From positions 2,205 through 66,204 of the forward strand of contig JAXFOK010000015.1 of the NCBI GenBank assembly GCA_034180415.1: DNA of 64,000 bases. The letters are read 5' to 3'. Source of the DNA: Bdellovibrionota bacterium (GTDB taxonomy: Bacteria; Bdellovibrionota_C; UBA2361; CAKMMH01). Both the position numbers and the translations under genes were made by a program. Positions within the stretch are counted from its first letter, which is position 1; the number at the start of each line of letters is the position of its first letter. A model generated the notes under the pieces. It was not told where the DNA came from and searched no databases. It saw only the letters and a program-made list of their open reading frames with translations. Below, in pieces: positions 1 to 64,000 of the stretch.

Positions 1-21
1 AGAGTTGATGTTCTTGGTGAA

Positions 22-516
22 ATGAATCCATTTGAAGAAGGTGATCTTGCAAATACTGATGATTTAGCTATCAACGTTGGTTCTGCTTATGGCTACTCTG
101 ATATGAACTCACTTGATAAGACATATGCAAATCAATCTGTAAGTGCTGACGCTAACTTAAAGTGGAAAGGATTCTCACTAGCTGGTGAATACTTCTTTGA
201 TAGATTAGATCCAGAAGGCGAGGGAGAGAATGCTGACTTTAATGGTATGTATGTTCAAGCTGGTTACTTTGTATTACCTCAACAATTAGAACTTGCTTCT
301 CGTTTCAGTTATGCTGATTGTGACGACGGTAAAGTTTTGGGACAATGTGCAGGCAATGACAATATTAAGCAAGCTTCTGTTGTAGCTAACTACTACTTCT
401 GGGGACAACACCTAAAAGCACAAGTTGGTTATGATATAGTAAGAGAAAAAGATTACGAAACAAGAGATAATGAAAACACTAATAAGTGGATGGTAGGTAT
501 TTCTACTTGGTGGTAA
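22..516 (+). CDS. C-terminal fragment of an outer-membrane beta-barrel/porin-like protein (5' end lies outside the window)
   Basis: The reading frame is open from the window edge. Amphipathic beta-strand-like segments and a C-terminal ...GISTWW aromatic end are typical of OM beta-barrels. No specific family was recognised. Confidence 0.4.
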   Translation: MNPFEEGDLANTDDLAINVGSAYGYSDMNSLDKTYANQSVSADANLKWKGFSLAGEYFFDRLDPEGEGENADFNGMYVQAGYFVLPQQLELASRFSYADCDDGKVLGQCAGNDNIKQASVVANYYFWGQHLKAQVGYDIVREKDYETRDNENTNKWMVGISTWW

Positions 517-520
517 TCGA

Positions 521-716
521 AAAAAGGCCGATACGCTAAAAAATACTGCGTTATTTTGAAAAAGGTTTCGCTCGCTGTACAACTTAGTACACCGTCGCTC
601 ACCTTTTTCAAAATGCCTTGTCTTTTTTGCGTCTCGGCCTTTTTTTATCTACAATACGCTAAAAAATACTTATGTTGTTTTAAAAAAAGTTTCGCTCGCT
701 GTATATTTCTTAAACG
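521..716. repeat. Family-A palindromic intergenic element: one full variant copy (521–647) plus a partial second copy (655–716)
   Basis: The termini aaaaaggccgatacgc ... gcgtctcggccttttt are inverted complements. Internal gtttcgctcgctgtac and caaaatgcctt modules are shared with the family-A copies at 4735, 21004 and 39357. The annotated ORF 556..747 lies wholly inside the repeat. Confidence 0.6.
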
Positions 717-759
717 TGTTCTTTGTCTTTTATGTTTTTACAACTAACTGCTTTTTTTA

Positions 760-860
760 AAGTCTGTCATCTGAAACCCGAAGATAGATATCTGTTTCCT
801 AAAGCTTATTACCCGTTACTTGAAACCTGCCTCTTGAAATATATTTTTCCCTCTTGAATA
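760..860. repeat. Cluster of CTGAAAC/CTTGAAA(C) short motifs upstream of the HIT gene (family-C-like)
   Basis: tctgaaaccc, ctgtttcc (inverted), cttgaaacc, cttgaaat and cttgaata sit at roughly 10–25 nt spacing. The same motif family recurs downstream of several other genes. Confidence 0.4.
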
Positions 861-1234
861 TTCAACAATTTAATTTTACTATACAAATTATGAGTGAAAC
901 AATTTTTTCAAAAATTATAAATAAAGAAATCCCTGCGACAATCGTCTATGAAACTGATACAGTTTTAGCATTTAAAGATATTAATCCTGTCGCCCCTGTT
1001 CATATTCTTGTAATTCCTAAAAAGGAAATTAAAAACGTAAATTTTTTAACAGGTGATGATAAAGATATACTAAGCAATATGTTTGAGGCTGTAAAAATTA
1101 TCGTAGAAGAACAGGGAATTAAAGAATCTGGTTATAGGCTCGTTATTAATAACGGTAAAGATGCACTGCAATCAGTTGAACACTTACATATCCATATAAT
1201 AGGTGGTAAAGAGCTTAAATGGCCTCCATGCTAA
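854..1234 (+). CDS. HIT-family (histidine triad) nucleotide hydrolase
   Basis: The C-terminal HLHIHIIGG histidine-triad motif is present. Length is about 126 aa. The N-terminal FSKIINKEIPA is typical of HinT-like proteins. Confidence 0.8.
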   Translation: MNIQQFNFTIQIMSETIFSKIINKEIPATIVYETDTVLAFKDINPVAPVHILVIPKKEIKNVNFLTGDDKDILSNMFEAVKIIVEEQGIKESGYRLVINNGKDALQSVEHLHIHIIGGKELKWPPC

Positions 1235-1279
1235 AAATTTTTATAGTGGCTTTTTTATAAAAAAGGATAAATTAAAAAT

Positions 1280-1726
1280 ATGTTAAAAAAATTTAGTGCA
1301 AGGATACTTTTATCATTTTTTATTTTGGTTCTTTGCTTAGATGCATGCGTTCTAGTGCCATTCATTGATTCATATAAAGAAATGGGAGTGACGGAAGGTG
1401 ACAGGCAAGCACTTCTAGTAAAAACATTAAAAAATTTCCAAGACTACATTTATTGGGGGCAATATAATAATGCTTTATCTTTTGCTGACGAAGAAAGGGG
1501 ATTAGATATTAAGAAATCATTTAATAGATATAAAGAAGTAAAAATTGTTACTATGAAAACAGATGATGTTACATTCCTAAATTCTTCAAAAGAAGCAAAT
1601 GTTAATGTTATTGTAAAATATTATAAAATTCCACAATACATCGTAGTAGATGAAGTGGTAAATGAAACATGGTACTTTAATATGGGGAATTGGAAAATAA
1701 AAGAGAGGTTTATAGTAAGTGAATAA
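1280..1726 (+). CDS. Small lipoprotein, function unknown
   Basis: Signal peptide with an LDAC lipobox. Overlaps the next gene by 8 nt (translational coupling). Confidence 0.5.
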   Translation: MLKKFSARILLSFFILVLCLDACVLVPFIDSYKEMGVTEGDRQALLVKTLKNFQDYIYWGQYNNALSFADEERGLDIKKSFNRYKEVKIVTMKTDDVTFLNSSKEANVNVIVKYYKIPQYIVVDEVVNETWYFNMGNWKIKERFIVSE

Positions 1727-2579
1727 GTTTAGTATTAAAATAATCTTTTTTAGTTTGGTAGTAATTTTACTTTTTTGCTTATCAGCATGTAATTTTAATG
1801 GTTTTTTTTATAAACAAAATAATATAAATGAGAATTTTACTGAAGCTACGTTCTCATTAAAAATTTTGGAAAAAATTAATGATGGGGAAAAAATTTATAT
1901 ATTAGGTGAAGCATCATCAAGTCAAAAATTTCCTGTAAGCTTAGTTTTGTTAAAATTAGGATTAATGGGACAAAATGGTGATATTATAAATGAGGAAACT
2001 TACAAATTTGCTAACTTGATGGGAAAAGATAAAAGTGAATTTTTTGAAAAAAATGAACCTAAAAAATTCTTAATCGTTATAGATTCTACATTATATACTT
2101 TTAATAATCCTACAGATTTTCAATTAGAGCTTTCTTGGGGAAATAAGAATATTTTAGCTCAAAATACTGAAGCTAATTTAACTAATAATGTTATTGGTGA
2201 AAATAATAAGATTGAGGTTAATTCTAATATAACTACACCTAGCAATATAAATCGTAGTGAAGCTTTTAAAATGGTAAATTTACAATTTGAGAAAAAAATA
2301 GCAAAAGTTAATGCTAAAGATCCGCAATATTATTTTGTAATTACTGGAGAATTTGAAAATTTATCAGATAAAGTTATAAATGATATTTCACTAGCTGTTT
2401 CTTTTAAGAGTAAATTAAGTGATAATAAATTAAATAATGAAGATGAATTTCTAGATATAAAAAGCGTAGGTCTTAATCCTAAAAGTTCTAAGAAATTTGA
2501 AATGGAGCTTGAAACTATCTTAAATAGCCAAGATGCCAATATTTATAAACCAGTAATTAAAATAGTAAGTTTTAATTAA
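1719..2579 (+). CDS. Lipoprotein, function unknown
   Basis: Signal peptide with an LSAC lipobox. N/K-rich. No motif recognised. Confidence 0.5.
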   Translation: MNKFSIKIIFFSLVVILLFCLSACNFNGFFYKQNNINENFTEATFSLKILEKINDGEKIYILGEASSSQKFPVSLVLLKLGLMGQNGDIINEETYKFANLMGKDKSEFFEKNEPKKFLIVIDSTLYTFNNPTDFQLELSWGNKNILAQNTEANLTNNVIGENNKIEVNSNITTPSNINRSEAFKMVNLQFEKKIAKVNAKDPQYYFVITGEFENLSDKVINDISLAVSFKSKLSDNKLNNEDEFLDIKSVGLNPKSSKKFEMELETILNSQDANIYKPVIKIVSFN

Positions 2580-2606
2580 TTAAATTTTTTAATTTCAAAA
2601 TAGTAT

Positions 2607-3908
2607 ATGAAAAAAAAATTATATGTAAGAACGTATGGTTGCCAAATGAATGCATACGATTCTGTAAGAATCAAACAAATGCTTTCTCAGGATTATGAAG
2701 AAACAGATACAACACTAGATGCAGATCTTATAATTATTAATACTTGTAGTGTTAGAAAGAAACCTGAAGAAAAACTTTTTGCAGTCTTAGGAACACTAAA
2801 ACCATTAAAACAAAAAAATAAAAATCTAATAATAGGAGTAGGGGGATGTGTCGCGCAACAATATGGAAGTGAAATAATAAAAAGAGTCCCTCATGTCGAT
2901 TTTGTTTTCGGGACGCATAATTTATCGTTAATTCCTGAATTTATAAAAGATAGTCAATGTGCTAATAATGTAAAAGTTGATTATAGGGAAAAATGGGAGG
3001 ATCTGCCTGTAACTAACCCTTATAACGGAGCATTGTCAATTTCTGTTGCAATAAGTAGAGGATGTAATAATAGATGCGCTTATTGTATTGTCCCTCAAAC
3101 AAGAGGCCCTGAGGTTTCAAGACCATCAAGTCAAATTATAGATGAAATTTCACTATCAGTTGAGCAAGGAACAAAAGAAGTCCTTCTTTTAGGTCAATGT
3201 GTTAATTCTTATGGAAGTGATTTAGAGGAGGATATTACATTTGAGAAACTTCTTGATAAAATCTCCAAAATTAATGGACTTGAAAGAATAAGATTTACTA
3301 GCCCTCATCCAAAACATATTACAGATGAATTCATTGATTTAGTATGTTCTAATCCTAAAATTTGTAGACATGTTCATCTTCCACTTCAGGCGGGAAGTAA
3401 TAGAATTTTAGAGTTAATGAATAGAAAATATACAAAGGAACATTATCTAGAAATTATTGAAAAAATAAGAAGGAAAGTTCCTGATATGGCTTTTACTACT
3501 GATATTATAGTTGGTTTTCCAACTGAAACAGAAAGTGATTTTTTAGAAACAGTTGGAGTTGTTGAAAAGGTTGGATTTGTAAATAGCTACTCTTTTGTGT
3601 ATTCACCTAGACCTAATACAAAATCGCTAGAACTTAAAGATGATATCTCTTATAGTGAAAAACTTGGTTGGCTTAATTTTTTACAAGATAGACAATATGA
3701 GGTTTCAGCTAGAGTGTTAAAAGATTTTATTGGTAAAACTACTAGTATTTTAGTAGATGGTTATTCTAAAAAAGATAAAACATGTTTAAAAGGGACAAAC
3801 TCTCAGAATATTACAGTTAATCTTTCTAAAGACTATTCAAATGTTAAACTTGGTAGTATCATAGATGTTGAAGTTAAAGATATTTCAAGATTGACGTTAA
3901 AAGCATAA
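2607..3908 (+). CDS. miaB: tRNA-2-methylthio-N6-isopentenyladenosine synthase (MiaB-family radical-SAM methylthiotransferase)
   Basis: N-terminal YVRTYGCQMNAYDS (MTTase domain Cys), radical-SAM CNNRCAYC (CxxxCxxC), C-terminal TRAM-like domain. 433 aa. Confidence 0.9.
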   Translation: MKKKLYVRTYGCQMNAYDSVRIKQMLSQDYEETDTTLDADLIIINTCSVRKKPEEKLFAVLGTLKPLKQKNKNLIIGVGGCVAQQYGSEIIKRVPHVDFVFGTHNLSLIPEFIKDSQCANNVKVDYREKWEDLPVTNPYNGALSISVAISRGCNNRCAYCIVPQTRGPEVSRPSSQIIDEISLSVEQGTKEVLLLGQCVNSYGSDLEEDITFEKLLDKISKINGLERIRFTSPHPKHITDEFIDLVCSNPKICRHVHLPLQAGSNRILELMNRKYTKEHYLEIIEKIRRKVPDMAFTTDIIVGFPTETESDFLETVGVVEKVGFVNSYSFVYSPRPNTKSLELKDDISYSEKLGWLNFLQDRQYEVSARVLKDFIGKTTSILVDGYSKKDKTCLKGTNSQNITVNLSKDYSNVKLGSIIDVEVKDISRLTLKA

Positions 3909-3918
3909 TTTTAAATTT

Positions 3919-4734
3919 TTGTATAAAGGATTTTTGTTTATGAATAAAAAAAATATTATAGAAAATAATAATGTCGATATAAAAAAAACAAATGAACCAC
4001 AATCAGAAATTGAAATAACATTTGTTGAAGATCCTTTATTTAGATTTTTTAAAAAATGGCAGAATGTTATTTTCTGGGGTCTTGTTGTTATAATTGCTTG
4101 CTATTTTGGTTATAATAAATATTCTGATATTAGAATAAATGAACAAAAAAGTGATGCAGATTTATTTGAAGAGTTTAGACCTATATACGCAAATATTATT
4201 ACCTTAAGTAAGGATATTAAGCAAAAAGAGTTAGAAATTCAAAAAGATACTAATGAGAAGAAAGATACTAAAGGAAAAGAAAAAGATTTAAATGAGCTAA
4301 AAGAACGTTTAACAAAATCATTAAGTGAGGCACAAAGTCGTATTAAGCCATTAGCTACAAGTAAATATTATAGCACTATTTCTAAGTTGTATTCTGCTTT
4401 ATTAAAGAAAAATGCAGGAGACCAAAAAGGTTTTGAAGAAGATATAAATAAAATAGATTTTAATAATTATAAAAATGAAAGTAATGAACAATCAAGATTT
4501 TACAAGGAGCTAGCGAGTATTATTATTGCAAAGGCCTACTTAGATGATGAAACGAAAATTTCAAATGCTAAAGAACTACTAACTAATTTAATAAAAGATG
4601 GTAAATATTTTAACGTGGTAGCTTTTAATACATTGTCAATAATTGCTAAAGGTGAGGAAGAAGAAGCGCTTAAGAAGTTAAAAGAAGAGTTGTTGAGTAA
4701 GGCTCCTGAACAATCTGAACTATTAAAAAATTAG
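3919..4734 (+). CDS. Membrane-anchored coiled-coil/TPR-like protein (possibly a YfgM-like translocon-associated protein)
   Basis: Single N-proximal transmembrane segment (VIFWGLVVIIACYFGY) followed by a charged helical region. The family assignment is tentative. Confidence 0.4.
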   Translation: MYKGFLFMNKKNIIENNNVDIKKTNEPQSEIEITFVEDPLFRFFKKWQNVIFWGLVVIIACYFGYNKYSDIRINEQKSDADLFEEFRPIYANIITLSKDIKQKELEIQKDTNEKKDTKGKEKDLNELKERLTKSLSEAQSRIKPLATSKYYSTISKLYSALLKKNAGDQKGFEEDINKIDFNNYKNESNEQSRFYKELASIIIAKAYLDDETKISNAKELLTNLIKDGKYFNVVAFNTLSIIAKGEEEEALKKLKEELLSKAPEQSELLKN

Positions 4735-4852
4735 TGATGTATCCAAGATTGCTTTGTTATATTAAGGGGGGGCAATGCTCATCGTAGCATGAGTACGCTT
4801 CCGATTGCCCCCCTTAAAATGCCACGCACTCTTGGCGTCTCACTAATTTTTT
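4735..4852. repeat. Family-A palindromic element (single copy) immediately after the stop codon of 3919..4734
   Basis: The 5' module gatgtatccaagattgc and 3' module aaatgccacgcactcttggcgtctcactaatttt match the family-A termini. The internal 14-bp inverted repeat is ttaagggggggcaat...attgccccccttaa. Confidence 0.65.
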
Positions 4853-4892
4853 AATCGCCAATGCATCTAAGATAACTATCAAAAGTTTATAT

Positions 4893-5080
4893 GGTCATTA
4901 CCCGAAGGGTAAACTAGAGCGAGCGTAAGCGAAGCGGCATAGGGCGTTACGTAGACACACGAATGTGTGGATGGCCAAGTAGACGAGCAATTTTGCGATA
5001 GTAAAATTGTGAAGGATACTTGGTTGTATGAGAATCACCATCAAAACAGCACCCCTTGCGGGTGCCCTAAGTAAAAAAAA
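4893..5080. ncRNA. GC-rich, highly structured intergenic element: candidate small RNA or structured repeat (strand undetermined)
   Basis: About 50% GC in a 30% GC genome. Perfect hairpins at ttacccgaagggtaa, cacacgaatgtgtg, ccaagta...tacttgg and gcaccccttgcgggtgc. No credible ORF: the 61-aa minus-strand ORF 4898..5083 is rejected. No RNase P, tmRNA or SRP signature motif. Confidence 0.3.
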
Positions 5081-5233
5081 CATAAACAGTATTTAGTACG
5101 ACGCATATAAGAGTTAGGGGGCTGATACTCGTTGCTACATCCCTGATTTAGCTCATTTTTCTTACCACTTATTGAAAATTATGCTTATCTTTTTTATAAT
5201 CTTTCTATTGTTTATAGGAGTTTAATTTTAGTC

Positions 5234-7924
5234 GTGACTACCGCATTTAACCTTAATTCATACAGTAATATTCCTCCGATGCTTGAGCAATATATAGAAT
5301 ATAAAAATGAGCATCCAGATTGCCTCATTTTTTGTCAAGTAGGTGATTTTTATGAATTATTCTTTGATGATGCGAAGGTCGTTGCAAAAACTTTAAATTT
5401 AACTTTAACTTCTAGAGATAAAAATTCTGAAAACCCAATCCCAATGTGTGGTGTGCCAATTGTCGTGATAGATGGATATATAGATAGACTCGTCGATCTT
5501 GGTTTCTCTGTAGCGATAGTTAGTCAAGCAGAGCTTGCCTCTGAAGCTAAAGGAATGGTTAAACGAAAACTAGAAAGAATTATAACACCAGCTGTTAGAC
5601 TTCTTGGAAGTGATAAATCAGAATCATCAATTGTTGCTTGCTTGTATTTTGATAACGAAAAAAATATTTCAATTGTTTTTTCAGATATCCAAAGCGCAAA
5701 ATTATATTATAGAGAAAATATTAATATAGAAAATTTAAAATCAGAACTTAGCCGAATTTCTCCAAAAGAAATAATTCTTCTTCAAAACTTAGGTGGTAAA
5801 AAGATCGACAGACGTGCTCTTTGGTTTAGAGATATAGAAAGAAACTTAAGCGACGCAGTTATAAAGATTAAACCAGAAACTTACATAAGCATTGATTTAA
5901 ATCCACTTAGAAAATTCGGAGATATAAAAGGTTACGCAAGCTTATCAAACGTTACTAAAAAAGCTACAAGATTGTTTTTTAACTATATTGATGAAGTAAC
6001 TGTAGAGAAAACATTACAAATTGAAGAAATAACAAAATGTAACTATGAAAGCATTATGGGGCTTGATGCAAGCGCTAGGATGAACTTAGAGCTTATTTCT
6101 AATCAAAAAGATGCAAGTAAAAAAAATACCCTTTTTGATTATATGGATATGACTGTAACAAAAGGGGGAGAAAAACTTTTAAGAAGTTGGATCTTAGCAC
6201 CTCTTTTAAATAAAGATGAAATATGTAAAAGACAAGATAGTGTAAAATTTTTACTAGATGAAGTTTCTATTCGTTATGAAATAAGAAATATTTTTAAATA
6301 TATATGTAATTTTTCTAAAATTGCATCAAGACTAGAAATGTCAATAGTTACACCAAGAGAACTAGGGGCGTTAAGAGATAGTTTAAGTGATATTCCAAAG
6401 ATCTTATTATTATTTAAAAATGATATTGATGAATTAGAAAATAAATTACCTGACAATTTAAAACGTATTCTAGAAAATTTAAATTATCCCAAAGAACTTT
6501 TAACACTTTTAAGGGATACACTTATTGAGAATCCAAGTAATTCTATAAATGAGGGAAATATAATAAGAGAAGGGTATGACGAAGAAGTTGATAGGCTTCG
6601 CTATGTAAGACAAAATGGGTGTTCTTGGATTTTAGACTTAGAAGCAAAAGAAAGAGAATTAAGTAAAATAAACTCACTTAAAATAAAGTTTAATAATGTT
6701 ATTGGTTATTTTATAGAAGTTACAAAAAGTAATGCAAATAAGGTTCCAAGTAATTATATTTTAAAGCAAAACACAACAAATACTACAAGATTTATTACAA
6801 GTGAATTAAAAGAACGAGAAAAAGAAGTTTTAGGTGCTGAAGCAAAGCTTTTCTCTTTAGAAAGAGATATCTTTTCAAAACTAAAAGATGACTTAATGAA
6901 GTATCTTCCGATCTTAAGAAGTCTTTCAGAAACTATATCACTTCTTGACCTTTACGCTTCTCTTTCTGAACTTGCAGAACAAGAAGCGTTAACTAGACCT
7001 CAAATAGTCGATGAAGAAATACTAGAAATTAAAGATGGCGTGCATCCAATTTTAAAAAGAGTATTAAAAAGTGATTTTATTCCAAATTCACTATCATTAT
7101 CTACTTTGCAAACTTTAGCTGTCCTTACAGGTCCTAATATGGGTGGAAAATCTACCTATTTAAGACAATGCGCACTTATTGTGATTATGGCGCAAATTGG
7201 AAGCTTTGTTCCTGCAAGAGAAGGAACAAAGATAGGAATTGTCGATAAAATTTTTGCCCGTCTTGGCGCATCTGATGATATGGAAGAAGGCGAGTCTACT
7301 TTTATGGTAGAAATGAGAGAAGCTTCTAATATTTTATCAAATGCTACAAATAGGTCTTTTGTCCTTATAGATGAAATAGGGAGGGGAACTGCGACCACTG
7401 ATGGTCTTTCAATTGCTGAGGCAATTTTAGAATACTTGCTTTTAAAAATAAAATGTCGAACGATATTTGCAACACATTTTCATGAGCTTACAGAGCTTGC
7501 TTACAAATATAAACAATTAAAAAATTTGTCGGTCGGTTCGATAGAGACAAGTGGTGAGGTCGTTTTTACTCATGAAATTGTTTCTGGGGCTGCAAAAAAA
7601 TCTTATGGTATCCATGTAGCAAAACTTGCAGGTATAAACAAAGGGATTTTAAATCGTGCTTCGCAAATATTAAATGATATGGAAAGAAAAAGTAATATAT
7701 CTTCAAATTCTCAGTTATCATTTTTTGAGCTTCAAGGGAATAATAATGAAAATATAACGGAATTATTTAAAGAAGATGAAAAGTTAGAGCTTCCTGAGGA
7801 TTATGATGCATTAAAAGAGCTTGCAAGAAATATAAAAAATGTAGATATTAATTCTATGACACCTTTAAACGCATTGGAGTTTTTAAATAATTTAAAAAAT
7901 AACGTAACTTTAATAAAAGAATAA
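5234..7924 (+). CDS. mutS: DNA mismatch repair protein MutS
   Basis: 896 aa. Walker A GPNMGGKSTYLRQ. Mismatch-binding N-terminal domain (FYELFFDDA). C-terminal HTH/dimerisation region. GTG start. Confidence 0.95.
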   Translation: MTTAFNLNSYSNIPPMLEQYIEYKNEHPDCLIFCQVGDFYELFFDDAKVVAKTLNLTLTSRDKNSENPIPMCGVPIVVIDGYIDRLVDLGFSVAIVSQAELASEAKGMVKRKLERIITPAVRLLGSDKSESSIVACLYFDNEKNISIVFSDIQSAKLYYRENINIENLKSELSRISPKEIILLQNLGGKKIDRRALWFRDIERNLSDAVIKIKPETYISIDLNPLRKFGDIKGYASLSNVTKKATRLFFNYIDEVTVEKTLQIEEITKCNYESIMGLDASARMNLELISNQKDASKKNTLFDYMDMTVTKGGEKLLRSWILAPLLNKDEICKRQDSVKFLLDEVSIRYEIRNIFKYICNFSKIASRLEMSIVTPRELGALRDSLSDIPKILLLFKNDIDELENKLPDNLKRILENLNYPKELLTLLRDTLIENPSNSINEGNIIREGYDEEVDRLRYVRQNGCSWILDLEAKERELSKINSLKIKFNNVIGYFIEVTKSNANKVPSNYILKQNTTNTTRFITSELKEREKEVLGAEAKLFSLERDIFSKLKDDLMKYLPILRSLSETISLLDLYASLSELAEQEALTRPQIVDEEILEIKDGVHPILKRVLKSDFIPNSLSLSTLQTLAVLTGPNMGGKSTYLRQCALIVIMAQIGSFVPAREGTKIGIVDKIFARLGASDDMEEGESTFMVEMREASNILSNATNRSFVLIDEIGRGTATTDGLSIAEAILEYLLLKIKCRTIFATHFHELTELAYKYKQLKNLSVGSIETSGEVVFTHEIVSGAAKKSYGIHVAKLAGINKGILNRASQILNDMERKSNISSNSQLSFFELQGNNNENITELFKEDEKLELPEDYDALKELARNIKNVDINSMTPLNALEFLNNLKNNVTLIKE

Positions 7925-7929
7925 TTTTT

Positions 7930-9231
7930 ATGAAAAAGATAAAATCAATATTTTTAACTTTAATATGTCTTCTTTGTCTAGTTTTATCCTTTAATTCTAC
8001 ACCATCATATGCATTAAGTGATATTACTTCATATAACAATGCAAATATTAGCATTAAAGTGTTTGAAAATTTAGAAAATGAATTTTTAAAATTAAGAAAT
8101 GAGGATCCACAAGTTGAAAGAATTAATGAGTGGGAAACATTAGCAAGAAAGTTTGAGATATTTTTTGACAAAAATGAAAGATTAAGCCAAAGTGCTCAAG
8201 GAATGTATGACGCTACAATATTGTACGAAGAGTTATATAAAAAAGTTAAATCTGAAAAATATTTAGATAGAACATTTATTATTATAGAAAAATTTTTAAA
8301 AGATTACTCTAATCATTATTTAGCAGATGATATATTAATTAAAAAAGGTGATATATATCTTTTTTTGCTAAATGATTATGAAAAGTCTAAAGATTGTTAC
8401 GATGAGGTAATGGAAAATTATCAGCAAGGTGATATGTATGAACTTGCAAAAGCAAGAATTAAATTAATTTTAGATAAAAAGAATAATAACACTACTTCAA
8501 ATTTTATTGGTCAACAGGTAAGAAATAATGGTGGAGAGGATAAATTTACAAATTCAAATTTCGTAATTGTAATTGACCCAGGTCATGGTGGAGAAGAAGG
8601 CGGTGCAAAAAACAATTCTGGCCTTATGGAAAAGGATTTAACGCTAGATATGGCTCTAAAACTTGAAAGGATTTTAAAGCAAAACACAGGATTTAATGTA
8701 TATCTTACAAGAAGAACAGATAAATTCGTTTCTTTAGGTGAAAGAACAGAATTTGCAAATGCAAAGCAAGCAGACCTTTTTATAAGCTTACACATAAACG
8801 CAAGTCCTAATAAGAGCGCGTATGGAATAGAAACATATTATCTTGATAATACAGACGATAAATCTAGTAGAAAATTAGCAGAGAGAGAGAATAAGTCGTT
8901 AACATTTGGAAATGGAAAAATTGATGATTTACAGTTCATGCTTAGTGATTTAATTCAAAGTGCTAAGCAAGAAGAATCAATAGTACTTGCAAATAATGTT
9001 CAAAGAGAATTAATAAAGCATTTAGATAAAAGATGGCGTGGAATAAAAAATTTAGGTGTTAAAAAGGCACCTTTTTATGTACTTGTTGGCGCGCACATGC
9101 CATGCATATTAGTTGAAACATTATTTATTGATAATTATCAAGATGCCAAGAAGTTATCAAATGAAAATTTTAGACAGGATGTCGCGCATGCTCTTTATGT
9201 TGCAATCCTTCGCTTTTTTGACGAGAAATAA
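7930..9231 (+). CDS. N-acetylmuramoyl-L-alanine amidase (Amidase_3 family) with an N-terminal helical/TPR-like domain
   Basis: Signal peptide. The C-terminal Amidase_3 core is VIVIDPGHGGEEGGA ... TRRTDKFVSLGERTEFAN ... SLHINAS. The N-terminal about 200 aa is helical with repeats. Confidence 0.8.
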   Translation: MKKIKSIFLTLICLLCLVLSFNSTPSYALSDITSYNNANISIKVFENLENEFLKLRNEDPQVERINEWETLARKFEIFFDKNERLSQSAQGMYDATILYEELYKKVKSEKYLDRTFIIIEKFLKDYSNHYLADDILIKKGDIYLFLLNDYEKSKDCYDEVMENYQQGDMYELAKARIKLILDKKNNNTTSNFIGQQVRNNGGEDKFTNSNFVIVIDPGHGGEEGGAKNNSGLMEKDLTLDMALKLERILKQNTGFNVYLTRRTDKFVSLGERTEFANAKQADLFISLHINASPNKSAYGIETYYLDNTDDKSSRKLAERENKSLTFGNGKIDDLQFMLSDLIQSAKQEESIVLANNVQRELIKHLDKRWRGIKNLGVKKAPFYVLVGAHMPCILVETLFIDNYQDAKKLSNENFRQDVAHALYVAILRFFDEK

Positions 9232-9253
9232 AGTTAGTCTTTTATAAATAAAA

Positions 9254-10024
9254 TTGAAAATGTGCTATAAAGAGTTTAAAAATTTTTTTAACAGCATATA
9301 TGAATTTTCGAGCGATGAAAATCTAGAGATTTATCTTGTTGGAGGATTTTTGAGAGATTGGTTTATAAATAATGAGTTTCGTTCAAATGATGTAGATTTT
9401 GCAGTAAAAGGCGATGCTAAAAATTTAGTAAATAAATTTATAAAAGAATATGGTGGTAAAGTTACAGAGTTTAAATCTTTCTTAACATCTAAAATTTCAG
9501 ATATTCCTTCATTAAATATTATTAATCAAATTGATTTTGCAGGGTTAAGAAAAGAAGTCTATGAAAAAGATGGAGCTTTTCCAAAAGTTGAAAGTACAGA
9601 TGATATTTTAGAGGATTTAAAAAGAAGAGATTATAGTATAAACACTCTTGCCATTAAACTAAAGGACTTTTTAAAGTCTTTTAATGATGATACAAAAAAT
9701 TTAGATAAGGGACTTCTTAGCAAGTTTATCATTAATAGTCAAAAAGGTTTAGAAGATTTAGAAAATAGAGTATTAAGAGTGCTTCACTTTAGAAGTTTTT
9801 ATGATGATCCAACAAGGATTTTAAGAGGATATAGATATAAGTATAAAATTAATGGAGATTTTGATAATGATACAAAAGAGCTTTTAAAAGATGCAAAGGA
9901 TAAAAAGTTACTTAATAATATTTCTAAAAGTCGCATATTAAAAGAAATTGAAAAGATTAGAAATGAACAAAATGCGGAATTAATTTTACAAGATTTTGAA
10001 AGTTTTTTTGGTGCAGTAATTTAA
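9254..10024 (+). CDS. Short nucleotidyltransferase of the poly(A) polymerase / CCA-adding head-domain family
   Basis: YLVGGFLRDWFI ... NDVDFAV matches the GG(x)RD...DxD pol-beta-type motif of PcnB/CCA enzymes. At 256 aa it lacks the usual C-terminal body domains. Confidence 0.5.
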   Translation: MKMCYKEFKNFFNSIYEFSSDENLEIYLVGGFLRDWFINNEFRSNDVDFAVKGDAKNLVNKFIKEYGGKVTEFKSFLTSKISDIPSLNIINQIDFAGLRKEVYEKDGAFPKVESTDDILEDLKRRDYSINTLAIKLKDFLKSFNDDTKNLDKGLLSKFIINSQKGLEDLENRVLRVLHFRSFYDDPTRILRGYRYKYKINGDFDNDTKELLKDAKDKKLLNNISKSRILKEIEKIRNEQNAELILQDFESFFGAVI

Positions 10025-10034
10025 AGGATAAATC

Positions 10035-11255
10035 ATGTTAAATATTTCAGATATTACCAATAAGCTTATAAAAAGTGCAAAGAATTTTTATGATGTTTCA
10101 AATATTGATATTGTATTTAAACCTTCTTTAAATTTATCAATAGGAGATTTCTATTCTGATTTTTTGATTTTATTAGCAAAAAAATATAAAAAAAATGTAA
10201 ACGAAATATTTGATAATATTACAAAGGACTTTACTTGTGAGAATTGTGATATATCTTTAGTCGGGGATTATGTAAATATAAGACTTAAAAGTTTTAAGTT
10301 AAAAGATATAACGCCAATGAATCCTGATGTAAAAATTAATCATTCGATTGTTTATGTTCCTGTACTTAATACATATTCTAAATCTTTGTTTTATAGACTA
10401 GCTTTTAAAGGATTTCTTAATAGTATTTTATTTAAAAATTTTAATGTTAATTCAAAGTTATATTTAGGAAATGAGCAGTATTGTATTAATTTTGATGACT
10501 ATAAGAGTTTTCTTAATACCTTAGAGGATGTTTATAATAAATGTATAAGTGATAAAGATATCATTAATATAATTAATACAATAACTAAAAATAACAATGA
10601 AGATTTATTTATTACTCTTTTAGGCCCTAATACCTATTATCAAAGGGAGTTATCTAAAGAATTTTTTAAAACAATACAAGGACAAAATCATTTTGTTTTT
10701 AAATTTCATTCAAAAGATTGGGGAAATGTTTATAAGGAAGATGAGCATAAGCTATGTGATTTTATAAAGAGTATCGATAGTTACACTACATTTATGAATT
10801 TAACATATATGCTTTCAAAAGATTTAGATTTTAAAGAAATAAACTTTGAAGATTCACGAATTAATACTCAAGAGAATTTTATATATTTTTTAAATTTAAC
10901 CTATAATAGGATTAACAAATTTTTTACAAAGATTGATAATACCTCATCAAGTGAATTTGAATTTTTAAGAGATGATAAATTAAGAAACATAATACTTAGA
11001 AGTTATTTATTCAAGGTTACATTGTATGACTCTTTGATTTCTGGGGATATTGGGAAATGGATTCTGGGGGTAGATAATCTTTTAAGGGAAGTTAATTTTG
11101 TCTTAAATAGTCCTAATTTTCGCTATAAACTTACTAATAATTCAAAGGTAAATACTGGTTTGTTAATTACTGATTCTCAATCAAATACTGTTAGTATTAA
11201 GGATAAGTTTGTCTTTAATTTTATTTTAGACCTATTTCAAGATTTCTTAAAGTAG
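10035..11255 (+). CDS. Hypothetical protein (406 aa), no recognisable motif
   Basis: Long uninterrupted ORF with typical N/K-rich composition, placed 10 nt after the previous gene. Confidence 0.4.
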   Translation: MLNISDITNKLIKSAKNFYDVSNIDIVFKPSLNLSIGDFYSDFLILLAKKYKKNVNEIFDNITKDFTCENCDISLVGDYVNIRLKSFKLKDITPMNPDVKINHSIVYVPVLNTYSKSLFYRLAFKGFLNSILFKNFNVNSKLYLGNEQYCINFDDYKSFLNTLEDVYNKCISDKDIINIINTITKNNNEDLFITLLGPNTYYQRELSKEFFKTIQGQNHFVFKFHSKDWGNVYKEDEHKLCDFIKSIDSYTTFMNLTYMLSKDLDFKEINFEDSRINTQENFIYFLNLTYNRINKFFTKIDNTSSSEFEFLRDDKLRNIILRSYLFKVTLYDSLISGDIGKWILGVDNLLREVNFVLNSPNFRYKLTNNSKVNTGLLITDSQSNTVSIKDKFVFNFILDLFQDFLK

Positions 11256-11384
11256 TGTAATATTTAAATAAATATGTATTTTTTATGAAAATTTTTATTG
11301 TCGTACCTTTTTTAAAAATTTTATAGTGAGGTTTCCTTTCTTTTTGTTACTTTAAAAAATTTTTTGCAAGGAGTCTATTGTTAA

Positions 11385-12743
11385 ATGGTACCTTTTAAAG
11401 AGTATAGAATGAGTATGTTCCAAGTAGTGTCACTAAGTGGAATTGTAATGGGGTGCATGTTACTTGCGTTTTATTTAGGTGTCTATTTCGGAAATAAAAT
11501 TGGTTTCGAAAATGCGATGAATGAAAGTAGAGAAAATTTAGCTAAGGTTCCTATTGATTTATCAGATACAGGAAAAGATGATGTTGATGAAAAAACTGTA
11601 AATCAAGTTTATGAGAAATTGAAAAAAGATAGTTTAAATGAAGATTTTGATAATGATCTTCCAACACTTGCTAAAATTGCAGAAGATATTAATCAAAATG
11701 AAGATAATGGTAAAAATGATAAAGGAGATAAAATAAATATTCTTGGTAATGATGAAGTACCTGATGTGGTTGGTGGAAATAAAAAGGCTATCGGGGAATA
11801 TGTAGAAGATATCAATTTTGCAGGTGGTGATGATGGCCAAAAAGTTAAAAAAGATATTATTAAAGGAAGTGATGAAGATAAAGAGGATGTAGCTTTAGTA
11901 GTAGATGGCGTTGACACAGAGAGTGAGGATATTAAAGCAGAGATTAAAGATGTAAAGAAAAAAATCGATGAACATTTAGAAAAGGAAAAAGATGTTAATA
12001 AAGATGATATTAAGCCAGTTTTGCCTAAGATAGATAGTCAAAAGGAGCAGAAATTAATAGATGAAAAAGAAGCTTCAATAAAAATTGTTGCAAAAGATAA
12101 TAAGATTATTGAAGTTCAGAGGCCAAATGGAAATAATTTAAAGTTACCTGTAAATCAGGATGGAAAAGCAAAGGTTGAAAAAATAGAAACAATTGCTATT
12201 AATGAAAATGATACAAAAATTAAACTTGAGCCTACAAATGTTATTGTTCCAAATAATGATATCAAGCGTCCTGAGGTACAACATTTAAATATTCAAGAAA
12301 AGCCAAGTAATCCAAATACGCAAAGTGGAATTCTACCAAAATTGCCAAGTGGAAATAGTGTTAATAGTGTTCCTGGTAACAATCTACCAAATAATAATAA
12401 CCAAGCTGATATTAATCGACCAATGGGGTATCAAGGTGCTATTAATCAAGGAAATCAGGGAGAAGTAAATGTACCTACTGCTTCAAGTACATCTCATATT
12501 CCTAGAGGATTTTATGTTCAAATAGCAGCAACAACTAATGAGGGAGAGGCTGCGTTATTATCTAGAAAAGTTAGAGAGTCTGGTTTTAAAGTGGTAGTTG
12601 AACAATCAGTAGTTGGAGGTTCGAGATATTATAGGGTTCTTGCTGGTCCTGAAGATACTAGGGAACATGCAACTAGAATGGTTGATCAAATACGAAGGGA
12701 ACCTTATATTAATTCTCAGCCATTCGTAAGAGATGTTAAGTAG
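11385..12743 (+). CDS. SPOR-domain, septal-peptidoglycan-binding membrane protein (FtsN/DedD-like)
   Basis: N-terminal TM helix, long acidic/Lys-rich and Pro/Asn-rich linker, C-terminal SPOR domain (FYVQIAATTNEGEAALLSRKVRESGFKVVVEQSVVGGSRYYRVLAGP). RBS caaggag upstream. Confidence 0.7.
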   Translation: MVPFKEYRMSMFQVVSLSGIVMGCMLLAFYLGVYFGNKIGFENAMNESRENLAKVPIDLSDTGKDDVDEKTVNQVYEKLKKDSLNEDFDNDLPTLAKIAEDINQNEDNGKNDKGDKINILGNDEVPDVVGGNKKAIGEYVEDINFAGGDDGQKVKKDIIKGSDEDKEDVALVVDGVDTESEDIKAEIKDVKKKIDEHLEKEKDVNKDDIKPVLPKIDSQKEQKLIDEKEASIKIVAKDNKIIEVQRPNGNNLKLPVNQDGKAKVEKIETIAINENDTKIKLEPTNVIVPNNDIKRPEVQHLNIQEKPSNPNTQSGILPKLPSGNSVNSVPGNNLPNNNNQADINRPMGYQGAINQGNQGEVNVPTASSTSHIPRGFYVQIAATTNEGEAALLSRKVRESGFKVVVEQSVVGGSRYYRVLAGPEDTREHATRMVDQIRREPYINSQPFVRDVK

Positions 12744-12897
12744 TTGTTATTAAAGATAATTTTAAATATTATTAATTTTTAAAAAATTGGTATTAAGTAT
12801 TTTTTGTAAAATATCCGAAATAATATTTAATGATGTTTTGTAGTTTTTAGTGATATAAGAATTAAGGCTTTAAGAATTTTATTATGTTTTACTTTAA

Positions 12898-14640
12898 ATG
12901 AGCAACTCTTTATTAGAACCTAACAAAGACATATTATCACGTATTGGTCATTACGTAGTAACAGATATTGGCGCAAAGAGAGAAACTAATCAAGATAATT
13001 TTATCGTCGTTTATGGTGAAAATTTCATATACTATGTCGTTTGTGATGGTATGGGCGGAACTGATGGCGGAGAAATCGCTTCCCAAATGACGGTTTCCTA
13101 TATAGATTCTGAATTAAAAGGTAAAAAAATAAGTGACATTGAAGATGTAAAAAAAGTAGTATATGAAGCTAATGAGAGAGTTTTCGAATATGGCATGGAA
13201 CATAAAGAAGTTCAAGGCCTAGGTACAACAATAACAAGTTTACTTGTGATGCCAAAAAGTTCATGGACTTTAAATGTTGGTGATTCAAGAGTTTATAAAA
13301 TCTTTGGCGATACGATAAGTCAAATTACAGAAGATGATACAGTTTTAAATGAGCTTATAAAATCTGGTGTTATATCTCAGGAAAAAGCAAAAAGTCATCC
13401 CATTTCAAATATGCTTACTAAGACTATCGGACAGGGAAAAAGTCTTGAGATTGAAACAACGAGACTCGGATTTTTAGATTATAGGGAAAGATTTATTTTA
13501 TGTTCAGATGGCTTATATAATATGGTTTCTGATAATGAAATCATGGAAATAATAAGCAATAATGATGTTAAAGAAGGTGTCAGAGGGTTAATAAAAAAGG
13601 CTAATGATAATGGTGGAATAGATAATATTACTGCGATGCTTGTAGGTGTATTTAACCAAAGAATATTATCTGATGAAGAAGAAAATAGCTTAATTGAACA
13701 ATCAAAAGCAAGGGTCGTAAAACCACAAGAGATATCAAATAATATAGATTACAATAAGCTTACTCAAAGGTTTGAGGAATTTAAAAATAGTGATGATGGC
13801 AAATATAAGAAATTATGGAATAAAACAGTTACTGACCACAATAACAATGAAAAAGTTGATGTGTCTAGTAGTGATTTAAGAGTATTAAGCCATTTAATTA
13901 TTTTAGTTGTATTGATAGTTTTAGGTTGTATTTTTGTAATTCCTAATAACAGTGTTAAACTTTCTAGGCAAATTCAAGAAGATAAATTTGAGGATAAAAT
14001 AGGCAATATTAAAGTTACAGAAGATGATTATAAGTTTAGGTTGAATTTTGAAGATAAAAAGTATGACGATAATGATAAGTTTATAGATTATTCTAAAAGA
14101 GAAATTATAGCTTATAATGAGATATTGGATATTGTTAAAAAAAGAGAAAGTTTATCAGAAGAAAAATTGTTAAGGCAAAAAAAAATATTATTAGATAGTA
14201 ATAAGGCTATAGAATCACAAATTAATAAATTGTCAGAAAAGATAAATGATATTAGAGAATATAATAACAAGAATTTATTAGATATTGCACGCGAGATATC
14301 AGAAAATGATGAAAATGTTAAAAAATTATCAGATGATTTTTTAAGTTTTTCATATGATATTCTTAATAATGATTTAAATCAAAATGATTACAATAAAATC
14401 AAAGAAGAAAAATTAAATAGGTTATATAAGCAAGTTGAGAGCTATTTTTATGATAAGATTTCTAAATATGAAATTCAAATAAAGTCTATGCAAGATAAAT
14501 TGCTTAGTAATCAATTTAATCTTTCAATTGTTGATTTAAAAATGCAATATGCAAAATTATTAGTTGATAATGAAGAAGAAAAATTAAAAGATTTTGAGGC
14601 AAAAATTAATACATTAAAGCAAAGAGTAAGCAAATCTTAA
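12898..14640 (+). CDS. PP2C-family Ser/Thr phosphatase with a C-terminal TM segment and a long coiled-coil domain
   Basis: N-terminal PPM motifs (YVVCDGMGGTDGGEIAS, ...CSDGLYNMVSDNE..., DNITAMLV). TM helix LSHLIILVVLIVLGCIFVI. The C-terminal about 230 aa is heptad-like. Confidence 0.8.
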   Translation: MSNSLLEPNKDILSRIGHYVVTDIGAKRETNQDNFIVVYGENFIYYVVCDGMGGTDGGEIASQMTVSYIDSELKGKKISDIEDVKKVVYEANERVFEYGMEHKEVQGLGTTITSLLVMPKSSWTLNVGDSRVYKIFGDTISQITEDDTVLNELIKSGVISQEKAKSHPISNMLTKTIGQGKSLEIETTRLGFLDYRERFILCSDGLYNMVSDNEIMEIISNNDVKEGVRGLIKKANDNGGIDNITAMLVGVFNQRILSDEEENSLIEQSKARVVKPQEISNNIDYNKLTQRFEEFKNSDDGKYKKLWNKTVTDHNNNEKVDVSSSDLRVLSHLIILVVLIVLGCIFVIPNNSVKLSRQIQEDKFEDKIGNIKVTEDDYKFRLNFEDKKYDDNDKFIDYSKREIIAYNEILDIVKKRESLSEEKLLRQKKILLDSNKAIESQINKLSEKINDIREYNNKNLLDIAREISENDENVKKLSDDFLSFSYDILNNDLNQNDYNKIKEEKLNRLYKQVESYFYDKISKYEIQIKSMQDKLLSNQFNLSIVDLKMQYAKLLVDNEEEKLKDFEAKINTLKQRVSKS

Positions 14641-14666
14641 GTAATGTGGTAGACTCACAATATTTC

Positions 14667-14695
14667 TAAGGAAACACTGATTAATTTAAAATATC
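14667..14695. repeat. Family-B half-element (aaggaaacactgattaat)
   Basis: Shares aaggaaacactgattaat with 14798..14870 and, in inverted form, with 40014..40052. Confidence 0.5.
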
Positions 14696-14797
14696 TCGCA
14701 GAAGCCTATTATCTAAAATCCTATTCCTATATAGCAACATAAATTATATTTTTTTCGAAGAATTTTATATGAAGCTATTTTATTTTTTAGTAATTTA

Positions 14798-14870
14798 AAG
14801 AAAACACTGATTAATTCAAAATATCGTGTAAGGAGTCGACTAAAATTTTGCATTAATCAGTGTTTCCTTA
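14798..14870. repeat. Family-B palindromic element (14-bp perfect inverted repeat aaacactgattaat ... attaatcagtgttt)
   Basis: Perfect inverted repeat with an about 40-nt spacer. The 3' module gtcgactaaaattttgcattaatcagtgtttcctta is almost identical to ggcgactaaaactttgcatcagtgtttcctta at 40014..40052. Confidence 0.6.
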
Positions 14871-14888
14871 ATTTTAATTTTCTATTAA

Positions 14889-15995
14889 TTGGTTTTTATT
14901 ATGAAAAATTTTTATGATTATTTATGTTTATCATTAATTGCTATGGAATTAAAGCCTAGCGAAAGTAGGGAGTTTAGTTTGTTTTTATCAAATGAAAATA
15001 TTTATGAAAAGGAAAATAGTATAAATTTAATTTCAAAAAATTTTCCTAAAATAATTGAAAAGTTTCAGAATAAATTAGTTAAAGAAACTATAATGAATAA
15101 AATATCAAAATGGGAAAGCCAAGGGATAAAATTTTTATTATTAGGTACTAATGATTATCCAATATCATTAAAAAGTATTTTTAATCCGCCACTAGTTTTA
15201 TTTTATAAAGGAATATGGAAAAAGGATTATGATTATAATAACTCGGTTGCTATTGTCGGGTCTAGGAAGGCTTGTTTGATGCAATCTAAATTTGTTAGTG
15301 AGCTTGCAAAAAGTTTAAGTTATTCTAACATTTGTATAGTTAGTGGTTTAGCTCAAGGGATTGATGCGGCATCTCATATAGGAGCTCTTGGTAATCCTTC
15401 AAATTTATTTCCAACAATTGCAGTTTTAGGAAGCGGGGTAAATTATATTTATCCATCTGTGCATAAATATTTAGCACATAAAATAATTGAAGAAGGTGGG
15501 GTAATATTAAGTCATTTTTTACCCGACACTTCGCCACTTCCATATAATTTTTTAGATAGGAATAGAGTGATCTCAGGTCTTTCAAAAATTATAATTGTTG
15601 CACAAGCTGCTATGAAAAGTGGTGCGCTTTCTACAGCTAGATATGCTCTTGAACAGGGAAGGGATCTTTTAGCTGTTCTTGGCCCAGTGTATGACGAAGG
15701 ATTTGAAGGTTCAAATAATTTAATTACTCAAGGAGCAATCCCTATTGCTAATATAGATGATTTTTATAAGTTATATCCTGAGTATTTAAAAGATATGAAT
15801 CTTGATAATATTGAAAGTACCATTACTAATGAACCTGAAAAAACAGTTTATGAATATATAAAAAAACGAAAAAAAGTTACACGAAGTGAATTATATGAAA
15901 AATTTATAGATCTTGATTTACCATTAATAATTATTAATTTACAAGCTGAAAATTATATAGATTCACTGCCTGGTGAGGAATATGTGGTAAGGTGA
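14889..15995 (+). CDS. dprA: DNA processing protein DprA (Smf)
   Basis: Rossmann-like core with SGLAQGIDAASHIGAL and RNRVISGLS motifs. The C-terminal winged-helix extension is typical of DprA. An alternative start at 14901 (MKNFYD) is possible. Confidence 0.85.
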   Translation: MVFIMKNFYDYLCLSLIAMELKPSESREFSLFLSNENIYEKENSINLISKNFPKIIEKFQNKLVKETIMNKISKWESQGIKFLLLGTNDYPISLKSIFNPPLVLFYKGIWKKDYDYNNSVAIVGSRKACLMQSKFVSELAKSLSYSNICIVSGLAQGIDAASHIGALGNPSNLFPTIAVLGSGVNYIYPSVHKYLAHKIIEEGGVILSHFLPDTSPLPYNFLDRNRVISGLSKIIIVAQAAMKSGALSTARYALEQGRDLLAVLGPVYDEGFEGSNNLITQGAIPIANIDDFYKLYPEYLKDMNLDNIESTITNEPEKTVYEYIKKRKKVTRSELYEKFIDLDLPLIIINLQAENYIDSLPGEEYVVR

Positions 15996-16062
15996 CAGGG
16001 AACAGGTTTCAAGTGTTTCCTGAGACCCGAACTCTGAAACCTATTTTCTGAAATTTAATTTA
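15996..16062. repeat. Family-C element (GGTTTCA / CTGAAAC motifs) immediately after the dprA stop
   Basis: ggaacaggtttcaagtgtttcctgagacccgaactctgaaacctattttctgaaat. Related motif strings occur at 18502, 31838, 40080 and 43925. Confidence 0.5.
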
Positions 16063-16106
16063 ATCATTAGCAACTTTTTAAATATTTCTTCGATAAACTT
16101 TATAGT

Positions 16107-16670
16107 ATGAGTGTAATAATATCTTATCAGAACAATTTATCGCTAAAAAATGAATATCTAGAAATTAGAGGTTTAGGTAGTAAAATAGGATTAGATAGAA
16201 CAGGAACTATAACAAATAGTAATGTTATTGAAGATTATTTTTCAATTTATTCAATAAATGAAGAATATGTACTAAATGTTAATGATGAAAATATATTACT
16301 TCCTAAATACTATAAAATGAATATCAATAATATGGATTTCTTTTTTTATACTATTTCACCTACATGTGAAAGTTTATCGTATGCTTGTTTTGATAAAGAT
16401 TTATCTCAAGTAAAAGAAAGAGATTTTATTACGTTAACTATTAATCATAATCTTAAAATATTAGATATAAAACTATATGAAGGGGTTGAGTATTATTTAG
16501 GCTCATCTAAAGTTTCTTCTATCTTTCTTGATGAAAATTTTGTTGCGCCTTATCATACTAAAATTAAGTATATAGATAAGAAAATACAAGTTATCGATGT
16601 TGCTGGAAGTCTTAAAAAAGAAGACGACTATTCTTACATATTAAATGATATTTTATTAAGATTTTCTTAG
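16107..16670 (+). CDS. Hypothetical protein with a possible C-terminal FHA-like domain
   Basis: The C-terminal segment ...LGSSKVSSIFLDENFVAPYHTKIKYIDKKIQVIDVAGS... weakly resembles the FHA core (G-R..D..L.D..VSR.HA.I......V.DLGS.NG). Weak call. Confidence 0.3.
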   Translation: MSVIISYQNNLSLKNEYLEIRGLGSKIGLDRTGTITNSNVIEDYFSIYSINEEYVLNVNDENILLPKYYKMNINNMDFFFYTISPTCESLSYACFDKDLSQVKERDFITLTINHNLKILDIKLYEGVEYYLGSSKVSSIFLDENFVAPYHTKIKYIDKKIQVIDVAGSLKKEDDYSYILNDILLRFS

Positions 16671-16708
16671 TTGCAAATATGCGAATAAAAGAAACTATTT
16701 TAAACTTT

Positions 16709-17050
16709 TTATTTTGAATTATTACTTGCTGCAGCTAGTGCGTCTAATTCACCGTCTGGAGAAACTATCTGAGTTACCCTTATACCAAATTTATCATTTA
16801 CTACTACTGCTTCACCTTGTGCTAATAATTTATTATTAACTCTAATATCTAAAGGTTCTTCTGGAAGTTTATTTAATTCTATAATTGAACCTTTTCTTAA
16901 TTTTATAAGTTTATCAAGAGTGCACTCAACTCTTCCTAGCTCTACAGATACTATGAGTTCTACATCATAAAAGAATTGAAGTGTACCAACTTTATCTTGA
17001 ATTGAAGCTGATTCAACAATATTCTCTTTTTCTTTTTTTTGCTCTTCCAT
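16709..17050 (-). CDS. FliN/SpoA (SctQ C-terminal) domain protein, orphan
   Basis: ELIVSVELGRVECTLDKLIKLRKGSIIELNKLPEEPLDIRVNNKLLAQGEAVVVNDKFGIRVTQI is a clear SpoA/FliN fold signature. 113 aa. No other flagellar or T3SS switch genes are adjacent. Confidence 0.75.
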   Translation of the reverse strand: MEEQKKEKENIVESASIQDKVGTLQFFYDVELIVSVELGRVECTLDKLIKLRKGSIIELNKLPEEPLDIRVNNKLLAQGEAVVVNDKFGIRVTQIVSPDGELDALAAASNNSK

Positions 17051-17235
17051 AAATTTAACCTAAGTAAAAAACTTTTCTTAGCTTATTTGATGCAAATTAT
17101 ATGAAAAAAGACTAAAAAAAGTCACAATTTTTAATATTTACTTAAAATTTTCTTCGAATTTTACCGATAAATGAAATAATCAAGGTTTATAGGTATTATA
17201 AAAAATTAGTTTTAATTGATAGATTTACGACAAAT

Positions 17236-18501
17236 ATGGAACAAATAGCTGGAAAATATAATATTATTAGGTTGTTAGGTAAAGGAGCTACTGGGGAAGT
17301 GTACCTTGTAGAGCATAATGACCTAAAGTTAGAATATGCACTAAAACTTTTGTCAAAGGAAGTTTCAAATAACGATGTGGTCGTAGAAAGATTTATAAAA
17401 GAGGCAAGATTACTAGAAAAATTTTCCCATAAAAATACTGCAAGATTAAGAGATTTTGGAAAAAATGATGATGGCCGTTATTACATGACTACTGATTTTT
17501 GTAAGGGGATTACATTAAGCGAGCTTGTAAAGAAAAGAGGGGCTATTAATTATAATTTAGCTCTTAAAATCATGATTGATATTTTAGATGTTCTATCTTG
17601 CGCACATAAAGAAGGGGTAGTTCATAGGGATATAAAATCTGAAAATGTGATAGTAAATTTTAATGAAAATTTTGATGATTATGATGAGTTAAAAGTGCTT
17701 GATTTTGGTATAGCCAAAATGAAGCAAGATATTAAATTAAATGATACAAAGACCATAGATGGTTCTGCATTAGGGACTCCTCAATATATGGCTCCAGAAC
17801 AAGCAGCTGGTGAACCTAATCTTGATCATAGGATTGATATTTATTCGGCTGGAATTGTTTTATATGAGCTTCTTGCTGGAAAAGTTCCTTTTTTTGGGGA
17901 AACTATAGTTCAAACGCTTTTAATGCATTTAACTCAGCCGATTCCTCCTTTTGATGAATCATTAAACATTCCAGAAGATGTTTCTAATATTGTTAATAAA
18001 GCATTACAAAAAATCCCTAACAATAGATATCAAACTGCTGAAATGTTTATGCAAGATTGTAAAAAGATTTTAAATTGTGAAAACGTTGGGGAAGTTTCAG
18101 GTGATAATGGTGCGTATGTTATAAATGATGAAAAAAAAGAGAAAACGAAAATTCTATGTATTGATGATAATCAGATGATTTTAAATATAATTAGCCATAT
18201 TTTAACAAAAGAGGGATTTGAAGTATTTACTACAAATGATCCGAGTACACTTCATAGTTATTTATTCCAAGAAAGAATAGATTTGTTGATTTCAGATATA
18301 AATATGCCAAGTATTAACGGTAATGATTTGTGTAAAATGTTAAAACAAACCATGCCAAGCCTTAAAATAGCACTTTTTTCGAATATTCCAGAACAAGACT
18401 TAGAAGCGCTTGCAAAAGATGCGTCAGCAGATGCTTGGATTTCAAAAAACGAAAAGCCAAATGTGTGGCTTGAAGGGATATATAAACTACTAGGAAGATA
18501 A
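17236..18501 (+). CDS. Hanks-type Ser/Thr protein kinase fused to a C-terminal response-regulator receiver (REC) domain
   Basis: Kinase motifs are intact: GKGATGEV, ALKLL (VAIK-like Lys), HRDIKSENV, DFG, APE. The C-terminal about 120 aa is KILCIDDNQMILNIISHIL ... DLLISDINMP ... IALFSN (REC with phospho-acceptor Asp). Confidence 0.85.
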   Translation: MEQIAGKYNIIRLLGKGATGEVYLVEHNDLKLEYALKLLSKEVSNNDVVVERFIKEARLLEKFSHKNTARLRDFGKNDDGRYYMTTDFCKGITLSELVKKRGAINYNLALKIMIDILDVLSCAHKEGVVHRDIKSENVIVNFNENFDDYDELKVLDFGIAKMKQDIKLNDTKTIDGSALGTPQYMAPEQAAGEPNLDHRIDIYSAGIVLYELLAGKVPFFGETIVQTLLMHLTQPIPPFDESLNIPEDVSNIVNKALQKIPNNRYQTAEMFMQDCKKILNCENVGEVSGDNGAYVINDEKKEKTKILCIDDNQMILNIISHILTKEGFEVFTTNDPSTLHSYLFQERIDLLISDINMPSINGNDLCKMLKQTMPSLKIALFSNIPEQDLEALAKDASADAWISKNEKPNVWLEGIYKLLGR

Positions 18502-18625
18502 TCTCTATAATCTGTTCCCAGTTTATTGAAAGCTGACCCTTGTTTTCTGAAACCTGTTCCCTACACCAGAAACCTTTTTCTTGTTATCTGATTCCTGAAA
18601 CACGACTCTTAGTTTCCTAATTTTT
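18502..18625. repeat. Family-C element after the kinase stop
   Basis: ctgttcccagtttattgaaagctgacccttgttttctgaaacctgttccctacaccagaaacctttttcttgttatctgattcctgaaacac. Repeated ctgaaac / ctgttccc motifs. Confidence 0.5.
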
Positions 18626-18692
18626 TATATTGTCGAAATTCTTATTTCTTGTTAATTTTGTAATAGTTTCGTAAATATTTTGTAAAGGAATT

Positions 18693-21002
18693 ATGAAAAT
18701 GTTACAAAGAGAAAAATTATTTTTAAGTTGTGTTTTTAGTCTTGCATTTATTGTTTTAACAAATAATGGAAATGCATTGTTAATTGATGATTTTAAGGAT
18801 GTTGATAATAATGGAAATCCTCTTGGACTGCAATCAAGCGTAAATTCAACTAATAGTACAAGTTGGAATGATGTTGGGTTAGCAAATGTAGTGGGCGGTT
18901 GTCGTAAAGTTGTTTTGAGTGGAGATGGAAGTGGAGTTTTTTCAGCTGGAAAGTATTCTCACAACCAAGATGATGCAAAAACTGCAAAGTCAATAATAAC
19001 ATGGGGGGAATGTGAAGACGGTACAGTGATGTCTGAAGTAGATTTCACAAAAGATGGTTCTAAATATTTTGTAGTCAAGTATAATAGTAATGATAGCGTG
19101 GATTATAGAGGAAAAATATATTTAAGATTATGGGATAGCTCTGATCATGAAGCAAATGTTCAGTGTGATCGTTATGAATCCGAGGAAGTGTACAAATGTA
19201 TGTACAAAAAATATACAGATGTTGATGTCGAGCTAGATAAGATTGTAAAGATTCAGTTGATAATGGATGGTTCAAGTGCATCTGGTTGGGATTTCGGTAT
19301 TGAGTCAGTTTTGACTGGAAATAGCCAAAATACAGTTTGTGGTGTTGTTCCTACTGCATCAAATAATTATGGTGCTAAAGATGAATGTGGATTCTGTCCA
19401 AATGATATAATGCCTGATAAATATCAATATGGTCAAGGAAAAGATGAGTGTGATTATTGTCCAAATGATACTTTGCCTGCTAACTATCAATATGGTGATG
19501 GAAAAATTTGTCGTAATTCATGTGATGTAAATCAAAATTGCGGATGGTGTCCAACAATCGATAATCCAGGAAAAGCTCATCAGAGGTATACTTGTAAGCA
19601 ATGTGATGATGGAATGGATAATGACGGAAAGGGTGATATTGACTGTGCTGATCCTCAATGCTTAAAGGGGGTTAATGGAAGCTGTGATCCTAACTATAAT
19701 AGTGAAGCACCACAGTGTAGCAATAAGAAAGATGATGATAATGATGGTAAGGTAGATAAAAACGATCCAGCATGTCTTGATGAAAATGGCAATTATAACC
19801 CAGACCTTGATGATGAATCAGATGAACCTGCTTGTTCTGATAAAGCAGATAATGATGGTGATGGTTTGATTGATTCAAAAGATCCTGGTTGCTATGCGAA
19901 AAATCCAAATACTGGAAAATATGAATATAAGCCAAATAAAAAGAGTGAAGAAGGACCAAATACTGAATGTTCAGATTCAAAAGATAATGATGGTGATGGA
20001 TATATTGATAGTAAAGATCCTGATTGTTGGTATACTGATTCAATTAAGTTAGGTGGAACTAAAGACTATTCAAATGAATCACCTTTTTATGATTGGAATC
20101 CTTGGGATCTTTCAGAAAGTGGTGCAAGAAAGTATCAATGTTCAGATGGAAAGGATAATGATGATGATGGGTTAGTTGATGCGCAAGATCCTGGATGTTT
20201 AGATGATAGTGGTAATTGGAATCCTAAGAAAGATAGCGAAATTAATTCAGATGATGGAAAACCAGAATGTTCAGATGGTAAGGATAATGATAAAGATGGA
20301 TATATAGATTATCCTGATGATCCAGGTTGCACATCAAAGGATGATGATTCTGAAAATGACAACATTACAAAGCCTGAATGTTCTGATGGTATTGATAATG
20401 ATAAAGATGGAAAAATTGATGAAGCTGATACTTCATGTTGGGTTTATGATAATAATGGAAATCCAATTAAGTACGATCCTAATATCGATGATGAATCAGG
20501 ATGTACAACAACTTCTAATGTAAGTAACTTAGATGTTGATAATGAAAGATTAGCTACAATTGGTTTAAATGCTGCTTTATATTTAAAGAGATTCCATGCT
20601 AATTCAAGTAATGAATATAAGAGAACTACTCTTTCTGCAAAACGTGCTGGAACTAAGATTAGTAAGGAAATTAATAAGGTGGTGACAGATTTGAAATCTT
20701 ATTCAGTTTCTTGTAATAGTCAGACAGGTTCTTCATGTAGAAATAACAATAATACAGAGCTTAACAAGTTTTCACAACAAGTTAGTCAATTAAATAAACT
20801 TGTTCGTCGTGCACAAAGAAGAGGTTTGTTCTTTAAGAAGAATTTTGAAAGCAAGGCAATTTCAAAAGCTAAGCAACAAAAAGCAGGTTACAAAAATGCA
20901 AAAGCTACTATGACTAATAACAGAAAGGCTGGAACAAGAATAACTGTTTATAATAATATAAATGCCAAGGTTAGTAGTATTAAGTCATTAGCTATTTGCT
21001 AA
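18693..21002 (+). CDS. Secreted protein (769 aa) with tandem Cys-bounded Asp-rich calcium/metal-binding-type repeats (TSP3/MopE-like) and a basic Lys/Arg-rich C-terminal domain
   Basis: Signal peptide. CPND-containing units (CGFCPNDIMPDKYQYGQG, CDYCPNDTLPANYQYGDG). At least 7 units of C-S-D-x-K-D-N-D-x-D-G-x-(I/V)-D-x-x-D-P-x-C (e.g. CSDKADNDGDGLIDSKDPGC, CSDSKDNDGDGYIDSKDPDC). Basic tail rich in K/R/N/S. Confidence 0.8.
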   Translation: MKMLQREKLFLSCVFSLAFIVLTNNGNALLIDDFKDVDNNGNPLGLQSSVNSTNSTSWNDVGLANVVGGCRKVVLSGDGSGVFSAGKYSHNQDDAKTAKSIITWGECEDGTVMSEVDFTKDGSKYFVVKYNSNDSVDYRGKIYLRLWDSSDHEANVQCDRYESEEVYKCMYKKYTDVDVELDKIVKIQLIMDGSSASGWDFGIESVLTGNSQNTVCGVVPTASNNYGAKDECGFCPNDIMPDKYQYGQGKDECDYCPNDTLPANYQYGDGKICRNSCDVNQNCGWCPTIDNPGKAHQRYTCKQCDDGMDNDGKGDIDCADPQCLKGVNGSCDPNYNSEAPQCSNKKDDDNDGKVDKNDPACLDENGNYNPDLDDESDEPACSDKADNDGDGLIDSKDPGCYAKNPNTGKYEYKPNKKSEEGPNTECSDSKDNDGDGYIDSKDPDCWYTDSIKLGGTKDYSNESPFYDWNPWDLSESGARKYQCSDGKDNDDDGLVDAQDPGCLDDSGNWNPKKDSEINSDDGKPECSDGKDNDKDGYIDYPDDPGCTSKDDDSENDNITKPECSDGIDNDKDGKIDEADTSCWVYDNNGNPIKYDPNIDDESGCTTTSNVSNLDVDNERLATIGLNAALYLKRFHANSSNEYKRTTLSAKRAGTKISKEINKVVTDLKSYSVSCNSQTGSSCRNNNNTELNKFSQQVSQLNKLVRRAQRRGLFFKKNFESKAISKAKQQKAGYKNAKATMTNNRKAGTRITVYNNINAKVSSIKSLAIC

Positions 21003-21003
21003 T

Positions 21004-21388
21004 AAAATTGACGATGCATCCAAGATTGCGTCGTTATTCGAGAGAGATGCCGTCCTCGCTGTACTTAATAGTACAGCTGTGGGTGCATCCTCTCGAATGC
21101 CTAGCACTCTTGGCGCCTCGTCAATTTTATATATTAAGACGATGCATGTGATGATGCTACGTTCATTTTGAGGGATAAACGGTCCTTGCTGTACTTAATA
21201 GTACAGCTGTGGGAGCATCCTCCCGAATGCCTAGCACTCTTGGCGCCTCGTCAATTTTATATATTAAGACGATGCATGTGATGATGCTACGTTCATTTTG
21301 AGGGATAAACGGTCCTTGCTGTACTAATCGTACAGCTGTGGGAGCATCCTCTCGAATGCCTAGCACTCTTGGTGCCTCGTCAATTTTA
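21004..21388. repeat. Tandem array of three family-A palindromic elements (units about 121 nt)
   Basis: Copy 1 is 21004–21128. Copies 2 and 3 (21129–21249, 21250–21388) form a 121-nt direct repeat (atattaagacgatgcatgtgatgatgc...). Each has a central hairpin gctgtacttaatagtacagc and a 3' module gaatgcctagcactcttggcgcctcgtcaatttt. Termini are inverted complements. The ORF 21163..21408 is a repeat artefact. Confidence 0.8.
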
Positions 21389-21514
21389 TAAAATGGACCT
21401 TTTAACAACCCCTAAAAGGTAAAAGTTTTAATGGGTTGGTGCGTAATTAAAGTTTGCTGTGAAAAATTTCGATATTGAGTATAGGTTGGATTATATTTTT
21501 TTAAGTTTTAAGCT

Positions 21515-22762
21515 ATGAAATTATTAATTATTGATGTTTCAACAGAAGCTCAAGCAAAGTGTGCTAAAAAAATAGAGCCTTTTAATAGAAGTGATGTCGA
21601 AATGCTTGATTTAAAAATCAAGCTTGCAAACGAGCAAACTTATAAAGATATTCTAGAAGGAGCAGATGTTGCAATACTTGGTGCAGGGTTAGGTGAGTCT
21701 GCAATAGTGGTCGCAAGAGAGATTGCAAGCGTGTGCCCTTGGATGAATATTATAATGTTTGTTAAAGAGTCATTATACGGTGGAAGCTCTTTTAGAAGCG
21801 CACATTCAGTGGGCGTAAGAAAAGTTTTTTCTGATAACGCAAGTCCTCTTGATTTCTTGCAAGAACTTGTAGCAATTCACAGTGAATTTAGAAAAGAAGG
21901 TCGAGCCAGGGAAGGTATAGTTGTCGCGGTGAATCATGCCAAGGGAGGCGTCGGAGCAACTTCAATTTGCGCAGCTCTTGCAGAGGTTTGTGGAGTTTAT
22001 AATAAAAGGACACTTCTTTGGGATTTAGATGTCGAGACAAGAGATTTAAGTCGCTCTCTTACTGCAAGTGGAACAGAAGCCAAAGTAGTTTCATCGTGGG
22101 TTAATGGTTCAAGAGAAATTTCAAGAGAATCTTTAAAAGATGCACTTTTACCTATAAGTAATGAAGTTTCAATATTAATTCCACCAGATTGTATGGCTGA
22201 GTCTATGGATTTAGTGTGTCATACAGATAGTATAGCTCTTTGTAGTAGAATTTTAGAGCTTTCAAGAGTGCTTTTTGACGTAATTATTATTGATACTGGT
22301 GGAAGAATGGGACCTGCTACTGGAGCAGTAGTAAGAAATAGTGATAAAACTTTAATTGTTATTGATGATACGATTTTGGGACTAACAGCTGTCGATCTTT
22401 ATTTAAATTTTATTAAGAGTTTAGTTGGAACTCCAGATAGAATTAATTTTTTAATAAATCAATATACTGGAAATCTTCTTACAAAAAATCAGATTGAAGC
22501 TGAGTTAGAACCTATTCATAGGTTAGGACATGAGGTTTGGAGCTTAGATCCAGTGTATATGGACCCAAAAGCTAGCCTTTGGTCAGCAAGTGGTAAGACG
22601 CTTTATAGTTTAGGTAATAGAAATACAAGAGTTGCTCTAGAAAAGATGGCTGTAATTCTAGGACTTACTATTCAACATGGCGTAGTAAAGAGAGAAAACC
22701 AAGCAAATAATAACCAAAAAGAAAAAGGACATAAGTTTTTGAATTTTTTTAATAAAAAATAA
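21515..22762 (+). CDS. tadZ: TadZ/CpaE-type pilus-assembly ATPase (ParA/MinD-like, N-terminal degenerate receiver domain)
   Basis: N-terminal MKLLIIDVSTEAQAK REC-like fold. Deviant Walker A AVNHAKGGVGATSICAALA. 415 aa. Located at the head of the flp operon. Confidence 0.8.
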   Translation: MKLLIIDVSTEAQAKCAKKIEPFNRSDVEMLDLKIKLANEQTYKDILEGADVAILGAGLGESAIVVAREIASVCPWMNIIMFVKESLYGGSSFRSAHSVGVRKVFSDNASPLDFLQELVAIHSEFRKEGRAREGIVVAVNHAKGGVGATSICAALAEVCGVYNKRTLLWDLDVETRDLSRSLTASGTEAKVVSSWVNGSREISRESLKDALLPISNEVSILIPPDCMAESMDLVCHTDSIALCSRILELSRVLFDVIIIDTGGRMGPATGAVVRNSDKTLIVIDDTILGLTAVDLYLNFIKSLVGTPDRINFLINQYTGNLLTKNQIEAELEPIHRLGHEVWSLDPVYMDPKASLWSASGKTLYSLGNRNTRVALEKMAVILGLTIQHGVVKRENQANNNQKEKGHKFLNFFNKK

Positions 22763-22935
22763 TGTTTGTTATTTTTGTTAATATTTGAATCTTTTTTTAA
22801 AAAAAAGAATCTTAATACTTAAATATATGAGGTTTGTATTTGCTGATTTTTTAGTTTTAGTTTAAGTTGTAGTTATAAATAGCTATATTTGTAAACTAAA
22901 AATTTAAATAATATATATATTAAGGAGAAAGTAAA

Positions 22936-23109
22936 ATGTTAAGAATTTTTAGTAAGAAAGAAAAAGGTGCTTCACTCGTTGAGTACGCGTTACTAGTTGC
23001 TTTAATTGCATTAGGATCAATGGCTGCTATGAGATTACTATCAAATAATATTTCAGGTGCATTCTCTCAATCAGGTAGTATATTACAAGATGTAAGTAAA
23101 GCAGGTTAA
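22936..23109 (+). CDS. flp: Flp-family pilin precursor (57 aa), absent from the supplied ORF track
   Basis: MLRIFSKKEKGASLVEYALLVALIALGSMAAMRLLSNNISGAFSQSGSILQDVSKAG carries the Flp signature (G/ASLVEYALLVALIAL: prepilin-peptidase site G|A, conserved E and Y). Strong RBS aaggagaaagtaaaATG. Sits directly upstream of cpaB/tadA/tadB/tadC. Confidence 0.8.
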   Translation: MLRIFSKKEKGASLVEYALLVALIALGSMAAMRLLSNNISGAFSQSGSILQDVSKAG

Positions 23110-23127
23110 TTTATTAAGTATTTTATT

Positions 23128-24039
23128 ATGAAGCCACTTAGTTCTCAACCAGATAGTAATTCTAAGCTAATTTTTTTAGTTGCAATTGTTGTAATGCTTT
23201 TGCTAGGTGGCTTTCTTTTAATTTTTTTCGGATTTAGTAATAAATCTAATAATACCGGACAAAATTTTGATAATCCACAAAGTGAATTGAATGATAATAT
23301 AAATACTAGAGCAGAAAATAATGCAAATGTTGAAAGAACAGTTCAGGTTTTAGTTACAATAAGAGATATTAAAAATGGCGAAAAATTAGATCCTACAATG
23401 TTTAGGAAAGAAACAAGGCCAGAAAATTTTGTTAAACCTGATGATTATAGAGATTTTTCACAGATAGATGGTTTTTTTGCAAAATCAGATATTGGATTTA
23501 GAGAAACTATAGACCCAAATAAAGTATCAAGAAAAAAACCAGTAAATACTATAACGGCTAATATTCCTGAAGGTTACAGAGCTGTTACAATTAATGTTGA
23601 TGTGACAAGTAGTGTAGAAGGTTGGGCAAGAGCAGGAGCGTTTGTTGATGTTGTATGGAATTCAGTGATAAATGGAAAACCAGCTGCTACTGTAATTATT
23701 CAAAATGCAAAAATTTTATCAGCAGAAAGGCAAATTGAGGCTAATCCACAAGAGGGACAGGCTCCTGTTCCTAGTACTGTAACACTTCTTGTGCTTGCGG
23801 ATGATGCAACAAAAATTCATCTTGCAGAAACCACTGGTAAGTTAAGTTTACAGTTAAGAGGGGACGATGCTGAAAAAGGATTTGGGGCAAGAACTTCCCT
23901 TACAATAGATGATTTACTTGATAAGAATAATGGTAAAAAAGATAATAAAAAGTATGATGCTATTGTAAAAATTAAAGGTAAAAATGGTAAAATGGAAAGG
24001 TGGGGATTAAAGGATGGAAGTCTTGTTCTAATTGAGTAA
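23128..24039 (+). CDS. cpaB: CpaB/RcpC-family Flp pilus assembly protein
   Basis: N-terminal TM anchor, then a SAF-like region (VQVLVTIRDIKNGEKLDPTMFRKETRPENFVKPD) and a beta-rich C-terminus, at the canonical position between flp and tadA. Confidence 0.65.
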   Translation: MKPLSSQPDSNSKLIFLVAIVVMLLLGGFLLIFFGFSNKSNNTGQNFDNPQSELNDNINTRAENNANVERTVQVLVTIRDIKNGEKLDPTMFRKETRPENFVKPDDYRDFSQIDGFFAKSDIGFRETIDPNKVSRKKPVNTITANIPEGYRAVTINVDVTSSVEGWARAGAFVDVVWNSVINGKPAATVIIQNAKILSAERQIEANPQEGQAPVPSTVTLLVLADDATKIHLAETTGKLSLQLRGDDAEKGFGARTSLTIDDLLDKNNGKKDNKKYDAIVKIKGKNGKMERWGLKDGSLVLIE

Positions 24040-24057
24040 TTTTAAAAGAAGTTATAA

Positions 24058-25515
24058 ATGGCAAGAAATGAGACTAATGATGATTTAACAAGTTTGTTTT
24101 CTACAAGAAATAAGATGATAAATGAATCATCGCAAGGGGAGAATAATTCGTTAATGCCATCTGTATCTGGTGGAACTTCTTCTCGAGGTATTGCAAAAAC
24201 TAATAAAAATGATTCAAAAGATTATTCTCAAGGAAATGATAGTTTTAAAAAGGAACTTTCAGAGACAGGTAATAGGGTATTAAAAGAAGCAAGAAGTGAG
24301 CTAGGGGAACTTTTAAACAAACAAAAAGAATCTAACAAAGCTATTGATGAGTCAACGATTATTAAAGCTGTAGAAAAGGTTATTGAAAAAAATGAAGTTT
24401 CACTTCCTGACTTAGAAAAGGCTACTATTATTATTCATCTTCAAAAGGATTTGCTTGGTTGGGGAGTTTTACAGCCTCTTATAGATAATCCAGAAGTTAC
24501 AGATATTCACGTTTATGATTATGCTACAGTCGTGCTTCAACGTGGTAAAGTTAGTGAAAGAACTCAGTATCGATGGCCATCCAAACAAGTTTATATAGCA
24601 TTTATTGATAGGCTTCTTTTAAGACTTGGAAAATCACTATCTACTCAGCAACACACGGTTGATGCTGCGCTTCCAAATGGAATAAGAATTTGTGCAATTC
24701 ACGAGAGTGTTTGTGGTTCAAGAGGCCCACTTTTAAGTATTCGTGTACCAAGAGTTAGTAAAGTATCACTTGAAAGTATCGTATCATACCAAATGGCACC
24801 ACCATTAATTGTTAGGTATTTAGCAGCACTTGTAAAATGTGGTATTTGTACATTTATGATAGCAGGAGAAACTGGTACTGGTAAAACGACTATTATGAAA
24901 TGTCTTGCAACTCAATTTGGTGAAACTGAGTCAATCGTAGCTGTTGAAGATACTCCAGAACTTAATTTACAACATGAGTATTTTAGATCCCTTGTATCTC
25001 GTCCACCAAACACCGAGGGAAAAGGTGAAGTTACACTTCAAGAGCATATAAAAACTACTCTTCGTATGACACCAAACAGGGTACTACTTGGTGAAATGAG
25101 AACTCCATTTGCTGCAGAAGCTTTCTTAGAAGGTGTCCAAACAGGTCACGTTGGAATGAGTACAATTCACGCTCGTAATGCTAGAGAAACTCTTACAAGA
25201 CTTGAAGGACTTTTAGGACGTGCTCAACAGTCAGTTTCTACTGAGATTTTAAGGCAGCAAATCGCGCTTGCTGTAGATGTTGTTGTTTGGCTTTTTAGAG
25301 AAAAAGAAACGGGAAAACCAAGAGTAGGGGAAATAATTGAAGTTGGACACTGTGTTGAAGGTGTAATTCAAACGCGTCCTATGTTTTCAATTTTAAAAAC
25401 AGGAAAGGATCCTCTTTGGAGAGTCGACTCTTGGGCAAGTTTCTTTGATGAAGAGCTAGCAGAATACGGAATATTTCTAGGAGATGCGCCTCCTGAGATT
25501 AGTTTAAAAGACTAG
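24058..25515 (+). CDS. tadA: TadA/CpaF pilus-assembly ATPase (T2SS/T4SS secretion ATPase superfamily)
   Basis: Walker A IAGETGTGKTTIMKCL, Asp box, Walker B and His box (GHVGMSTIHA). The N-terminal about 140-aa extension is unusually long. Locally higher GC is typical of a conserved ATPase. Confidence 0.9.
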   Translation: MARNETNDDLTSLFSTRNKMINESSQGENNSLMPSVSGGTSSRGIAKTNKNDSKDYSQGNDSFKKELSETGNRVLKEARSELGELLNKQKESNKAIDESTIIKAVEKVIEKNEVSLPDLEKATIIIHLQKDLLGWGVLQPLIDNPEVTDIHVYDYATVVLQRGKVSERTQYRWPSKQVYIAFIDRLLLRLGKSLSTQQHTVDAALPNGIRICAIHESVCGSRGPLLSIRVPRVSKVSLESIVSYQMAPPLIVRYLAALVKCGICTFMIAGETGTGKTTIMKCLATQFGETESIVAVEDTPELNLQHEYFRSLVSRPPNTEGKGEVTLQEHIKTTLRMTPNRVLLGEMRTPFAAEAFLEGVQTGHVGMSTIHARNARETLTRLEGLLGRAQQSVSTEILRQQIALAVDVVVWLFREKETGKPRVGEIIEVGHCVEGVIQTRPMFSILKTGKDPLWRVDSWASFFDEELAEYGIFLGDAPPEISLKD

Positions 25516-25555
25516 CATAATATATATGTTTTTTAAAAAAAGGTTTTAAGAAAAA

Positions 25556-26485
25556 GTGTCTATTGAGGTTATACTAGGAATAATATTAATTCTTTTGTCA
25601 ATAATTGTCGCTTGTGTGCTATTATTGTCTAATAATAATTCTAGTCATTCAAATTTTAAAAGTTTAAGTTCTCAAAAGAATAACAATGATAATAATTTAG
25701 AAGATATTGATTTTGTAAAAGTAGAAAGAACTAGCAATGGAAAATATACTTTAAGACAAAAAATGATATATGCAAATTGGAAATTTCCTCCAATCCTATT
25801 TAATATGTTTAGGTTTTCATTAGCAATTTTATGCTTTATGATAGCAAAGACCTATTTTAAGATTTTTTTATCTACTATTATTGCCTTTTTAGCTTTTAAC
25901 TTTGCAAATGGTTTTTTAAACAGGGCAATAAAGAAAAGATTCGATGCGTTTGATAAAGACTATCCAACATTTTTACAAACAATAGTAAGTTTATTAAAAT
26001 CTGGTATGAATGTACTTACTGCTATAGATTCAGCATCTGAGGGGCTAGAAGATACGTCACTTTTAAAAAGTGAAGTTAAGGTCATGATGGAAAGATTAAG
26101 AGCAGGAGTCGGTGAAGAAAAAGCTATTGGAAATTTTGGAGCAACAATTGATCATCCAGAAATTGAATTATTTATCCAAACTATAATTTTAGGAAAAAGC
26201 CTAGGTGGTTCTTTATCTATGACCCTTGATAGGCTTGCAGAACAAGTAAGAAAAAGACAATATTTTAGAGGCTCAGCAGTTGCTTCTATAGCACAGCAAA
26301 AAGGATCTTTATGGGTTATTTTATATTTATTATCAGGTTTAATTATTACAATTGGATGTAAAGCTCCAGATTTATTTGCTGTTGGATTGCATAGCAATGG
26401 TGGTAGAATGGTCTTGGAAATAGGAATATGTATTATATTGCTTGGAATATTTTGGATTAAGAAAGTTATAAATATTAAGGTATAA
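25556..26485 (+). CDS. tadB: TadB (GspF-like inner-membrane platform protein)
   Basis: T2SSF domain (PTFLQTIVSLLKSGMNVLTAIDSASEGL ... IQTIILGKSLGGSLSMTLDRLAEQVRKR) with flanking TM helices. GTG start. Confidence 0.75.
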   Translation: MSIEVILGIILILLSIIVACVLLLSNNNSSHSNFKSLSSQKNNNDNNLEDIDFVKVERTSNGKYTLRQKMIYANWKFPPILFNMFRFSLAILCFMIAKTYFKIFLSTIIAFLAFNFANGFLNRAIKKRFDAFDKDYPTFLQTIVSLLKSGMNVLTAIDSASEGLEDTSLLKSEVKVMMERLRAGVGEEKAIGNFGATIDHPEIELFIQTIILGKSLGGSLSMTLDRLAEQVRKRQYFRGSAVASIAQQKGSLWVILYLLSGLIITIGCKAPDLFAVGLHSNGGRMVLEIGICIILLGIFWIKKVINIKV

Positions 26486-27346
26486 ATGAATTTATTAATT
26501 GGTTTTATCATAATTTTTGCGATTATAACTTTTGTGTTATTTGTAGTAATTGTTTATTCGAATAAGAAAAATCAAGAAAAATCTACTCCTAAATATTTAT
26601 CAAATTCTTCTAAAAAAAATGTAGCAAAAAATAATACTAAATCAAAGAATGGTAAAGATGAAAGTTTAGAATCACTTTTTTATAGAGCTGGAATCTTTGA
26701 TGAAAAAGACAAGGCGGCTTTTAATAGGAAAAAAGTGCTTTATCCATTAATTTTTGGAATTATAGGAGCCATATTAGGGATTTATTATGGAGGATATTCA
26801 CTTTTTCTAATGCCTACCTTAGGTGCATATCTTGGTTTAAAATTTCCAGGAAGAATACTAAATAAAAGAATAAAAGAAAGAGATGAAGATATCTTATACT
26901 ATTTACCACTTGTAATAGAGCAATTAGTTGTAGGAGTAAGTAGCGCACTTGATATAGGCCCATGTATAGCTTATGTCGTCGATATGGCAGAAAAAAGAGG
27001 AACACATAATCCTGTCACAATTCTTTTAAAACAAGTACAAATTTTAGTTAGATTTGGTGCATCATTAGATGACGCACTTGTAGATGTTGGTAAGCAATCA
27101 GGTCATAATGAACTTAAAAATAGCTTTTTACAACTTTCACAGGTTACAAAGCATGGTGGTGAAATTACGAAACAATTACAAGATCTTGGAACAACAGTTA
27201 CAAGACAACGTGAGATTATAATTGATGAACGTATAAAAAGATTGGAATTAAAAGCAACAGGCCCTGTATTTTTAGTATTTGCCGGCCATATGGCTATATT
27301 ATTAGCATTCTTATTTATGGGGCTAGCAAAATCTCTTAGTAATTAA
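26486..27346 (+). CDS. tadC: TadC (second GspF-like platform protein)
   Basis: T2SSF-like region (ILYYLPLVIEQLVVGVSSALDIGPCIAYVVDMAEK ... QVQILVRFGASLDDALVDVG) plus TM helices. The start abuts the tadB stop. Confidence 0.75.
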   Translation: MNLLIGFIIIFAIITFVLFVVIVYSNKKNQEKSTPKYLSNSSKKNVAKNNTKSKNGKDESLESLFYRAGIFDEKDKAAFNRKKVLYPLIFGIIGAILGIYYGGYSLFLMPTLGAYLGLKFPGRILNKRIKERDEDILYYLPLVIEQLVVGVSSALDIGPCIAYVVDMAEKRGTHNPVTILLKQVQILVRFGASLDDALVDVGKQSGHNELKNSFLQLSQVTKHGGEITKQLQDLGTTVTRQREIIIDERIKRLELKATGPVFLVFAGHMAILLAFLFMGLAKSLSN

Positions 27347-27411
27347 ATAGAACAATGTTATTGTTTTATTTAGATCTAAATAAAATTTATTAAAAATCCG
27401 ACATAATAGGC

Positions 27412-29496
27412 ATGAAGAAATTTCAGATTCAAGGGCAAGATTTTGTATTAGCACTTTTTGTGCTATCAATTACCGCAATGCTTGTAATACCACTTCCTAC
27501 AAGTATGCTTGATTTCTTGCTTGTTATTAACATTTCATTTTCATTGCTTCTTTTACTTGCTGGATTATATATGCCAAATGCGTTGGCATTAATTTCTTTT
27601 CCTTCACTTCTTTTATTAACAACACTTTTTAGATTAGGTTTAAATGTAGCATCTACAAGATTAATTTTGAGCCAAGGAGATGCAGGCCATGTTATTGAGG
27701 CTTTCGGTACATTCTTAATTAGAGGTGAAGTAACAATTGGTGTTATTATATTTTTAATAATAACAATTGTAAATTTTATAGTTATCGCAAAAGGTGCAAA
27801 TCGTGTATCAGAGATTACAGCAAGATTTTCACTAGAATCGCTTCCTGGAAAACAAATGGCAATAGACTCTGATCTTCGTTCAGGAGTCATTGATGTTAAT
27901 CAAGCTAGAAAAAGAAGAGATGACTTAAGAAAAGAATCACAGCTTTATGCTGCTATGGACGGAGCGATGAAATTTATTCAAGGTGATGCAATTGCGGGCT
28001 TCTTTATAACACTTACAAATATTATAGGTGGTTTGTATATAAGTTTAAGAGGTGGAATGAGCCTTGGTGAAGCTGTAGAAACTTATACAACGTTAACTGT
28101 AGGTGATGGATTAGTTAGTCAAATTCCTGCGCTTTTAATATCAATATGCGCTGGTATCGTTGTTACAAGAGTTAGCTCAGGTGAAAATTCAACACTTGGT
28201 AAAGAACTTCAAGGACAACTTCTTAGTAGTCCAAGTATTATAATTTTTACAGGTTCTGTACTATTTTTCTTTGCTATACTCCCAGGACTTCCTGCATTAC
28301 AATTTATAAGTGTTGGTACGTTCTTAATAAGTGTTGGTTTATATTTAAATTACAAAAAAAGAGAAAGTACAAGAAATGTGGAGTTTCTTCCAATATCAGT
28401 TCTAAAGGCAAATCGAGAATTGTTAGAAAGCGATAATAGTAAAATACAAAATGTATTTCAAATATTTATAGATAAAGAGTTTGGAAGTTACGTAAATGAT
28501 AACTCACTTTCTATTTTACAGAAATGTAATGAGTATAAGGAAAATTTTAAAAAAATGACAGGTTTCGAGTTTCCTCAATTTAAATTTGTCATAAAAAATG
28601 AAATATTAAAAAATGCATTTAAAGTTTATAAATTGAACACGCTTGTCGTAGAATCTAGTTTTAAAGATGACATGATATATTTAAATATTAATAAATCTGA
28701 GCTTCCAATTTTGGGATTAAAAGATTTTGTTGAGGATTATCATCCTATATATGGAAATAAACTTTATGGCGTTATTAAAAATACATATACAAGTTTGTTA
28801 TGTGAAGAAACGGATTTAATGTATTATGATAAAATCGATTGGATTTTATTAAATATTGCAAGTTTTTGCATTGATAATCCAATAGAGTTTTTTAGCATTT
28901 CGGATATTACAAAAGTGTTGAAAGATATAGAAAAAGATTATCCAGAGATAATAAAAGATTTGTTTTCTATACCCAAAGTTAATAGTGCAAAAATTTTCAA
29001 AGTATATGCTGAGCTCATGAGACAAGAGATATTTTATATATCACATAAAGAAATTTTAGAAGGTATTATTTCATATTTTAATGGTTATAATGTATCTGAC
29101 GAATCTGATTTTGATGTATTTAATATTGTAAGTTATATAAGGCAAAGTAAAAAATTACATGTTACGTATAATTCAATTTATAAAGATAAAAGAATAAAAC
29201 TTTGTAGTATTTCAGATGAACTTCAAGAAACTTTTGAAGAAATGATACCACAAGTTTATGAGGGAAGTGTTAATTTAGATTTAAAAGATTTTGGGGTAAT
29301 TAAGAATAATATTGTGGCACTTCAAAGACCATATTTAGAAAAAGGTGTAACAAGCTTTTCGATAGTTAGTTCTAAAGAGTTAATACCTGTTATATATAGT
29401 GTACTTAAGATTTTTCAATTAAAGATTAATATAGTAGAATTTGATGAGTTAACATCTGATTTAAAAATAGAACATATTGGAATTTGGAGAAAATGA
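27412..29496 (+). CDS. FlhA/SctV-family (FHIPEP) type-III export-gate protein paralog, encoded at the 3' end of the tad operon
   Basis: The N-terminal 330 aa align almost residue-by-residue with the FlhA membrane domain (LLLTTLFRLGLNVASTRLIL, ITARFSLESLPGKQMAIDSDL, MDGAMKFIQGDAIAG, TVGDGLVSQIPALLISICAGIVVTRV). The C-terminal cytoplasmic domain is divergent but retains an FlhA-like stretch (KENFKKMTGFEFPQFKFVIKN, cf. RKKFAQDMGFLPPVVHIRDN). Confidence 0.85.
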   Translation: MKKFQIQGQDFVLALFVLSITAMLVIPLPTSMLDFLLVINISFSLLLLLAGLYMPNALALISFPSLLLLTTLFRLGLNVASTRLILSQGDAGHVIEAFGTFLIRGEVTIGVIIFLIITIVNFIVIAKGANRVSEITARFSLESLPGKQMAIDSDLRSGVIDVNQARKRRDDLRKESQLYAAMDGAMKFIQGDAIAGFFITLTNIIGGLYISLRGGMSLGEAVETYTTLTVGDGLVSQIPALLISICAGIVVTRVSSGENSTLGKELQGQLLSSPSIIIFTGSVLFFFAILPGLPALQFISVGTFLISVGLYLNYKKRESTRNVEFLPISVLKANRELLESDNSKIQNVFQIFIDKEFGSYVNDNSLSILQKCNEYKENFKKMTGFEFPQFKFVIKNEILKNAFKVYKLNTLVVESSFKDDMIYLNINKSELPILGLKDFVEDYHPIYGNKLYGVIKNTYTSLLCEETDLMYYDKIDWILLNIASFCIDNPIEFFSISDITKVLKDIEKDYPEIIKDLFSIPKVNSAKIFKVYAELMRQEIFYISHKEILEGIISYFNGYNVSDESDFDVFNIVSYIRQSKKLHVTYNSIYKDKRIKLCSISDELQETFEEMIPQVYEGSVNLDLKDFGVIKNNIVALQRPYLEKGVTSFSIVSSKELIPVIYSVLKIFQLKINIVEFDELTSDLKIEHIGIWRK

Positions 29497-29497
29497 T

Positions 29498-31828
29498 ATG
29501 GCTGATAATAATAATAGTTTAATAATTATTAATTCTATAAATGAGCTTTATAAAATAGAGTCTAGTATAGCTATTACAAATAGTTCTGAAAGTTTTAAAG
29601 CTGTCGAGATTAGTACAGGAAGAAGTGTGATTTTATCTGTATTAAAAAGAAAATTTAACGTTTATTTAGATCCTAAAGAAATCTCACAATTTTTAGATAG
29701 ACTTAATAAGATTCAAACTTTTGGAAGTTCGCTTTCTTCATTAATTAGTTTTGGTGTTGATAAGGATGGAGTAGGGTATTCGGTATGTGCTATTTCCTCG
29801 GTTAACTCGGTCTTATCTGGAACTATCAACTATGGTGAGGCAACTAGACGTTTAGAAGCTGTTTTGCAGATTCTTATGAAAATGCATAAAGCAGATATAG
29901 CTTGTGGTGATATATGTAATGATTCATTTTTTATAAGTAGAGAAGGGAATATCGGATTATTAGCTATAAATGGGACTTACCCTAGAAAAAGTGATGAAAA
30001 CTTAACAAACAGTCATTATGCACTTCCTAATATTCATGAACCAATATCAATATTAAGTGATATCTATAGATTAGGAATACTTAGCTATAAATTATTTTTA
30101 AATGATTATGATGCATATCCTTTTGATGAAAATAATAATTATATTCAATTAATTTCTTTAAATTGTGATATACCAAGTTATATCGATTTAGCAATAAAAA
30201 CATGTTTAAGTGTAAATCCAGAGGGAAGATTTAGTAATGCTGAAGAGCTTTTTAATTATATTAAATCAGAGCGAGAAAAAGATTCATCAAACGATAACTC
30301 CTTAACTTCTATAAATCCTACAAATGATGAGTTTTCAAAAGTTAAGGTGCTTAATGAAATAGCACTTAGAGAAGAAGTAAATAGTAAAAATAAAAAGATG
30401 AAGGCTACATTAGGCATTGTGGGAGTAGTCTTAATTGTATTTTTTGTGATTATCTTTTTAAGCCAAAATCGAGGAAGAGGTAATAATGGTGTATTAAATA
30501 TGAGAAGAAACACCCAAACAAGTGAAAGCCAGTTAAGAGAGCAAGAAGAAAAATTAAAAAGAATATACGATAGTGAAGATCCGCTAATGTATGTTGCAAT
30601 GGTTAATATGGCAAATAAAGCCTTAAATCCTCAACAAAGAAAATTAGTAGAAAAATATATTGTAAAAAGATTTAAAAATTATCAATATGATAATCTTGTA
30701 GTTATATTAGAAGATTTTTTATCAAGTATAGTTGGTAATGAGATTCCAGAGTTTTATGAAAAATTATTACTTGCTCTTGATAAAAAATATCCGATTGAGA
30801 AAAGGGGAGTTATTTTTAAAGAGCTTTCTAAAAACAATAAAAGTTTAATTGTCGATTTAGCAATAGCTTTATCGTTAGATGATAATAATGAAAAAAGTTA
30901 TAGAGATGTTTTTGTAAGTTTTCTTGATGATGAGTTTAAAAAAGATATTCAGAGGAGATCTTTTGATGCACTATTAATTGCAGAATACTTCTCATGGCAA
31001 AAATATGAGAGCTTACTAAAAGAAAAACTTACAAAATTATCTGATGAAGATTTAGTATGGATTGTTCCAATTTTTGTTAAAAGAAATGATAAATACCTTG
31101 AAAATGTTATCGATTTAATTACAAAAAGACATTTACTTGATGATGTACAGTCAAGCTTTTTATCGCTTATTAATGAATTAAATCCTCCAAAAGAAATTAA
31201 GGATATCTTATTAAAAGCTAGTACATCTCAGATTACACAAAATGACATTCAAGTAGTTTCAAATTGGATTAATATTAATAAAGAAAAAATATTATATGTG
31301 ATGATATTAGCGTTAAAAACAGATATTTCGCTTAAAAGAGAAATATTTGATATATTTTCAGTAACTAGAGTTCAAGATGAGTTAATTAATAAATATGTCA
31401 AATTTGTTAAAGAAAATTTATGGAATAATAGAGGTGAGCTTACTACTTTGATACCATATTTATTAAAATCAAAAGATTATTCTGAGGATAAACTATTAAA
31501 TGCTATTAAATATAGTATAAAGAAATTAAGTAGTTCGGATAAAAGTAAAATATTAACAGAACTTGTTGAAATCGCTGATGATAAAATTAAAACAATTATT
31601 TTTGAAAATTTCTATGAAGATTTAGGAGTAGGGGTCTTAGTAAATTATCTTTCTTATGATGATAAAAATATTAAGAAACTTGCACTAAAAGGATTAAAGG
31701 AATCAGGTATTGATGACATCATTATCTCAAATCTAATTATTGAAAAGTATGATGAAGAAGATGATGACGAAATAAGAAATATGTATAAATCAAATTTCTG
31801 GTTTATAAGAAAAAGAGAATTAGAATAA
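29498..31828 (+). CDS. Membrane pseudokinase: N-terminal degenerate protein-kinase-like domain, TM helix, C-terminal helical-repeat (HEAT/ARM-like) domain
   Basis: The kinase fold is recognisable (YKIESSIAI..., HKADIACGDICNDSFFI in place of HRDLKxxN, ING in place of DFG, ...SDIYRLGILSYKLF) but G-loop, HRD and DFG are degenerate. TM segment ATLGIVGVVLIVFFVIIFL. The start sits 1 nt after the FHIPEP stop (tgatATGg). The track start 29477 is in-frame upstream, but the coupled ATG at 29498 is preferred. Confidence 0.5.
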   Translation: MADNNNSLIIINSINELYKIESSIAITNSSESFKAVEISTGRSVILSVLKRKFNVYLDPKEISQFLDRLNKIQTFGSSLSSLISFGVDKDGVGYSVCAISSVNSVLSGTINYGEATRRLEAVLQILMKMHKADIACGDICNDSFFISREGNIGLLAINGTYPRKSDENLTNSHYALPNIHEPISILSDIYRLGILSYKLFLNDYDAYPFDENNNYIQLISLNCDIPSYIDLAIKTCLSVNPEGRFSNAEELFNYIKSEREKDSSNDNSLTSINPTNDEFSKVKVLNEIALREEVNSKNKKMKATLGIVGVVLIVFFVIIFLSQNRGRGNNGVLNMRRNTQTSESQLREQEEKLKRIYDSEDPLMYVAMVNMANKALNPQQRKLVEKYIVKRFKNYQYDNLVVILEDFLSSIVGNEIPEFYEKLLLALDKKYPIEKRGVIFKELSKNNKSLIVDLAIALSLDDNNEKSYRDVFVSFLDDEFKKDIQRRSFDALLIAEYFSWQKYESLLKEKLTKLSDEDLVWIVPIFVKRNDKYLENVIDLITKRHLLDDVQSSFLSLINELNPPKEIKDILLKASTSQITQNDIQVVSNWININKEKILYVMILALKTDISLKREIFDIFSVTRVQDELINKYVKFVKENLWNNRGELTTLIPYLLKSKDYSEDKLLNAIKYSIKKLSSSDKSKILTELVEIADDKIKTIIFENFYEDLGVGVLVNYLSYDDKNIKKLALKGLKESGIDDIIISNLIIEKYDEEDDDEIRNMYKSNFWFIRKRELE

Positions 31829-31837
31829 GCAAAGCTA

Positions 31838-31945
31838 CTACTTGCTATCTGAATTCAAGTTTTTGGTGGCAGCTCTCTGGCTCCTGTTTCAGATTTCCGG
31901 TTTCGGGTAGCTGGTAGCAGATTTGCTGAATGCTCGAAAACAGAG
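31838..31945. repeat. Family-C element after the pseudokinase stop
   Basis: ctgtttcagatttccggtttcgggtagctggtagcagatttgctgaatgctcgaaaacag. Shares gctgaatgct and agcagatt with the element at 43925..44012. Confidence 0.5.
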
Positions 31946-32037
31946 AAAAAAGAAAATTATTTAAAATCGATAATTTTATTGCATAAATCAACACAAGTAA
32001 AACGTGTGTTAGAAAAATATGGAGGTTAAAAACAGCT

Positions 32038-32268
32038 TTACTGTTTATTTTTAACAAGATTGTTATCGTTATGATTTTCTTTAAGAGTTGAATCTAAACA
32101 CTCAGTAGTGTTCTCTAGTGGACTTTCCATCGGCGTTGATATGACGTATTCTTCATTTGCCCAAGCACCTAAATCAATAAGTTTACATCGTTTCGAACAA
32201 AAAGGAAGATAGTCTAAACTTTCAATAGTATTTTCGACAATCTCTTTTTTACAATTAGGACATTTCAT
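32038..32268 (-). CDS. yacG: DNA gyrase inhibitor YacG (zinc-finger)
   Basis: [10 protein letters not shown] ... [20 protein letters not shown] matches the YacG CPxC...PFCSxRCxxIDLGxW signature. Confidence 0.8.
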
Positions 32269-32298
32269 ATATAAAAACTTCTAAATTTTTATAAATCT

Positions 32299-32340
32299 CC
32301 TAAAAACAGTACACAAGTTATATTCTGTACTGTTTTTAGG
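32299..32340 (-). terminator. Hairpin (15-bp perfect inverted repeat) between the 32385..32675 gene and yacG; candidate intrinsic terminator or operator
   Basis: cctaaaaacagtaca-caagttatattc-tgtactgtttttagg. On the minus strand it is followed by an A/T-rich tract. It contains the ctgtac/gtacag core also seen in the family-A central hairpins. Confidence 0.45.
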
Positions 32341-32384
32341 TAAAATTTGTTTATTTTGAAAATAAAAGAAAAAAGTTTTAAGGT

Positions 32385-32675
32385 CTAAATAGCCAATTCT
32401 TTTAAGCTATTTAAATTAGAATTTTCCATTTCGCCTTGAGATATTATGGCGCGTTGTAGGCTATCTGAGTCTAAATCTAATGCTTCACAGATAAAAGCAA
32501 AAGTTAGGGGAGTTTCAAGATCTTCTCCCATAATCCAAAGTTTGGCAGCTTCTCGCAAATCACCTTCACCACTAACAAAGTCAGTTATTGCTCTTTGAAG
32601 GACAGCAGCAAGTAACTTCTTCTCTGGAAGATATTGATTTTGAGATGGGATTTCAGAATTTGACCAACCTTTCAT
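32385..32675 (-). CDS. Hypothetical small acidic protein (96 aa)
   Basis: ORF with a plausible start. No motif recognised. Confidence 0.4.
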   Translation of the reverse strand: MKGWSNSEIPSQNQYLPEKKLLAAVLQRAITDFVSGEGDLREAAKLWIMGEDLETPLTFAFICEALDLDSDSLQRAIISQGEMENSNLNSLKELAI

Positions 32676-33634
32676 ACAAGATTCCTTTTATTTAATAAAG
32701 TTAATTACAATAATCAAATTTTACACACACATTCTCTTTGCTAGCTAGTTAACTAAAAAGTCAACTTATAGTCTGCTAGCACTGATTCACTAGCGTTAAT
32801 GATATGTATAAAGTTAAGAATATACAAAAATATTAAATTATGAAAAATTAAAACTCCAATTTATAGAAAAATGCTTTGTAATCTTAAAACAACCTAAATA
32901 AACATAAGCTCCCTAAATAAATACGAGCTTTAAGCGTAAGACTAACTTAAAGGCTATTAAAAGACTACACGCTAAGCCTTAAAAACTCATAATAAAATAT
33001 TTTTACAACATTTAAAAACGATACTAATTTTAACGACTAAATAAGTCCTAAATTTTTTCAATCGTAAAAGAATATTTTGATATTCTACTAAAAAAAAAAT
33101 CTTACTCAATATAAAAAGGATTAATAAAGCAAAAAATCCTTTTTGAAAGATTCTTTAAGTAAAATATAAATGAAACCTATATAGAAAAATCGCCTTAAAT
33201 TTTGAAATAGAAACTTCAAAATAGCGAATCCACACAAGCTTAATAATACTAAACTTAAAAGTAACCCAAATTTAGCTTGTTTGTTTAGCTTGTTTGTTTA
33301 GTTTGTTTTTAAGCTTTATCTTTAAGCTTATATTGTGTTATATCTTATATAAGCTTGTCTGAATTTGCTACTTATTCTACTAAAAAATTTAACTTCTAAC
33401 CTTAAAAAACTATATTCTTTCAAACCGATTGCACACGATTATATGAAAAAGAAATTCAAACTTCAAGAAAAAAATACATTAGCGATAAAAAAAATAAAAA
33501 AATAGAATAATGTTTAAAAATTACTTGACTTAGATAAAAAATTGGGTCTTAAATTTTGAAAAATATCAAGGCTTTAACTTAATTTTTACGTAAAAACTTC
33601 ATGTATTTTATAGTGTGAATTATTACTAATATTT

Positions 33635-34603
33635 TTATTTATTTAATGCAAGGATTAACTTTGAGATATTTTCATCAATATCAAATTTCTTATTTTGAAT
33701 AGCATCTTTAGTTTGAATTTTTTCCTTATCAAGTAAAGTAATACTTTTTATAGCTTGCTCATATTCATTTCTGATTTGTTTACTACTATCTTTTAATGAT
33801 AATAATCTTCCTGTAAAAATTTCGTATGCATTTGGTGCTTGAATATTAACACTTCCGCCAATCTTATCTAATTCTTCCTTTAATAATGGAAGCGTAGCAA
33901 TATCATCTTTTAAATCTTTAAGTACAGGTAATCCTTCTAACACGCCACTTTTGTAAACTTCAAGTTCTTTACCTTTTTCATTTAATGGCTTTAGCGACAA
34001 GAAAATACCAAATTCTTCAGCTAGCAGCACGTGTCGCCTTTTTAATCTAATTTCTTTACTTTTTAAATCTTCTTTGTCAGTATCAAATGTGCCATAATTT
34101 GCGCTTTCAATTCTTAATGAATCTAACAATTCATAGGTATTGTTAATAGATTCATTTATATCTTTGTTTTTTAATAGACCTAGAATACTTAAGGACTTTT
34201 TAATATTTTTTAGTTCTAATAATGCTTCTTCAAAATCTCCTCTTTTTGCAAGAGAACCAATACTAAAAATTTGATTTTGAATTTTTGATGATAAGAGATT
34301 GTGTGGTAAATGCTTTTGCTTCGCTACTTGTGTAAGTGAAGGAAAAGAAGAGTAAAAAATTAAACTTAACATTTTATTAGGAATGTTTGGCTCTAATCTA
34401 TGAATACTAACCTTTAACGCGTTATCATATGATTTTTTATTAATTTCTTGCCTTAAAAGCTCAAAACTTACGCTAGATTCGCAATAATTTATGATTATTT
34501 CAAAAAAAGTTGAAAATAAAAAGATTAATACTAAGCTTATTCCAGACACGAAATAACCCGATTTTAAAGTTAAAGTATTATTGGGTAGCTTGTAGTAATT
34601 CAT
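33635..34603 (-). CDS. Hypothetical membrane-anchored protein (322 aa)
   Basis: N-terminal TM helix (YFVSGISLVLIFLFSTFF). The rest is helical and charged. No motif recognised. Confidence 0.4.
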   Translation of the reverse strand: MNYYKLPNNTLTLKSGYFVSGISLVLIFLFSTFFEIIINYCESSVSFELLRQEINKKSYDNALKVSIHRLEPNIPNKMLSLIFYSSFPSLTQVAKQKHLPHNLLSSKIQNQIFSIGSLAKRGDFEEALLELKNIKKSLSILGLLKNKDINESINNTYELLDSLRIESANYGTFDTDKEDLKSKEIRLKRRHVLLAEEFGIFLSLKPLNEKGKELEVYKSGVLEGLPVLKDLKDDIATLPLLKEELDKIGGSVNIQAPNAYEIFTGRLLSLKDSSKQIRNEYEQAIKSITLLDKEKIQTKDAIQNKKFDIDENISKLILALNK

Positions 34604-34694
34604 TTAAAATTAATGTATATTATAGAAACCTTAAAATAAACTAAAATTTTATTGAATTTTACCAAAATAAATATTTAAAAACAATAGGAATATT

Positions 34695-35963
34695 ATGAAC
34701 TTAGATGAAGAAAACAGAGTTAATAATTTAAGAAAAGTTTTACTTGGTGATTCTATAAGAGATACTTTTCCTATTTTTGCTAAATATGAGCAAAAAAGGC
34801 TTTGCTTTCTAGATTCTGCTGCAAGTACTCAAAAGCCAAAATGTGTAATTGACAGATTAACAGATTTTTATTCAAACGAGTATTCAAATATTTTAAGAGG
34901 TGCATACGAATTAAGTGCCAATGCAACCATACGATACGAAGAAGCACGGAGCGGAATTTCTAATTTTATAGGTTCTAAGTCATCAGATAGTATTGTGTTT
35001 ACAAGAGGTACAACAGAAAGTATAAATTTAGTATCTTATGCTCTTGAAGATTATTTTAATGAAGGAGATGTAATTTTATTAACAATAGCTGAGCATCATA
35101 GTAATATCGTTCCATGGCAATTTCTAGCTAAAAGAAAAAACTTAAAATTAGTTTATGCAAAAATTAATAATAATTACAATTTAGATATTGAAGATTTTTA
35201 TAATAAAGTTAAAGAATTTAAACCAAGATTAATTGCAGCTACTATGTGTTCAAATGTTTTAGGTTCTGTTTTTCCAGTAAAAGAAATTATATCGGGTGCA
35301 AAAAGTGTAAATGCACTTGTTCTTTTAGATGGTGCGCAATATGTTGCTCATAATAAAGTTAATGTAAATAAACTTGATGTAGATTTTCTATGTTTTAGTG
35401 GACATAAAATGTACGGACCTACAGGAATAGGGGTTCTTTATGCTAAAAGAGAACTTTTAGAAATGATGAAACCATTTCAAGGTGGGGGAGAAATGATATC
35501 AGAAGTTACATTAGACGATACAACTTTTGCCGATATCCCGTATAAATTTGAGGCGGGTACTCCAGCAATAGCTGAAGTTATGGCGCTAGGTGAGGCAGTT
35601 AATTTTATAAACCAAGTTGGAATCGAAAATATTTATGAACATGAAAAGAGTGTTTTTGAATATGCTATATCAAGGTTATCTTCTATAAGTTATGTAGATA
35701 TGTATTCTTCAAAATCTTCAAATGATAGTGGTAGCGTAATATCTTTTAATATAGATGGTGTACACCCTCATGATTTTGCAAGTATAGCTGATAATTTTGG
35801 TGTACAAATTCGCTCAGGTTTCCATTGTGCTATGCCACTTCTAAATTATTTAAAAGTTAATGCTACAAATAGAATAAGCTTAGGTATGTATTCTGATAAG
35901 CAAGATATTGATATGTTAATTGATGCAATATTAGAAAGTAGAAAGATTTTTAAAGTTAATTAA
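34695..35963 (+). CDS. Cysteine desulfurase (SufS/CsdA, class-V aminotransferase family)
   Basis: The PLP-lysine region ...FLCFSGHKMYGPTGIGVLYAKRELLE... and the C-terminal active-site Cys loop (RSGFHCAMP) are characteristic of group-II cysteine desulfurases. Confidence 0.85.
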   Translation: MNLDEENRVNNLRKVLLGDSIRDTFPIFAKYEQKRLCFLDSAASTQKPKCVIDRLTDFYSNEYSNILRGAYELSANATIRYEEARSGISNFIGSKSSDSIVFTRGTTESINLVSYALEDYFNEGDVILLTIAEHHSNIVPWQFLAKRKNLKLVYAKINNNYNLDIEDFYNKVKEFKPRLIAATMCSNVLGSVFPVKEIISGAKSVNALVLLDGAQYVAHNKVNVNKLDVDFLCFSGHKMYGPTGIGVLYAKRELLEMMKPFQGGGEMISEVTLDDTTFADIPYKFEAGTPAIAEVMALGEAVNFINQVGIENIYEHEKSVFEYAISRLSSISYVDMYSSKSSNDSGSVISFNIDGVHPHDFASIADNFGVQIRSGFHCAMPLLNYLKVNATNRISLGMYSDKQDIDMLIDAILESRKIFKVN

Positions 35964-35993
35964 GTTTTTTATTTTTATAAAAGAGATAAATAT

Positions 35994-37076
35994 ATGACAT
36001 CAGATTTTATAAGAAAGACTTTAATTCCTAATAATGAAGATATGCAATCTTGGAGTAATTTATCAAGTCTTGCTGGCGATTCTAGTAGTGATGATGAACA
36101 AGAAGGAAGCAGTATAAAATCTTTAAGACCAAATGCGTTTTTAGAGTATATAGGTCAAGATAGGGTAAAGGAAACAGTAAAAATTGCATGTAGCGCAGCA
36201 TTAAAAAGAGAGGATACATTAGATCATATTTTGTTTCATGGGCCTCCAGGACTTGGAAAAACTTCAATGGCAAGATTAATTGCAAATGAGCTTGGAGTAG
36301 GGTTTAAGACCACATCTGGTCCTGTTATCGAAAAACCAGGGGATTTGGCTGCAATTTTAACAAGTCTAAATGAAAATGATGTATTATTTATAGATGAAAT
36401 TCATAGGATTCCAAGAGTTGTAGAAGAAGTTTTATATCCAGCTATGGAAGATTTTGAAATTGACATTATGATAGGAAACGGTCCTGCTGCAAAATCAATA
36501 AAAATCGATTTAAAACCATTTACTTTAATAGGTGCTACAACTAGGACAGGGCTTTTAACTTCCCCTCTAAGGGATAGATTTGGGCTAATTTTAAGACTTG
36601 ATTTTTATAAGATTGAAGAGCTTAGAGATATAGTTCTTCGTTCAGCTAGCATACTAAATTTAAAAATTGATGATTTAGGCGCTTTAGAAATTGCAAGACG
36701 CTCTAGGGGAACACCAAGAATTGCAAATAAGCTTTTAAAGCGCGTTAGAGATTATGCTCAAACGAATAACTCTGATGTTATCAATAAAGAGATTGCTAAA
36801 AAAGCGTTAGATTTTCTTCAAATTGATAATCTTGGTCTTGATGAGATGGATAGGTTTATTTTAAAAACTATAATTGAAAAATTTCAAGGAGGTCCTGTAG
36901 GTATAGAAACTATATCATCAGCAATAGGTGAAGAAAAAGACACAATTGAAGATGTTTATGAACCATATTTAATCCAAGAAGGATTTCTTATAAGAACAAA
37001 AAGGGGACGTGTCGTAACAGAGCAAGGTTATAAACATCTAGGAATAAAATTTAACGGTGAATTATTGTTTGTTTAG
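35994..37076 (+). CDS. ruvB: Holliday-junction branch-migration ATPase RuvB, with an about 55-aa Ser/Asp-rich N-terminal extension
   Basis: Walker [21 protein letters not shown], Walker [10 protein letters not shown], sensor motifs and the C-terminal winged helix. The N-terminus ([40 protein letters not shown]) is longer than in canonical RuvB. Confidence 0.95.
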
Positions 37077-37115
37077 ATAATTTAATTCGTTGATAATAAA
37101 AAAGAAAAATAGTTT

Positions 37116-39356
37116 ATGGTTACTAAAAGATTACGATTAGCTGTTTGGTGGGAAAGGCTTGAGATGCCTTTAAAACTAGCACTTTTTGTGCTTGGAGCTT
37201 CGCTTTTAGCATTAGTTATCTATTGGCAAAAACCTCGGTTTGAAATTGAGAATTTTGGAAGTAATTTAACTTTTTTTATCCTTATTAATTTAAATATTGC
37301 ACTTCTTTTTGTTTTTGTTTTTCTAGTAGCAAGAAATATCGTTAAACTTATTTTTGAACGAAAACAAAATATACTAGGTTCAAAGTTAAAAGAAAAATTA
37401 ATTTTTGCATTTGGTGGTTTAACTCTTGTTCCTACAATTATCATTTTTATTCTTTCTAGCACAATGCTTAGTCATTCAATGGAAGAAATTTTTTCGAAAA
37501 ATATTTTGGAAGCTATTACTGGGGCTAATGAACTTGCACAAAATTACTACGGGAGTGTTGAGAAGGATTATGAAAGTTTAGGAAGTGAGATAGAAAAAGA
37601 AATAGGAAAAGAAATTAATAATCTAAATATTAATAATCCTGAAAATAAAAAGGAAATTCTTAAAGGTTATTTTTCTTCAGTAATTCAAGATGAGAATGTG
37701 TTTGATGTAACATTAGTTGATGATAAAGATAATGTTGTAGCCGATTTTACAAAGCAAAATATAAAGAGCAAATATAAACTTAGTCTAGATGGCGAGTCAA
37801 TAAAAGAAATAATTAAAAAACATGTTTCTAGGTCTATTGTAGAGGAAGTCGGTAAAGACCAGGTGATGAGGATTTATTATCCAATAAGAATTAATAATGA
37901 ATATTATGCTCTGGTTTTAACAGGTATTATCGATAAAAGTATGAATGAATCTTTACTTCAAGTAGAAGATGCATATAAAGATTACGAAAATTTATTGTTT
38001 CACAAAAATCCTGTTCGTTCAAGTTATTTGTTGACGCTTGCTATGATGACAATGCTTATTTTATTTGCCGCAATTTGGGTAGCATTTTATATCGCAAAAG
38101 AAATTACTGTACCAATTGAAAAGCTTGCAAATGCAACAAAACAAGTAGCTCATGGTGATTATGATTGCGTTATTAAAACTGTTGGAAGTGATGAGATTTC
38201 TTATTTAAGTCGTTCATTTAATATGATGCTTTCTGATTTAAAGCAATCAAAAAATGAAACCGAACGTCATCGTCTTTTTATGGAAACTGTACTTTCAAAC
38301 CTTGCAGTAGGTGTTATTACTCTTAATAAAGATAGAAAGCTTATTGCTGTAAATACCGCAGCATCTGACATTTTAAATCTAACAGCCGGGGAGCATAATG
38401 GGAGTAAATCATTGTATGATATTTTTGATAAACAAATAGCAGATAAACTTATAAGCTTACTAAATAATTCCTCTTTAATATTAGATGAATTTAGTTCAGG
38501 TATGACAGACACTGAGTTTACTATAAGATCTGAAGGGCGTGAATATCAAATAGTTTGCACAGCCGGCGTTATAGTTGATAGCACGGGAGATACTTTAGGA
38601 AGCGTTCTTATATTTGATGATGTAACGGACTTATCGCATGCACAAAAAATGGCTGCATGGCGAGAAGTCGCAAGAAGAATCGCTCATGAAATAAAAAATC
38701 CATTAACTCCTATTAGGCTATCTGCTCAGCGTATTCAACGAGATGCAAAGCTTAATAATCTTCCGTCGTTATATAATGAGTCAAGTTCAATGATTGTAGA
38801 GCAAGTAGATATCATTAAAAGATTAATTGATGAGTTCTCAAATTTCGCAAGAATGCCGACATCATCTTTTGAAAAAGTAGATATTGTTGCTTTCTTAAAA
38901 GATATTATTCAATCATTTTCTGAAAATAATGAAGATATTGAATTTAATGCTGATATAGAAGAAGATGCATTAGAAACATCTGTAGATATTGGGCAAATGA
39001 GACTTGTCCTCCTTAACTTATTTGAAAATGCAATGCAAGCCTTAAGGAATGCGAAAATAGAAGACCCTAAAATTAATGTTAAACTTTCTTATTTAAAAAA
39101 GATTAAATCTTTTTCAATTGAAATTGCAGATAATGGCCCTGGAATTTCTGATATTGATAAAACAAGAATTTTTGAACCTTATTATACGACAAAAGAAACA
39201 GGAACAGGACTTGGACTTGCAATCGTTACTTCAGTTATTTCTGACCATCGAGGGCGAATTAGAATATTTGACAACAAGCCAAGAGGCGCGAAATTTATTA
39301 TTACACTTCCGCTTTCGCAAGGCGATGCTAGGGCTAAGACTCAACGTTTCAATTAA
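37116..39356 (+). CDS. Membrane sensor histidine kinase (NtrY-like: TM region, HAMP, PAS, HisKA, HATPase_c), no cognate regulator adjacent
   Basis: Multiple N-terminal TM helices. HAMP (...VPIEKLANATKQVAHGDYD...). The PAS-like segment has no strong signature and is inferred from the HAMP–HisKA spacing. H-box RIAHEIKNPLTPI. G-boxes DNGPGISD and GTGLGLAIV. Confidence 0.85.
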   Translation: MVTKRLRLAVWWERLEMPLKLALFVLGASLLALVIYWQKPRFEIENFGSNLTFFILINLNIALLFVFVFLVARNIVKLIFERKQNILGSKLKEKLIFAFGGLTLVPTIIIFILSSTMLSHSMEEIFSKNILEAITGANELAQNYYGSVEKDYESLGSEIEKEIGKEINNLNINNPENKKEILKGYFSSVIQDENVFDVTLVDDKDNVVADFTKQNIKSKYKLSLDGESIKEIIKKHVSRSIVEEVGKDQVMRIYYPIRINNEYYALVLTGIIDKSMNESLLQVEDAYKDYENLLFHKNPVRSSYLLTLAMMTMLILFAAIWVAFYIAKEITVPIEKLANATKQVAHGDYDCVIKTVGSDEISYLSRSFNMMLSDLKQSKNETERHRLFMETVLSNLAVGVITLNKDRKLIAVNTAASDILNLTAGEHNGSKSLYDIFDKQIADKLISLLNNSSLILDEFSSGMTDTEFTIRSEGREYQIVCTAGVIVDSTGDTLGSVLIFDDVTDLSHAQKMAAWREVARRIAHEIKNPLTPIRLSAQRIQRDAKLNNLPSLYNESSSMIVEQVDIIKRLIDEFSNFARMPTSSFEKVDIVAFLKDIIQSFSENNEDIEFNADIEEDALETSVDIGQMRLVLLNLFENAMQALRNAKIEDPKINVKLSYLKKIKSFSIEIADNGPGISDIDKTRIFEPYYTTKETGTGLGLAIVTSVISDHRGRIRIFDNKPRGAKFIITLPLSQGDARAKTQRFN

Positions 39357-39730
39357 AAAATTGGCGATGCATCGCGAAGATTGTTGCGTTATTTGAATGT
39401 AAGTCTTGCTAGCTGTACAAAAGTACAGCGTCGCTTCGAGTTCATTCAAATGCCTTGCACTCTTCGCGCCTCGCCAATTTTTTATAGGCAAAGAGAAGAG
39501 AAAGATTTTGGCGATGCATCGCGAAGATTGCTGCGTTATTTGAATGTAAGTCTTGCTAGCTGTACAAAAGTACAGCGTCGCTTCGAGTTCACTTAAATGC
39601 CTTGCACTCTTCGCGCCTCGCCAATTTTTTATAGGCAAAGAGAAGAGAAAGATTTTAGCGATGCATCGCGAAGATCGCTGGTTATTTGAATTTAACTCTT
39701 GCTAGCTGTACAAAAGTACTGCTACATACC
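39357..39730. repeat. Tandem array of family-A palindromic elements (two full units of about 149 nt plus a truncated third)
   Basis: Each unit is aaaattggcgatgcatcgcgaagattg ... gctgtacaaaagtacagcg ... caaatgccttgcactcttcgcgcctcgccaatttttt, separated by the spacer ggcaaagagaagagaaagatt. The termini are inverted complements. ORFs 39231..39638 and 39381..39596 are repeat artefacts. Confidence 0.8.
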
Positions 39731-39848
39731 TGACCCGTAAGGGTAATGGTACCTGCAGGTCTAAATTTTTGCACAAAATGTGATTTGATTCGAGAAATTA
39801 TGGGATATTTGCGATTTGATTCTGAATCGTAAGAATTTTAAGGAAAAA

Positions 39849-40018
39849 CCCCGTTAGAGGTTTATTAGAGCATGCGTTAGCATGCGGCGCTAGGGCAGAA
39901 TGTAGATGAACGAAGTGAGGCTGCCGGTGTAGACTCGGGAATGTTCGCGTTAGCGACATTCACGAGGATACTCCGGTGTGTGTAATAACCTCATAAATTC
40001 CGCCCACGTAGGGGGCGA
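39849..40018. ncRNA. GC-rich structured intergenic segment: candidate small RNA or decayed element
   Basis: About 50% GC. Hairpins at gcatgcgttagcatgc, gaatgttcgcgttagcgacattc (about 10-bp stem) and cgcccacgtagggggcg. No ORF. Flanked by a family-B module at 40014..40052. Confidence 0.25.
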
Positions 40019-40052
40019 CTAAAACTTTGCATCAGTGTTTCCTTAAAATTAC
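40014..40052. repeat. Family-B module (ggcgactaaaactttgcatcagtgtttcctta)
   Basis: Near-identical to the 3' module of the element at 14798..14870. Confidence 0.55.
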
Positions 40053-40079
40053 TTTTTTGTTCGATGGGGAAAAAATGTT

Positions 40080-40160
40080 CACTTTATTTTCTGGTCTTAG
40101 GGTTCAGATATTAGGGTTTCAGACGTTTCGAATCAGGTTTCGTGTAACAGGTTAAAAGCT
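40080..40160. repeat. Family-C element downstream of the minus-strand HD-domain gene
   Basis: ggtcttagggttcagatattagggtttcagacgtttcgaatcaggtttcgtgtaacaggtt. Repeated GGTTTCAG-type motifs. Confidence 0.45.
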
Positions 40161-40163
40161 TTA

Positions 40164-41006
40164 TTATATCTCAAACCCATCTTTTTTTAATACATCTTTA
40201 ACTATTTCTAGTTTTTTAAAAAGATCGTTTATTTTAACTTCTGTAGCTAGGTTTTGATTTATTGAATTTTCTAAAAATTTGTCTACGTGATTTAATACAA
40301 ATTTTATGAAGCCAATTTTATTACAAATTTTTTTAGAATAATCAAAGTTTAATAATCGTACAAGCGCAAGCTTTACAAATAAATCATTATATGCTGAAGG
40401 TATAAGAATTTTTCCGTTAAAATGTCGCTTGTTAACAATTGCATCAATAATTTCATCAGATATTACAATATTATAATCAATGTCTTTAAAAGTTAAAAAT
40501 CGATTATTTTTTATCATTATTTTCATATTTGATACGATATCAGAATCTTCTGTTGCGTTAAGTCCTAGCTTTAAAAAATTTTTTCTTTCGTCATTTGAAG
40601 ATTTATAAAAAGGTTCATCTTCAATTTTAAATCTGCCATCGTGAAGTTTTATAAAAAGAAGAGTTGCTTCATCATCAAAATTATCACTATTTATTAAAAT
40701 ATTTTTTCCCATATCTCCATGATTTAATTCTTTTTGGATTTCACCATTTTTCATCTGATAAAATCTTCCTACATCGTGAAGCATAGCGCCAATTTTTAAT
40801 CTGATTTTGTCTTCATCGTTAAAATCTTTAAGTTTATTTTCATTTTCTATTAATTCACACATCGCATTAAAAACATCAATGCTATGAGAATACTTAACAT
40901 TATACCATTTAATTTCTTTTTCATTTATAGTAGCTTGAAATTGGTTGTGGAAATGCTTTTCTAAAATTTTATAACTATCAACTATTAAATCATTAGTTAA
41001 ATTCAT
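40164..41006 (-). CDS. HD-domain phosphohydrolase-like protein
   Basis: HD motif ...IGAMLHDVGRFYQ... with an upstream His (HSIDVFNAM). 280 aa. Confidence 0.65.
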   Translation of the reverse strand: MNLTNDLIVDSYKILEKHFHNQFQATINEKEIKWYNVKYSHSIDVFNAMCELIENENKLKDFNDEDKIRLKIGAMLHDVGRFYQMKNGEIQKELNHGDMGKNILINSDNFDDEATLLFIKLHDGRFKIEDEPFYKSSNDERKNFLKLGLNATEDSDIVSNMKIMIKNNRFLTFKDIDYNIVISDEIIDAIVNKRHFNGKILIPSAYNDLFVKLALVRLLNFDYSKKICNKIGFIKFVLNHVDKFLENSINQNLATEVKINDLFKKLEIVKDVLKKDGFEI

Positions 41007-41221
41007 AGATCAAACCTTGCAATAAAAATAATACTACTATTAAAAATAGTTAAAATGAATATGTATAAATGAATATTAGTTTCCTAAAACATTCCACTTG
41101 TTAACTTATCAATCTTTGCCTGGTAATAGGAATCAGATTTTTTATATTCATCAAAGACATCATATAAAGTAACAAATATTTTTGCAATATTACTTCGAAC
41201 GACATGAACGATGATATCACT

Positions 41222-41320
41222 GAAGCTTAAAAAAATAACAAGACGCAAAAAAGGCGAGGCATTTGAGGGGGACCAACCGGAGGCGTGCTTTTGTACGTTG
41301 AGGATTGGTCCTCTTTGGAA
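41222..41320. repeat. Family-E element, truncated copy (5' half)
   Basis: gcttaaaaaaataacaagacgcaaaaaaggcgaggcatttgagggggaccaaccggaggcgtgcttttgtacgttgaggattggtcctc matches 41458.. over about 95 nt. ORFs 41084..41326 and 41448..41642 are repeat artefacts. Confidence 0.7.
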
Positions 41321-41457
41321 AAACAAAAATAAAGTTTTAGGTATTAAATATGGTTGAAGAATATGTTAAAAGTGTATGCTTGATTCCGGAAAAAGGATGA
41401 GGCACCGGCAATGATAGGCATTTTCATAAAAAGCGAGAGAAAGAGGGATGATTTATA

Positions 41458-41600
41458 AGAAGCTTAAAAAAATAACAAGACGCAAAAAAGGCGAGGCATT
41501 TGAGGGGGACCAACCGGAGGCGTACTTTTGTACGTCGAGGATTGGTCCTCCCTCAAATAACGAAGCATTTTTTGATGTATTGTTATTTTTTTTAAGCTTG
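41458..41600. repeat. Family-E palindromic element, complete copy (about 140 nt)
   Basis: Outer inverted repeat gcttaaaaaaataacaa ... ttgttattttttttaagc. Inner inverted repeats gcatttgagggggaccaa ... ttggtcctccctcaaata and ggaggcgtacttttgtacgtcgagg. It abuts the stop of the minus-strand gene 41592..42149. Its aaaaaaggcgaggcatttga module is the reverse complement of the family-A 3' module with the central part deleted. Confidence 0.7.
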
Positions 41601-42149
41601 GATGCGGTCAAGCATAATAGCACATGCCGCACGCACCGATAAGTGATTATAATCCGTAGGCCCTTTAATAGGCTCTAAAAAATAATCTGCTCTTGCTAGC
41701 AATTCGTCACTCATTCCCCAACCAGTCCCAAGCATAAGCATATATGGGGTATTTGGGTCATCATTCATCATTTTCTTCATTTCTTTAAAAGAAATTCTTT
41801 TTCCGCCATCTCTTGCAGAGCTAGCGATAAGTTTTGGAAGGGTACCGTATTGTTCATCAAGGATTGTTATTGCTTCATCAATTTCTCTTACAATGTGTAC
41901 TTTTGTTAAAGCGTCTTTTCTATTTCCGTTATATTTTTCGCCGAAACCTGTCATCCAGTGTGCCTTTAAAGTGCTTGCAAGTTTTCTAAGAGATGGGGAA
42001 GAGTGGCAAACAAAGGTGTTGTTTACGCCATAAGTTCTTGCGCTTCTTGCAATGTCGTGTAAATCAATCATAGTTAAAGATGTGGTCACGATATTTTTTT
42101 GTTTATCGACCATATTATCGTGAAGTAATATTACGTTTAAATTTGCCAT
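41592..42149 (-). CDS. SPOUT-superfamily (SpoU/TrmH-like) RNA 2'-O-methyltransferase, small form
   Basis: Motif-1-like LTMIDLHDIARSARTYGV (cf. xxDPHNxGAIxRTAxAFGV). Motif-2-like YMLMLGTGWGMSDELL. Motif-3-like EPIKGPTDYNHLSVRAACAIMLDRI (cf. IPMxGxxxSLNVSVAAxIxLYE). It sits where rplS normally follows trmD. Confidence 0.5.
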   Translation of the reverse strand: MANLNVILLHDNMVDKQKNIVTTSLTMIDLHDIARSARTYGVNNTFVCHSSPSLRKLASTLKAHWMTGFGEKYNGNRKDALTKVHIVREIDEAITILDEQYGTLPKLIASSARDGGKRISFKEMKKMMNDDPNTPYMLMLGTGWGMSDELLARADYFLEPIKGPTDYNHLSVRAACAIMLDRIQA

Positions 42150-42170
42150 GATTTCCTTAATATAAAAATT

Positions 42171-42884
42171 TTATACTCTACCTAATAATTCAGGTTTTAT
42201 ATTTTTAGTTTTTTCTAGTGCTTTTTCTTTACGCCATTTTTTTATATTTTCATGATGACCTGAAATAAGAACATTAGGAACTTTTAATCCTCTAAATTCC
42301 TCAGGTCTTGTATATTGTGGAGCTTCAAGAAGATTTTCTTGAAAAGATTCTGTAATTACAGACTCGCTATTTCCAATAACATTTGGAATAAGTCTAGTGG
42401 TCGCTTCAATAATAGCCATAGAGGGGATTTCTCCCCCCATTAGAACATAATTTCCGATAGAGATTTCTTCATCAACTGCTAAATCTATAACTCTCTGATC
42501 GACTCCTTCATATCTTCCACATATGAATATTAAATTTTCTTTTTGAGAATATTCTTTTGCTTTTTCTTGAGTAAAAGTTGTTCCTGATGCACTTAGTAAT
42601 ATTACATGCGCATCTTTCATTGTTTCTTTAACTTTTTCTACTGCATAAACAATAGGTTCAGGCTTTAAAAGCATACCAGCTCCGCCTCCGTATGGTTCAT
42701 CATCAACTTTATAGTGTGGAGGAGATGCAAAATCTCTAAAATTAATAACATCAATAGAGAGAATATTATTTTTAATTGCTTTGCTTAAAAGGCTTGTGTT
42801 TAGAAAACTTTGGAATATCTCTGGAAAAATTGTAAGAACAGCAATCTTCATTTTAACTTTGAATAAAACTTTTCCACTTAACAC
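42171..42884 (-). CDS. trmD: tRNA (guanine37-N1)-methyltransferase TrmD
   Basis: MKIAVLTIFPEIF... N-terminus, SPOUT knot region (DDEPYGGGAGMLLKPEP, ...ICGRYEGVDQRVI...), C-terminal tRNA-binding domain. Confidence 0.9.
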   Translation of the reverse strand: MLSGKVLFKVKMKIAVLTIFPEIFQSFLNTSLLSKAIKNNILSIDVINFRDFASPPHYKVDDEPYGGGAGMLLKPEPIVYAVEKVKETMKDAHVILLSASGTTFTQEKAKEYSQKENLIFICGRYEGVDQRVIDLAVDEEISIGNYVLMGGEIPSMAIIEATTRLIPNVIGNSESVITESFQENLLEAPQYTRPEEFRGLKVPNVLISGHHENIKKWRKEKALEKTKNIKPELLGRV

Positions 42885-42961
42885 AACGTGTTAAGTGGAT
42901 ACATGAAGCAATATTTTAAGCTTAGAAAAATTGAGCTAATAAAATTAAATATTAAAAATTC

Positions 42962-43288
42962 TTATGCTCTTTCTTTAGCTCTGTCTTTTCTTGCTCTACG
43001 TGCTTCTTTAATCTTAGCAAGTCTTGCCTCTTCTTTGTCTTCAAAAATATTTGATATATTATTTTTGATTAAAGTTCTAACAAGAGCGCTAGGTTTTGCA
43101 CCATTTTCGATCCAAGATTTTACTCTTTCTTCTTTTAAAACTACTAAAGGAGGATCTTGCATAGGGTTATATGAACCAACAATCTCGATATATTTTCCAT
43201 CTCTTCTAAAACCAGTTTCTGTTGCTACTATTCTATAAAACGGATTTTTTTTCTTTCCATGTCTTGAAAGTCTTAGTGTAACTGCCAC
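42962..43288 (-). CDS. rpsP: 30S ribosomal protein S16
   Basis: (M)AVTLRLSRHGKKKNPFYRIVATETGFRRDGKYIEIVGSYNPM... is canonical S16. The track ORF (to 43336) over-extends. The GTG at 43288, preceded by ggag about 10 nt upstream, gives the proper N-terminus. The basic C-terminal tail (RRARKDRAKERA) is an extension. Confidence 0.85.
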   Translation of the reverse strand: MAVTLRLSRHGKKKNPFYRIVATETGFRRDGKYIEIVGSYNPMQDPPLVVLKEERVKSWIENGAKPSALVRTLIKNNISNIFEDKEEARLAKIKEARRARKDRAKERA

Positions 43289-43513
43289 GTTTTTTTTTCT
43301 CCAAATAAAAATAAAAAATAAAAATTTATTACACACTTAAATGCTATAAGTTAAGAAAACAAATCTTCTTAATTTATGTTAACTAGAGAAGTATAAACTT
43401 AACTTATTGTAAATGAAAGTGTTATCGATAAAAAAATAAAATTTTTTACTAGATGTCCTATAAAATTTTGTTCACAAATTTATCATATTATTGTATAATT
43501 TGCAAATAGTTAG

Positions 43514-43891
43514 GTGGTATTTATTAGATATTTTAAAGAGAATGCTTATATGAAAAATATTAAAATATTCATACTTTTCCTAGTTTTTTTAGTAATTTAT
43601 CCTTTTTTAAGTGTTTTTTGTCAAGATTTAGCGATAGCTTCAGATGATATTAATTTAGATAGCCCTGATGATGTTGTGTTTTGTGCTGCTGTAATGCCAT
43701 GCGATGAGCAAGGGAATGTTCTTAAAGAATATTTAGATAGTGATTGTTTAAGCGTATATCAAGAAAGATGCCTTAGATATAAGTTGAACGATATTTCAGA
43801 GAAAGAATGTAACTGTAATAAGACATTAAAGAAAAAGAATAGAAAAATTAAAAAATTGAAAGCAAAAATAAAATTTTTGCAAAGGAGATAA
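43514..43891 (+). CDS. Small secreted Cys-containing protein with a basic C-terminal tail, unknown function
   Basis: Signal-peptide-like MKNIKIFILFLVFLVIYPFLSVFC (the likely true start is the second Met near 43550). Six Cys. The tail is KKKNRKIKKLKAKIKFLQRR. Confidence 0.4.
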   Translation: MVFIRYFKENAYMKNIKIFILFLVFLVIYPFLSVFCQDLAIASDDINLDSPDDVVFCAAVMPCDEQGNVLKEYLDSDCLSVYQERCLRYKLNDISEKECNCNKTLKKKNRKIKKLKAKIKFLQRR

Positions 43892-43924
43892 CTTTCAATT
43901 TATTTTTGATATTATTATTTAGTA

Positions 43925-44012
43925 ATCATCAAGTCAAAATTACGAGTCAGGTATTAAGGTTTCAAGCGTCAGATAACTGGTTGCAGAATCCTGAATGCTG
44001 ATAGCAGATTGA
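43925..44012. repeat. Family-C element between two convergent genes (43514..43891 + and ffh -)
   Basis: gtcaggtattaaggtttcaagcgtcagataactggttgcagaatcctgaatgctgatagcagattg. Shares tgctgaatgct / agcagatt with 31838..31945. Confidence 0.5.
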
Positions 44013-44026
44013 TGTCACTTATTTTA

Positions 44027-45367
44027 TTAAAACCTAAAATTCCTAAACGACTTCATTAAATTTCCCATACCCATACTATTAATTTTTTTCATCATTTGCT
44101 TCATTTGGGTAAATTGTTTTAAAAGTTGGTTAACATCTTCAATTCTTGTGCCAGAACCTAATGCAATTCTTTGCCTTCTACTACCATTTATAATATCACT
44201 ATTTCGTCTTTCTTTTTTAGTCATAGAAAGAATTATAGCTTCAACTTTTTTCATTTCTTTATTTGCATCATCATCATTTACTTTTTTTGTAAGTTCGCCC
44301 ATGCCAGGAATCATTCCAAGTATTGATGAAAAACTTCCCATCTTCTTTATCATTTTTAATTGAGATAAAAAGTCATCAAATGAAAACTCGTTTTTCTTAA
44401 ATTTTTGTTCTAGTTTTTTACTTTCTTCTAAATCAAAATTTTCTGTTGCCTTTTCAATTAATGTTAAGACATCTCCCATACCTAAAATTCTAGAAGCCAT
44501 TCTATCAGGGTGGAATACTTCAAGTGCATCACCTTTTTCACCAACACCAATAAATTTGATAGGAACTCCTGTAACTTTTTTCATTGAAAGTGCAGCACCG
44601 CCTCTTGCGTCACCATCGAGCTTTGTAAGAATTAAACCAGTAAGAGGTAATGTTTCTAAAAATCCTGTTGCAACATTTACTGCCTCTTGTCCGGTCATTG
44701 CGTCAGCTATAAGTAAAATTTCTTGAGGTGTAAATTTTTTGTTAATTAAAGAAAGCTCTTTCATAAGCTCTTTATCAATTTGAAGTCTTCCTGCAGTATC
44801 AATAATCATCACAGGAATACCCTTGTTTTCAGCTAGCTTTTTAGCTTCTTTTACAATTTTTACAGGATCTTGCTTAGGGTTTGAATCAAAGACTTCAATG
44901 TTATTTTGATTTCCAAGTGTTTTTAACTGCTCAATTGCTGCTGGCCTATAAACATCAGCTGGCACTAAAAGAGATGATTTCTTAAATTCTTTTTTTATAT
45001 ATTTTGCAAGTTTTACAGATGTAGTAGTTTTACCTGAACCTTGAAGGCCAACAAGCATAATAATGGCCGGAGGGGCTGCGTTTAATTTTAAGTCTTCACT
45101 ATTTTCTCCCATTACCTTTGTAAGTTCTTCATTTACTATTTTAATAATTTGTTTATCGGGAGTTAAGCATTTTAAAACATCTTCTCCAAGAGCTTTTTGA
45201 GCCACACTATCACAAAATTCTTTTGCAACTTTAAAGTTAACATCTGCTTCAAGCAGAGCCATTCTTACTTGTCTTAATGCATCATCTAATTCTTTTTTGG
45301 TTATTACGCTTTTTCCTCTAATAAGATTAAAAGCATTTTTCATTTTTGAGTGTAGTGAATCGAACAT
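44027..45367 (-). CDS. ffh: Signal recognition particle protein Ffh
   Basis: N domain. G domain with LVGLQGSGKTTTSVKLAKY, DTAGR and TKLDGDARGGAALS. Met-rich C-terminal M domain (…MKKMGSFSSILGMIPGMG…). 446 aa. Confidence 0.95.
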   Translation of the reverse strand: MFDSLHSKMKNAFNLIRGKSVITKKELDDALRQVRMALLEADVNFKVAKEFCDSVAQKALGEDVLKCLTPDKQIIKIVNEELTKVMGENSEDLKLNAAPPAIIMLVGLQGSGKTTTSVKLAKYIKKEFKKSSLLVPADVYRPAAIEQLKTLGNQNNIEVFDSNPKQDPVKIVKEAKKLAENKGIPVMIIDTAGRLQIDKELMKELSLINKKFTPQEILLIADAMTGQEAVNVATGFLETLPLTGLILTKLDGDARGGAALSMKKVTGVPIKFIGVGEKGDALEVFHPDRMASRILGMGDVLTLIEKATENFDLEESKKLEQKFKKNEFSFDDFLSQLKMIKKMGSFSSILGMIPGMGELTKKVNDDDANKEMKKVEAIILSMTKKERRNSDIINGSRRQRIALGSGTRIEDVNQLLKQFTQMKQMMKKINSMGMGNLMKSFRNFRF

Positions 45368-45410
45368 ATATTTCCTTAAGTTATTATTTTGTAAATTATT
45401 AAATCATATC

Positions 45411-46556
45411 TTAAAAGCTTTCAAAAGCATTAGGGTCTGTAGTCGGTTTCATTTCTACAGGCTTTCTATTATTATTTTCTAGAGAATATTTAGACTTAAT
45501 ATATTGAGGCCAAACTCTTAATGCGTCAAGACATTTAGGGGAATAAATTCCGTTTTGTTCGCATATTGAACTTGGGTAGGTCTCTTCAAAACTGCTAATT
45601 TCCTTTAAAAAATCTTGGCAATCTCTTGATAAATAAATAATTTTGTCAACTTGCTTTAAATTTTGATTTGTATCTTCGTTTTTTTTGCTTTTTGACTTTT
45701 CTTCATCTGAGATGGTGTTAAAGATATCAAAATCACCAAGTTCTAAATTATTTTGATTTTTGCATGTTATACATTTGTCTGAATATCTTTCTTTTTTTTC
45801 TCTACAAAGATTTCTCACTATTTTATCTCCAATTGAGATAACTTTCATAAAATTATTTATTGAGTTTTGAGTCTTGTATAAATTTTTAGCATTAAAATAA
45901 TCTGTTTTTAATTTTGGAATTTTGATATTATCAATCTTTTTAAAAAAATCTTTAAGTTCGGGAATTTCTTTCTTATCATTAGAGCTACTTTCTTTTGCAT
46001 TTGAAATAATAATGTGAGAATAACCTTCTATACATCGCTTATCTTTATATCCATATTTTGCACATAATCCAATAGGGGAGTAGGGATAAAGAGCAAGAAG
46101 TTCTTTAACAATATCTTCACATTTTGTATTTTGTGGATCTGGTTTGTAATTTAAGTCTTTGTGAAAATTTGGCATGCAAATTAATGGCACAGTTTTTTCA
46201 AGTTCGTTTAATAAAACTTTTTTAGCATTAGAGATAATATCTTTATCATTTGTTTTTAAAGAGTTAGTGTAATCGCTTTTGGCTTTAGCAACTGACAACT
46301 CTTGAACTTTCACAAAAGTGTCATTATCTCCATGTTCATTTTTGCCTTTAATATGATTAATTGTATCATCGATATTAACTAAAGTTTCTAAAGTATCTTT
46401 TTGAGATTTCTCTAATTTCTCTAAATTTTTATTAAACTCTTCATTAATTTTTAATGAATCATTATTGACATTATCTTCACCATAAGAAATCGTTGAAAAA
46501 CATAAACTAAAAATTATAAAAGTAATTGATATTTTTTTTAAAATATTTTTTGACAT
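45411..46556 (-). CDS. Secreted Cys-rich protein (381 aa), unknown function
   Basis: Signal peptide MSKNILKKISITFIIFSLCFSTISYG. About 14 Cys in paired arrangements, probably disulfide-rich. No catalytic motif recognised. Confidence 0.5.
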   Translation of the reverse strand: MSKNILKKISITFIIFSLCFSTISYGEDNVNNDSLKINEEFNKNLEKLEKSQKDTLETLVNIDDTINHIKGKNEHGDNDTFVKVQELSVAKAKSDYTNSLKTNDKDIISNAKKVLLNELEKTVPLICMPNFHKDLNYKPDPQNTKCEDIVKELLALYPYSPIGLCAKYGYKDKRCIEGYSHIIISNAKESSSNDKKEIPELKDFFKKIDNIKIPKLKTDYFNAKNLYKTQNSINNFMKVISIGDKIVRNLCREKKERYSDKCITCKNQNNLELGDFDIFNTISDEEKSKSKKNEDTNQNLKQVDKIIYLSRDCQDFLKEISSFEETYPSSICEQNGIYSPKCLDALRVWPQYIKSKYSLENNNRKPVEMKPTTDPNAFESF

Positions 46557-46739
46557 ATAAAACCAAATCCTTTTATTAATATTTTGAAAAACAATTATAC
46601 AAATTCTATTTTATCATAAAAGAATATAGAAAAATACTGTAGATCTAGTAAAAATAGCTACCTAGTAAGATAGGTTAAAATTAGCATTTATGCTTATGTG
46701 CATCATGTTTTATAATAATTGAATTAAATATTTAAAGAT

Positions 46740-47495
46740 TTATACTAAATATTTAGTAAAGTTTGCGACATTACTAGCGTTAGCATCAAGTGCTTTTTGA
46801 GGTTCATCAACAATTTCGTTTTGAAGAGTATTAGTTAGCTTTATTGCTTCTTCAAAATTATTTAATTTATTTCCGACATCTAAATTTTTGTCTGTTTCGT
46901 TTTTAACTTCTTCGAAATTCTTTGAAATAGTATGTTTTAGTAATGTAATTCTTGCTTCTGCTGTTTTTACTGTTGCTAGTGTGTTTATAATATTCTCTTT
47001 TTTTGATAATTCAATTTTTTCTATTCCAAAGCCATCTTTTATGTCGTCTGGAAATATTATGTCTAGTGTTTGACCAATTTTATTTTCGACATAAATCTTG
47101 GCTTCTTCATCAGTTAATGGTTTTATACTATCGAAATCGGTTTCATCAGTTAAAGTTTTCATTCCAGAAAGAAGATCGTTTGCTTCTTTTTGTAAAACTT
47201 GAACTTTCTTTGGTACGATTTCTGCATTACTGTTTGCAACTTGTTCAACGATACCTTTTATACTTTCAAACATATCGCTTATTTTTTCTGTTGCATCGTT
47301 TGCAAGATTTAGTATAGAAATTGTTTTATTAGTTTCTTCTGTACGTTTTAGATTTGATTCTTTAGGTTTAGAAGATACAGAAACTACGTCAACTAGCGTA
47401 TTGATTGCGCTTTGTACTTTATTGGTAACTGCTTCGCCCGTAGGCCTGTTTACCTTTTCAAGTATTATGTTGTTATTAGTTCCTTCTATTTTCAT
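46740..47495 (-). CDS. Hypothetical helical protein (251 aa)
   Basis: No signal peptide. Heptad-rich, charged. No motif recognised. Same strand as its neighbours. Confidence 0.4.
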   Translation of the reverse strand: MKIEGTNNNIILEKVNRPTGEAVTNKVQSAINTLVDVVSVSSKPKESNLKRTEETNKTISILNLANDATEKISDMFESIKGIVEQVANSNAEIVPKKVQVLQKEANDLLSGMKTLTDETDFDSIKPLTDEEAKIYVENKIGQTLDIIFPDDIKDGFGIEKIELSKKENIINTLATVKTAEARITLLKHTISKNFEEVKNETDKNLDVGNKLNNFEEAIKLTNTLQNEIVDEPQKALDANASNVANFTKYLV

Positions 47496-47581
47496 TTTTT
47501 TTATTAATTAATTTCCTTTTTTTCTCCTTGCGAGGTTATATGTCGACACTATGTTTAAAAACTTTAGTGTTTTTTTTATAA

Positions 47582-48457
47582 CTATAAGAAAATTTTCTTA
47601 AATTTGTTGTTTTTGCTCTCAACGTGCTCATTTGGAGCAAAAATTTTCTTTAAATTTTCAAAACGAAGGATATTCGGGTCTTCCTTTGATAGATAAGAAA
47701 TGACATCACCTAGGCTTCTTCCTAGCAAAAATTTAGGCAAATATTCATATTTTACGCACTCATAGACGTATTCTGAGGCTATTCTTGATGATTGACTAAT
47801 AGCCCTATCTAAATGAAGTGCTATATGAAAACTTGTTACTTTTGGATTATAACGCTCTAAACTTATTGAAAATTCTTCCCCAGAAACGGAGGCTAGGGCC
47901 TTTAATCTTAATATCTTCATAGTAATTTTAGGGTCAGGTTGCCTAAATCTGTCAAGTACGTGTTCAGTTGGTCTTAAAACCTTATTGTAAAGATCAGTTA
48001 AACATGAAATCGTAAAATATATAGAATTATTTAGGATAAGTATTTCATTTATTGTGATATCTCTTGTTTGAAAATACTTTTCGGTACTTTCTAAAACTTC
48101 TATTCCGTGTCCATGTTTAGAATCATCTTTCATAAAAGCAAGTTCTAGCTCTTTGTCGATTTTTGATGTTTTTTTATCACCAAATCTAACAATATCAATA
48201 TCTCTTGGGCGTCTAAATGAAAAATTGTAATTTAACGCAAATCCTAGTGCTAATCTTGCGGCTCCTCCTTTAAAACCGTATTGAGGGGGAATTGTTGGGA
48301 GTAAATCAATTTGAGGAAGTTTTATTGATAAAATGTTATCTACAAATGACTCGAATTTTACTTTTGGTGCTAATTTTAAAATATCATTAGGTATATTTAA
48401 AAAATTGTAAGATTGCTTTATTAGTTTGATTTTATTAATATTTTCGTTTTGACTCAT
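47582..48457 (-). CDS. Putative nucleotidyltransferase-fold protein (pol-beta / minimal NTase-like)
   Basis: FKGGAARLALGF ... RRPRDIDIVRF fits the G[GS]-(x)n-[DE]h[DE]h pattern of pol-beta-superfamily NTases. A third acidic residue is possible in ...RDITINE. The exact family (CD-NTase/SMODS-like, MNT, other) cannot be decided by eye. Confidence 0.35.
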   Translation of the reverse strand: MSQNENINKIKLIKQSYNFLNIPNDILKLAPKVKFESFVDNILSIKLPQIDLLPTIPPQYGFKGGAARLALGFALNYNFSFRRPRDIDIVRFGDKKTSKIDKELELAFMKDDSKHGHGIEVLESTEKYFQTRDITINEILILNNSIYFTISCLTDLYNKVLRPTEHVLDRFRQPDPKITMKILRLKALASVSGEEFSISLERYNPKVTSFHIALHLDRAISQSSRIASEYVYECVKYEYLPKFLLGRSLGDVISYLSKEDPNILRFENLKKIFAPNEHVESKNNKFKKIFL

Positions 48458-48625
48458 ACTACATAAACCTTAAATAAAAATCATACAGAAAGATAATCTT
48501 GTGAATAAACAAAAATGCTTCACTTAGTTTTGTTATTTTAAGCATAAAAAATTTTTGGTTAAGATTTTAATTTGCGTTAACATGAAAGAGTTGTGACTTA
48601 AAAACCTAAAAAAAGGAGAACTCTT

Positions 48626-48811
48626 ATGGCTAATAATAAAAATCAAATTAAATTTAATGGTAGCGAATATGCATGGAATGGAAATTTTTGGTATGATACT
48701 AAGACTTTTATGATTCCTTCTACAATTATTGCTGAAAACTTAACAAGAGAGCTTAGCAAAAAGCTTGGTGTTAAACCAAATATTGTGATTGAAAATAATC
48801 ATGCTCAATAA
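48626..48811 (+). CDS. Small hypothetical protein (61 aa)
   Basis: Good RBS aaaggagaactcttATG. Trp/Asn-rich. No motif. Confidence 0.3.
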   Translation: MANNKNQIKFNGSEYAWNGNFWYDTKTFMIPSTIIAENLTRELSKKLGVKPNIVIENNHAQ

Positions 48812-49336
48812 TTAAATGTATGCTTAGTTCCTTTAAAAATGTTTATATGTAAGATTTTTAAAGGAATCTAGGTCTAATATTCATAATTCTTTAAATTCAT
48901 ATAAGTCTGCTTCATGTCTCTTTAACACTAATAATTTCATATTCGTTTCATGTTAGTTTTATAATATTTATTAAATTTCACATCATAACAATTTGTAGTT
49001 ATATTTTTATTTTTGTTTTTAGAATTTAATAATGTGGTAGAAAAATGCCCAATTAACATATAACAAATGATAATTTTTGCAAAACAAAGAAGCTAGCTTG
49101 TCCAGTTGCTACGCAATCAATAGTTCTTGTCTCACATCATTTTAATTCATTTGAAAATATAAGGGAAAGTTTCATTAATATTAATAAAATGATTAAAAGT
49201 TTATTAATAAAAACGAAATTTGAAAATGTTGATATGCAATTAGAAATTTTAGAAAAAGGGGATATTCGCAAGATTCGATAAAACAATATTATCTGATGCA
49301 TAAAAAAATACTTTAGAAACATTATTTAAAAATAAT

Positions 49337-49687
49337 ATGTTAAAGTTAGCTGTAATAAGAAAAGTTGCAGGTTTTGTGAAAGCAAGATTTGGTAAAAAAG
49401 AGTTAATAGATATCTTAACTGACAAAGATGTTAATAAAAATATAGAAAATTCAATGAAAGTATTATTGATAAAAGGTAATTTAAATGAATTGTCAAATCT
49501 TATTGAAACGTTAAAGAAAAGTGGTGTTAAAGTAGAAGTTATATTAAATGGGTTAAAAAATGTTTCAAAAGGCGTAATAAATTATTTAATTGATAATTAT
49601 GATGAAAATCAGTTAAAAAAAAATTCTATGTTTTCTGGGGGCAGATCGTTTGTCAGAGAAGGATTCATTAATTATATTAAAAGATAG
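49337..49687 (+). CDS. Hypothetical protein (116 aa)
   Basis: ORF in an otherwise gene-poor AT-rich stretch. No motif. Confidence 0.3.
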   Translation: MLKLAVIRKVAGFVKARFGKKELIDILTDKDVNKNIENSMKVLLIKGNLNELSNLIETLKKSGVKVEVILNGLKNVSKGVINYLIDNYDENQLKKNSMFSGGRSFVREGFINYIKR

Positions 49688-50049
49688 TGAAGTCTAAAGT
49701 AAAATCATTAATACTATTTAAAAAATGTTGGTAATAATATAAGACAATAAAAAGATGATTTGCATTTAGGAAAATATAATTACAATAAAGCAAGTATGAA
49801 TTCTTTAATAGCTTTAAATAATATTTTAAAAAGCTATTTTGATGAACAAGAAATAGCAGAGATGATGGTATAGCTTGATATTGATTATCATAAAATAATT
49901 TATATAATATCATGTATTTTAAAAGACTAAATATTTAAGATTTAAGGTTTTTAATAATATTTTAATAAGTTTCCATTGTGATATAAGAAGTTGTTTCATT
50001 GTTTTTTCCTTGATTGATTTATATTTTTTAGGCTACCTTAATCTTTTTC

Positions 50050-50094
50050 TAAGTAGCGTTAAGGTATTTTTATAAAAGATATCTTAACGCTACT
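50050..50094. promoter_or_regulatory. Perfect 13-bp inverted repeat (operator-like) about 55 nt upstream of the 50150 gene, with a -10-like tataaa in the spacer
   Basis: aagtagcgttaag-gtatttttataaaagatat-cttaacgctactt. The arms are exact reverse complements. GC content of the arms is well above the local background. Confidence 0.5.
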
Positions 50095-50149
50095 TACAAC
50101 AGGGTAAGATAGCAAAAAAAATTCCCGAAAAATAAATAAAGGAATAAAA

Positions 50150-50656
50150 ATGAAACACTATAATTTCTCTTGGCGTATCAGCGATACTAATTCGGGTAAG
50201 CAAGTTCTTTCGCCGATTTCTGCTGAGGATAGGGAGTATAATCCATTAACTGACATCGCAGTACAAGGAGATGCGCTAACGCTTAAAACCCGTTCGGAGC
50301 TTAAGTGCTTTGAATATGACGAAGATAAAACTTTTCATGACATGAGTGAGACGCTTAGCCTGTCTTTGCCGATCGATAAATTTGCGGTACAGTTTTTTAA
50401 TAACCGTGCGAAAATTAAAGCGGCGAAAGATAGGACGAAAAGGGCGCTCTTAACGCTTACTCTTCCTGGTAATGCCAAAATTTATAGGGCTAACAATGTC
50501 CTTATTAAATTTTATAGGGGCATTTACCTTTACTTTGCCGCCATCATGAATGATGGCGATGAAGTAAAGGTTGCCTTTAATAATGAAGATGGAGCAAAGC
50601 TCAAACTTCGCACGTACGCCTTCAAAGATGGGTGTATGAATATCTACAATAATTAA
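50150..50656 (+). CDS. Hypothetical protein (168 aa) encoded by a compositionally anomalous (about 42% GC) gene; likely horizontally acquired
   Basis: Codon usage is GC-richer than all neighbours (gcg, ccg, cgc, ggc codons are frequent). No motif recognised. Preceded by an operator-like IR and followed by a GC-rich structured element. Confidence 0.5.
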   Translation: MKHYNFSWRISDTNSGKQVLSPISAEDREYNPLTDIAVQGDALTLKTRSELKCFEYDEDKTFHDMSETLSLSLPIDKFAVQFFNNRAKIKAAKDRTKRALLTLTLPGNAKIYRANNVLIKFYRGIYLYFAAIMNDGDEVKVAFNNEDGAKLKLRTYAFKDGCMNIYNN

Positions 50657-50889
50657 GGTTTTATACCTTAGACCTATCAATCACATGAGGGAAGGTCTTT
50701 TTAACAAGGTTTTCTCTCATAATATTTTTAATCAATGAATTCTACACTCAATATAAATTTGTATCCTACGTTGTGTTATTAAGATTGTTAACTTTCAAGA
50801 ATTGTTTTTAAGAAACTTGTATCAAATGAAAAAATGAATTAAAGAATAAAGATTTTTAAGTTAATAAGAAAAAGAAAGAAGAAAGATTG

Positions 50890-51092
50890 AGAAAGCCTTC
50901 TCAATAACTTCCTAACCCCAATCAGTAATAACTTCATGGGGCTAGGTGAGTCGGAGGGAGGGCTTTAGTCTTCTTTAGTTCCCCCTTGTAGTTGAAGAAC
51001 TAGGAGGTCTATAGCATCCTCTTTTTGAACCAACAGCGGGGCTAGATATCTATCTGCGCCCCACAGGCAGCCTGAAGTCGGCTGCTATTTTT
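50890..51092 (+). ncRNA. Candidate small RNA (about 200 nt, 47% GC) ending in an intrinsic terminator
   Basis: GC-rich island without an ORF. Hairpins ggggctagatatctatctgcgcccc and gcagcc-tgaagtc-ggctgc followed by tattttt (plus-strand Rho-independent terminator). Located 230 nt after the 50150 gene and 185 nt before the Fic gene. Confidence 0.35.
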
Positions 51093-51275
51093 AAGATTAT
51101 ATGTAAGATTCTGATGTTGTTTTAAATTTTTTTAGTTGCCCCATAATAAGGCCTTAATATTAATAAAATTAAAGGAGTAATGTTTCATGTATTTATTTCC
51201 TTTTGTCCTCATAAAACTTTTCATGTATAATACAACCTGGTGTTATCTTAGAATTTAAATATATTATTTGTTATT

Positions 51276-52463
51276 ATGGATAAAAAAAAGAAAAGTAATA
51301 TTAAAAATTTAACTACCGATCCATTTAAAGAATATCTAAAAGTTAAAAATCCTAGTAAAGAAGAAAAGGTTTATGCTTGGCAAACAGCTATAGGCCTTCA
51401 AGATGTTGATGGACTTTCAGTTTCAAAATATTTGTTAAGTGTTGCAAAAGAAAATATCGATGGAATTATTAATCTAAATGAGGCTAAAAAACGTATAGAT
51501 TCATATTATGAAGAAGTAACACATCGTAAACTTGAAACTACAAAAGAGTCTGATAAAGTTTCTGTAAGGATTACTAAAATTCTTGGAGAAAAGTCTTTTG
51601 TTTTTTCACCTTCGCAATATATTTCAATTCATAGACGTTTGTTTCAAGGAGTTTATAAGCATGCTGGAAAAGTTAGAAAATATGATATATTAAAAAAAGA
51701 ATGGATATTAAACGGTGCTTCCATTATCTATGGTGGTAAAAAAGAGCTTATGGAAACTCTTGAATATGATTTTAAAGTTGAGAAGGAATTTTGTTATAAA
51801 AATTTAACAAAAAATAAAATGATAACTCATCTTGCGCGTTTTATAGCAAACTTATGGCAAATACATATTTTTGAAGAAGGAAATACTCGAACAACAGCTG
51901 TATTTTTAATTAAATATCTTAAGTTCTTGGGATTTAATGTAACTAATGATATCTTTGCCAAGAATGCATGGTATTTTAGAAATGCACTTGTTAGGGCAAT
52001 TTATAAAGATGCTTCTAAAGGAATTTTTGAAGATTTATCATTTCTAGAATTATTTTTAAGAAACCTAATATTAAATGAAAAGAATGTATTAAAAAATAGA
52101 TATTTACATTTAAATTGGAAAAATAAAGATAACAAAAAACAGCACAAAAAACAGCACAATAAACAGCACATTGAAAATGGAAAAATAGAAGATTTAAAAG
52201 GAAAATCTAAGGCTTCTTGTAATAAAAAGCTTCAAAATACTTTAGAAAAAAATATGCTTTCTGATAAGACAAGTAAAAATATCTTGAAACTTTATAATGA
52301 ATTTCAGAATAAAAAGATATTTTCGAGAAAAGATATTATGGCTATTCTTAATATTACACAAAGACCTGCATCAACTCTTATTAAAAAAATGTATTTATTA
52401 AAATTTATAGATAAAGTTCATGGGGCAGGAAAGGGCAAATATAAGTTTTATAAATTAAATTAG
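51276..52463 (+). CDS. Fic/Fido-family protein with a non-canonical active-site motif and a C-terminal winged-helix domain
   Basis: The Fic motif is present as HIFEEGNTRTTA, against canonical HxFx(D/E)GNGRxxR: G to T at position 8 and no terminal Arg. Low-complexity KQHKKQHNKQH repeat. C-terminal wHTH-like ...ILNITQRPASTLIKKMYLLKFID... Confidence 0.7.
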   Translation: MDKKKKSNIKNLTTDPFKEYLKVKNPSKEEKVYAWQTAIGLQDVDGLSVSKYLLSVAKENIDGIINLNEAKKRIDSYYEEVTHRKLETTKESDKVSVRITKILGEKSFVFSPSQYISIHRRLFQGVYKHAGKVRKYDILKKEWILNGASIIYGGKKELMETLEYDFKVEKEFCYKNLTKNKMITHLARFIANLWQIHIFEEGNTRTTAVFLIKYLKFLGFNVTNDIFAKNAWYFRNALVRAIYKDASKGIFEDLSFLELFLRNLILNEKNVLKNRYLHLNWKNKDNKKQHKKQHNKQHIENGKIEDLKGKSKASCNKKLQNTLEKNMLSDKTSKNILKLYNEFQNKKIFSRKDIMAILNITQRPASTLIKKMYLLKFIDKVHGAGKGKYKFYKLN

Positions 52464-52548
52464 TAATTGCCATAAGTAATTTATTAAATATGTAAAGAGA
52501 TAGCTATCTTATTTTGAGATGATTAACCGTCGAAAACAGGAAAATACA

Positions 52549-52605
52549 AAAAAAGCACGAAAAACTTAACCTTTGTTTAAGCCTTACTTTTCGTGCTTTT
52601 TTTTT
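52549..52605. terminator. Bidirectional intrinsic terminator between the convergent Fic (+) and PFOR (-) genes
   Basis: aaaaaagcacgaaaa...cttttcgtgcttttttttt: an 11-bp stem flanked by an A-run on one side and a T-run on the other. Confidence 0.6.
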
Positions 52606-52614
52606 GCATATAAA

Positions 52615-52646
52615 ACGATGATAAATTTAAAAATTCATCATCGTTT
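52615..52646 (-). terminator. Hairpin immediately after the PFOR stop codon
   Basis: aacgatgat-aaatttaaaaatt-catcatcgtt, about 10-bp stem. Confidence 0.4.
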
Positions 52647-52653
52647 CTATATC

Positions 52654-55600
52654 CTATAAATTAGCAAGCTTCTTATAATAATCATATCTTGCGTTAACAT
52701 TCTCTTGAGCAATCTTAGCAAGTTCTTCTGCACGCTCAGGATTAGATTTAACAAGCATCTTATAACGGTTCTCACCGTAAATATAATCTGAAAGTGGAAT
52801 ACTTGGTTCTTTTGAATCAAGTGTAAGAGGGTTTTTACCTTCTTTAGCATTTTCTGGATTATATCTGTAAAGAAGCCAGTGTCCAGAATTTACCGCTTTC
52901 TTTTGTTCATTTAATCCATTTCTTAAGTCAATACCATGAGCAATACAGTGAGCATAACAAATGATTAATGATGGTCCATCATAGTTTTCAGCTTCAAGTA
53001 AAGCCTTAACTGCATGAGCATCATTTGCACCAAGTGAAATGCTTGCAACATATACATTCTTATAACTCATTGCATGAAGTCCAATGTCTTTCTTGCCTGT
53101 TGATTTACCAGCAGCAGCAAATTGAGCAACAGCACCTGTTGGAGTTGACTTAGACATCTGTCCTCCTGTATTTGAATATACTTCAGTATCAAGAAGTAAT
53201 ACATTTACATTTTGTCCAGAAGCAAGCACGTGGTCTAATCCACCGTATCCAATATCGTATGCCCAACCATCACCTCCAAAGATCCAAACGCTTTTCTTAA
53301 CAAGATAATCAGCAAGAGATACAAGCTCTAAAGCTTCATCGCTAGAATCGTTCTTTAACGCATCTTTTAACTTAGCAACTCTTTCTCTTTGAGCATTGAT
53401 TTCTTCCTCTGTGCTTTGAGAAGCAGTAAGAATTTCTTCTACTAAAGCGCTTCCTGCTTTATCTTTTAAAGCTTCAAGAAGTTCTTTTGCTTGAGCGTTT
53501 TTCTTATCTACTGTTAATCTAAATCCTAGACCAAACTCTGCGTTATCTTCAAATAGAGAGTTTGCCCAAGCAGGACCTCGTCCATCTTTGTTCTTAGCAT
53601 AAGGAGTAGTAGGTAAGTTACCACCATAAATAGAAGAACAACCTGTTGCATTTGCTACAAGCATTCTGTCACCAAAAAGCTGAGTTACAAGTTTGATGTA
53701 TGGAGTTTCACCGCAACCTTGGCAAGCCCCAGAGAACTCAAATAATGGTTCAAGAAGTTGTGAACCTTTGACAGTGTTGTGCTGAACTTTATTTCTATCA
53801 GTGTAATCAATAGTGTTAAAGAAATCCCAACATTCTACTTCTTGCTTTCTAATTGGTTCAAATGGTACAAAGTTAAGAGCTTTACCGCCTTCAACTTTCT
53901 TACTCTTAGCAGGGCAGTTTTCTACGCATAGTCCACAACCTGTGCAGTCTTCACATGAAAGTTGTAAAGTAAACTTAGTTCCCTCTGGGAATGTCTTATC
54001 TTTAATATCAGCAGACTTAAATCCAGCTGGTGCATTTTTTAGTTTATCTTCACTATATGCTTTCATTCTTATTACAGCGTGAGGACAAACTATTGAACAC
54101 TTACCACATTGAATACAAGTTTCTGGATCCCACTCTGGAACTGAAAGTGCAATAGCTCTCTTTTCCCATTTTGTTGTTGCACTTGGGAATGTACCATCTG
54201 CAGGAAGGTCGCTAGTTTTTAAGCTTTCGCCTTCAAACGCCATCATTGGAGCAATTACTTTCTTTACGAACTCTGGAGCTTTGTCTGATACAACTTGACG
54301 TCTTGTAATTGTGCTTGTAACTTGTTTTGGATAATCAATCTTATGTAAGTGTACAAGGCTTTCATCAACAACTTTGTAGTTCTTTTGAACGACTTCATCA
54401 CCTTTCTTACCAAAAGTCTTTTTGATTGCAGCTTTAATTTTTTCAATAGCTTCATCTTTTGGTAAGATATTTGCAATTGCAAAGAAACAAGTTTGCATGA
54501 TTGTATTTGTTCTTGTACCCATTCCATTTTTAAGTGCTACATCATAAGCATTAATTGAATAGAATTGAATATCCTTATCAATTATTTCTTGTTGAAGCTC
54601 ACGAGGAAGTTTATCCCAAACTTCATCTGCTTCATATGGAGCATTTAACAAGAAAGTTGCACCTTTTGCAGCTTCTTTTAGTACGTCTAGTTTTTCAACA
54701 AAACTAAATTGGTGACAAGCAACAAAGTTTGCATGATCAATTAAATAAATTGATCTAATCTTGTTTTTACCAAAACGAAGGTGAGACTTTGTAAGACCTC
54801 CAGATTTCTTTGAGTCATATACAAAGTATCCTTGAGTGTAGTTGTCAGTTTCGTTACCGATAATCTTAATAGAGTTTTTGTTAGCACCAACTGTACCATC
54901 AGAACCAAGACCAATGAAAATACCTCTAAATGTGCTTTCATCTTCAGTTCTAAAGTTAGGGTCATAAGTTAAGCTAGTGTTTGTTAAGTCATCTGTGATA
55001 CCAACAGTAAAGTGATTCTTAGGAGTATCTTTCTTAAGTTCATCAAATACTGCTTTAATCATAGCAGGTGTGAATTCTTTTGAAGATAGACCGTAACGAC
55101 CACCGATGATTTTTACTTTTCTATCAGTTTCTGCAAACGCAGCAACTGTGTCTAAGTAAAGAGGTTCACCTAAGGAGCCAGCTTCTTTTGTTCTATCTAA
55201 AACTGCGATGCTCTTAACAGTTGTAGGGATTGCGTCAATAAAATCTTTAACGCTAAATGGTCTAAATAGATGTACTTTTAATACACCAACTTTTTCGCCC
55301 ATTTTTGAAGACATGTAATCTACGACTTCTTCAGTTGTCTCTGCACCAGATCCCATAAGAATTAAAATTCTTTCAGCATCTTTTGCTCCATAGTAATCGT
55401 AAAGGTCATAATGACGTCCTGTAACTTTCTCAAGTTTTTTCATTGCTTCTTTTACAATCTCTGGAGTTTTTTGATAATAAACGTTTGCTGCTTCTCTTGA
55501 TTGGAAGAATACGTCAGCGTTTTGTGCAGTACCACGAATAAATGGTCTATCAGGAGATAAACCTCTTTCTCTATGAGCTATAACATCTTTAATATCAATT

Positions 55601-56181
55601 AATGAACGAATTTCCTCTGGAGAAATAACTTCAATTTTATTAATTTCGTGAGATGTTCTAAAGCCATCAAAAAAGTGCATAAAAGGAACTCTAGCTTTTA
55701 GAGTTGACATATGAGCAACCATTGCCATATCCATGCTTTCTTGAACTGAGCTTGAAGCTAACATTGCAAAACCAGTTTGTCTGCAAGCGTAAATATCACT
55801 ATGATCGCCAAATATTGAAAGAGCGTGAGTTGCAAGAGTTCTTGCTGCTACATGGAAAACTGCTGATGTAAGCTCACCTGCAATTTTGTACATATTTGGG
55901 ATCATTAAAAGAAGCCCTTGAGATGCGGTAAAAGTTGTACTTAATGCTCCTGCTTGAAGTGCTCCGTGAACTGCACCTGCTGCACCTCCTTCACTTTGCA
56001 TTTCGTAAACTCTAGGAACTGTTCCGAAAACATTTTTAACATTTTTGGCACTCCAGCTATCTGAATGTTCTCCCATAGGAGAAGATGGAGTAATTGGGTA
56101 AATAGCAATTACCTCACTTAAATTAAACGCCACATGAGCAGCAGCCTCATTAGCATCCATGATTGCTTTTTGATTAGTCAT
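52654..56181 (-). CDS. nifJ: Pyruvate:ferredoxin (flavodoxin) oxidoreductase, single-chain (NifJ/PFOR)
   Basis: 1175 aa. Two 4Fe-4S ferredoxin motifs (CIQCGKCSIVCPHA, CTGCGLCVENCP). TPP-binding C-terminal domain (GGDGWAYDIGYGG). Characteristic N-terminus MTNQKAIMDANEAAAHVAF. Confidence 0.95.
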   Translation of the reverse strand: MTNQKAIMDANEAAAHVAFNLSEVIAIYPITPSSPMGEHSDSWSAKNVKNVFGTVPRVYEMQSEGGAAGAVHGALQAGALSTTFTASQGLLLMIPNMYKIAGELTSAVFHVAARTLATHALSIFGDHSDIYACRQTGFAMLASSSVQESMDMAMVAHMSTLKARVPFMHFFDGFRTSHEINKIEVISPEEIRSLIDIKDVIAHRERGLSPDRPFIRGTAQNADVFFQSREAANVYYQKTPEIVKEAMKKLEKVTGRHYDLYDYYGAKDAERILILMGSGAETTEEVVDYMSSKMGEKVGVLKVHLFRPFSVKDFIDAIPTTVKSIAVLDRTKEAGSLGEPLYLDTVAAFAETDRKVKIIGGRYGLSSKEFTPAMIKAVFDELKKDTPKNHFTVGITDDLTNTSLTYDPNFRTEDESTFRGIFIGLGSDGTVGANKNSIKIIGNETDNYTQGYFVYDSKKSGGLTKSHLRFGKNKIRSIYLIDHANFVACHQFSFVEKLDVLKEAAKGATFLLNAPYEADEVWDKLPRELQQEIIDKDIQFYSINAYDVALKNGMGTRTNTIMQTCFFAIANILPKDEAIEKIKAAIKKTFGKKGDEVVQKNYKVVDESLVHLHKIDYPKQVTSTITRRQVVSDKAPEFVKKVIAPMMAFEGESLKTSDLPADGTFPSATTKWEKRAIALSVPEWDPETCIQCGKCSIVCPHAVIRMKAYSEDKLKNAPAGFKSADIKDKTFPEGTKFTLQLSCEDCTGCGLCVENCPAKSKKVEGGKALNFVPFEPIRKQEVECWDFFNTIDYTDRNKVQHNTVKGSQLLEPLFEFSGACQGCGETPYIKLVTQLFGDRMLVANATGCSSIYGGNLPTTPYAKNKDGRGPAWANSLFEDNAEFGLGFRLTVDKKNAQAKELLEALKDKAGSALVEEILTASQSTEEEINAQRERVAKLKDALKNDSSDEALELVSLADYLVKKSVWIFGGDGWAYDIGYGGLDHVLASGQNVNVLLLDTEVYSNTGGQMSKSTPTGAVAQFAAAGKSTGKKDIGLHAMSYKNVYVASISLGANDAHAVKALLEAENYDGPSLIICYAHCIAHGIDLRNGLNEQKKAVNSGHWLLYRYNPENAKEGKNPLTLDSKEPSIPLSDYIYGENRYKMLVKSNPERAEELAKIAQENVNARYDYYKKLANL

Positions 56182-56272
56182 ATATATATTCCTTTTAATA
56201 AAACACGCTCATACGCTTTAATTGTTTAAATTAGAGCGTATGAAACTAAAAACTATGTATAAAATTTTTTAT

Positions 56273-56971
56273 TTATTTGAAGTCTAGAAGTTCAACTTCA
56301 AAGATTAAAAGAGAGTTTGGCTCGATTGCAGCGCCTGCACCGTTTTCTCCATAAGCAAGTTCTGGCTTAATGTAAAACTTAAATTTTGAGCCTTTATTCA
56401 TAAGCTGAACACCTTCTGTCCACCCTGGGATTACACCGCTAAGAGGAAATTCGATAGGTTCATTTCTCTTATAAGAGCTATCAAATTCTTTTCCATCAAT
56501 TGTTGTTCCCTTATAGTGAACTTTTACAGTGTTATCTTTTGTAGGTTTTGCACCTTGTCCTTCTTGTAAGATTTCGTATTGAAGCCCTGAAGCTGTCTCT
56601 TTAACATTTTTATTTTTCTTGTTTTCTTCTAAGAATTTTTTTGCGGCTTCTAAGTTTTTAGTTTTCATTTCTTCTATCATTTTTGTCTGATTTTCACGAA
56701 GTTTTGTGCTAACTCTATCTCTAATTTCATTCATCTCGTCTTCTGTAAGAGCAAGCTCTTTTCCATCAAATGCGTCATTTAACCCCTTTAAAAAGAAATC
56801 CTTGTTAATTTCCATAGGGATTGCTTTTAAAGATTGCATAGTGTTTACGCCAACCATATAGCTAAATTTTTCTTCATCTGTATTCAATTTTATCTCCTTT
56901 TTATCGTTTAGACCTTTATTACAAGCAAATAGTAATAAGGTGGCAGTAAGTAAAACTAGTGTTTTTTTCAT
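56273..56971 (-). CDS. FKBP-type peptidyl-prolyl cis-trans isomerase lipoprotein (FkpA/FklB-like)
   Basis: Lipoprotein signal (LLFAC). N-terminal dimerisation helix. C-terminal FKBP domain (VKVHYKGTTIDGKEFDSSY ... GVIPGWTEGVQLMNKGSKFKFYIKPELAYG). Confidence 0.85.
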   Translation of the reverse strand: MKKTLVLLTATLLLFACNKGLNDKKEIKLNTDEEKFSYMVGVNTMQSLKAIPMEINKDFFLKGLNDAFDGKELALTEDEMNEIRDRVSTKLRENQTKMIEEMKTKNLEAAKKFLEENKKNKNVKETASGLQYEILQEGQGAKPTKDNTVKVHYKGTTIDGKEFDSSYKRNEPIEFPLSGVIPGWTEGVQLMNKGSKFKFYIKPELAYGENGAGAAIEPNSLLIFEVELLDFK

Positions 56972-57103
56972 TATTAAAACTCCTTTAAAAAAGAATTTAC
57001 TTTAAGTATTCTAATAAGTTATATATTACTATATTTAAAAAAAGATAAAAATAGCTTGAAATGAAAATCGCAACTTTTGATTAAAGCAGGAGAAGATAGA
57101 AAA

Positions 57104-57418
57104 TTAGCCTTTAAAAGCCTTATTTTTTAATATTTCATAAATTACATCCATATTATCATTTTCTGAAATTTTATTTAGTTTTTGTGTGCCACATTTTATG
57201 CACTCATGTAAAATGTACTCTTTTCCGTTTTTTTTAATAAAATCAATAGGTTCCATAAGCCCTTTACAAGGGTTATCGCGATCCCCTGGGTTAATATCTA
57301 CGTGTTTTGAGTAAAGGCACTTTGGGCAATGATTTGTAAATCCATTTCCTTTGACAAATTCCCCACAATTTTCGCATGTAAAATCTTCGATGTATTTTGT
57401 AAATAGTTGTTTTTTCAT
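57104..57418 (-). CDS. RNHCP-domain zinc-ribbon protein
   Basis: FTCENCGEFV ... FTNHCPKCLYSKH ... CIKCG. Spacing of Cys/His ligands matches the RNHCP family. Confidence 0.6.
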   Translation of the reverse strand: MKKQLFTKYIEDFTCENCGEFVKGNGFTNHCPKCLYSKHVDINPGDRDNPCKGLMEPIDFIKKNGKEYILHECIKCGTQKLNKISENDNMDVIYEILKNKAFKG

Positions 57419-57633
57419 GATATTTAAATGAAATGAAAAAATTTTTTATTATTTTATTTTATTTAGCTAAAAAAGTGAAGCATTTTCATATTGTGTGACG
57501 ATTTAGGAATGAGAAGTAGTATGAGGTTTAATATAATAAATTTTGCAAATTTGATTTGAATATGAGAGGTTTTAGTATTAATATATTTCTAATTATATAA
57601 AATTAGTTTAAAAAATTTGGAGAACATTAATTC

Positions 57634-58326
57634 ATGGTAAAGATTGCAAAGCAACCAACAATTACAAATACTAAAACACAAAAAATCGATCCTAAAGATA
57701 CCGAGTATTCTATAAGAAATAATAGTGATCTTAATATTTCGGTTTCGGTTGGTAAAAAAGAAGAACCTCGAAAAGTTGAGACTAAGATAGCAAGAGATAG
57801 GGAAAATATAAATAATCAACAAAGACTTGATACAGAACGCGCAAATAGAACTAATATCAATGTTAAAAACCAAGAGACTCAGAATCAGCAAAAATCTATT
57901 ACGGTAGATGCAGCAAGTAATTCTGTTTCAAAAAATGAAAACATTGAAGCTTCAAATTCAGTATCAAAAAACGAGACAATTAAAGCATCAAATTCGCTTG
58001 AAGGTGAAGTTAACTTTAAAATAGAAGTTGATGATTCTTTAACAGTATCAGTAGATCCTAAAAAGTTACAAAGAAATGATGTTGTAATTGAAGGAAAAGT
58101 TTATAAGTTAAAAGATTTTACTTTACCTAAAACTGATCCAGATGCGATAACTATTAGTGTCGATATGATACGTGGGCTTGCAAAAAAATTTTTAAATATT
58201 TCTATAGGTGGAGGCGATAGTTATGTAGCGCAAGCTAAATTAAAAGGGAGCGTTTCTAGTTTGTATGGTAGTGAAATGCATAAAAGTAATAAAAAAGAAC
58301 CTGATCTTATTATTATGGCTTCTTAA
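57634..58326 (+). CDS. Hypothetical protein (230 aa) with a basic N-terminal region and a short tandem repeat
   Basis: Repeats ASNSVSKNENIE / ASNSVSKNETIK. No motif recognised. The overlapping minus ORF 57589..57891 is rejected. Confidence 0.4.
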   Translation: MVKIAKQPTITNTKTQKIDPKDTEYSIRNNSDLNISVSVGKKEEPRKVETKIARDRENINNQQRLDTERANRTNINVKNQETQNQQKSITVDAASNSVSKNENIEASNSVSKNETIKASNSLEGEVNFKIEVDDSLTVSVDPKKLQRNDVVIEGKVYKLKDFTLPKTDPDAITISVDMIRGLAKKFLNISIGGGDSYVAQAKLKGSVSSLYGSEMHKSNKKEPDLIIMAS

Positions 58327-58392
58327 TATTTAATTTAGTATTTAATGCTAAAGTTTTTTCTTTTTTAGGATTTTATAAAGGTATTTTTAATA

Positions 58393-58788
58393 ATGACGCT
58401 TGGAACATATAAACAAGATATATTTGATTTAGAGATACAGGCGTGGTGCTACGGATTAAAAAATTACCCTGGCCAAATCAATACAGATTTAGTGGCTGCA
58501 GTGTTAAATGAAGTTGCGCCCTGTTTCAAAGAGGCATTAAAAGCAAATTTACAATTTAGAGTTGTTGATATTGCTGAACAATTTGTCGAAGCTAGCCATT
58601 ATGTAGTAGATCATTACACAATCACAAAGTTAATATGTCAAAGTTTTCCAAATCCTAATGATTTATCAGACGATATGGACGAGTTATATTTAATTGCAAA
58701 TATACTTGATGAAATCGAAGGTCAATATGTGGGATTTCATACAGTAATGGAAAATTATTGGAGTAATACTTCAAAAAGTGCTGCTTAA
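58393..58788 (+). CDS. Hypothetical acidic protein (131 aa)
   Basis: ORF with a plausible start. No motif. Confidence 0.4.
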   Translation: MTLGTYKQDIFDLEIQAWCYGLKNYPGQINTDLVAAVLNEVAPCFKEALKANLQFRVVDIAEQFVEASHYVVDHYTITKLICQSFPNPNDLSDDMDELYLIANILDEIEGQYVGFHTVMENYWSNTSKSAA

Positions 58789-58955
58789 AAATTTCTTCCT
58801 TGTCAATCTTACCATATATAACCTATTAATTTTTATTACAATCAATTACGAATAATTATTACTAAAACTATTTGAAGCTATTTTTTCAATATAAACATCT
58901 AATTATCAAGTAAAGTTTGTATTTATAAAGTTTTATTTTAGGGTGTAGTTTTAAA

Positions 58956-59261
58956 GTGGCAAAAAGTAGTGAATTTTCAGAAAATTATTATGTTAAAGAA
59001 TTCTTAACTTATTATGCTGGTTTTCTTGCAAATTTAACAGAAGACATGAAAAAAGAAGCTGATGAAAATTTAAATGAATTATGTTTAATTGATGAGAAAG
59101 CTAAGAATTTATTAACCACTCCCGTTTATACAAAGTTTAAAAAGAAAAAATCAAACTTAATAAAATCTTTTAATGAAAAATTATTACAGAATATAGACGA
59201 TAAAAAAGTTTTAAAGTCGCTTGATGTAGCAAAAGAATCACTTGAAAAATTTAATATTTAA
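58956..59261 (+). CDS. Hypothetical protein (101 aa)
   Basis: ORF. No motif. Confidence 0.35.
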   Translation: MAKSSEFSENYYVKEFLTYYAGFLANLTEDMKKEADENLNELCLIDEKAKNLLTTPVYTKFKKKKSNLIKSFNEKLLQNIDDKKVLKSLDVAKESLEKFNI

Positions 59262-59274
59262 TTTGGGGATAAAA

Positions 59275-59646
59275 ATGTTATTAGCTTATACATACAATTA
59301 TAATATTAGACAAGATAAGCCATTTTTAGCAATAATGCCTGATTTGGCAATCGATAGATTGGCACTTCCTGTACCAATTGATAAATTAGCGATTTCAGAT
59401 GTTGCGATTTTTTATGTGAGTAATCAAGAAGCAGTTACAGTTAGAAAAGAAGATAATGGTCTAGTTATAAAACCACTTTCTGGGCAAAATCTTTACATAA
59501 CAACAAACCTGGCAGATCGCCCTGGTGTTTCGGCAAGAGAATTGAAAATTATAAGAGATCCTAAAACTTCAGCGTATATTTGTAATTATAAAAAAGAAAA
59601 AGATACGACTTGGAGGGAATGGACACCATATGCAGTACAATTATAA
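59275..59646 (+). CDS. Hypothetical protein (about 123 aa)
   Basis: The track start (59242) overlaps the previous gene. The ATG at 59275 is preceded by ggggataaaa (RBS), lies just after the upstream stop, and is preferred. Confidence 0.35.
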   Translation: MLLAYTYNYNIRQDKPFLAIMPDLAIDRLALPVPIDKLAISDVAIFYVSNQEAVTVRKEDNGLVIKPLSGQNLYITTNLADRPGVSARELKIIRDPKTSAYICNYKKEKDTTWREWTPYAVQL

Positions 59647-59773
59647 ATATTTTATAAGTTCCTTTTAATACTATGTAAAATTTTTATTAAAAAATCTTGA
59701 ATTTTGTCTATTGATGGTTACTTTTCAAATATGCAGAAGACGTATTAAGATAAAATTTTAGGGTTTATGTAAA

Positions 59774-60814
59774 GTGGAATATCAAGATTATTATAAAACA
59801 TTAGGAGTCGATAGAAAGGCAACAAGCGCTGAAATTACAAAGGCGTATAGAGCGCTAGCAAGAAAGTACCATCCGGATGTAAATAAGGAAAAAGGAGCTG
59901 AAGAAAAGTTTAAACAGATAAATGAAGCCTACGAGGTCTTAAAAGATCCCGAAAAAAGAAAACTTTACGATTCACTTGGCTCAAACTGGAAAGCAGGGCA
60001 GCAATTTGGTGGATTTGATGGTGCGAATTTTGGTGGGGGAGCTAATGGGGGGTTTAGTGAAGCCTTTAAAAGCTTTATGGGAGGAGCTGGAAAAGCCCAA
60101 GGAAATCGTACTACTTATAGGACATCTACTAATTTTGATACAGGTACTTTTAGCGATTTTTTTAGCACCCTTTTTGGAGGAGGTGGCTTCTCGGAAGGGT
60201 TTGGGGGGGGAGTCCACTCAGATATTTTCTCAAATATGAGCGGGTTCTCTGCTTCAAGACAAGGGTGTAACGCGTCAAATTTTAATGCAGCTCAAAGTGA
60301 AAAAAGTCAAGATTTTGACATCACAATAACAGCTAAGGAATGCATCTTAGGGACTGAAAAAATCTTAAATATATCAAAAGGTAGTGTTAATAAAAAGCTT
60401 AAAATAAAGATTCCAAAAGGTACGACGCAAGGAAAATTTATTCAAATAAAAGATAAGGAACTAGGTACTATAAAAATAAAAGTTAATGTTATAGATGACG
60501 CAAATATTTCTATTAAAGGAAAAGATATTTATTTAACAGTACCTGTTGAATGCTATGAAGCTGTACTTGGAACAACGCTTGAGTTTAATTCATTCTTTGG
60601 AAAGATAAATGTAAAACTTCCAGAAGGCTCTAGTAGTGGTGCAAAGTTAAAGCTAAAAGGAAAGGGGCTTGAAGGTAAAGATGGTGCGGGAGATTTATAT
60701 ATTGTTATTCAAATAAAAGTTTCAAAAGGCTTAAGTAAAGAACAAAAGGAGCTTTACAAACAATTAGAGAAAATTTCTGAAAATCAAAGTAAAAAAGAGA
60801 GGATATCATTATGA
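59774..60814 (+). CDS. DnaJ-family co-chaperone lacking the zinc-finger domain (CbpA-like curved-DNA-binding protein)
   Basis: J domain with HPD (YHPDVNK). Gly/Phe-rich linker. C-terminal CTD I/II beta domains. No CxxCxGxG repeats. GTG start. The stop overlaps the clpB start (ATGA). Confidence 0.8.
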
Positions 60815-63444
60815 TAAACTTTAATAATTATACTGTAAAAGCAAGAGAGTGTTTTGAGCTTGCACAAAAAACTTTAGCTAGGATGTCACATCAGCAACTT
60901 TCAGTAGAACATCTTTTTTATGCAATGCTTGAACAAAATGAAGATATTATAAAAGATATTTTTGAAAATAATAAAATTAATATTAAGTCTTTAAAAAGTG
61001 ACACGCAGAAACTATTGGACAGAATTCCAAGTGTTAGAGGTGTTACTCAAGAACTTGATAAGGTGTATGTTACACAAGAACTTCAAAAAGTTTTTCTTGA
61101 AGCTGAGAATGTAAAATTAAGATTTAAAGATGAATATGTATCATTAGAACATATTTTACTTGCTATTTTTGAGGTTGAAAATCCAGTAAAGGAACTTTTA
61201 AAAAGTAAAGGATTAGATCAAAATAAAATTTTACTTTCCCTTGAAACAATAAGAGGAAATCAAAAGATTACTTCTGATAATCCTGAAAGCACGTATAACG
61301 CACTTAAAAAATACGGAAGAGATTTACTAGAAGAAGCCAAAAGAAATAAACTAGAGCCAATTATAGGGCGTGATGAAGAGATAAGACGTGCTATACAAAT
61401 TCTTTCAAGAAAAACTAAAAATAATCCTGTGCTTATTGGTGAACCAGGTGTCGGTAAGACTGCAATTGTTGAAGGGCTAGCTCAAAGAATTCTTAATAAA
61501 GAAGTTCCTGAGAGTTTAAAAAATAAAACAATCTTTGCTCTTGATATGGGAGCACTTGTCGCAGGAGCTAAATATAGAGGTGAATTTGAAGAGAGGTTAA
61601 AAGCAGTTTTAACTGAAGTTAAAAAATCAAATGGTAATATTATTTTATTTATAGATGAACTTCACTTAATAGTTGGTGCTGGAAAAACAGATGGTGCAAT
61701 GGATGCAGGAAATATGCTAAAACCAATTCTTGCTCGTGGTGAACTTCACTGTATTGGTGCTACGACTCTTGATGAGTATAGGCAATACATTGAAAAAGAC
61801 AAGGCACTAGAAAGACGTTTTCAGCCAATTATTGTAAAAGAGCCAAGCATTGAAGATACAATTTCAATCTTAAGAGGTATAAAAGATAGATACGAACTTC
61901 ATCATGGAGTTATGATAAAAGACTCTGCATTAATAAGTGCAGCTAAGATGTCTGCTAGATATATTGGAGATCGATATTTACCTGATAAAGCAATCGATTT
62001 GGTTGATGAAGCTTGTGCAAGAATTAGAACTGATATCGATTCTATGCCTTATGAACTTGAGGAGGTAAATAGAAAAATAATTGAACTTCAAATTGAGGAG
62101 GCTGCACTAAAAAGAGAAACAGAAACTGATAATCAAATAAGATTACAAGAAATTAAAAAAGAACTTGTAGAATATAAAGAAAAGTTTACAAAATTAAATT
62201 CTCAGTGGAGTACTGAAAAAACTATAATTTCTGAGGTTAGAGAAATTAAGAAAGAAATTGAGAATGTAAAATTTGAAATTGAAAATGCACAGCGTGCTTA
62301 CGATTTAAATAAAGTTGCTAAACTTCAACACGGTACTTTGCCTGAGCTTAAAGCTAAGTTAAAAGAAAAAGAAGCACAAATTGAAAACTTCGATACTAAG
62401 CTTTTAAGAGAAACAGTAGGTGAAGAAGAAATCGCAAATGTAGTTTCTAAATGGACAGGTATTCCACTAGATAGACTTATAGAAACTGAAAGACAAAAAC
62501 TTTTAAAATTAGAAGAAAGACTTCATAAGCGAGTTATAGGACAAGATGAAGCTGTAACACTTGTTTCAAATGCAATAATTAGAGCAAGAAGTGGTATAAA
62601 AGACCCGCAAAAGCCAATAGGAAGTTTTATGTTTTTAGGCTCAACTGGTGTTGGTAAAACTGAGCTTGCAAAAGCACTTGCTGAATGTTTGTTTGATAGT
62701 GATAAAAATATTGTAAGAATTGATATGAGTGAATATATGGAAGCTCATACGGTTTCAAGGCTTATTGGTGCGCCTCCAGGATACATTGGTTTTGATGAAG
62801 GAGGACAACTTACCGAGGCTGTAAGAAGAAACCCATATTCAATTGTGCTTTTTGATGAAATTGAAAAAGCACATAGTGATGTTTTAAATATTTTACTTCA
62901 AGTATTAGATGATGGGCGTTTAACAGATTCAACAGGTAAGCTTGTTGATTTTACAAATACAATTGTAATTATGACATCTAATTTTGGAGCAGAATACTTA
63001 ACTGAAGTTATAAATGGAAATGGTTCTTTAGATGAAGCGAAAGATAATTTAACAAAGAGTTTAAGGACTAAGTTTAAACCTGAGTTTTTAAATAGGATTG
63101 ATGAAATTATAGTCTTTAATCCATTAACTAAAAATGAAGTTCTTGCGATCGTTGATAAGATTTTAAATGAAACGAGAAAACGTTTAAAGGAAATGGACTT
63201 ACTTTTGGATGTATCACAAGGTGCCAAAGAATATATTGCCAGGGTTGCTTTTGATCCAATATATGGTGCTAGGCCAATAAAGAGATATATTCAAAATACG
63301 CTTGAAACACTTATTGCTAAAACACTTATTAAAGAATCAGTTCCTAAAGGTGCTACGCTTTGTGTTCTTCTTAAAAATAATAATGGAGATAATGCTAACA
63401 ATACAGAAGATATGCTAGAAGTCGTAGTAAGATTAGAGAATTAA
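60811..63444 (+). CDS. clpB: Chaperone disaggregase ClpB
   Basis: 877 aa. Two AAA+ modules ([32 protein letters not shown]). Long middle coiled-coil domain (present in ClpB, absent from ClpA). N-terminal Clp_N repeats. Confidence 0.95.
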
Positions 63445-63517
63445 TAATGTTGGATTTATGAAGCATGCGTTGTCAAGGGCTATAGTAGAAGTACGAACGT
63501 ATGGCGGGCCGAGTGAT

Positions 63518-63560
63518 ACTTGAAAAGCAAAGCTTTTCAAGGGAACTCGGTTGTCTTTTT
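63518..63560 (+). terminator. Intrinsic terminator after clpB
   Basis: cttgaaaagc-aaa-gcttttcaag hairpin, followed downstream by ttgtcttttt. Confidence 0.5.
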
Positions 63561-63831
63561 ATCATCTTTTCTATCCATTAATTTTAAAAGCTTTTTAATT
63601 TGTTGTCTTTATTATTTATTTTACATTTATAGTTCATTCATTATTTACTTTACTGAAACAAAACAAAAGCTTAAAACATCATACTAATAAAGGATCAGGG
63701 TATTATTTTCCTTGGATACATAAAGTTAATTTATTTTAGAGGTAATAGTATGCTGAACCATTCATCAATTTTATCAATTATTAAAAGCTTATACATATAT
63801 ATTAATTGAGCATAATTTTCATCTTTAATGA

Positions 63832-64000
63832 AAGTGCATATTCAGCTGTAATGCAAAGTCAGGACAAACATGTAATGATGATAGAGAATGTTGCGGTGGG
63901 GCTTGCATGTATGATAATTAAGGTAATAAAGTTTGTAGTTTGCTTTTATGTCAATATGGTACACCTTGTAATAATGACAGTGATTGTGCTACAGGAATAC
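63832..64000 (+). pseudogene. Tandem Cys-rich (knottin/conotoxin-like) peptide units with no start codon and an internal in-frame stop; possibly a disrupted secreted-peptide gene running off the window
   Basis: Translation KCIFSCNAKSGQTCNDDRECCGGACMYDN* then GNKVCSLLLCQYGTPCNNDSDCATGI... in the same frame. The Cys spacing is repeated between units. A 19-codon ORF with a good RBS (63750..63809) lies upstream in a different frame. Confidence 0.25.

Follow-up and report, generated by a model that had tools for sequence, protein, structure and literature searches.

In type III secretion systems (T3SS), the export gate SctV is a nonameric ring coupled to the proton-motive force and provides a cytoplasmic docking platform; SctV and the related FlhA depend on SctRSTU or FliPQR-FlhB, and we know of no system in which they are the protein-conducting channel itself. 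Threonine phosphorylation is known to control envelope machines, as with PpkA/PppA/Fha1 for the T6SS of Pseudomonas aeruginosa and with MviN (Rv3910) and FhaA in Mycobacterium tuberculosis. The phylum Bdellovibrionota is best known for its predatory members. The Kil pilus of Myxococcus xanthus is Tad-like and recruits a needleless T3SS* that is required for tip-dependent killing and lysis (PMC12075869, PMC12428579). The tad/kil genes of M. xanthus are dispersed over several loci, where secretin and peptidase genes are not necessarily adjacent (PMC8460266), and the tad genes of Bdellovibrio bacteriovorus are dispersed as well (bioRxiv 10.64898/2026.07.08.737194).

The window analyzed here, a stretch of 64,000 nucleotides from a Bdellovibrionota bacterium, contains at positions 21515-31828 eight co-directional genes in the order tadZ – flp – cpaB – tadA – tadB – tadC – FHIPEP – pseudokinase. 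This is the order proposed in a first-pass annotation of the DNA, and when its domain calls were checked with Pfam and NCBIfam profiles, all of them were correct. The NCBI accessions of the window proteins run consecutively. The first gene (21515..22762, + strand, as are all features below) encodes a TadZ/CpaE-like ATPase of the ParA/MinD type (Pfam AAA_31 3.3e-12, CbiA 1.7e-7) whose N-terminus carries a receiver-like extension and whose Walker A motif (AKGGVGATS) is atypical; whereas B. bacteriovorus has a TadZA fusion, TadZ is here separate from TadA and keeps its N-terminal domain (bioRxiv 10.64898/2026.07.08.737194). The Flp prepilin of 57 aa (22936..23109; Flp_Fap 1.4e-8, 34.8 bits, exceeding the gathering cut-off of 32.2) displays, as read directly from the sequence, a canonical processing site KEKG↓ASLVEYALLV, the only Flp-type prepilin motif within the window. 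It is followed by the periplasmic alignment protein CpaB/RcpC (23128..24039; TIGR03177 5.2e-37, 127.5 bits, cut-off 71; RcpC 3.9e-18; SAF 3.4e-7), by a secretion ATPase of the TadA/CpaF type (24058..25515; T2SSE 3.2e-33, TIGR03819 3.7e-64), which in contrast to KilF from M. xanthus has no FHA domain, and by the inner-membrane platform proteins TadB (25556..26485; T2SSF 1.2e-12) and TadC (26486..27346; T2SSF 3.2e-7), the tadB stop codon directly adjoining the tadC start. The seventh gene (27412..29496) encodes a full-length, divergent SctV/FlhA-family export-gate homologue of 694 aa that matches the FHIPEP model (3.3e-156) from position 1 to 656 of 657, and the eighth (29498..31828) a bitopic membrane pseudokinase of 776 aa, recognized by structure and motif analysis.

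The locus shares with canonical Tad/Flp systems (Aggregatibacter tad, Caulobacter cpa) the G/XXXXEY site of Flp, TadZ, RcpC/CpaB, a TadB/TadC platform, a single TadA ATPase and the usual gene order, but differs from them in lacking rcpA, tadV and tadD-G and in having two extra conserved genes after tadC. Among the ORFs of at least 100 aa in the window, no secretin, prepilin peptidase, TadE/F/G or SctRSTU/N/J/C/D was detected at the Pfam level, and neither a secretin, a prepilin peptidase, minor pilins nor other non-flagellar T3SS parts were found within about 10 kb of any locus inspected. The first-pass annotation was right that the locus lacks secretin, TadV and minor pilins, but this is in itself unremarkable because tad/kil genes are dispersed in both B. 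bacteriovorus and M. xanthus. Clearly, the Flp prepilin needs a TadV/CpaA-type peptidase encoded outside the window.

In Bdellovibrionota/Oligoflexia MAGs, the identical eight-gene order was found at 10 of 10 independent loci inspected; the full order is present in the window, L001, L003, L004, L005/L006, L007, L086, L169, and L170, and L008 is a 2-kb contig on which only tadC and the FHIPEP gene are visible. Identity among syntenic loci goes down to 39% for the FHIPEP protein and to 20% for the pseudokinase, TadA identity is 63-84%, and TadZ identity amounts to 53% in L007, 69% in L003, 74% in L005/L006, and 83% in L001, in each of these relatives exceeding that of the FHIPEP protein. In every relative examined, the FHIPEP and pseudokinase genes come after tadC, and they were not encountered in unrelated contexts, while the flanks differ from locus to locus (yacG/nifS/ruvB, ahpC/S9 peptidase/tig-clpPX-lon, or a GAF-PAS kinase). 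Among the best 120 FHIPEP matches, at least 37 contigs appear to bear both genes, judging from FHIPEP and pseudokinase matches on contigs of identical size, and one such pair has the neighboring locus tags RL417_2634 and RL417_2635. In GTDB genomes, none of 77 other FlhA/SctV loci had tad genes within 10 kb. As all 10 related loci keep the eight-gene block and none of the 77 other FHIPEP loci has it, it is more than a chance neighborhood, and conserved synteny lends good support to a functional link of the Tad core with the FHIPEP protein and the pseudokinase. That the three parts are unrelated and were simply never separated is hardly credible: all carriers do belong to one phylum-level lineage, and the intergenic gaps before the FHIPEP gene reach 160 nt, but the parts occur in the same order and on the same strand in all ten loci, and the block persists despite rearrangement of both flanks and a divergence so deep that pseudokinase identity is 20-26%.

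The first-pass annotation had also taken a spacing of 1 nt between the last two genes as a sign of translational coupling. In the window this gap is real: the FHIPEP gene stops with TGA at 29494-29496 and the pseudokinase starts with ATG at 29498, a start backed by agreement of the N-termini of homologues, with a GGAG motif 11 nt upstream. Such tight spacing, of 1-2 nt, is found in the low-GC subclade only (the window, L001, L005), whereas the gap measures 9 to 118 nt in the remaining lineages; the adjacency of both genes holds throughout, tight coupling only in that subclade. In the window, 65 nt with a weak AT-rich hairpin of 13 bp separate tadC from the FHIPEP gene; across loci this distance is 2-160 nt, and such gaps may contain internal promoters or attenuators. 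The tad core, the FHIPEP gene and the pseudokinase gene are presumably co-transcribed.

When the FHIPEP protein was compared with curated models, it scored 472 bits against FlhA (TIGR01398), 300 bits short of the equivalog cut-off of 772, and 521 bits against SctV, for which the cut-off is 692; members of its clade, as seen in the window and in L086, fall under both cut-offs. Sequence comparison indicates that these proteins form a distinct Tad-linked clade, which is monophyletic with 100% neighbor-joining bootstrap and falls on the side of SctV with a bootstrap of only 49%. That the FHIPEP gene is the flagellar flhA of the organism, lying beside tad by chance because flagellar genes are scattered, is very unlikely. 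Some clade members are titled 'flagellar biosynthesis protein FlhA' in database records, and flagellar genes are found near the locus, upstream of the FHIPEP gene at about 10 kb (fliN) and upstream of the window start at about 5-7.4 kb (flgK and flgL). However, FliN, FlgK and FlgL of this organism exceed the NCBIfam cut-offs and are canonical flagellar proteins, whereas FlhA scores within the clade are 472-493 bits, compared with 774-817 for FlhAs of other phyla. The clade also groups apart from FlhA in the tree, the GC-richer lineages have no flagellar gene within 10 kb of the locus, a strict linkage to a pseudokinase is not known for flhA, and the subclade of the window has lost three C-domain residues that are universal otherwise (R658I, E605Q, G468D), which could reflect further functional drift.

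As in SctV/FlhA gates (PDB 7alw, 7amy, 6wa6, 7osl), the FHIPEP protein shows the full-length architecture with charged membrane motifs (ARF, PGKQMAID.D, MDGAMKF, GDAIAG), and a linker and four-subdomain cytoplasmic domain whose predicted model (pLDDT 85-90) has the SctV_C fold, with TM scores of 0.72-0.83 to CdsV, FlhA, InvA, EscV, and MxiA. It differs from them in forming its own clade under both thresholds, in a fast-evolving C-domain of only 10-16% identity, and in its gene company, as at the loci examined it is always encoded after tadC and before the pseudokinase and not with SctRSTU or FlhB-FliPQR. Membrane-domain conservation is 0.74 in the Tad-linked clade versus 0.64 in classical proteins, and 79 of 101 universally conserved FHIPEP columns are kept in the window protein. 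The retained columns suggest classical gate function, and together with the HMM scores, which favor SctV over FlhA, they would suit an sctV of a reduced, needleless T3SS whose other parts are encoded elsewhere in the genome and which was placed in the tad operon for joint expression. Similar clusters exist in other Bdellovibrionota (L020, with sigma factor - SctJ - SctQ-like - short FHIPEP), and Kil and T3SS* of M. xanthus are separate, co-localizing complexes (PMC12075869). We nevertheless regard this possibility as unlikely, though worth keeping in mind: SctRSTU/N/J/D genes were found within 10 kb at 0 of 10 loci, the clade falls under the SctV equivalog cut-off with a C-domain that evolves fast, sctV usually accompanies sctU/RST whereas this gene, despite deep divergence, has kept its place after tadC and before the pseudokinase, and co-occurrence of Kil and T3SS* is apparently restricted to Cystobacterineae (review, PMC12428579). 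A non-exporting, ion-conducting sensor or regulator, or a membrane scaffold, which together with the pseudokinase controls extension and retraction of the Tad pilus, might explain why constraint is strongest on the membrane domain, which holds the proton-pathway residues, while the substrate-docking C-domain drifts, why the gene is tightly paired, at 1 nt, with that of a signaling-type protein, and why partner export-channel genes are absent nearby. Such a protein is without known precedent, and a pure ion sensor would have no need of the complete four-subdomain cytoplasmic fold, which makes this explanation doubtful.

In the case of the pseudokinase, the Pfam scan gave no match, with weak kinase matches only. 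Its cytoplasmic domain has a Hanks kinase fold without the catalytic Lys, Asn and DFG-Asp, and is followed by a single TM helix near residues 304-322 and an all-alpha solenoid of about 440 aa that is predicted to be periplasmic. The family comprises 158 cluster representatives at E<=1e-30, all of about 770-890 aa, and the pseudokinase state is family-wide. Structural neighbors include the T6SS kinase PpkA and the MviN/Rv3910 pseudokinase (5hnv and 3uqc were recovered). Upstream of the block, the window encodes a PP2C-type Ser/Thr phosphatase of 580 aa (12898..14640; Pfam PP2C_2 1.9e-12) and a Ser/Thr protein kinase of 421 aa fused to a receiver domain (17236..18501; Pkinase 8.9e-47, Response_reg 7.1e-19), which is kept beside the locus in L001 with 83% identity and is likely the partner kinase of the pseudokinase. 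In relatives, a membrane-anchored Ser/Thr kinase (STK) with intact VAIK/HRD/DFG motifs is encoded immediately upstream of tadZ, the order PP2C - (FHA/unknown) - STK - tadZ is present in four lineages (L003, L086, L169, L170), and a PP2C gene directly precedes the block in the GC-richer relatives; an FHA protein accompanies phosphatase and kinase only sometimes. This resembles PpkA/PppA/Fha1 and MviN/FhaA, where a membrane Hanks-type kinase or pseudokinase with an extracytoplasmic sensor occurs with PP2C and FHA proteins beside the regulated machine, and also Kil, where FHA-type Ser/Thr-phospho signaling is associated with the pilus genes. In contrast to PpkA and MviN, the extracytoplasmic solenoid belongs to no Pfam family, and the regulated machine would be the Tad/FHIPEP system and not a T6SS or peptidoglycan synthesis.

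On balance, we consider it probable that these genes make up the core operon of a Tad-like pilus/secretion machine (type IVc) with two permanently gained, lineage-specific components. The first would be a neofunctionalized paralogue descended from the T3SS export gate SctV/FlhA, the second the bitopic pseudokinase with its alpha-solenoid domain. The machine would be positioned by TadZ, and TadA, TadB, TadC and CpaB would assemble the Flp filament, which would pass through a secretin whose gene lies elsewhere. Beside or around the inner-membrane platform, where it would be physically coupled to the Tad machine, the SctV-like protein may energize or dock, providing an ion-driven gating or substrate-docking step, for example the loading of an effector or tip protein, as has been proposed for the T3SS* recruited by Kil. 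A difficulty for this reading is that genes for SctRSTU or FliPQR-FlhB, on which known gates of this family depend, were not seen within 10 kb at any of the loci. The pseudokinase might sense an envelope or contact cue via its periplasmic solenoid and act in the cytoplasm as a phosphorylation-dependent scaffold for the neighboring Ser/Thr kinase, PP2C phosphatase and FHA module, thereby switching assembly on or off.

In the Kil/T3SS* pair, a component derived from a T3SS is functionally linked to a Tad-like machine (Seef 2021, PMC8460266; Herrou 2025, PMC12075869), and by analogy we favor the view that the Tad-like machine here has the SctV-like gate and the pseudokinase as its dedicated partners. 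Myxococcus encodes an entire T3SS basal-body cluster (mxan_2434-2464) separately from kil, whereas here a single FHIPEP gene lies inside the tad operon and is joined by a dedicated pseudokinase. In the literature searched, no earlier description of a tad–FHIPEP–pseudokinase arrangement was found. The parallel with Myxococcus extends to predation in so far as Bdellovibrionota are mainly known for predators; all carriers are uncultured MAGs, and predation is therefore assumed for them from phylum membership only. The conserved block of this lineage points to a hybrid or coupled envelope machine of a kind not described before, which may have a role in prey contact.

The eight genes of the block, all on the plus strand between 21515 and 31828 in a window with a G+C content of about 30%, were examined with Pfam and NCBIfam HMMs, and the layout and domain calls of the first-pass annotation, a Tad/Flp pilus operon whose last two genes encode an FlhA/SctV-family export gate (FHIPEP) and a pseudokinase, were right throughout. 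The block begins with a gene for a TadZ/CpaE-like ParA/MinD ATPase (21515–22762; AAA_31, 3.3e-12; also CbiA), followed by a 57-aa Flp prepilin (22936–23109; Flp_Fap, 34.8 bits, above the 32.2 cut-off) in which a processing site of the G/XXXXEY type, KEKG/ASLVEYALLV, was read from the sequence, CpaB/RcpC (23128–24039; TIGR03177, 127.5 bits, cut-off 71), a TadA-type ATPase (24058–25515; T2SSE, 3.2e-33), TadB (25556–26485; T2SSF) and TadC (26486–27346; T2SSF), so that Flp prepilin, TadA, TadB, TadC, TadZ and RcpC/CpaB of a Tad/Flp (type IVc) system are all present. The full-length FHIPEP protein is encoded at 27412–29496 (PF00771, 3.3e-156, model positions 1–656 of 657) and a 776-aa protein without a Pfam family, the pseudokinase, at 29498–31828. 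Intergenic gaps within the block are 0–173 nt. The FHIPEP stop codon TGA (29494–29496) is followed by a single base and then by the pseudokinase ATG (29498), with GGAG 11 nt upstream, which bears out the 1-nt spacing described earlier, and in the 65 nt between tadC and the FHIPEP gene no consensus terminator was seen, the one structure there being a weak hairpin rich in AT (-9.2 kcal/mol, z -1.7). The eight genes are probably co-transcribed.

A Pfam scan, extended to the other ORFs of at least 100 aa, detected neither the secretin RcpA/CpaC, the peptidase TadV/CpaA nor TadE/F/G in the 64-kb window, as the first-pass annotation had stated, and no core genes of a non-flagellar system for type III secretion (T3SS) were detected there in the same scan. 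At the level of loci, secretin, prepilin peptidase and minor pilins were also not found in 10 kb on either side of the window, nor within 10 kb in nine related loci, and a motif scan of the window revealed one Flp-type prepilin and no second one. Since a Flp prepilin and CpaB are present, the peptidase and the secretin are presumably encoded elsewhere.

Among the matches listed, the closest homologues of the FHIPEP protein form a tight low-GC group with 99–66% identity and the next ones, at about 43%, are many proteins from metagenome-assembled genomes (MAGs) labelled Bdellovibrionota, Oligoflexia or 'Deltaproteobacteria'. The DNA around nine FHIPEP relatives was compared with the window. These loci cover FHIPEP identities of 76% (L001), 67% (L005/L006), 43% (L003 and L004), about 40% (L169 and L170) and 39% (L007 and L086, the latter on the complete 2.28-Mb MAG chromosome CP129486.1), and include a 2-kb contig (L008) on which tadC and the FHIPEP gene alone are visible. 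In every relative locus of sufficient span the gene order of the block is identical. Orthology of the pseudokinase gene holds throughout; over its whole length the window protein aligns with those of L003 (26% identity, E 1e-76) and L004 (23% identity, E 2e-52). At least 37 contigs of the same size are common to the best 120 FHIPEP and the best 107 pseudokinase matches, a fingerprint of co-occurrence rather than a direct observation, and one FHIPEP/pseudokinase pair carries the adjacent locus tags RL417_2634 and RL417_2635. By comparison, tad genes were found within 10 kb in none of 77 other FlhA/SctV loci among the matches listed in GTDB species genomes, which span Vibrio, Bradyrhizobium, Myxococcales, Planctomycetota and others. 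The first-pass annotation had named unrelated contexts of the FHIPEP and pseudokinase genes in relatives as evidence against its idea of a hybrid or regulated pilus-export system; the relatives keep the block, and the idea was not refuted.

The genes flanking the block differ between subclades. In the window and in L001, yacG, nifS and ruvB are located 3' of the block, and in the GC-richer lineages (L003, L086, L169, L170) a thioredoxin-like AhpC/TSA-Redoxin gene, a convergent S9 peptidase gene and tig-clpP-clpX-lon are found at this place. An ahpC-like gene is also located 3' of the block in L004, followed by divergent content including a GAF-PAS kinase, and because of this recurrence the small redoxin gene may be a ninth member of the module. 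As the flanks vary, the conserved unit is the eight-gene block and not its neighborhood, and mere inertia of gene order, as an explanation for the block, is contradicted by these rearrangements and is very improbable. Across L001–L007, identity to the window proteins is 53–83% for TadZ and 63–84% for TadA, and 39–76% for FHIPEP and 20–57% for the pseudokinase; the last two are the fastest-evolving members of the block. The evidence is comparative throughout and all carriers are MAGs.

In the four GC-richer lineages three genes are located directly 5' of the block. The first encodes a PP2C phosphatase and the third a Ser/Thr kinase whose catalytic motifs are intact, both with a membrane anchor; the product of the second is small and, in L086, FHA-like. 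Their equivalents in the window are a PP2C gene (12898–14640, plus strand) and a gene for a Ser/Thr kinase-receiver fusion (17236–18501, plus strand; Pkinase, 8.9e-47; Response_reg, 7.1e-19), a Hanks-type kinase with a C-terminal receiver where the relatives have the membrane-anchored kinase. Fusions of Hanks-type kinases to response-regulator receivers are uncommon. Genes for an active kinase, PP2C and an FHA reader, together with that for the pseudokinase, thus belong to a conserved neighborhood.

Several other features of the window and its flanks were recorded. An intergenic tandem repeat 5' of tadZ (21010–21400) consists of 2.6–3 copies of a 130-nt unit with 96% identity; as RNA, one unit folds into a three-way branched structure with a long closing stem and a U-tract after it (-44.9 kcal/mol, z -4.05, reached by 0 of 200 shuffles). 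Rfam gave no match for it up to E<=1. Neither the corresponding spacer of L001, the 76% relative, nor any other part of the window contains the repeat, which could consist of small-RNA genes in tandem, be a regulatory leader or be a mobile repeat of small size; an 81-aa ORF on the minus strand (21163–21408) is an artefact of it. A 769-aa protein (18693–21002, plus strand) without a Pfam family has a signal peptide, a Cys-rich composition, a basic C-terminal tail and about eight repeats of C-S-D-x-K-D-N-D-G-D-G-x-I-D-x-x-D-P-x-C that resemble thrombospondin-type-3 calcium-binding repeats. This secreted protein was rejected as a module member because it is shared with the closest relative L001 only, in which its counterpart is split into ORFs of 493 and 269 aa. 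No Pfam family was assigned at E<=0.001 to the consecutive ORFs at 45411–48457 (minus strand; 381, 251 and 291 aa) or at 57634–59646 (plus strand; 230, 131 and 134 aa; a 101-aa ORF at 58956–59261 was left out). At 51276–56181 a gene for a Fic-domain protein (plus strand) adjoins one for a 1175-aa pyruvate:ferredoxin oxidoreductase (minus strand), the latter hinting at an anaerobic or microaerophilic life of this low-GC Bdellovibrionota lineage. Downstream, the 10 kb next to the window contain housekeeping genes, and the window proteins are also found, identical, on a 158-kb ENA metagenome contig.

To which family the FHIPEP protein belongs was assessed with the curated equivalog models. Against the model for SctV, the non-flagellar T3SS version (TIGR01399, cut-off 692.25), the proteins from the window and L086 reached 521.3 and 551.6 bits, and genuine SctVs in the sample 805–911 bits. 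Against the model for FlhA, the flagellar version (TIGR01398, cut-off 772.1), they reached 471.9 and 492.9 bits, and genuine FlhAs from other phyla 774–817 bits. The window protein is identical to MDD7473638.1, from NCBI MAGs labelled Bdellovibrionota, and database labels for its relatives are generic or 'FlhA'. That it is the organism's flagellar FlhA is improbable, as it falls 300 bits under the FlhA cut-off whereas the FliN, FlgK and FlgL of the same organism pass theirs: an isolated fliN gene is located 10 kb 5' of the FHIPEP gene (16709–17050, minus strand; TIGR02480, 93.7 bits, cut-off 84), and flgK and flgL, which pass their NCBIfam equivalogs, at 432–3107 of the upstream flanking locus L171, about 5–7.4 kb before the window start. 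It follows that the organism has canonical flagellar genes and that these are scattered in its genome. Flagellar genes occur close to the block in the window lineage only, none being found near the locus in other lineages, and the segment with fliN and the kinase-receiver gene is inverted in L001 relative to the window. The FliN-like gene was also considered as a SctQ-type component and rejected, as its product passes the FliN equivalog, the gene is absent from the loci of other lineages and its segment is, as stated, inverted in L001. Separately, FHIPEPs from two MAGs labelled Myxococcales (L013 and L024) pass the FlhA equivalog with 813–817 bits and have fliN nearby; Myxococcales are usually regarded as non-flagellated, and this could be a binning or labelling effect or reflect flagellated Myxococcota lineages.

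Neighbor-joining, a plain distance method, was applied to 71 FHIPEP proteins and gathers the Tad-linked ones in one clade with 100% bootstrap; the clade is placed, with 49% support only, on the side of the tree with the SctVs (Rhizobiales Rhc, Myxococcaceae T3SS*-like). In 68 classical FlhA/SctV proteins, 101 alignment columns reach a conservation of 90% or more; 122 clade members keep 79 of these at this level, among them the charged membrane-domain motifs ARF, PGKQMAID.D, MDGAMKF and GDAIAG. The mean majority frequency in the membrane domain is 0.74 within the clade versus 0.64 in the classical set, with 34 clade-specific fixed substitutions, and the cytoplasmic domain, at 0.51, is as variable within the clade as in the cross-phylum classical set (0.53). 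Three otherwise universal residues are replaced in the window subclade (R658I, E605Q and G468D). In an AlphaFold model of the protein (mean pLDDT 79.5; C-domain 85–90) the cytoplasmic domain is predicted to adopt the complete SctV_C/FlhA_C fold, which matched CdsV, the FlhAs of H. pylori and Vibrio, InvA, EscV, MxiA and YscV in Foldseek with TM values of 0.72–0.83 at 10–16% identity. The Tad-linked FHIPEP is thus a homologue of the export gate that is intact and under strong constraint, belongs to neither curated family and has a diverged docking domain.

SctR/S/T/U, SctN, SctJ and other T3SS core Pfam families were not detected within 10 kb in 10 loci. The FHIPEP protein might serve as SctV in a reduced T3SS with its remaining genes at another place in the genome, the location in the tad operon then serving co-regulation, and this minority explanation is plausible because a reduced T3SS-like cluster exists in another Bdellovibrionota lineage. 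The cluster is located at 6646–13746 of L020, from a Lake Mendota MAG, with genes in the order sigma-70 factor, SctJ/FliF-family, unassigned, FliN/SctQ-C-like, unassigned, FHIPEP, TPR, unassigned and receiver/HisKA. Its FHIPEP belongs to a second divergent group within Bdellovibrionota, of short proteins of 620–638 aa (L019, L020, L069), near which no tad genes were found.

For the 776-aa product of the last gene of the block, an AlphaFold model (pLDDT 90.2) predicts a bilobal kinase fold at the N-terminus (residues about 10–265), a disordered linker, a single hydrophobic helix (304–322) and an all-alpha solenoid of 440 residues. Of 70 family members compared, 55 have Trp in place of the beta3 Lys (the window protein has Ser), all carry Ser or Thr instead of the catalytic-loop Asn, and Asp is missing from the DFG position in every one; HRD reads CGD, its Asp being present in 64. 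Residues with a structural role persist, namely the invariant Asp188, Arg244 and a motif resembling APE. The bilobal fold devoid of catalytic residues indicates that the whole family consists of pseudokinases. Exactly one strongly hydrophobic segment is present in 66 of the 70 proteins, and Lys and Arg residues near it number 3.9 on the N-terminal side versus 2.1 on the other (higher in 52 proteins, lower in 8), so that the pseudokinase domain is predicted to be cytoplasmic and the solenoid periplasmic. Fold searches, dominated by kinase matches, assigned no structural relative to the solenoid.

A profile search of 1.84 billion representatives of clusters formed at 50% identity revealed at least 158 family proteins at E<=1e-30, nearly all of 770–890 aa, which makes the pseudokinase a new and sizeable family. 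A word-indexed search with the window protein retrieved 7 relatives only, and the family became visible through the profile search and a search with the L003 orthologue. Every named member is a MAG 'hypothetical protein', including MDD7473639.1, which is identical to the window protein and comes next after the FHIPEP MDD7473638.1. When metagenomes were scanned with an alignment of 20 pseudokinases, the motif selected, [STA]D[VI][FY][AS]LGVL[GA], was a generic kinase motif, and 78 of the 80 loci listed with it encode ordinary kinases, L089 and L090 being family members. No description of this family was found in the literature searched, including comparative genomics of Bdellovibrionota, and none of a tad/flp operon with an FHIPEP gene inside it, including recent work on the Tad system of B. 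bacteriovorus.

The two extra genes have co-travelled with tadC across deep divergence, and comparison of sequences suggests that the SctV-like protein and the pseudokinase are most likely dedicated partners of the Tad machine. SctV and FlhA assemble in the inner membrane as a ring of nine subunits, which links substrate handling to proton flow and carries a docking ring on the cytoplasmic side. By analogy, the FHIPEP protein would oligomerize beside or around the TadB/TadC platform and could supply a gating step coupled to the proton-motive force or a cargo-docking step; its constrained membrane domain and fast-changing docking domain fit a conserved energy-coupling core facing new partners. 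A role of FHIPEP as a non-exporting ion sensor or scaffold seems unlikely. In a partnership with the Tad machine, the solenoid of the pseudokinase might read a periplasmic or contact signal and its cytoplasmic part might act as a phospho-dependent scaffold for the Ser/Thr kinase, PP2C and FHA proteins, a role resembling those of PpkA/PppA/Fha1 and mycobacterial MviN/FhaA, with which structural matches concur. PpkA/PppA/Fha1 act for the type VI secretion system and MviN/FhaA in mycobacteria. The family is put forward as a candidate contact or envelope sensor for Tad-type machines. We tentatively consider it possible that FHIPEP acts in a Tad-like machine without other T3SS parts, as a nonameric proton-driven ring serving as gate, energizer or docking platform of a type IV filament system under control of the periplasm-sensing pseudokinase. 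The arrangement is read as a Tad-like system into which a gate derived from a T3SS and a pseudokinase as sensor are built; if FHIPEP works there in the absence of further T3SS parts, it would be the first to function outside a T3SS, and the system a genuine T4F/T3SS chimera and nearly a new category of hybrid machine.

The nearest biological parallel is found in Myxococcus xanthus, whose Tad-like Kil pilus enlists a needleless T3SS (T3SS*) with genes of its own at a separate site; killing and lysis that depend on the tip require this T3SS*, on which the pilus thus relies for part of its killing (PMC12075869, PMC8460266). According to a 2025 review, the co-occurrence of Kil and T3SS* is seemingly restricted to Cystobacterineae; the review leaves open whether the two join in a single complex (PMC12428579). 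Here, by contrast, a single T3SS-derived gene takes the place of a complete needleless basal body, TadA has no FHA domain whereas the M. xanthus ATPase is fused to one, and a role in prey killing is demonstrated for the M. xanthus apparatus. The likeness is one of functional analogy and not of membership.

The prevailing view, to our knowledge, is that FlhA/SctV proteins are core parts of type III secretion machines and of no other system, and an FHIPEP clade hard-wired into a Tad operon, apart from export-channel genes, challenges this view. Retention of this single T3SS-derived gene beside a Tad platform points to SctV as a candidate interface between the two machines, for which the block offers a minimal test system, and this bears on bacterial predation, namely on how the Kil and T3SS* machines communicate.

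Follow-up and report, generated by a model that had tools for sequence, protein, structure and literature searches.

The window (the whole 64,000-nucleotide stretch of Bdellovibrionota contig JAXFOK010000015.1 analysed here) carries a short flp gene on its forward strand, followed by genes for Tad-type pilus machinery, an FHIPEP-family protein and a kinase-like membrane protein (Table 1). Translating the flp frame reproduces exactly the 57-residue protein quoted in the original prediction, which had proposed an unannotated Flp pilin gene from the nucleotide sequence. An in-frame stop lies four codons 5′ of the ATG with no start codon between them, so position 22936 is the sole possible start. 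The canonical Shine–Dalgarno sequence that had been claimed is also present, with AAGGAG 8 nt before the ATG, and both its GGAG core and the ATG are kept in an alignment with two relatives, L008 and L007, which were fetched through CpaF (84% and 78% CpaF identity, respectively). In these relatives a further in-frame ATG overlaps the Shine–Dalgarno sequence (TATGGAGAT), and the called products are accordingly 60 and 58 residues long, beginning MEIIK and MEINK (L008:8757-8939, L007:7088-7264). The window carries AAG at this place (22921-22938), which indicates that the downstream ATG is the conserved flp start.

Table 1 Features of the flp locus in the window and FHIPEP orthologues in related loci.
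Feature	Coordinates	Strand	Basis or remarks
tadZ/cpaE-like ParA/MinD-family ATPase gene, N-terminal receiver-like region	21515..22762	+	Pfam AAA_31, CbiA
Shine–Dalgarno AAGGAG	22922-22927	+	8 nt 5′ of flp ATG; read from sequence
flp prepilin gene	22936..23109	+	ATG to TAA, 57 aa plus stop codon; translation MLRIFSKKEKGASLVEYALLVALIALGSMAAMRLLSNNISGAFSQSGSILQDVSKAG
Predicted leader peptide MLRIFSKKEKG, residues 1-11	22936..22968	+	Putative prepilin-peptidase cut after Gly11
Predicted mature pilin, 46 aa (ASLVEYALLVALIALGSMAAM...)	22969..23106	+	Glu5/Tyr6, hydrophobic helix, variable C-terminal part
cpaB/rcpC	23128..24039	+	Pfam RcpC, SAF; TIGR03177 pilus_cpaB 127.5 bits vs 71, equivalog-level
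tadA/cpaF secretion ATPase gene, 485 aa	24058..25515	+	Pfam T2SSE 115 bits; TadA-family TIGR03819 217 bits
tadB-like inner-membrane platform protein gene	25556..26485	+	Pfam T2SSF; polytopic by hydropathy
tadC-like inner-membrane platform protein gene	26486..27346	+	Pfam T2SSF; polytopic by hydropathy
FHIPEP (FlhA/SctV-family) export-gate protein gene	27412..29496	+	Pfam FHIPEP 522 bits; directly after tadC
Kinase-like single-pass membrane protein gene, ~776-783 aa	29498..31828	+	After FHIPEP gene; alternative TTG start 29477
FHIPEP orthologue	L008:13544-15628		
FHIPEP orthologue	L015:7820-9910		
FHIPEP orthologue	L017:3157-5241		
FHIPEP orthologue	L019:5096-7201		
FHIPEP orthologue	L020:10001-12097		
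FHIPEP orthologue	L021:10001-12094		
FHIPEP orthologue	L022:5618-7720		

Membership in the Flp family was evident from several comparisons. The Pfam search suggested as a check on the original prediction returned Flp_Fap (PF04964) at 34.8 bits against a gathering score of 32.2 (E = 1.4e-8), aligned over profile positions 1-43 of 46, and the E-value would stay significant after correction for the few thousand six-frame open reading frames that we estimate for 64 kb. The L008 orthologue scores 46.7 bits on the same profile. Among 5.8 billion proteins searched, 2,065 homologues were found at E <= 0.001, and the best 120 of the 2,065 all belong to PF04964. Identification as a minor pilin (TadE/F) was ruled out by the small size of the product, its Flp_Fap match, and the absence of a TadE domain.

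The Flp motif reads KEKG/ASLVEYALLVALIALGSMAAM, with Gly at −1 and XXXXEY followed by about 20 hydrophobic residues, and the residues of the predicted G/A cleavage site and the Glu/Tyr pair noted earlier, which here form G/AxxxEY, are borne out by conservation. In an alignment of 35 homologues M1, G11, A12, V15, E16, Y17, and A22 are invariant and the hydrophobic stretch after the motif is nearly so; G11, A12, V15, E16, and Y17 are likewise invariant in eight Flp sequences from seven loci that share the gene block described below. The sizes are those of Flp pilins, with a 57-residue precursor, an 11-residue leader containing four Lys/Arg, and a predicted mature form of 46 residues. The best two PDB matches are solved Tad pilins, 8u1k (PilA) and 8u2b (Flp family pilin), each with a 45-residue chain. 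Because the first mature residue of both aligns to Flp residue 12, the comparison gives independent, though indirect, support for a predicted cut between G11 and A12. An AlphaFold2 model built from 33 sequences is a lone helix from residue 14 to residue 56 (pLDDT averages 79 overall and is 96 within the hydrophobic core), in keeping with the all-alpha-helical fold of Flp pilins. Since this model is a single helix, the blank result of a Foldseek search against the PDB (0 matches) was expected and is uninformative.

The gene occupies a conserved position and is under purifying selection. In L008 and L007 a flp frame likewise sits between the tadZ-like gene and cpaB, and orthologous frames occupy this position in L019–L022 and, interrupted by a gap, in L015. 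Flp identity to the window is 51% in L008 and 38% in L007, compared with 78-84% for CpaF; the N-terminus is conserved among orthologues and the C-terminal half has diverged, as is typical of pilins whose C-terminus is exposed. An identical Flp protein is encoded on six independent metagenome contigs, where the three polymorphic nucleotides (codons 11, 20, and 35) are all synonymous, and other members of the Flp cluster differ only by the conservative changes R3K, R33K, Q51K, and G57S. As the original prediction had stated, a single flp copy is visible: a motif regular expression and an HMM built from three orthologues, run over six frames, found exactly one in the window and no second copy. 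With the same two methods the close relatives have one flp each. L022, a more distant genome with the same block, has two tandem copies.

The description of the gene as unannotated applies only to the size-filtered open reading frame track used for the original prediction and fails for GenBank, where the identical protein is deposited as MDD7473633.1 (GCA_028724725.1) and MDY6089979.1 under the PGAP name 'Flp family type IVb pilin'. The record title of the former is 'MAG: Flp family type IVb pilin [Bdellovibrionota bacterium]', and the consecutive GenBank neighbours are an AAA ATPase, CpaB, a T2SS/T4P ATPase, two T2SS-F proteins, and a 'FHIPEP family type III secretion protein'. The frame is called in public assemblies, in 172 index blocks and on >100 metagenome contigs. 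The flp gene is a standard Flp-family prepilin gene that is already publicly known and named. Hiding a tad locus's structural pilin behind a size cut-off is a well-known annotation pitfall, one that PGAP already handles for this gene. A real case of a pilin missing from annotation was seen in L015 (GCA_964534945.1), in which the orthologous flp at L015:3299-3529 (MLRKFLKNKNQKGATLIEYAILCGVM...) is broken by a stretch of N and was left uncalled.

The proposal that the pilin belongs to an adjacent tad-type locus is supported by Pfam and NCBIfam matches for the tadZ-like gene upstream and for cpaB, tadA, tadB, and tadC directly downstream, so that TadA, TadB, TadC, TadZ, and RcpC, the canonical Tad/Cpa core, accompany flp. 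The tadZ-like ATPase matches NCBIfam CpaE_hom below cut-off, and its gene is directly 5′ of flp in every locus that reaches that far upstream. The distance is 173 nt from tadZ to flp and 18 nt from the flp stop to cpaB. Among the loci with sufficient sequence (L007, L008, L015, L019–L022), cpaB is followed directly by tadA with no secretin gene between them.

Several canonical partners were absent from the locus. Pfam scans covered the large majority of window open reading frames of >= 100 aa, together with gene tables for 10 kb past each end. No Secretin (RcpA/CpaC) match was found among the scanned window frames of >= 100 aa, within 10 kb past either end, or in L015 and L017–L022. One would not expect a secretin-less locus in a diderm Tad system, and because the secretin is missing, the locus alone offers the pilus no evident route across the outer membrane of a diderm cell. 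TadE, TadF, and TadD were not detected within ~84 kb or in eight related loci, with no TadE-family or TPR-pilotin match beside the locus, and the regular expression and HMM found no further prepilin-motif frames in the window. Peptidase_A24 was likewise absent within ~84 kb of flp and from the eight related loci, in a search that combined Pfam tables, hydropathy of unassigned frames (none polytopic), and a six-frame regular expression for the catalytic motif in the window.

The lack of a dedicated TadV near flp has precedents and would not rule out a functional Flp pilin. TadV is reported missing from both the operon and the genome of Bdellovibrio bacteriovorus, and no Bdellovibrio genome was found to encode it, yet Flp pilins are expressed and essential in these organisms (Avidan et al. 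2017, PMC5430801); Bd0114 was later proposed to be a KilA-like peptidase (Seef et al. 2021, PMC8460266 supplement). Myxococcus still makes and polymerises its major Flp pilin, KilP, without the locus peptidase KilA, and PilD is the suspected processor (PMC12075869). These Bdellovibrio and Myxococcus precedents make the absence of a prepilin peptidase, offered in the original prediction as grounds for refutation, a weaker objection than stated, and only genome-wide absence of every A24 peptidase would count against function.

Downstream of the tad genes, the block extends into two further genes. A search with the FHIPEP protein returned a small clade at 99-66% identity, after which identity falls to ~43%. 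We inspected the contexts of six matches, namely L015 (67%), L017 (80%), L019 (43%), L020 (39%; the closed genome CP129486.1), L021 (43%), and L022 (41%; an Oligoflexia-labelled MAG). The core order T2SSE–T2SSF–T2SSF–FHIPEP–kinase-like gene was present in 6/6, and RcpC directly precedes T2SSE in the five loci that reach that far. Flp is a called gene in four of the six (that of L015 is broken by the assembly gap) and a TadZ-like gene is present in three. The FHIPEP gene directly follows tadC in L008 as well. Across the loci examined, the block tadZ-flp-cpaB-tadA-tadB-tadC-FHIPEP-kinase-like occurs in genomes from 26% to 56% GC, in every case without a secretin. At the deepest divergence, identity to the window is 63-65% for TadZ, 62-65% for CpaF, 41-48% for Flp, 41-44% for FHIPEP, 40-42% for CpaB, 37-42% for TadB/C, and 23-26% for the kinase-like protein. 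In L017 the kinase-like gene is closely followed by a gene (L017:7742-11509, minus strand) for an unusually large protein of 1,255 aa that carries sigma-70 region 2/3/4 domains; this gene is absent at the equivalent position in the window.

The window copy of the kinase-like protein has no Pfam match. Its N-terminal half is kinase-like but degenerate, its C-terminal half is built of helical repeats, and hydropathy places one transmembrane segment at residues 306-324. Its orthologues (768-825 aa) have Pkinase matches, weak in three of four (L019, L021, and L022), and faint HEAT_2 matches in L019 and L022. The window FHIPEP scores 521 bits on the SctV model and 472 bits on the FlhA model, both below cut-offs, and all seven FHIPEP proteins of the block that were tested score higher on SctV (521-597 bits, cut-off 692) than on FlhA (472-547 bits, cut-off 772). 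YscV is the best PDB match, at 329 bits compared with 297 for FlhA. PGAP names the window protein only as 'FHIPEP family' and three distant orthologues as FlhA. Flagellar genes are close by, with FliN at 16709-17050 in the window and, beyond its upstream end, FlgK and a flagellin-like gene.

Scans for transcription signals were largely negative. Searches for sigma-70 promoters and intrinsic terminators around flp gave nothing above shuffled expectation, and neither tRNA nor Rfam scans turned up RNA genes in the window. Because FliA controls tad operons in BALO (Bdellovibrio and like organisms), we also scanned for sigma-28-like sites with the pattern TAAA-N14-16-GCCGATAA. No site was found upstream of flp, and the window-wide count was 3, compared with 3.6 in shuffles. 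The only good matches were upstream of a kinase-receiver gene in the window, at 17143, and upstream of the FHIPEP gene in L008.

This kinase-receiver gene (17236-18501, plus strand) encodes a Ser/Thr protein kinase fused to a C-terminal response-regulator receiver domain, and the best sigma-28-like match in the window, TAAA-N16-ACCGATAA at 17143-17170, precedes it. A PP2C phosphatase is encoded at 12898-14640, and similar PP2C, FHA, and kinase genes precede tadZ in distant genomes that carry the block. Signalling genes upstream of the block comprise FHA, PP2C, and Ser/Thr-kinase genes in L020 and L021, and PP2C and Ser/Thr-kinase genes in the window. Between the kinase gene and tadZ lies a gene (18693-21002, plus strand) for a 769-aa secreted protein with acidic double-disulfide repeats (NF033662, 7 repeats). 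This protein is 763-769 aa long among strains, and its exact window variant is absent from a collection of 15 billion proteins. The slot is hypervariable, since relatives hold unrelated genes there: unknowns of 493 and 269 aa in L008, and GT87 glycosyltransferases in L007 and L015.

The pilin and its locus can be compared with characterised Tad systems. Caulobacter crescentus PilA (8u1k; related 8u2b/8ucr) resembles the flp product in its mature length of ~45-46 aa, its A-x-x-[IV]-E-Y motif, and its hydrophobic helix. It aligns to residues 12-51 of the window Flp (E = 1.2e-3), both proteins are all-helical, and both genes adjoin cpaB, cpaF, and tadB/C-type genes; the C-terminal third of Flp, however, is unrelated in sequence to PilA. 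The Caulobacter cpa locus has the peptidase gene cpaA, the secretin gene cpaC, cpaD, and minor-pilin genes beside pilA, all of which are missing from the window locus. Flp1/tad of Aggregatibacter actinomycetemcomitans, the founding system, shares with the window the G/XXXXEY motif, a short basic leader, and a hydrophobic core, as well as the linkage of flp to tadZ, tadA, tadB, tadC, and rcpC homologues. The canonical Aggregatibacter order is flp-tadV-rcpCAB-tadZABCDEFG, whereas in the window tadZ precedes flp and tadV, rcpA, rcpB, tadD, and tadE-G are absent from the locus.

Further comparisons come from predatory bacteria. B. bacteriovorus, of the same phylum, has pilins of the same family in Flp1/Flp2, with the Bd0109-Bd0119 TAD (Kil-like) locus, and in flp3 (bd3297) and flp4. 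In the HD100 locus, the gene for the secretin RcpA (Bd0112) separates rcpC from tadA, and KilA-like Bd0114 is also present (PMC5430801; PMC8460266 supplement). The window locus differs from that of HD100 in having no secretin, an FHIPEP gene next to it, and one flp compared with two in the HD100 operon. The flagellar link also differs, being regulatory in Bdellovibrio through FliA control and physical in the window, where a sigma-28-like promoter is not detectable upstream of flp. The Kil pilus of Myxococcus xanthus likewise has a Flp-type major pilin, KilP, in a predatory 'delta-proteobacterial' lineage, and KilP is probably processed by a peptidase other than that of its own locus (PMC12075869, PMC8460266). 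Points of similarity also include nearby Ser/Thr-kinase and FHA-type signalling genes and, on the Myxococcus side, a functional association with a T3SS-family apparatus (PMC12075869, PMC8460266). KilP is larger than the window Flp, with at least 96 residues judging from an A96C variant (PMC12075869). Kil components include the short secretin KilC, the ATPase KilF with its fused FHA domain, and 14 minor pilins. In contrast, the window locus yielded no secretin and no minor pilins, and its TadA ATPase has a T2SSE match with no Pfam FHA domain. The FHA-fused ATPase, short N0-less secretin, and many minor pilins that would mark a Kil-like system were not found.

Bringing together the open frame, its family, motif, conserved position, purifying selection, and linkage to machinery genes, we regard flp as very probably encoding the major prepilin, of Flp type (Tad, type IVc), for the machinery specified next to it by tadZ-cpaB-tadA-tadB-tadC. 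The organism is an uncultured member of the Bdellovibrionota with low GC and a gut association. We hypothesize that the 57-residue precursor inserts into the inner membrane, where an aspartic prepilin peptidase encoded elsewhere (TadV/FppA/KilA-like or type IVa PilD) would cut after Gly11. The resulting 46-residue, all-helical pilin would begin ASLVEY, with Glu5/Tyr6, and could then be assembled into a fibre by the TadA ATPase acting via the TadB/TadC platform. The hydrophobic N-terminal helix, which is conserved, would lie within the fibre core, leaving the variable C-terminal part exposed. Predation in Bdellovibrio and Myxococcus depends on Tad/Flp pili, and by analogy with these genera the window pilus may serve adhesion or a prey-contact/predation step.

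Short frames such as this one can be spurious, as small chance open reading frames are many in AT-rich genomes and several were listed here, but the idea that flp is a chance frame in AT-rich intergenic DNA now carries almost no weight and is effectively refuted. It is contradicted by the above-threshold Pfam score, by the position and invariant motif residues conserved across distant genomes, and by the conserved Shine–Dalgarno sequence, and it is excluded because the polymorphisms among the six contigs are synonymous and the changes within the cluster conservative. An intact gene is still no proof of use, since B. bacteriovorus flp3 is intact but silent (PMC5430801). The window flp might similarly be unused or conditionally used, with a working Flp and complete tad locus elsewhere in the genome. 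The flp3 gene lies ~20 locus-tag numbers from fliA (bd3297 and bd3318; PMC5430801), which resembles the flagellar neighbourhood in the window, and the window locus does lack several canonical tad genes. We nevertheless find this very unlikely, given the purifying selection on flp, the conservation of Flp and five machinery genes over deep divergence, and the strong conserved Shine–Dalgarno sequence. Unlike flp3, moreover, the window flp is embedded among assembly genes. The literature (PMC3627812, PMC5430801) gave no indication of whether flp3 (bd3297) lies in the same FHIPEP-linked block.

A different function for the product, rather than its disuse, is suggested by the block as a whole. Instead of building a surface pilus, Flp may act as a periplasmic piston or short 'endopilus' within a Tad-derived machine that lacks a secretin and works with the FHIPEP and kinase-like proteins, in loose analogy to the Myxococcus Kil Tad pilus with a needleless T3SS*, though we judge this improbable. 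Extended further, flp would belong to an undescribed, phylum-wide, secretin-less module in which the Flp fibre and FHIPEP are parts of one Tad/T3SS-family hybrid envelope machine, an unlikely arrangement. Its conceivable but equally unlikely membership would be Ser/Thr kinase and PP2C signalling, tadZ-flp-cpaB-tadA-tadB-tadC, the SctV-leaning FHIPEP, and the kinase-like membrane protein. On this improbable reading, the machine would follow a logic like that of Myxococcus Kil plus T3SS* and would not be an ordinary adhesive pilus that happens to adjoin flagellar flhA. Such coupling draws on the retention of the block, always without a secretin, from genomes of 26% to 56% GC, on the consistent SctV-over-FlhA ranking of FHIPEP scores that fall below both cut-offs and the YscV match, and on the precedent of functional coupling between a Tad pilus and T3SS* (PMC12075869). 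However, a single FHIPEP without FlhB/FliPQR partners is no export gate, the secretin and peptidase may be encoded elsewhere, and synteny alone does not show physical coupling. The FHIPEP may also be plain flagellar FlhA, in view of the flagellar genes nearby and the PGAP names of three orthologues. The proximity of FliN, FlgK, and the flagellin-like gene makes it parsimonious to regard this protein as the lineage's divergent FlhA, with the tad genes syntenic to it, and this would fit the FliA control of BALO tad operons; a Tad-linked paralogue is the alternative identity.

With flp itself most probably an ordinary Tad prepilin gene, the neighbourhood, in which a secretin-less tad block is followed by a non-canonical FHIPEP gene and a kinase-like gene, is the only part that possibly deserves follow-up. 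If the linkage is functional, it would point to a new combination of components from type IV filaments and type III export. Should it amount only to synteny with flagellar flhA, it would still be a physical counterpart of the FliA control reported for tad operons in these predators.

Very divergent Bdellovibrionota retain this type of locus, among them an uncultured low-GC lineage that recurs in many metagenomes, at least one of them gut-labelled. Window GC is 29.9%, and a pyruvate:ferredoxin oxidoreductase is encoded at 52654-56181 on the minus strand. This enzyme, together with the recurrence in metagenomes, suggests that the host belongs to an anaerobic, gut-associated Bdellovibrionota lineage. 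The contig name of one relative includes 'gut.metagenome', and the names of some of the metagenome contigs that carry the flp sequence (MUNK18, GAIO21) hint at pig-gut studies. The same proteins are deposited in GenBank under both 'Bdellovibrionota bacterium' and 'Pseudomonadota bacterium'. Elsewhere in the window, open reading frames at 45411-46556, 46740-47495, 47582-48457, and 57634-59646 have no Pfam or NCBIfam match; match-less frames of this kind, several of them consecutive and 100-380 aa long, include one for a Cys-rich secreted protein of 381 aa.

Follow-up and report, generated by a model that had tools for sequence, protein, structure and literature searches.

An important question raised by this locus is what a protein of the FlhA/SctV (FHIPEP) family might be doing at the end of a run of Tad pilus genes. 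To our knowledge, FHIPEP proteins are considered to belong to flagella and injectisomes alone. The window analysed here, a 64-kb stretch of DNA from an uncultured Bdellovibrionota bacterium, carries one such gene (27412..29496, + strand, 694 aa, ATG start), and the question is whether it represents a displaced flagellar gene, part of a dispersed type III apparatus, a relic or a working subunit of the Tad machine itself. All functional statements made below are read from sequence and gene order.

Family membership, predicted fold and conserved residues

The Pfam model FHIPEP (PF00771) aligned residues 20-684 of the protein with model positions 1-656 of 657 (E 3.3e-156), so that the membrane half and the cytoplasmic half are each covered. 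Two NCBIfam models also aligned end to end, whereby SctV (TIGR01399, 521.3 bits) scored slightly ahead of FlhA (TIGR01398, 471.9 bits), each below its equivalog cut-off (692.25 and 772.1 bits, respectively). Sequence matches in the PDB were YscV, SsaV and FlhA. The identity to FlhA was 27-31% overall and about 13% in the C-terminal domain; taking FlhA and SctV together, it was 27-33%. The first-pass annotation had described a full-length FlhA/SctV paralog that was most like FlhA. Its family assignment and the full-length character hold, as the end-to-end profile matches and the C-terminal fold matches described next confirm, whereas a closest relation to FlhA does not, the SctV model giving the slightly higher score. 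The same profile and fold matches contradict a similarity limited to generic transporter helices.

The protein consists of an N-terminal polytopic membrane domain (residues ~1-320), a variable linker (~322-343) and a cytoplasmic domain (~345-694). Its AlphaFold2 model had a mean pLDDT of 82.6, with mostly 83-91 in the C-terminal domain and low values in the linker. A Foldseek search with residues ~345-694 of the model matched CdsV, FlhAc, EscVc, InvAc, YscVc and MxiAc at target TM-scores of 0.70-0.83 and only 10-16% identity, and the C-terminal half is accordingly predicted to adopt the four-subdomain cytoplasmic fold of FlhA/SctV.

The charged cytoplasmic loop is conserved as in SctV, and the equivalents of FlhA R147/D158/K203/D208 are kept in the alignment as R138/D152/K187/D192; among 117 clade sequences (see below) R138 and D192 are invariant, D152 is nearly so (at least 90%), and there are about 70 invariant columns altogether. 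The protein resembles FlhA in family, architecture, fold and these four residues. In contrast, the FlhA linker residues E351/W354/D356, which mediate ring contacts, are not conserved, and of the FlhA-like linker features that had been claimed for the cytoplasmic domain only the fold is retained. The substrate-docking site that had been proposed for inspection likewise differs: FlhA chaperone-dimple residues D456/F459/T490 are not conserved, with a clade-invariant His-Pro at the D456-P457 position and variable residues at F459 and T490.

The Tad block and other genes of the window

The FHIPEP gene is the seventh in a run on the + strand with the order cpaE-flp-cpaB-tadA-tadB-tadC-FHIPEP-pseudokinase/HEAT. 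The block opens with a CpaE/TadZ-like ParA/MinD-family ATPase (21515..22762; Pfam AAA_31 and CbiA, conserved synteny), followed by a 57-aa Flp-type pilin precursor (22936..23109) recognised from the ORF list and its sequence (KGASLVEYALLVALIALGS), orthologous small ORFs at related loci matching Pfam Flp_Fap. Next come a CpaB/RcpC periplasmic Flp-pilus assembly protein (23128..24039; Pfam RcpC and SAF, TIGR03177 pilus_cpaB 127 bits with a cut-off of 71), a TadA/CpaF-type secretion ATPase (24058..25515; Pfam T2SSE E 3e-33, TadA-family NCBIfam TIGR03819 217 bits), and the two T2SSF-family platform proteins TadB (25556..26485; E 1.2e-12, conserved synteny) and TadC (26486..27346; Pfam T2SSF). All are encoded on the + strand, so that the core inner-membrane set (TadA, TadB, TadC, TadZ/CpaE, Flp, CpaB/RcpC) is complete in the co-directional block 21515-27346. 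tadC ends 65 nt before the FHIPEP start, and the FHIPEP gene appears to be co-operonic with the Tad genes, as originally suggested. Promoter and terminator counts in this AT-rich window were at shuffle level and thus carry no information on operon structure. A Rfam scan of the window gave zero matches.

In its gene content and usual order, the block resembles the classical Tad/Flp systems (Cpa of Caulobacter, Tad of Aggregatibacter), which also have TadZ/CpaE, Flp, CpaB/RcpC, TadA/CpaF, TadB and TadC. It differs from them by the FHIPEP and pseudokinase/HEAT genes, by a linked PP2C/STK module, and by lacking a secretin, TadV/CpaA and TadE/F/G. Pfam gave no match to a secretin (RcpA/CpaC), a prepilin peptidase (TadV/CpaA) or the minor pilins TadE/F/G among window ORFs of at least 100 aa, nor did any of them appear at the annotated clade loci; the genes for these parts may lie at other places in the genome, and a complete pilus cannot therefore be deduced from the locus alone. 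The window TadA was 22-28% identical to published segments of KilF, Bd0111 and alphaproteobacterial CpaF alike, an equal distance that does not discriminate between them.

The pseudokinase/HEAT gene (29498..31828, + strand) is the conserved partner of the FHIPEP gene. Only 1 nt separates the FHIPEP stop codon from its ATG, and an alternative TTG start at 29477 would overlap the FHIPEP gene. In the 783-aa ORF, a kinase-like domain at the N-terminus is followed by a single transmembrane helix (~aa 322-345) and an all-helical HEAT-like C-terminal domain of ~430 aa; orthologs match Pfam Pkinase and HEAT_2. The ortholog alignment shows a degenerate kinase-like domain, with D, N or T at the HRD aspartate, no DFG and, in more distant orthologs, Arg in place of the VAIK lysine. 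The AlphaFold2 model, made with an alignment of five close homologs, was of low confidence (pLDDT 59.6). The gene follows FHIPEP in 16 clade loci and is demonstrably missing only in L157.

Upstream of the Tad block, the window encodes a Ser/Thr protein kinase (STK) with a C-terminal receiver domain (17236..18501, + strand; Pfam Pkinase E 9e-47, Response_reg E 7e-19). It corresponds to the STK found ahead of cpaE at most clade loci (L004, L005, L007, L008, L087, L088, L090, L095, L103 and L158). Similarly, a PP2C-family phosphatase (12898..14640, + strand; Pfam PP2C_2, synteny) corresponds to the one opening a conserved PP2C-FHA-STK-Tad block at other clade loci.

The gene was said to lie outside any flagellar or injectisome cluster, and this was borne out: flhB, fliPQR and sctRSTU are all absent from the 64-kb window. 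A Pfam scan of all substantial ORFs added only an isolated FliN/SpoA gene to FHIPEP, and phmmer with E. coli FlhB and the FliM/O/P/Q/R/FlhB proteins of locus L155 as queries found nothing else in the window, in agreement with the original statement that the gene at 16709 is the sole other type III-like gene. This gene (16709..17050, - strand) encodes a 113-aa FliN-type SpoA-domain protein above the fliN cut-off (TIGR02480, 93.7 bits; cut-off 84) and is divergent from the 17236 kinase gene. Homologs sharing 60-62% identity with it are encoded within flagellar operons or close to them (L155, L154). The FliN-kinase pairing recurs in L001 and L153, while FliN is missing at other clade loci, and the protein gave no match to the SctQ of the sister subclade described below. 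A part for it in the Tad-FHIPEP system is unlikely on these grounds; judged by its sequence, it is probably the flagellar FliN of the organism, its membership in the system being uncertain.

A Tad-linked FHIPEP clade and its hybrid sister clusters

Relatives of the window protein form a clade of their own. In a neighbour-joining (NJ) tree of 107 taxa, the Tad-linked sequences stood apart from flagellar FlhA as well as from the SctV of injectisomes with bootstrap 100/100, and in a 180-taxon tree the clade again received 100/100, with 98 for subclade A, to which the window protein belongs, and 100 for subclade B. The window FHIPEP is thus a member of a monophyletic clade distinct from FlhA and injectisome SctV. 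The trees are distance-based NJ only and their root is not established; when rooted on E. coli FlhA, the clade is sister to SctV. In the 107-taxon set, the window protein was 39-76% identical to subclade A members and 30% to L019 of subclade B. Clade-wide signature motifs are KF(V/I)QGD and S(I/V)CAG, and subclade A has FLIRGE where FVVGGN stands otherwise. These clade signatures are present in about 45 clusters at 50% identity. Literature searches found no description of a Tad-embedded FHIPEP, and by its sequences the clade appears to be a third FHIPEP lineage beside FlhA and SctV for which we found no description. Relatives of the source genome include GCA_050952645.1, GCA_041391345.1, GCA_017302875.1, GCA_041739595.1 and CP129486.1 (GCA_030584005.1), the last a complete genome with a subclade A member.

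Contigs were scanned for further members in two ways. The full-length clade alignment, dominated by motifs common to all FHIPEPs, recovered at least 3-4 clade loci plus FlhA/SctV references, and a 51-residue clade-specific segment recovered at least 16 clade loci. A C-terminal-only alignment was unsuited as a query because it holds too little conservation (19-25% identity).

At all 29 clade loci examined, tadC lies directly 5' of FHIPEP with gaps of 2-228 nt, and this linkage persists down to ~30% identity. The Tad linkage is accordingly an invariant trait of a separate FHIPEP clade and not an accident of one genome, which goes beyond what the first-pass annotation had claimed.

These results bear directly on the possibility that the gene is a displaced flhA, that is, the sole FHIPEP gene of a flagellated organism, moved beside the Tad genes by rearrangement. 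Such an origin would suit the FliN-type gene 10 kb away with its score above the FliN equivalog cut-off, the flagellar genes in relatives, and the name "flagellar biosynthesis protein FlhA" that the NCBI pipeline gives to some clade members. It is contradicted by the phylogeny that had been proposed as a check, with 100% bootstrap separation from flagellar FlhA and the sister position to SctV under the E. coli FlhA root, and also by synteny, Tad linkage being found at every locus down to the most divergent ones. Moreover, the TIGR01398 score (472 bits with a cut-off of 772) is below that of the SctV model, the chaperone-dimple and linker residues of FlhA are lost, the gene does not stand beside flhB or fliPQR, and the type III partners in subclade B are the injectisome-type SctJ and SctD, not FliF or FliG. 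Overall, we consider a displaced flhA highly improbable.

In the sister subclade B (L019, L157 and L158), the Tad operon continues with genes for SctD-like FHA proteins, SctJ and SctR, with SctO and SctQ in addition in L158 and L019, and SctS and a truncated SctU in L157. Comparison showed orthology among the three hybrid clusters. Subclade B loci are therefore contiguous Tad plus needle-less type III gene clusters, in which no SctN, SctC or needle genes were seen; needle, secretin and translocon genes were not seen at any clade locus. Here too, the FHIPEP gene adjoins tadC and not the gate genes. In comparison, neither the window nor any of the subclade A loci scanned (24 of 25 clade loci, totalling ~352 kb with the entire 64-kb window among them, and also L159) had SctRSTU, SctJ, SctD, SctN, SctC or needle genes. 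In place of gate genes, the subclade A operon is followed by an AhpC/TSA-like gene and housekeeping genes, so that the reduced subclade of the window retains FHIPEP and its pseudokinase partner alone.

The relation to SctV (YscV/LcrD, InvA, MxiA, EscV, CdsV), which is the main export-gate subunit of non-flagellar type III secretion systems, can be defined accordingly. Besides the whole-length Pfam family, the best NCBIfam model and the predicted cytoplasmic fold, it includes the encoding of subclade B FHIPEPs together with SctJ, SctD-like, SctO, SctQ, SctR, SctS and SctU genes. The window protein differs in its sub-cut-off scores, its own clade and motifs and its invariable place after tadC, and its subclade in having no adjacent SctRSTU, SctJ or SctN.

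The subclade B clusters also give weight to the idea that the window FHIPEP serves as SctV in a complete type III-like apparatus without a needle whose other genes lie elsewhere in the genome. Ordinary type III export would then proceed across the inner membrane, and the Tad pilus would help delivery. Such a gate is encoded in the same operon by the sister subclade, SctV rings normally need SctRST for assembly, the membrane domain is still highly conserved, and the scattered flagellar genes of a related lineage (L154) make dispersed gene sets plausible in the group. Nevertheless, zero gate genes were found among the subclade A loci scanned, the operon is followed there by the AhpC/TSA-like and housekeeping genes, and even in subclade B it is tadC that FHIPEP adjoins. 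We regard this arrangement as rather unlikely; it overlaps with the explanation preferred below, the sole difference being whether a dedicated gate still exists.

The sequence divergence within subclade A is uneven. The mean identity of the membrane domain is 62% (57% among flagellar FlhA), while that of the C-terminal domain is 30%; between the window protein and the other subclade A members the corresponding values are 63% and 20%. Fast evolution of the C-terminal domain together with the loss of FlhA chaperone-binding and linker residues could reflect relaxed constraint. Taken further, the unusually divergent C-terminal domain of the window lineage and the disappearance of the remaining type III genes from the operon would suit a decaying relic of an ancestral hybrid cluster, either functionless or with the membrane domain alone at work. 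On the other hand, the ORF is intact and full-length at every locus across the ~45 clusters, the C-terminal domain is 57-71% identical inside the lineage of the window, a complete fold is predicted with confidence, and the gene order with the translationally coupled partner is conserved, all of which makes decay a very improbable explanation.

Possible function and comparison with known systems

In our assessment, the product of the window gene is likely to be a functional SctV-like subunit dedicated to a specialised pilus machine of the Tad (Flp, type IVc) kind, and neither a flagellar FlhA nor a degenerate remnant. The intact ORFs, the 62% membrane-domain identity, the conserved charged residues and the invariant columns make the protein look functional. 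A hybrid Tad and type III cluster might have been present in the common ancestor, with the gate genes subsequently lost or moved in the window's subclade. In the inner membrane, next to the TadB/TadC platform or encircling it, the protein would assemble into an oligomeric ring of the SctV type. It keeps the charged loop residues to which a part in the proton coupling of FlhA has been ascribed, and its cytoplasmic ring, which evolves fast, might be where system-specific partners such as the pseudokinase, TadA/TadZ or cargo dock. The linked STK, PP2C phosphatase and FHA module might control assembly or firing, as in other contact-triggered machines.

A more far-reaching version of this proposal would see here a class of chimeric envelope machine for which we found no description, in which a SctV ring is a structural part of a Tad motor and, in the window's lineage, works alone without SctRSTU. 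Seated on the TadB/TadC platform, the lone SctV would act as a docking ring or a proton-coupled one, and the sister lineages would keep a whole needle-less gate in one operon. We know of no SctV/FlhA ring whose assembly or work dispenses with the SctRST/FliPQR core, which leaves a gate-independent role without precedent, and we give this version somewhat less than an even chance. If true, the chimeric system would have a wide distribution among uncultured Bdellovibrionota and related bacteria and would amount to a naturally occurring fusion, at the gene level, of the pair of systems that Myxococcus combines for prey killing.

The closest known analogue is this Myxococcus pair. In M. xanthus, the Tad-like Kil machinery and a type III system without a needle (T3SS*) act jointly in the contact-dependent killing of prey (Seef 2021, PMC8460266; Nat Commun 2025, PMC12075869; Thiery 2022, cited therein), and their co-occurrence is seemingly restricted to Cystobacterineae (2025 review, PMC12428579). 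Both cases share a Tad-like machine combined, on the Tad-linked side at the subclade B loci, with type III export components without needle, secretin or translocon, abundant FHA-domain proteins and a predatory host lineage. They differ in that Kil and T3SS* are encoded in separate clusters, T3SS* with a full sorting platform including SctN, whereas the type III part of the Tad-linked clade belongs to the Tad operon itself and, in the window, consists of just SctV. Moreover, the myxococcal SctV sequences (Archangium L018, L023 and L029) fall into the ordinary SctV group and are not orthologous to the window FHIPEP. Myxococcus nevertheless sets a precedent for functional coupling of Tad-like and type III machines (PMC8460266, PMC12075869, PMC12428579), and the gene fusion in the Tad-linked clade agrees with the published proposal of a single complex made of Kil and T3SS*. 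The system described here might be the single-operon counterpart of the Kil and T3SS* tandem and would probably have a role in contact-dependent interaction with prey or host cells.

A third FHIPEP lineage fixed in Tad operons would widen the known uses of this export-gate protein and offer a clear example of a secretion machine that has taken over a part from another. The single-operon Tad and type III clusters provide independent genomic support for physical coupling of the two and simpler gene sets in which to dissect it, and the reduced form in the window poses the question of whether a SctV ring can be functional without SctRSTU. Bdellovibrionota are studied as "living antibiotics", which means that a conserved envelope machine without a published description would lie in a phylum of practical interest. 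Bdellovibrio bacteriovorus itself probably lacks the Tad-FHIPEP system, since the annotation-table rows listed for it contain one FlhA (Bd3321) and no Tad-linked FHIPEP. Its Kil-like locus Bd0108-Bd0119, which the window block likewise resembles in Tad gene content and order, has a secretin and, in the annotation tables checked, no FHIPEP.

FHIPEP-family genes outside complete flagellar clusters also occur in Chlamydia, where orphan flagellar paralogs (homologs of FlhA, FliI and FliF) are encoded apart from the injectisome genes and are thought to work with another secretion machine. As opposed to the Tad-linked clade, the Chlamydia orphans are flagellar-type sequences in genomes with a full injectisome, and they have no Tad link. 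The Chlamydiales sequences sampled here (L014 and L038) were ordinary SctV genes adjoining SctU.

An export-gate protein within a Tad operon

The host is an uncultured Bdellovibrionota bacterium with ~30% G+C, whose closest public relative is the MAG GCA_050952645.1 (FHIPEP 76% and RuvB 88% identical, gene order alike). The FHIPEP gene of the window (27412–29496, + strand) encodes 694 residues, and the Pfam FHIPEP family matches it over the whole model (E 3.3e-156, residues 20–684 on positions 1–656 of 657). The NCBIfam models for SctV (TIGR01399, 521 bits) and FlhA (TIGR01398, 472 bits) both align end to end, whereby neither equivalog cut-off (692 and 772 bits, respectively) was reached. The nearest solved structures by sequence are YscV, SsaV and FlhA. 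In an AlphaFold2 model with an input alignment of 117 sequences of the Tad-linked FHIPEP clade (mean pLDDT 82.6), residues ~345–694 fit onto the cytoplasmic domains of CdsV, FlhA, EscV, InvA, YscV and MxiA with target TM-scores of 0.70–0.83, at merely 10–16% identity. The full-length profile matches and the predicted cytoplasmic fold thus rule out a resemblance confined to generic helices, and indicate an export-gate protein with both halves present, as the first-pass annotation had proposed in calling it a full-length FlhA/SctV paralog.

Directly upstream, on the same strand, lie six Tad genes encoding CpaE/TadZ (21515–22762), a Flp pilin of 57 aa (22936–23109), CpaB/RcpC (23128–24039), TadA/CpaF (24058–25515), TadB (25556–26485) and TadC (26486–27346), the last of them 65 nt before the FHIPEP start. 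On the downstream side, the ATG (29498, + strand) of the next gene begins 1 nt past the FHIPEP stop codon, and an alternative TTG start at 29477 overlaps the FHIPEP gene. Its product of 776–783 aa begins with a kinase-like domain, which a single transmembrane helix separates from an extended HEAT-like domain of helices; the structure model of this protein was poor. Since its orthologs conserve neither the HRD catalytic Asp nor the DFG motif or the VAIK lysine, the kinase-like part is classed as a pseudokinase. A search of the 64-kb window for FlhB/SctU, FliPQR/SctRST, FliM, SctJ and SctN found none. Both the apparent operonic link to Tad genes and the lack of surrounding gate genes, noticed earlier from the sequence, therefore hold.

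Further upstream of the Tad block are genes for a PP2C phosphatase (12898–14640) and a Ser/Thr kinase–receiver fusion protein (17236–18501), as well as a FliN-type gene (16709–17050) on the strand opposite to the Tad block. Immediately before the Tad block, a gene at 18693–21002 (+) encodes a predicted secreted protein of 769 aa, whose N-terminus resembles a signal peptide and which contains at least 7 "acidic double-disulfide" repeats (NCBIfam NF033662, CSDxxDNDxDGxxDxxDPxC). This protein is kept at the same position in two related loci, L001 and L153, and is a possible partner of the Tad/FHIPEP system, either secreted or on the cell surface. The 513-nt gap between this gene and cpaE contains a 130-nt tandem repeat (21052–21390, 2.6 copies, 96% matches). 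One repeat unit folded as RNA reaches -50.2 kcal/mol, far below its own shuffles (z = -5.7), and copies one and two each show a hairpin followed by a T-run. It had no Rfam match and no further copy in the window or any fetched locus, and might act ahead of the Tad operon either as a regulatory RNA or as a terminator/attenuator present in several copies. The remaining substantial ORFs are housekeeping genes. Unrelated to the FHIPEP gene are a 406-aa protein matching only the arginyl-tRNA synthetase N-terminal domain (10035–11255, +) and a 395-aa Fic-domain protein (51276–52463, +).

A Tad-linked clade of the FHIPEP family

In a distance-based neighbor-joining (NJ) tree of 107 FHIPEP proteins (663 columns), the window protein falls into a Tad-linked clade of its own (100/100), apart from flagellar FlhA (91) and non-flagellar SctV (88). 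The NJ tree of 180 sequences (665 columns) recovered the same clade (100/100) with subclades A (98) and B (100), and placed it as sister to the SctV group when rooted on E. coli FlhA. Of the 79 clade sequences, 71 belong to subclade A, the window's among them. Within the 107-taxon set, subclade A members share 39–76% identity with the window protein; the corresponding values are 30% for the subclade B protein of locus L019, 27–31% for FlhA and 27–33% for SctV. Clade members carry KF(V/I)QGD for KFV(K/R)GD and S(I/V)CAG for S(T/I)(A/T)AG, and subclade A has FLIRGE where others have FVVGGN. When 1.84 billion representative proteins were searched exhaustively, ~45 clusters (50% identity) had the clade motifs, out of 2140 FHIPEP clusters at E up to 1e-30; judged by its sequences, the clade is thus diverse, yet a small minority of the family.

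Genomic context was compared at 29 clade loci, and TadC lies directly upstream of FHIPEP in every one, with gaps of 2–228 nt and down to about 30% FHIPEP identity. Tad linkage is the rule throughout this clade. The initial interpretation is supported, and the feature is both broader and of greater interest than one isolated paralog would be. In most reference FlhA/SctV loci among the matches listed, FlhB/SctU and FliN/SctQ lie no more than 10 kb away. The most frequent gene order is PP2C, FHA protein, Ser/Thr kinase, CpaE, Flp, CpaB, TadA, TadB, TadC, FHIPEP, pseudokinase/HEAT and an AhpC/TSA-like protein. The pseudokinase/HEAT gene follows FHIPEP in 16 loci, most others reaching the contig end, and is demonstrably missing from the 29 only in the subclade B locus L157. 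The AhpC/TSA-like gene is missing in the window's lineage (the window, L001 and the related sequence P0006).

Hybrid Tad and type III clusters in subclade B

At three subclade B loci, the Tad operon runs on into co-directional type III genes with short gaps. In L158, a complete PP2C-FHA-STK-CpaE-Flp-CpaB-TadA-TadB-TadC block precedes FHIPEP, which is followed by the pseudokinase/HEAT gene, two SctD-like proteins with FHA/YscD cytoplasmic domains, SctJ (YscJ/FliF family), a 78-aa protein, SctO/FliJ, SctQ (FliMN_C), SctR (FliP) and the beginning of SctS, where the contig stops. L019 has the same order up to its contig end within SctR. In L157, FHIPEP is followed by two FHA proteins, SctJ, a 94-aa protein, SctR, SctS, a 193-aa membrane protein in the SctT position and a 228-aa SctU. 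The type III components are orthologous across the three loci, in which no SctN ATPase, secretin, needle or translocon genes were visible. The SctJ and SctD-like proteins are of the injectisome rather than the flagellar type, in agreement with the clade's placement in the tree.

The L157 SctU/FlhB (10825–11511) covers the membrane part (model positions 6–218 of 335), without the cytoplasmic autocleaving substrate-switch domain. The small conserved protein always found directly after SctJ (76–94 aa; L158 17988–18224, L019 10080–10310, L157 8860–9144) had no family match and no obvious needle-protein features at these loci.

These type III genes are lacking from the scanned flanks of 24 subclade A loci, which span about 352 kb with the entire window counted in, and from those of L159, the subclade's earliest-branching member examined. 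The simplest reading is a common ancestor with a hybrid Tad and type III cluster, from which subclade A later lost or moved the gate genes. A gain in subclade B instead is possible, with only a pair of sister subclades to compare and the root of the tree uncertain. As for the window's organism, the FHIPEP ring may have turned gate-independent, as an energising or docking ring; that it still uses a type III gate encoded elsewhere seems somewhat less likely.

Conservation, function and known systems

The FHIPEP ORF is uninterrupted in all clade loci, and a dead relic is highly improbable. Mean membrane-domain identity is 62% in subclade A versus 57% in flagellar FlhA and 58% in SctV, whereas the cytoplasmic domain, the faster-evolving part in subclade A, averages 30% versus 43% and 35%, respectively, at comparable membrane-domain identity. 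The window's lineage differs from the rest of subclade A even more (cytoplasmic domain 20%, membrane domain 63% identical), while its own cytoplasmic domains are 57–71% identical, which suggests, from sequence comparison, a lineage-specific switch of binding partners. Loop residues matching FlhA R147, D158, K203 and D208, which are implicated in proton-coupled export, are kept in the clade. The substrate-docking (chaperone-dimple) residues D456, F459 and T490 are not kept in the clade alignment, whose sequences all have His-Pro in place of D456-P457; nor are the linker residues E351, W354 and D356, so the FlhA-like linker reported in the first-pass annotation did not stand up. With intact ORFs, a conserved membrane core and a diverged cytoplasmic domain, we read this pattern as retention of ring and fold with probably system-specific binding partners.

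The FliN-type gene exceeds the NCBIfam FliN equivalog cut-off, and its 60–62% identical homologs lie in a canonical fliLMNOPQR-flhBA-flhFG operon (locus L155) and near flgD and flgE (L154). It gave no match to subclade B SctQ and was absent from the clade loci other than the window and L001. Most likely it is the organism's flagellar FliN, and a separate canonical flhA elsewhere in the genome is therefore likely; a displaced flagellar flhA as the identity of the window's FHIPEP gene is very hard to credit. FliN and the kinase/receiver gene form a conserved divergent pair (window 16709–18501, L001 1–832, L153 8575–10384), whose orientation with respect to the Tad block is flipped in L001 compared with the window; L153 has no Tad block within 10 kb downstream of the pair.

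FHIPEP would form an SctV-type inner-membrane ring tied functionally, and probably physically, to the TadB/TadC platform, with the pseudokinase/HEAT protein as its putative partner. The PP2C, kinase and FHA module would control assembly or firing, and the system would act in contact-dependent interaction with other cells. In Myxococcus, the Tad-like Kil system and the needle-less T3SS* each have their own gene cluster, localise together where the cell touches prey and have been proposed to form a single complex (PMC8460266, PMC12075869). According to a 2025 review, their co-occurrence is apparently limited to Cystobacterineae (PMC12428579). Myxococcota SctV sequences fall into the ordinary SctV group in the NJ trees; therefore, the Tad-linked clade is a different lineage. 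Among the annotation entries listed for Bdellovibrio bacteriovorus, the Kil-like locus Bd0108-0119 has a secretin and no FHIPEP, and there is one FlhA (Bd3321). Our literature search found no description of a FHIPEP gene embedded in a Tad operon, and by sequence and gene order the clade is a branch of the type III export-gate family that is conserved, distinct in the NJ trees and set within Tad operons.

Four SctV-group genes from "Deltaproteobacteria" or unclassified MAGs (L009, L026, L099, L125) have no FlhB/SctU within their flanks and a PP2C gene 1–5 kb upstream. Those of L009 and L026 lie near Myxococcota SctV in the tree, and the four may represent another Ser/Thr-phosphorylation-linked type III variant.
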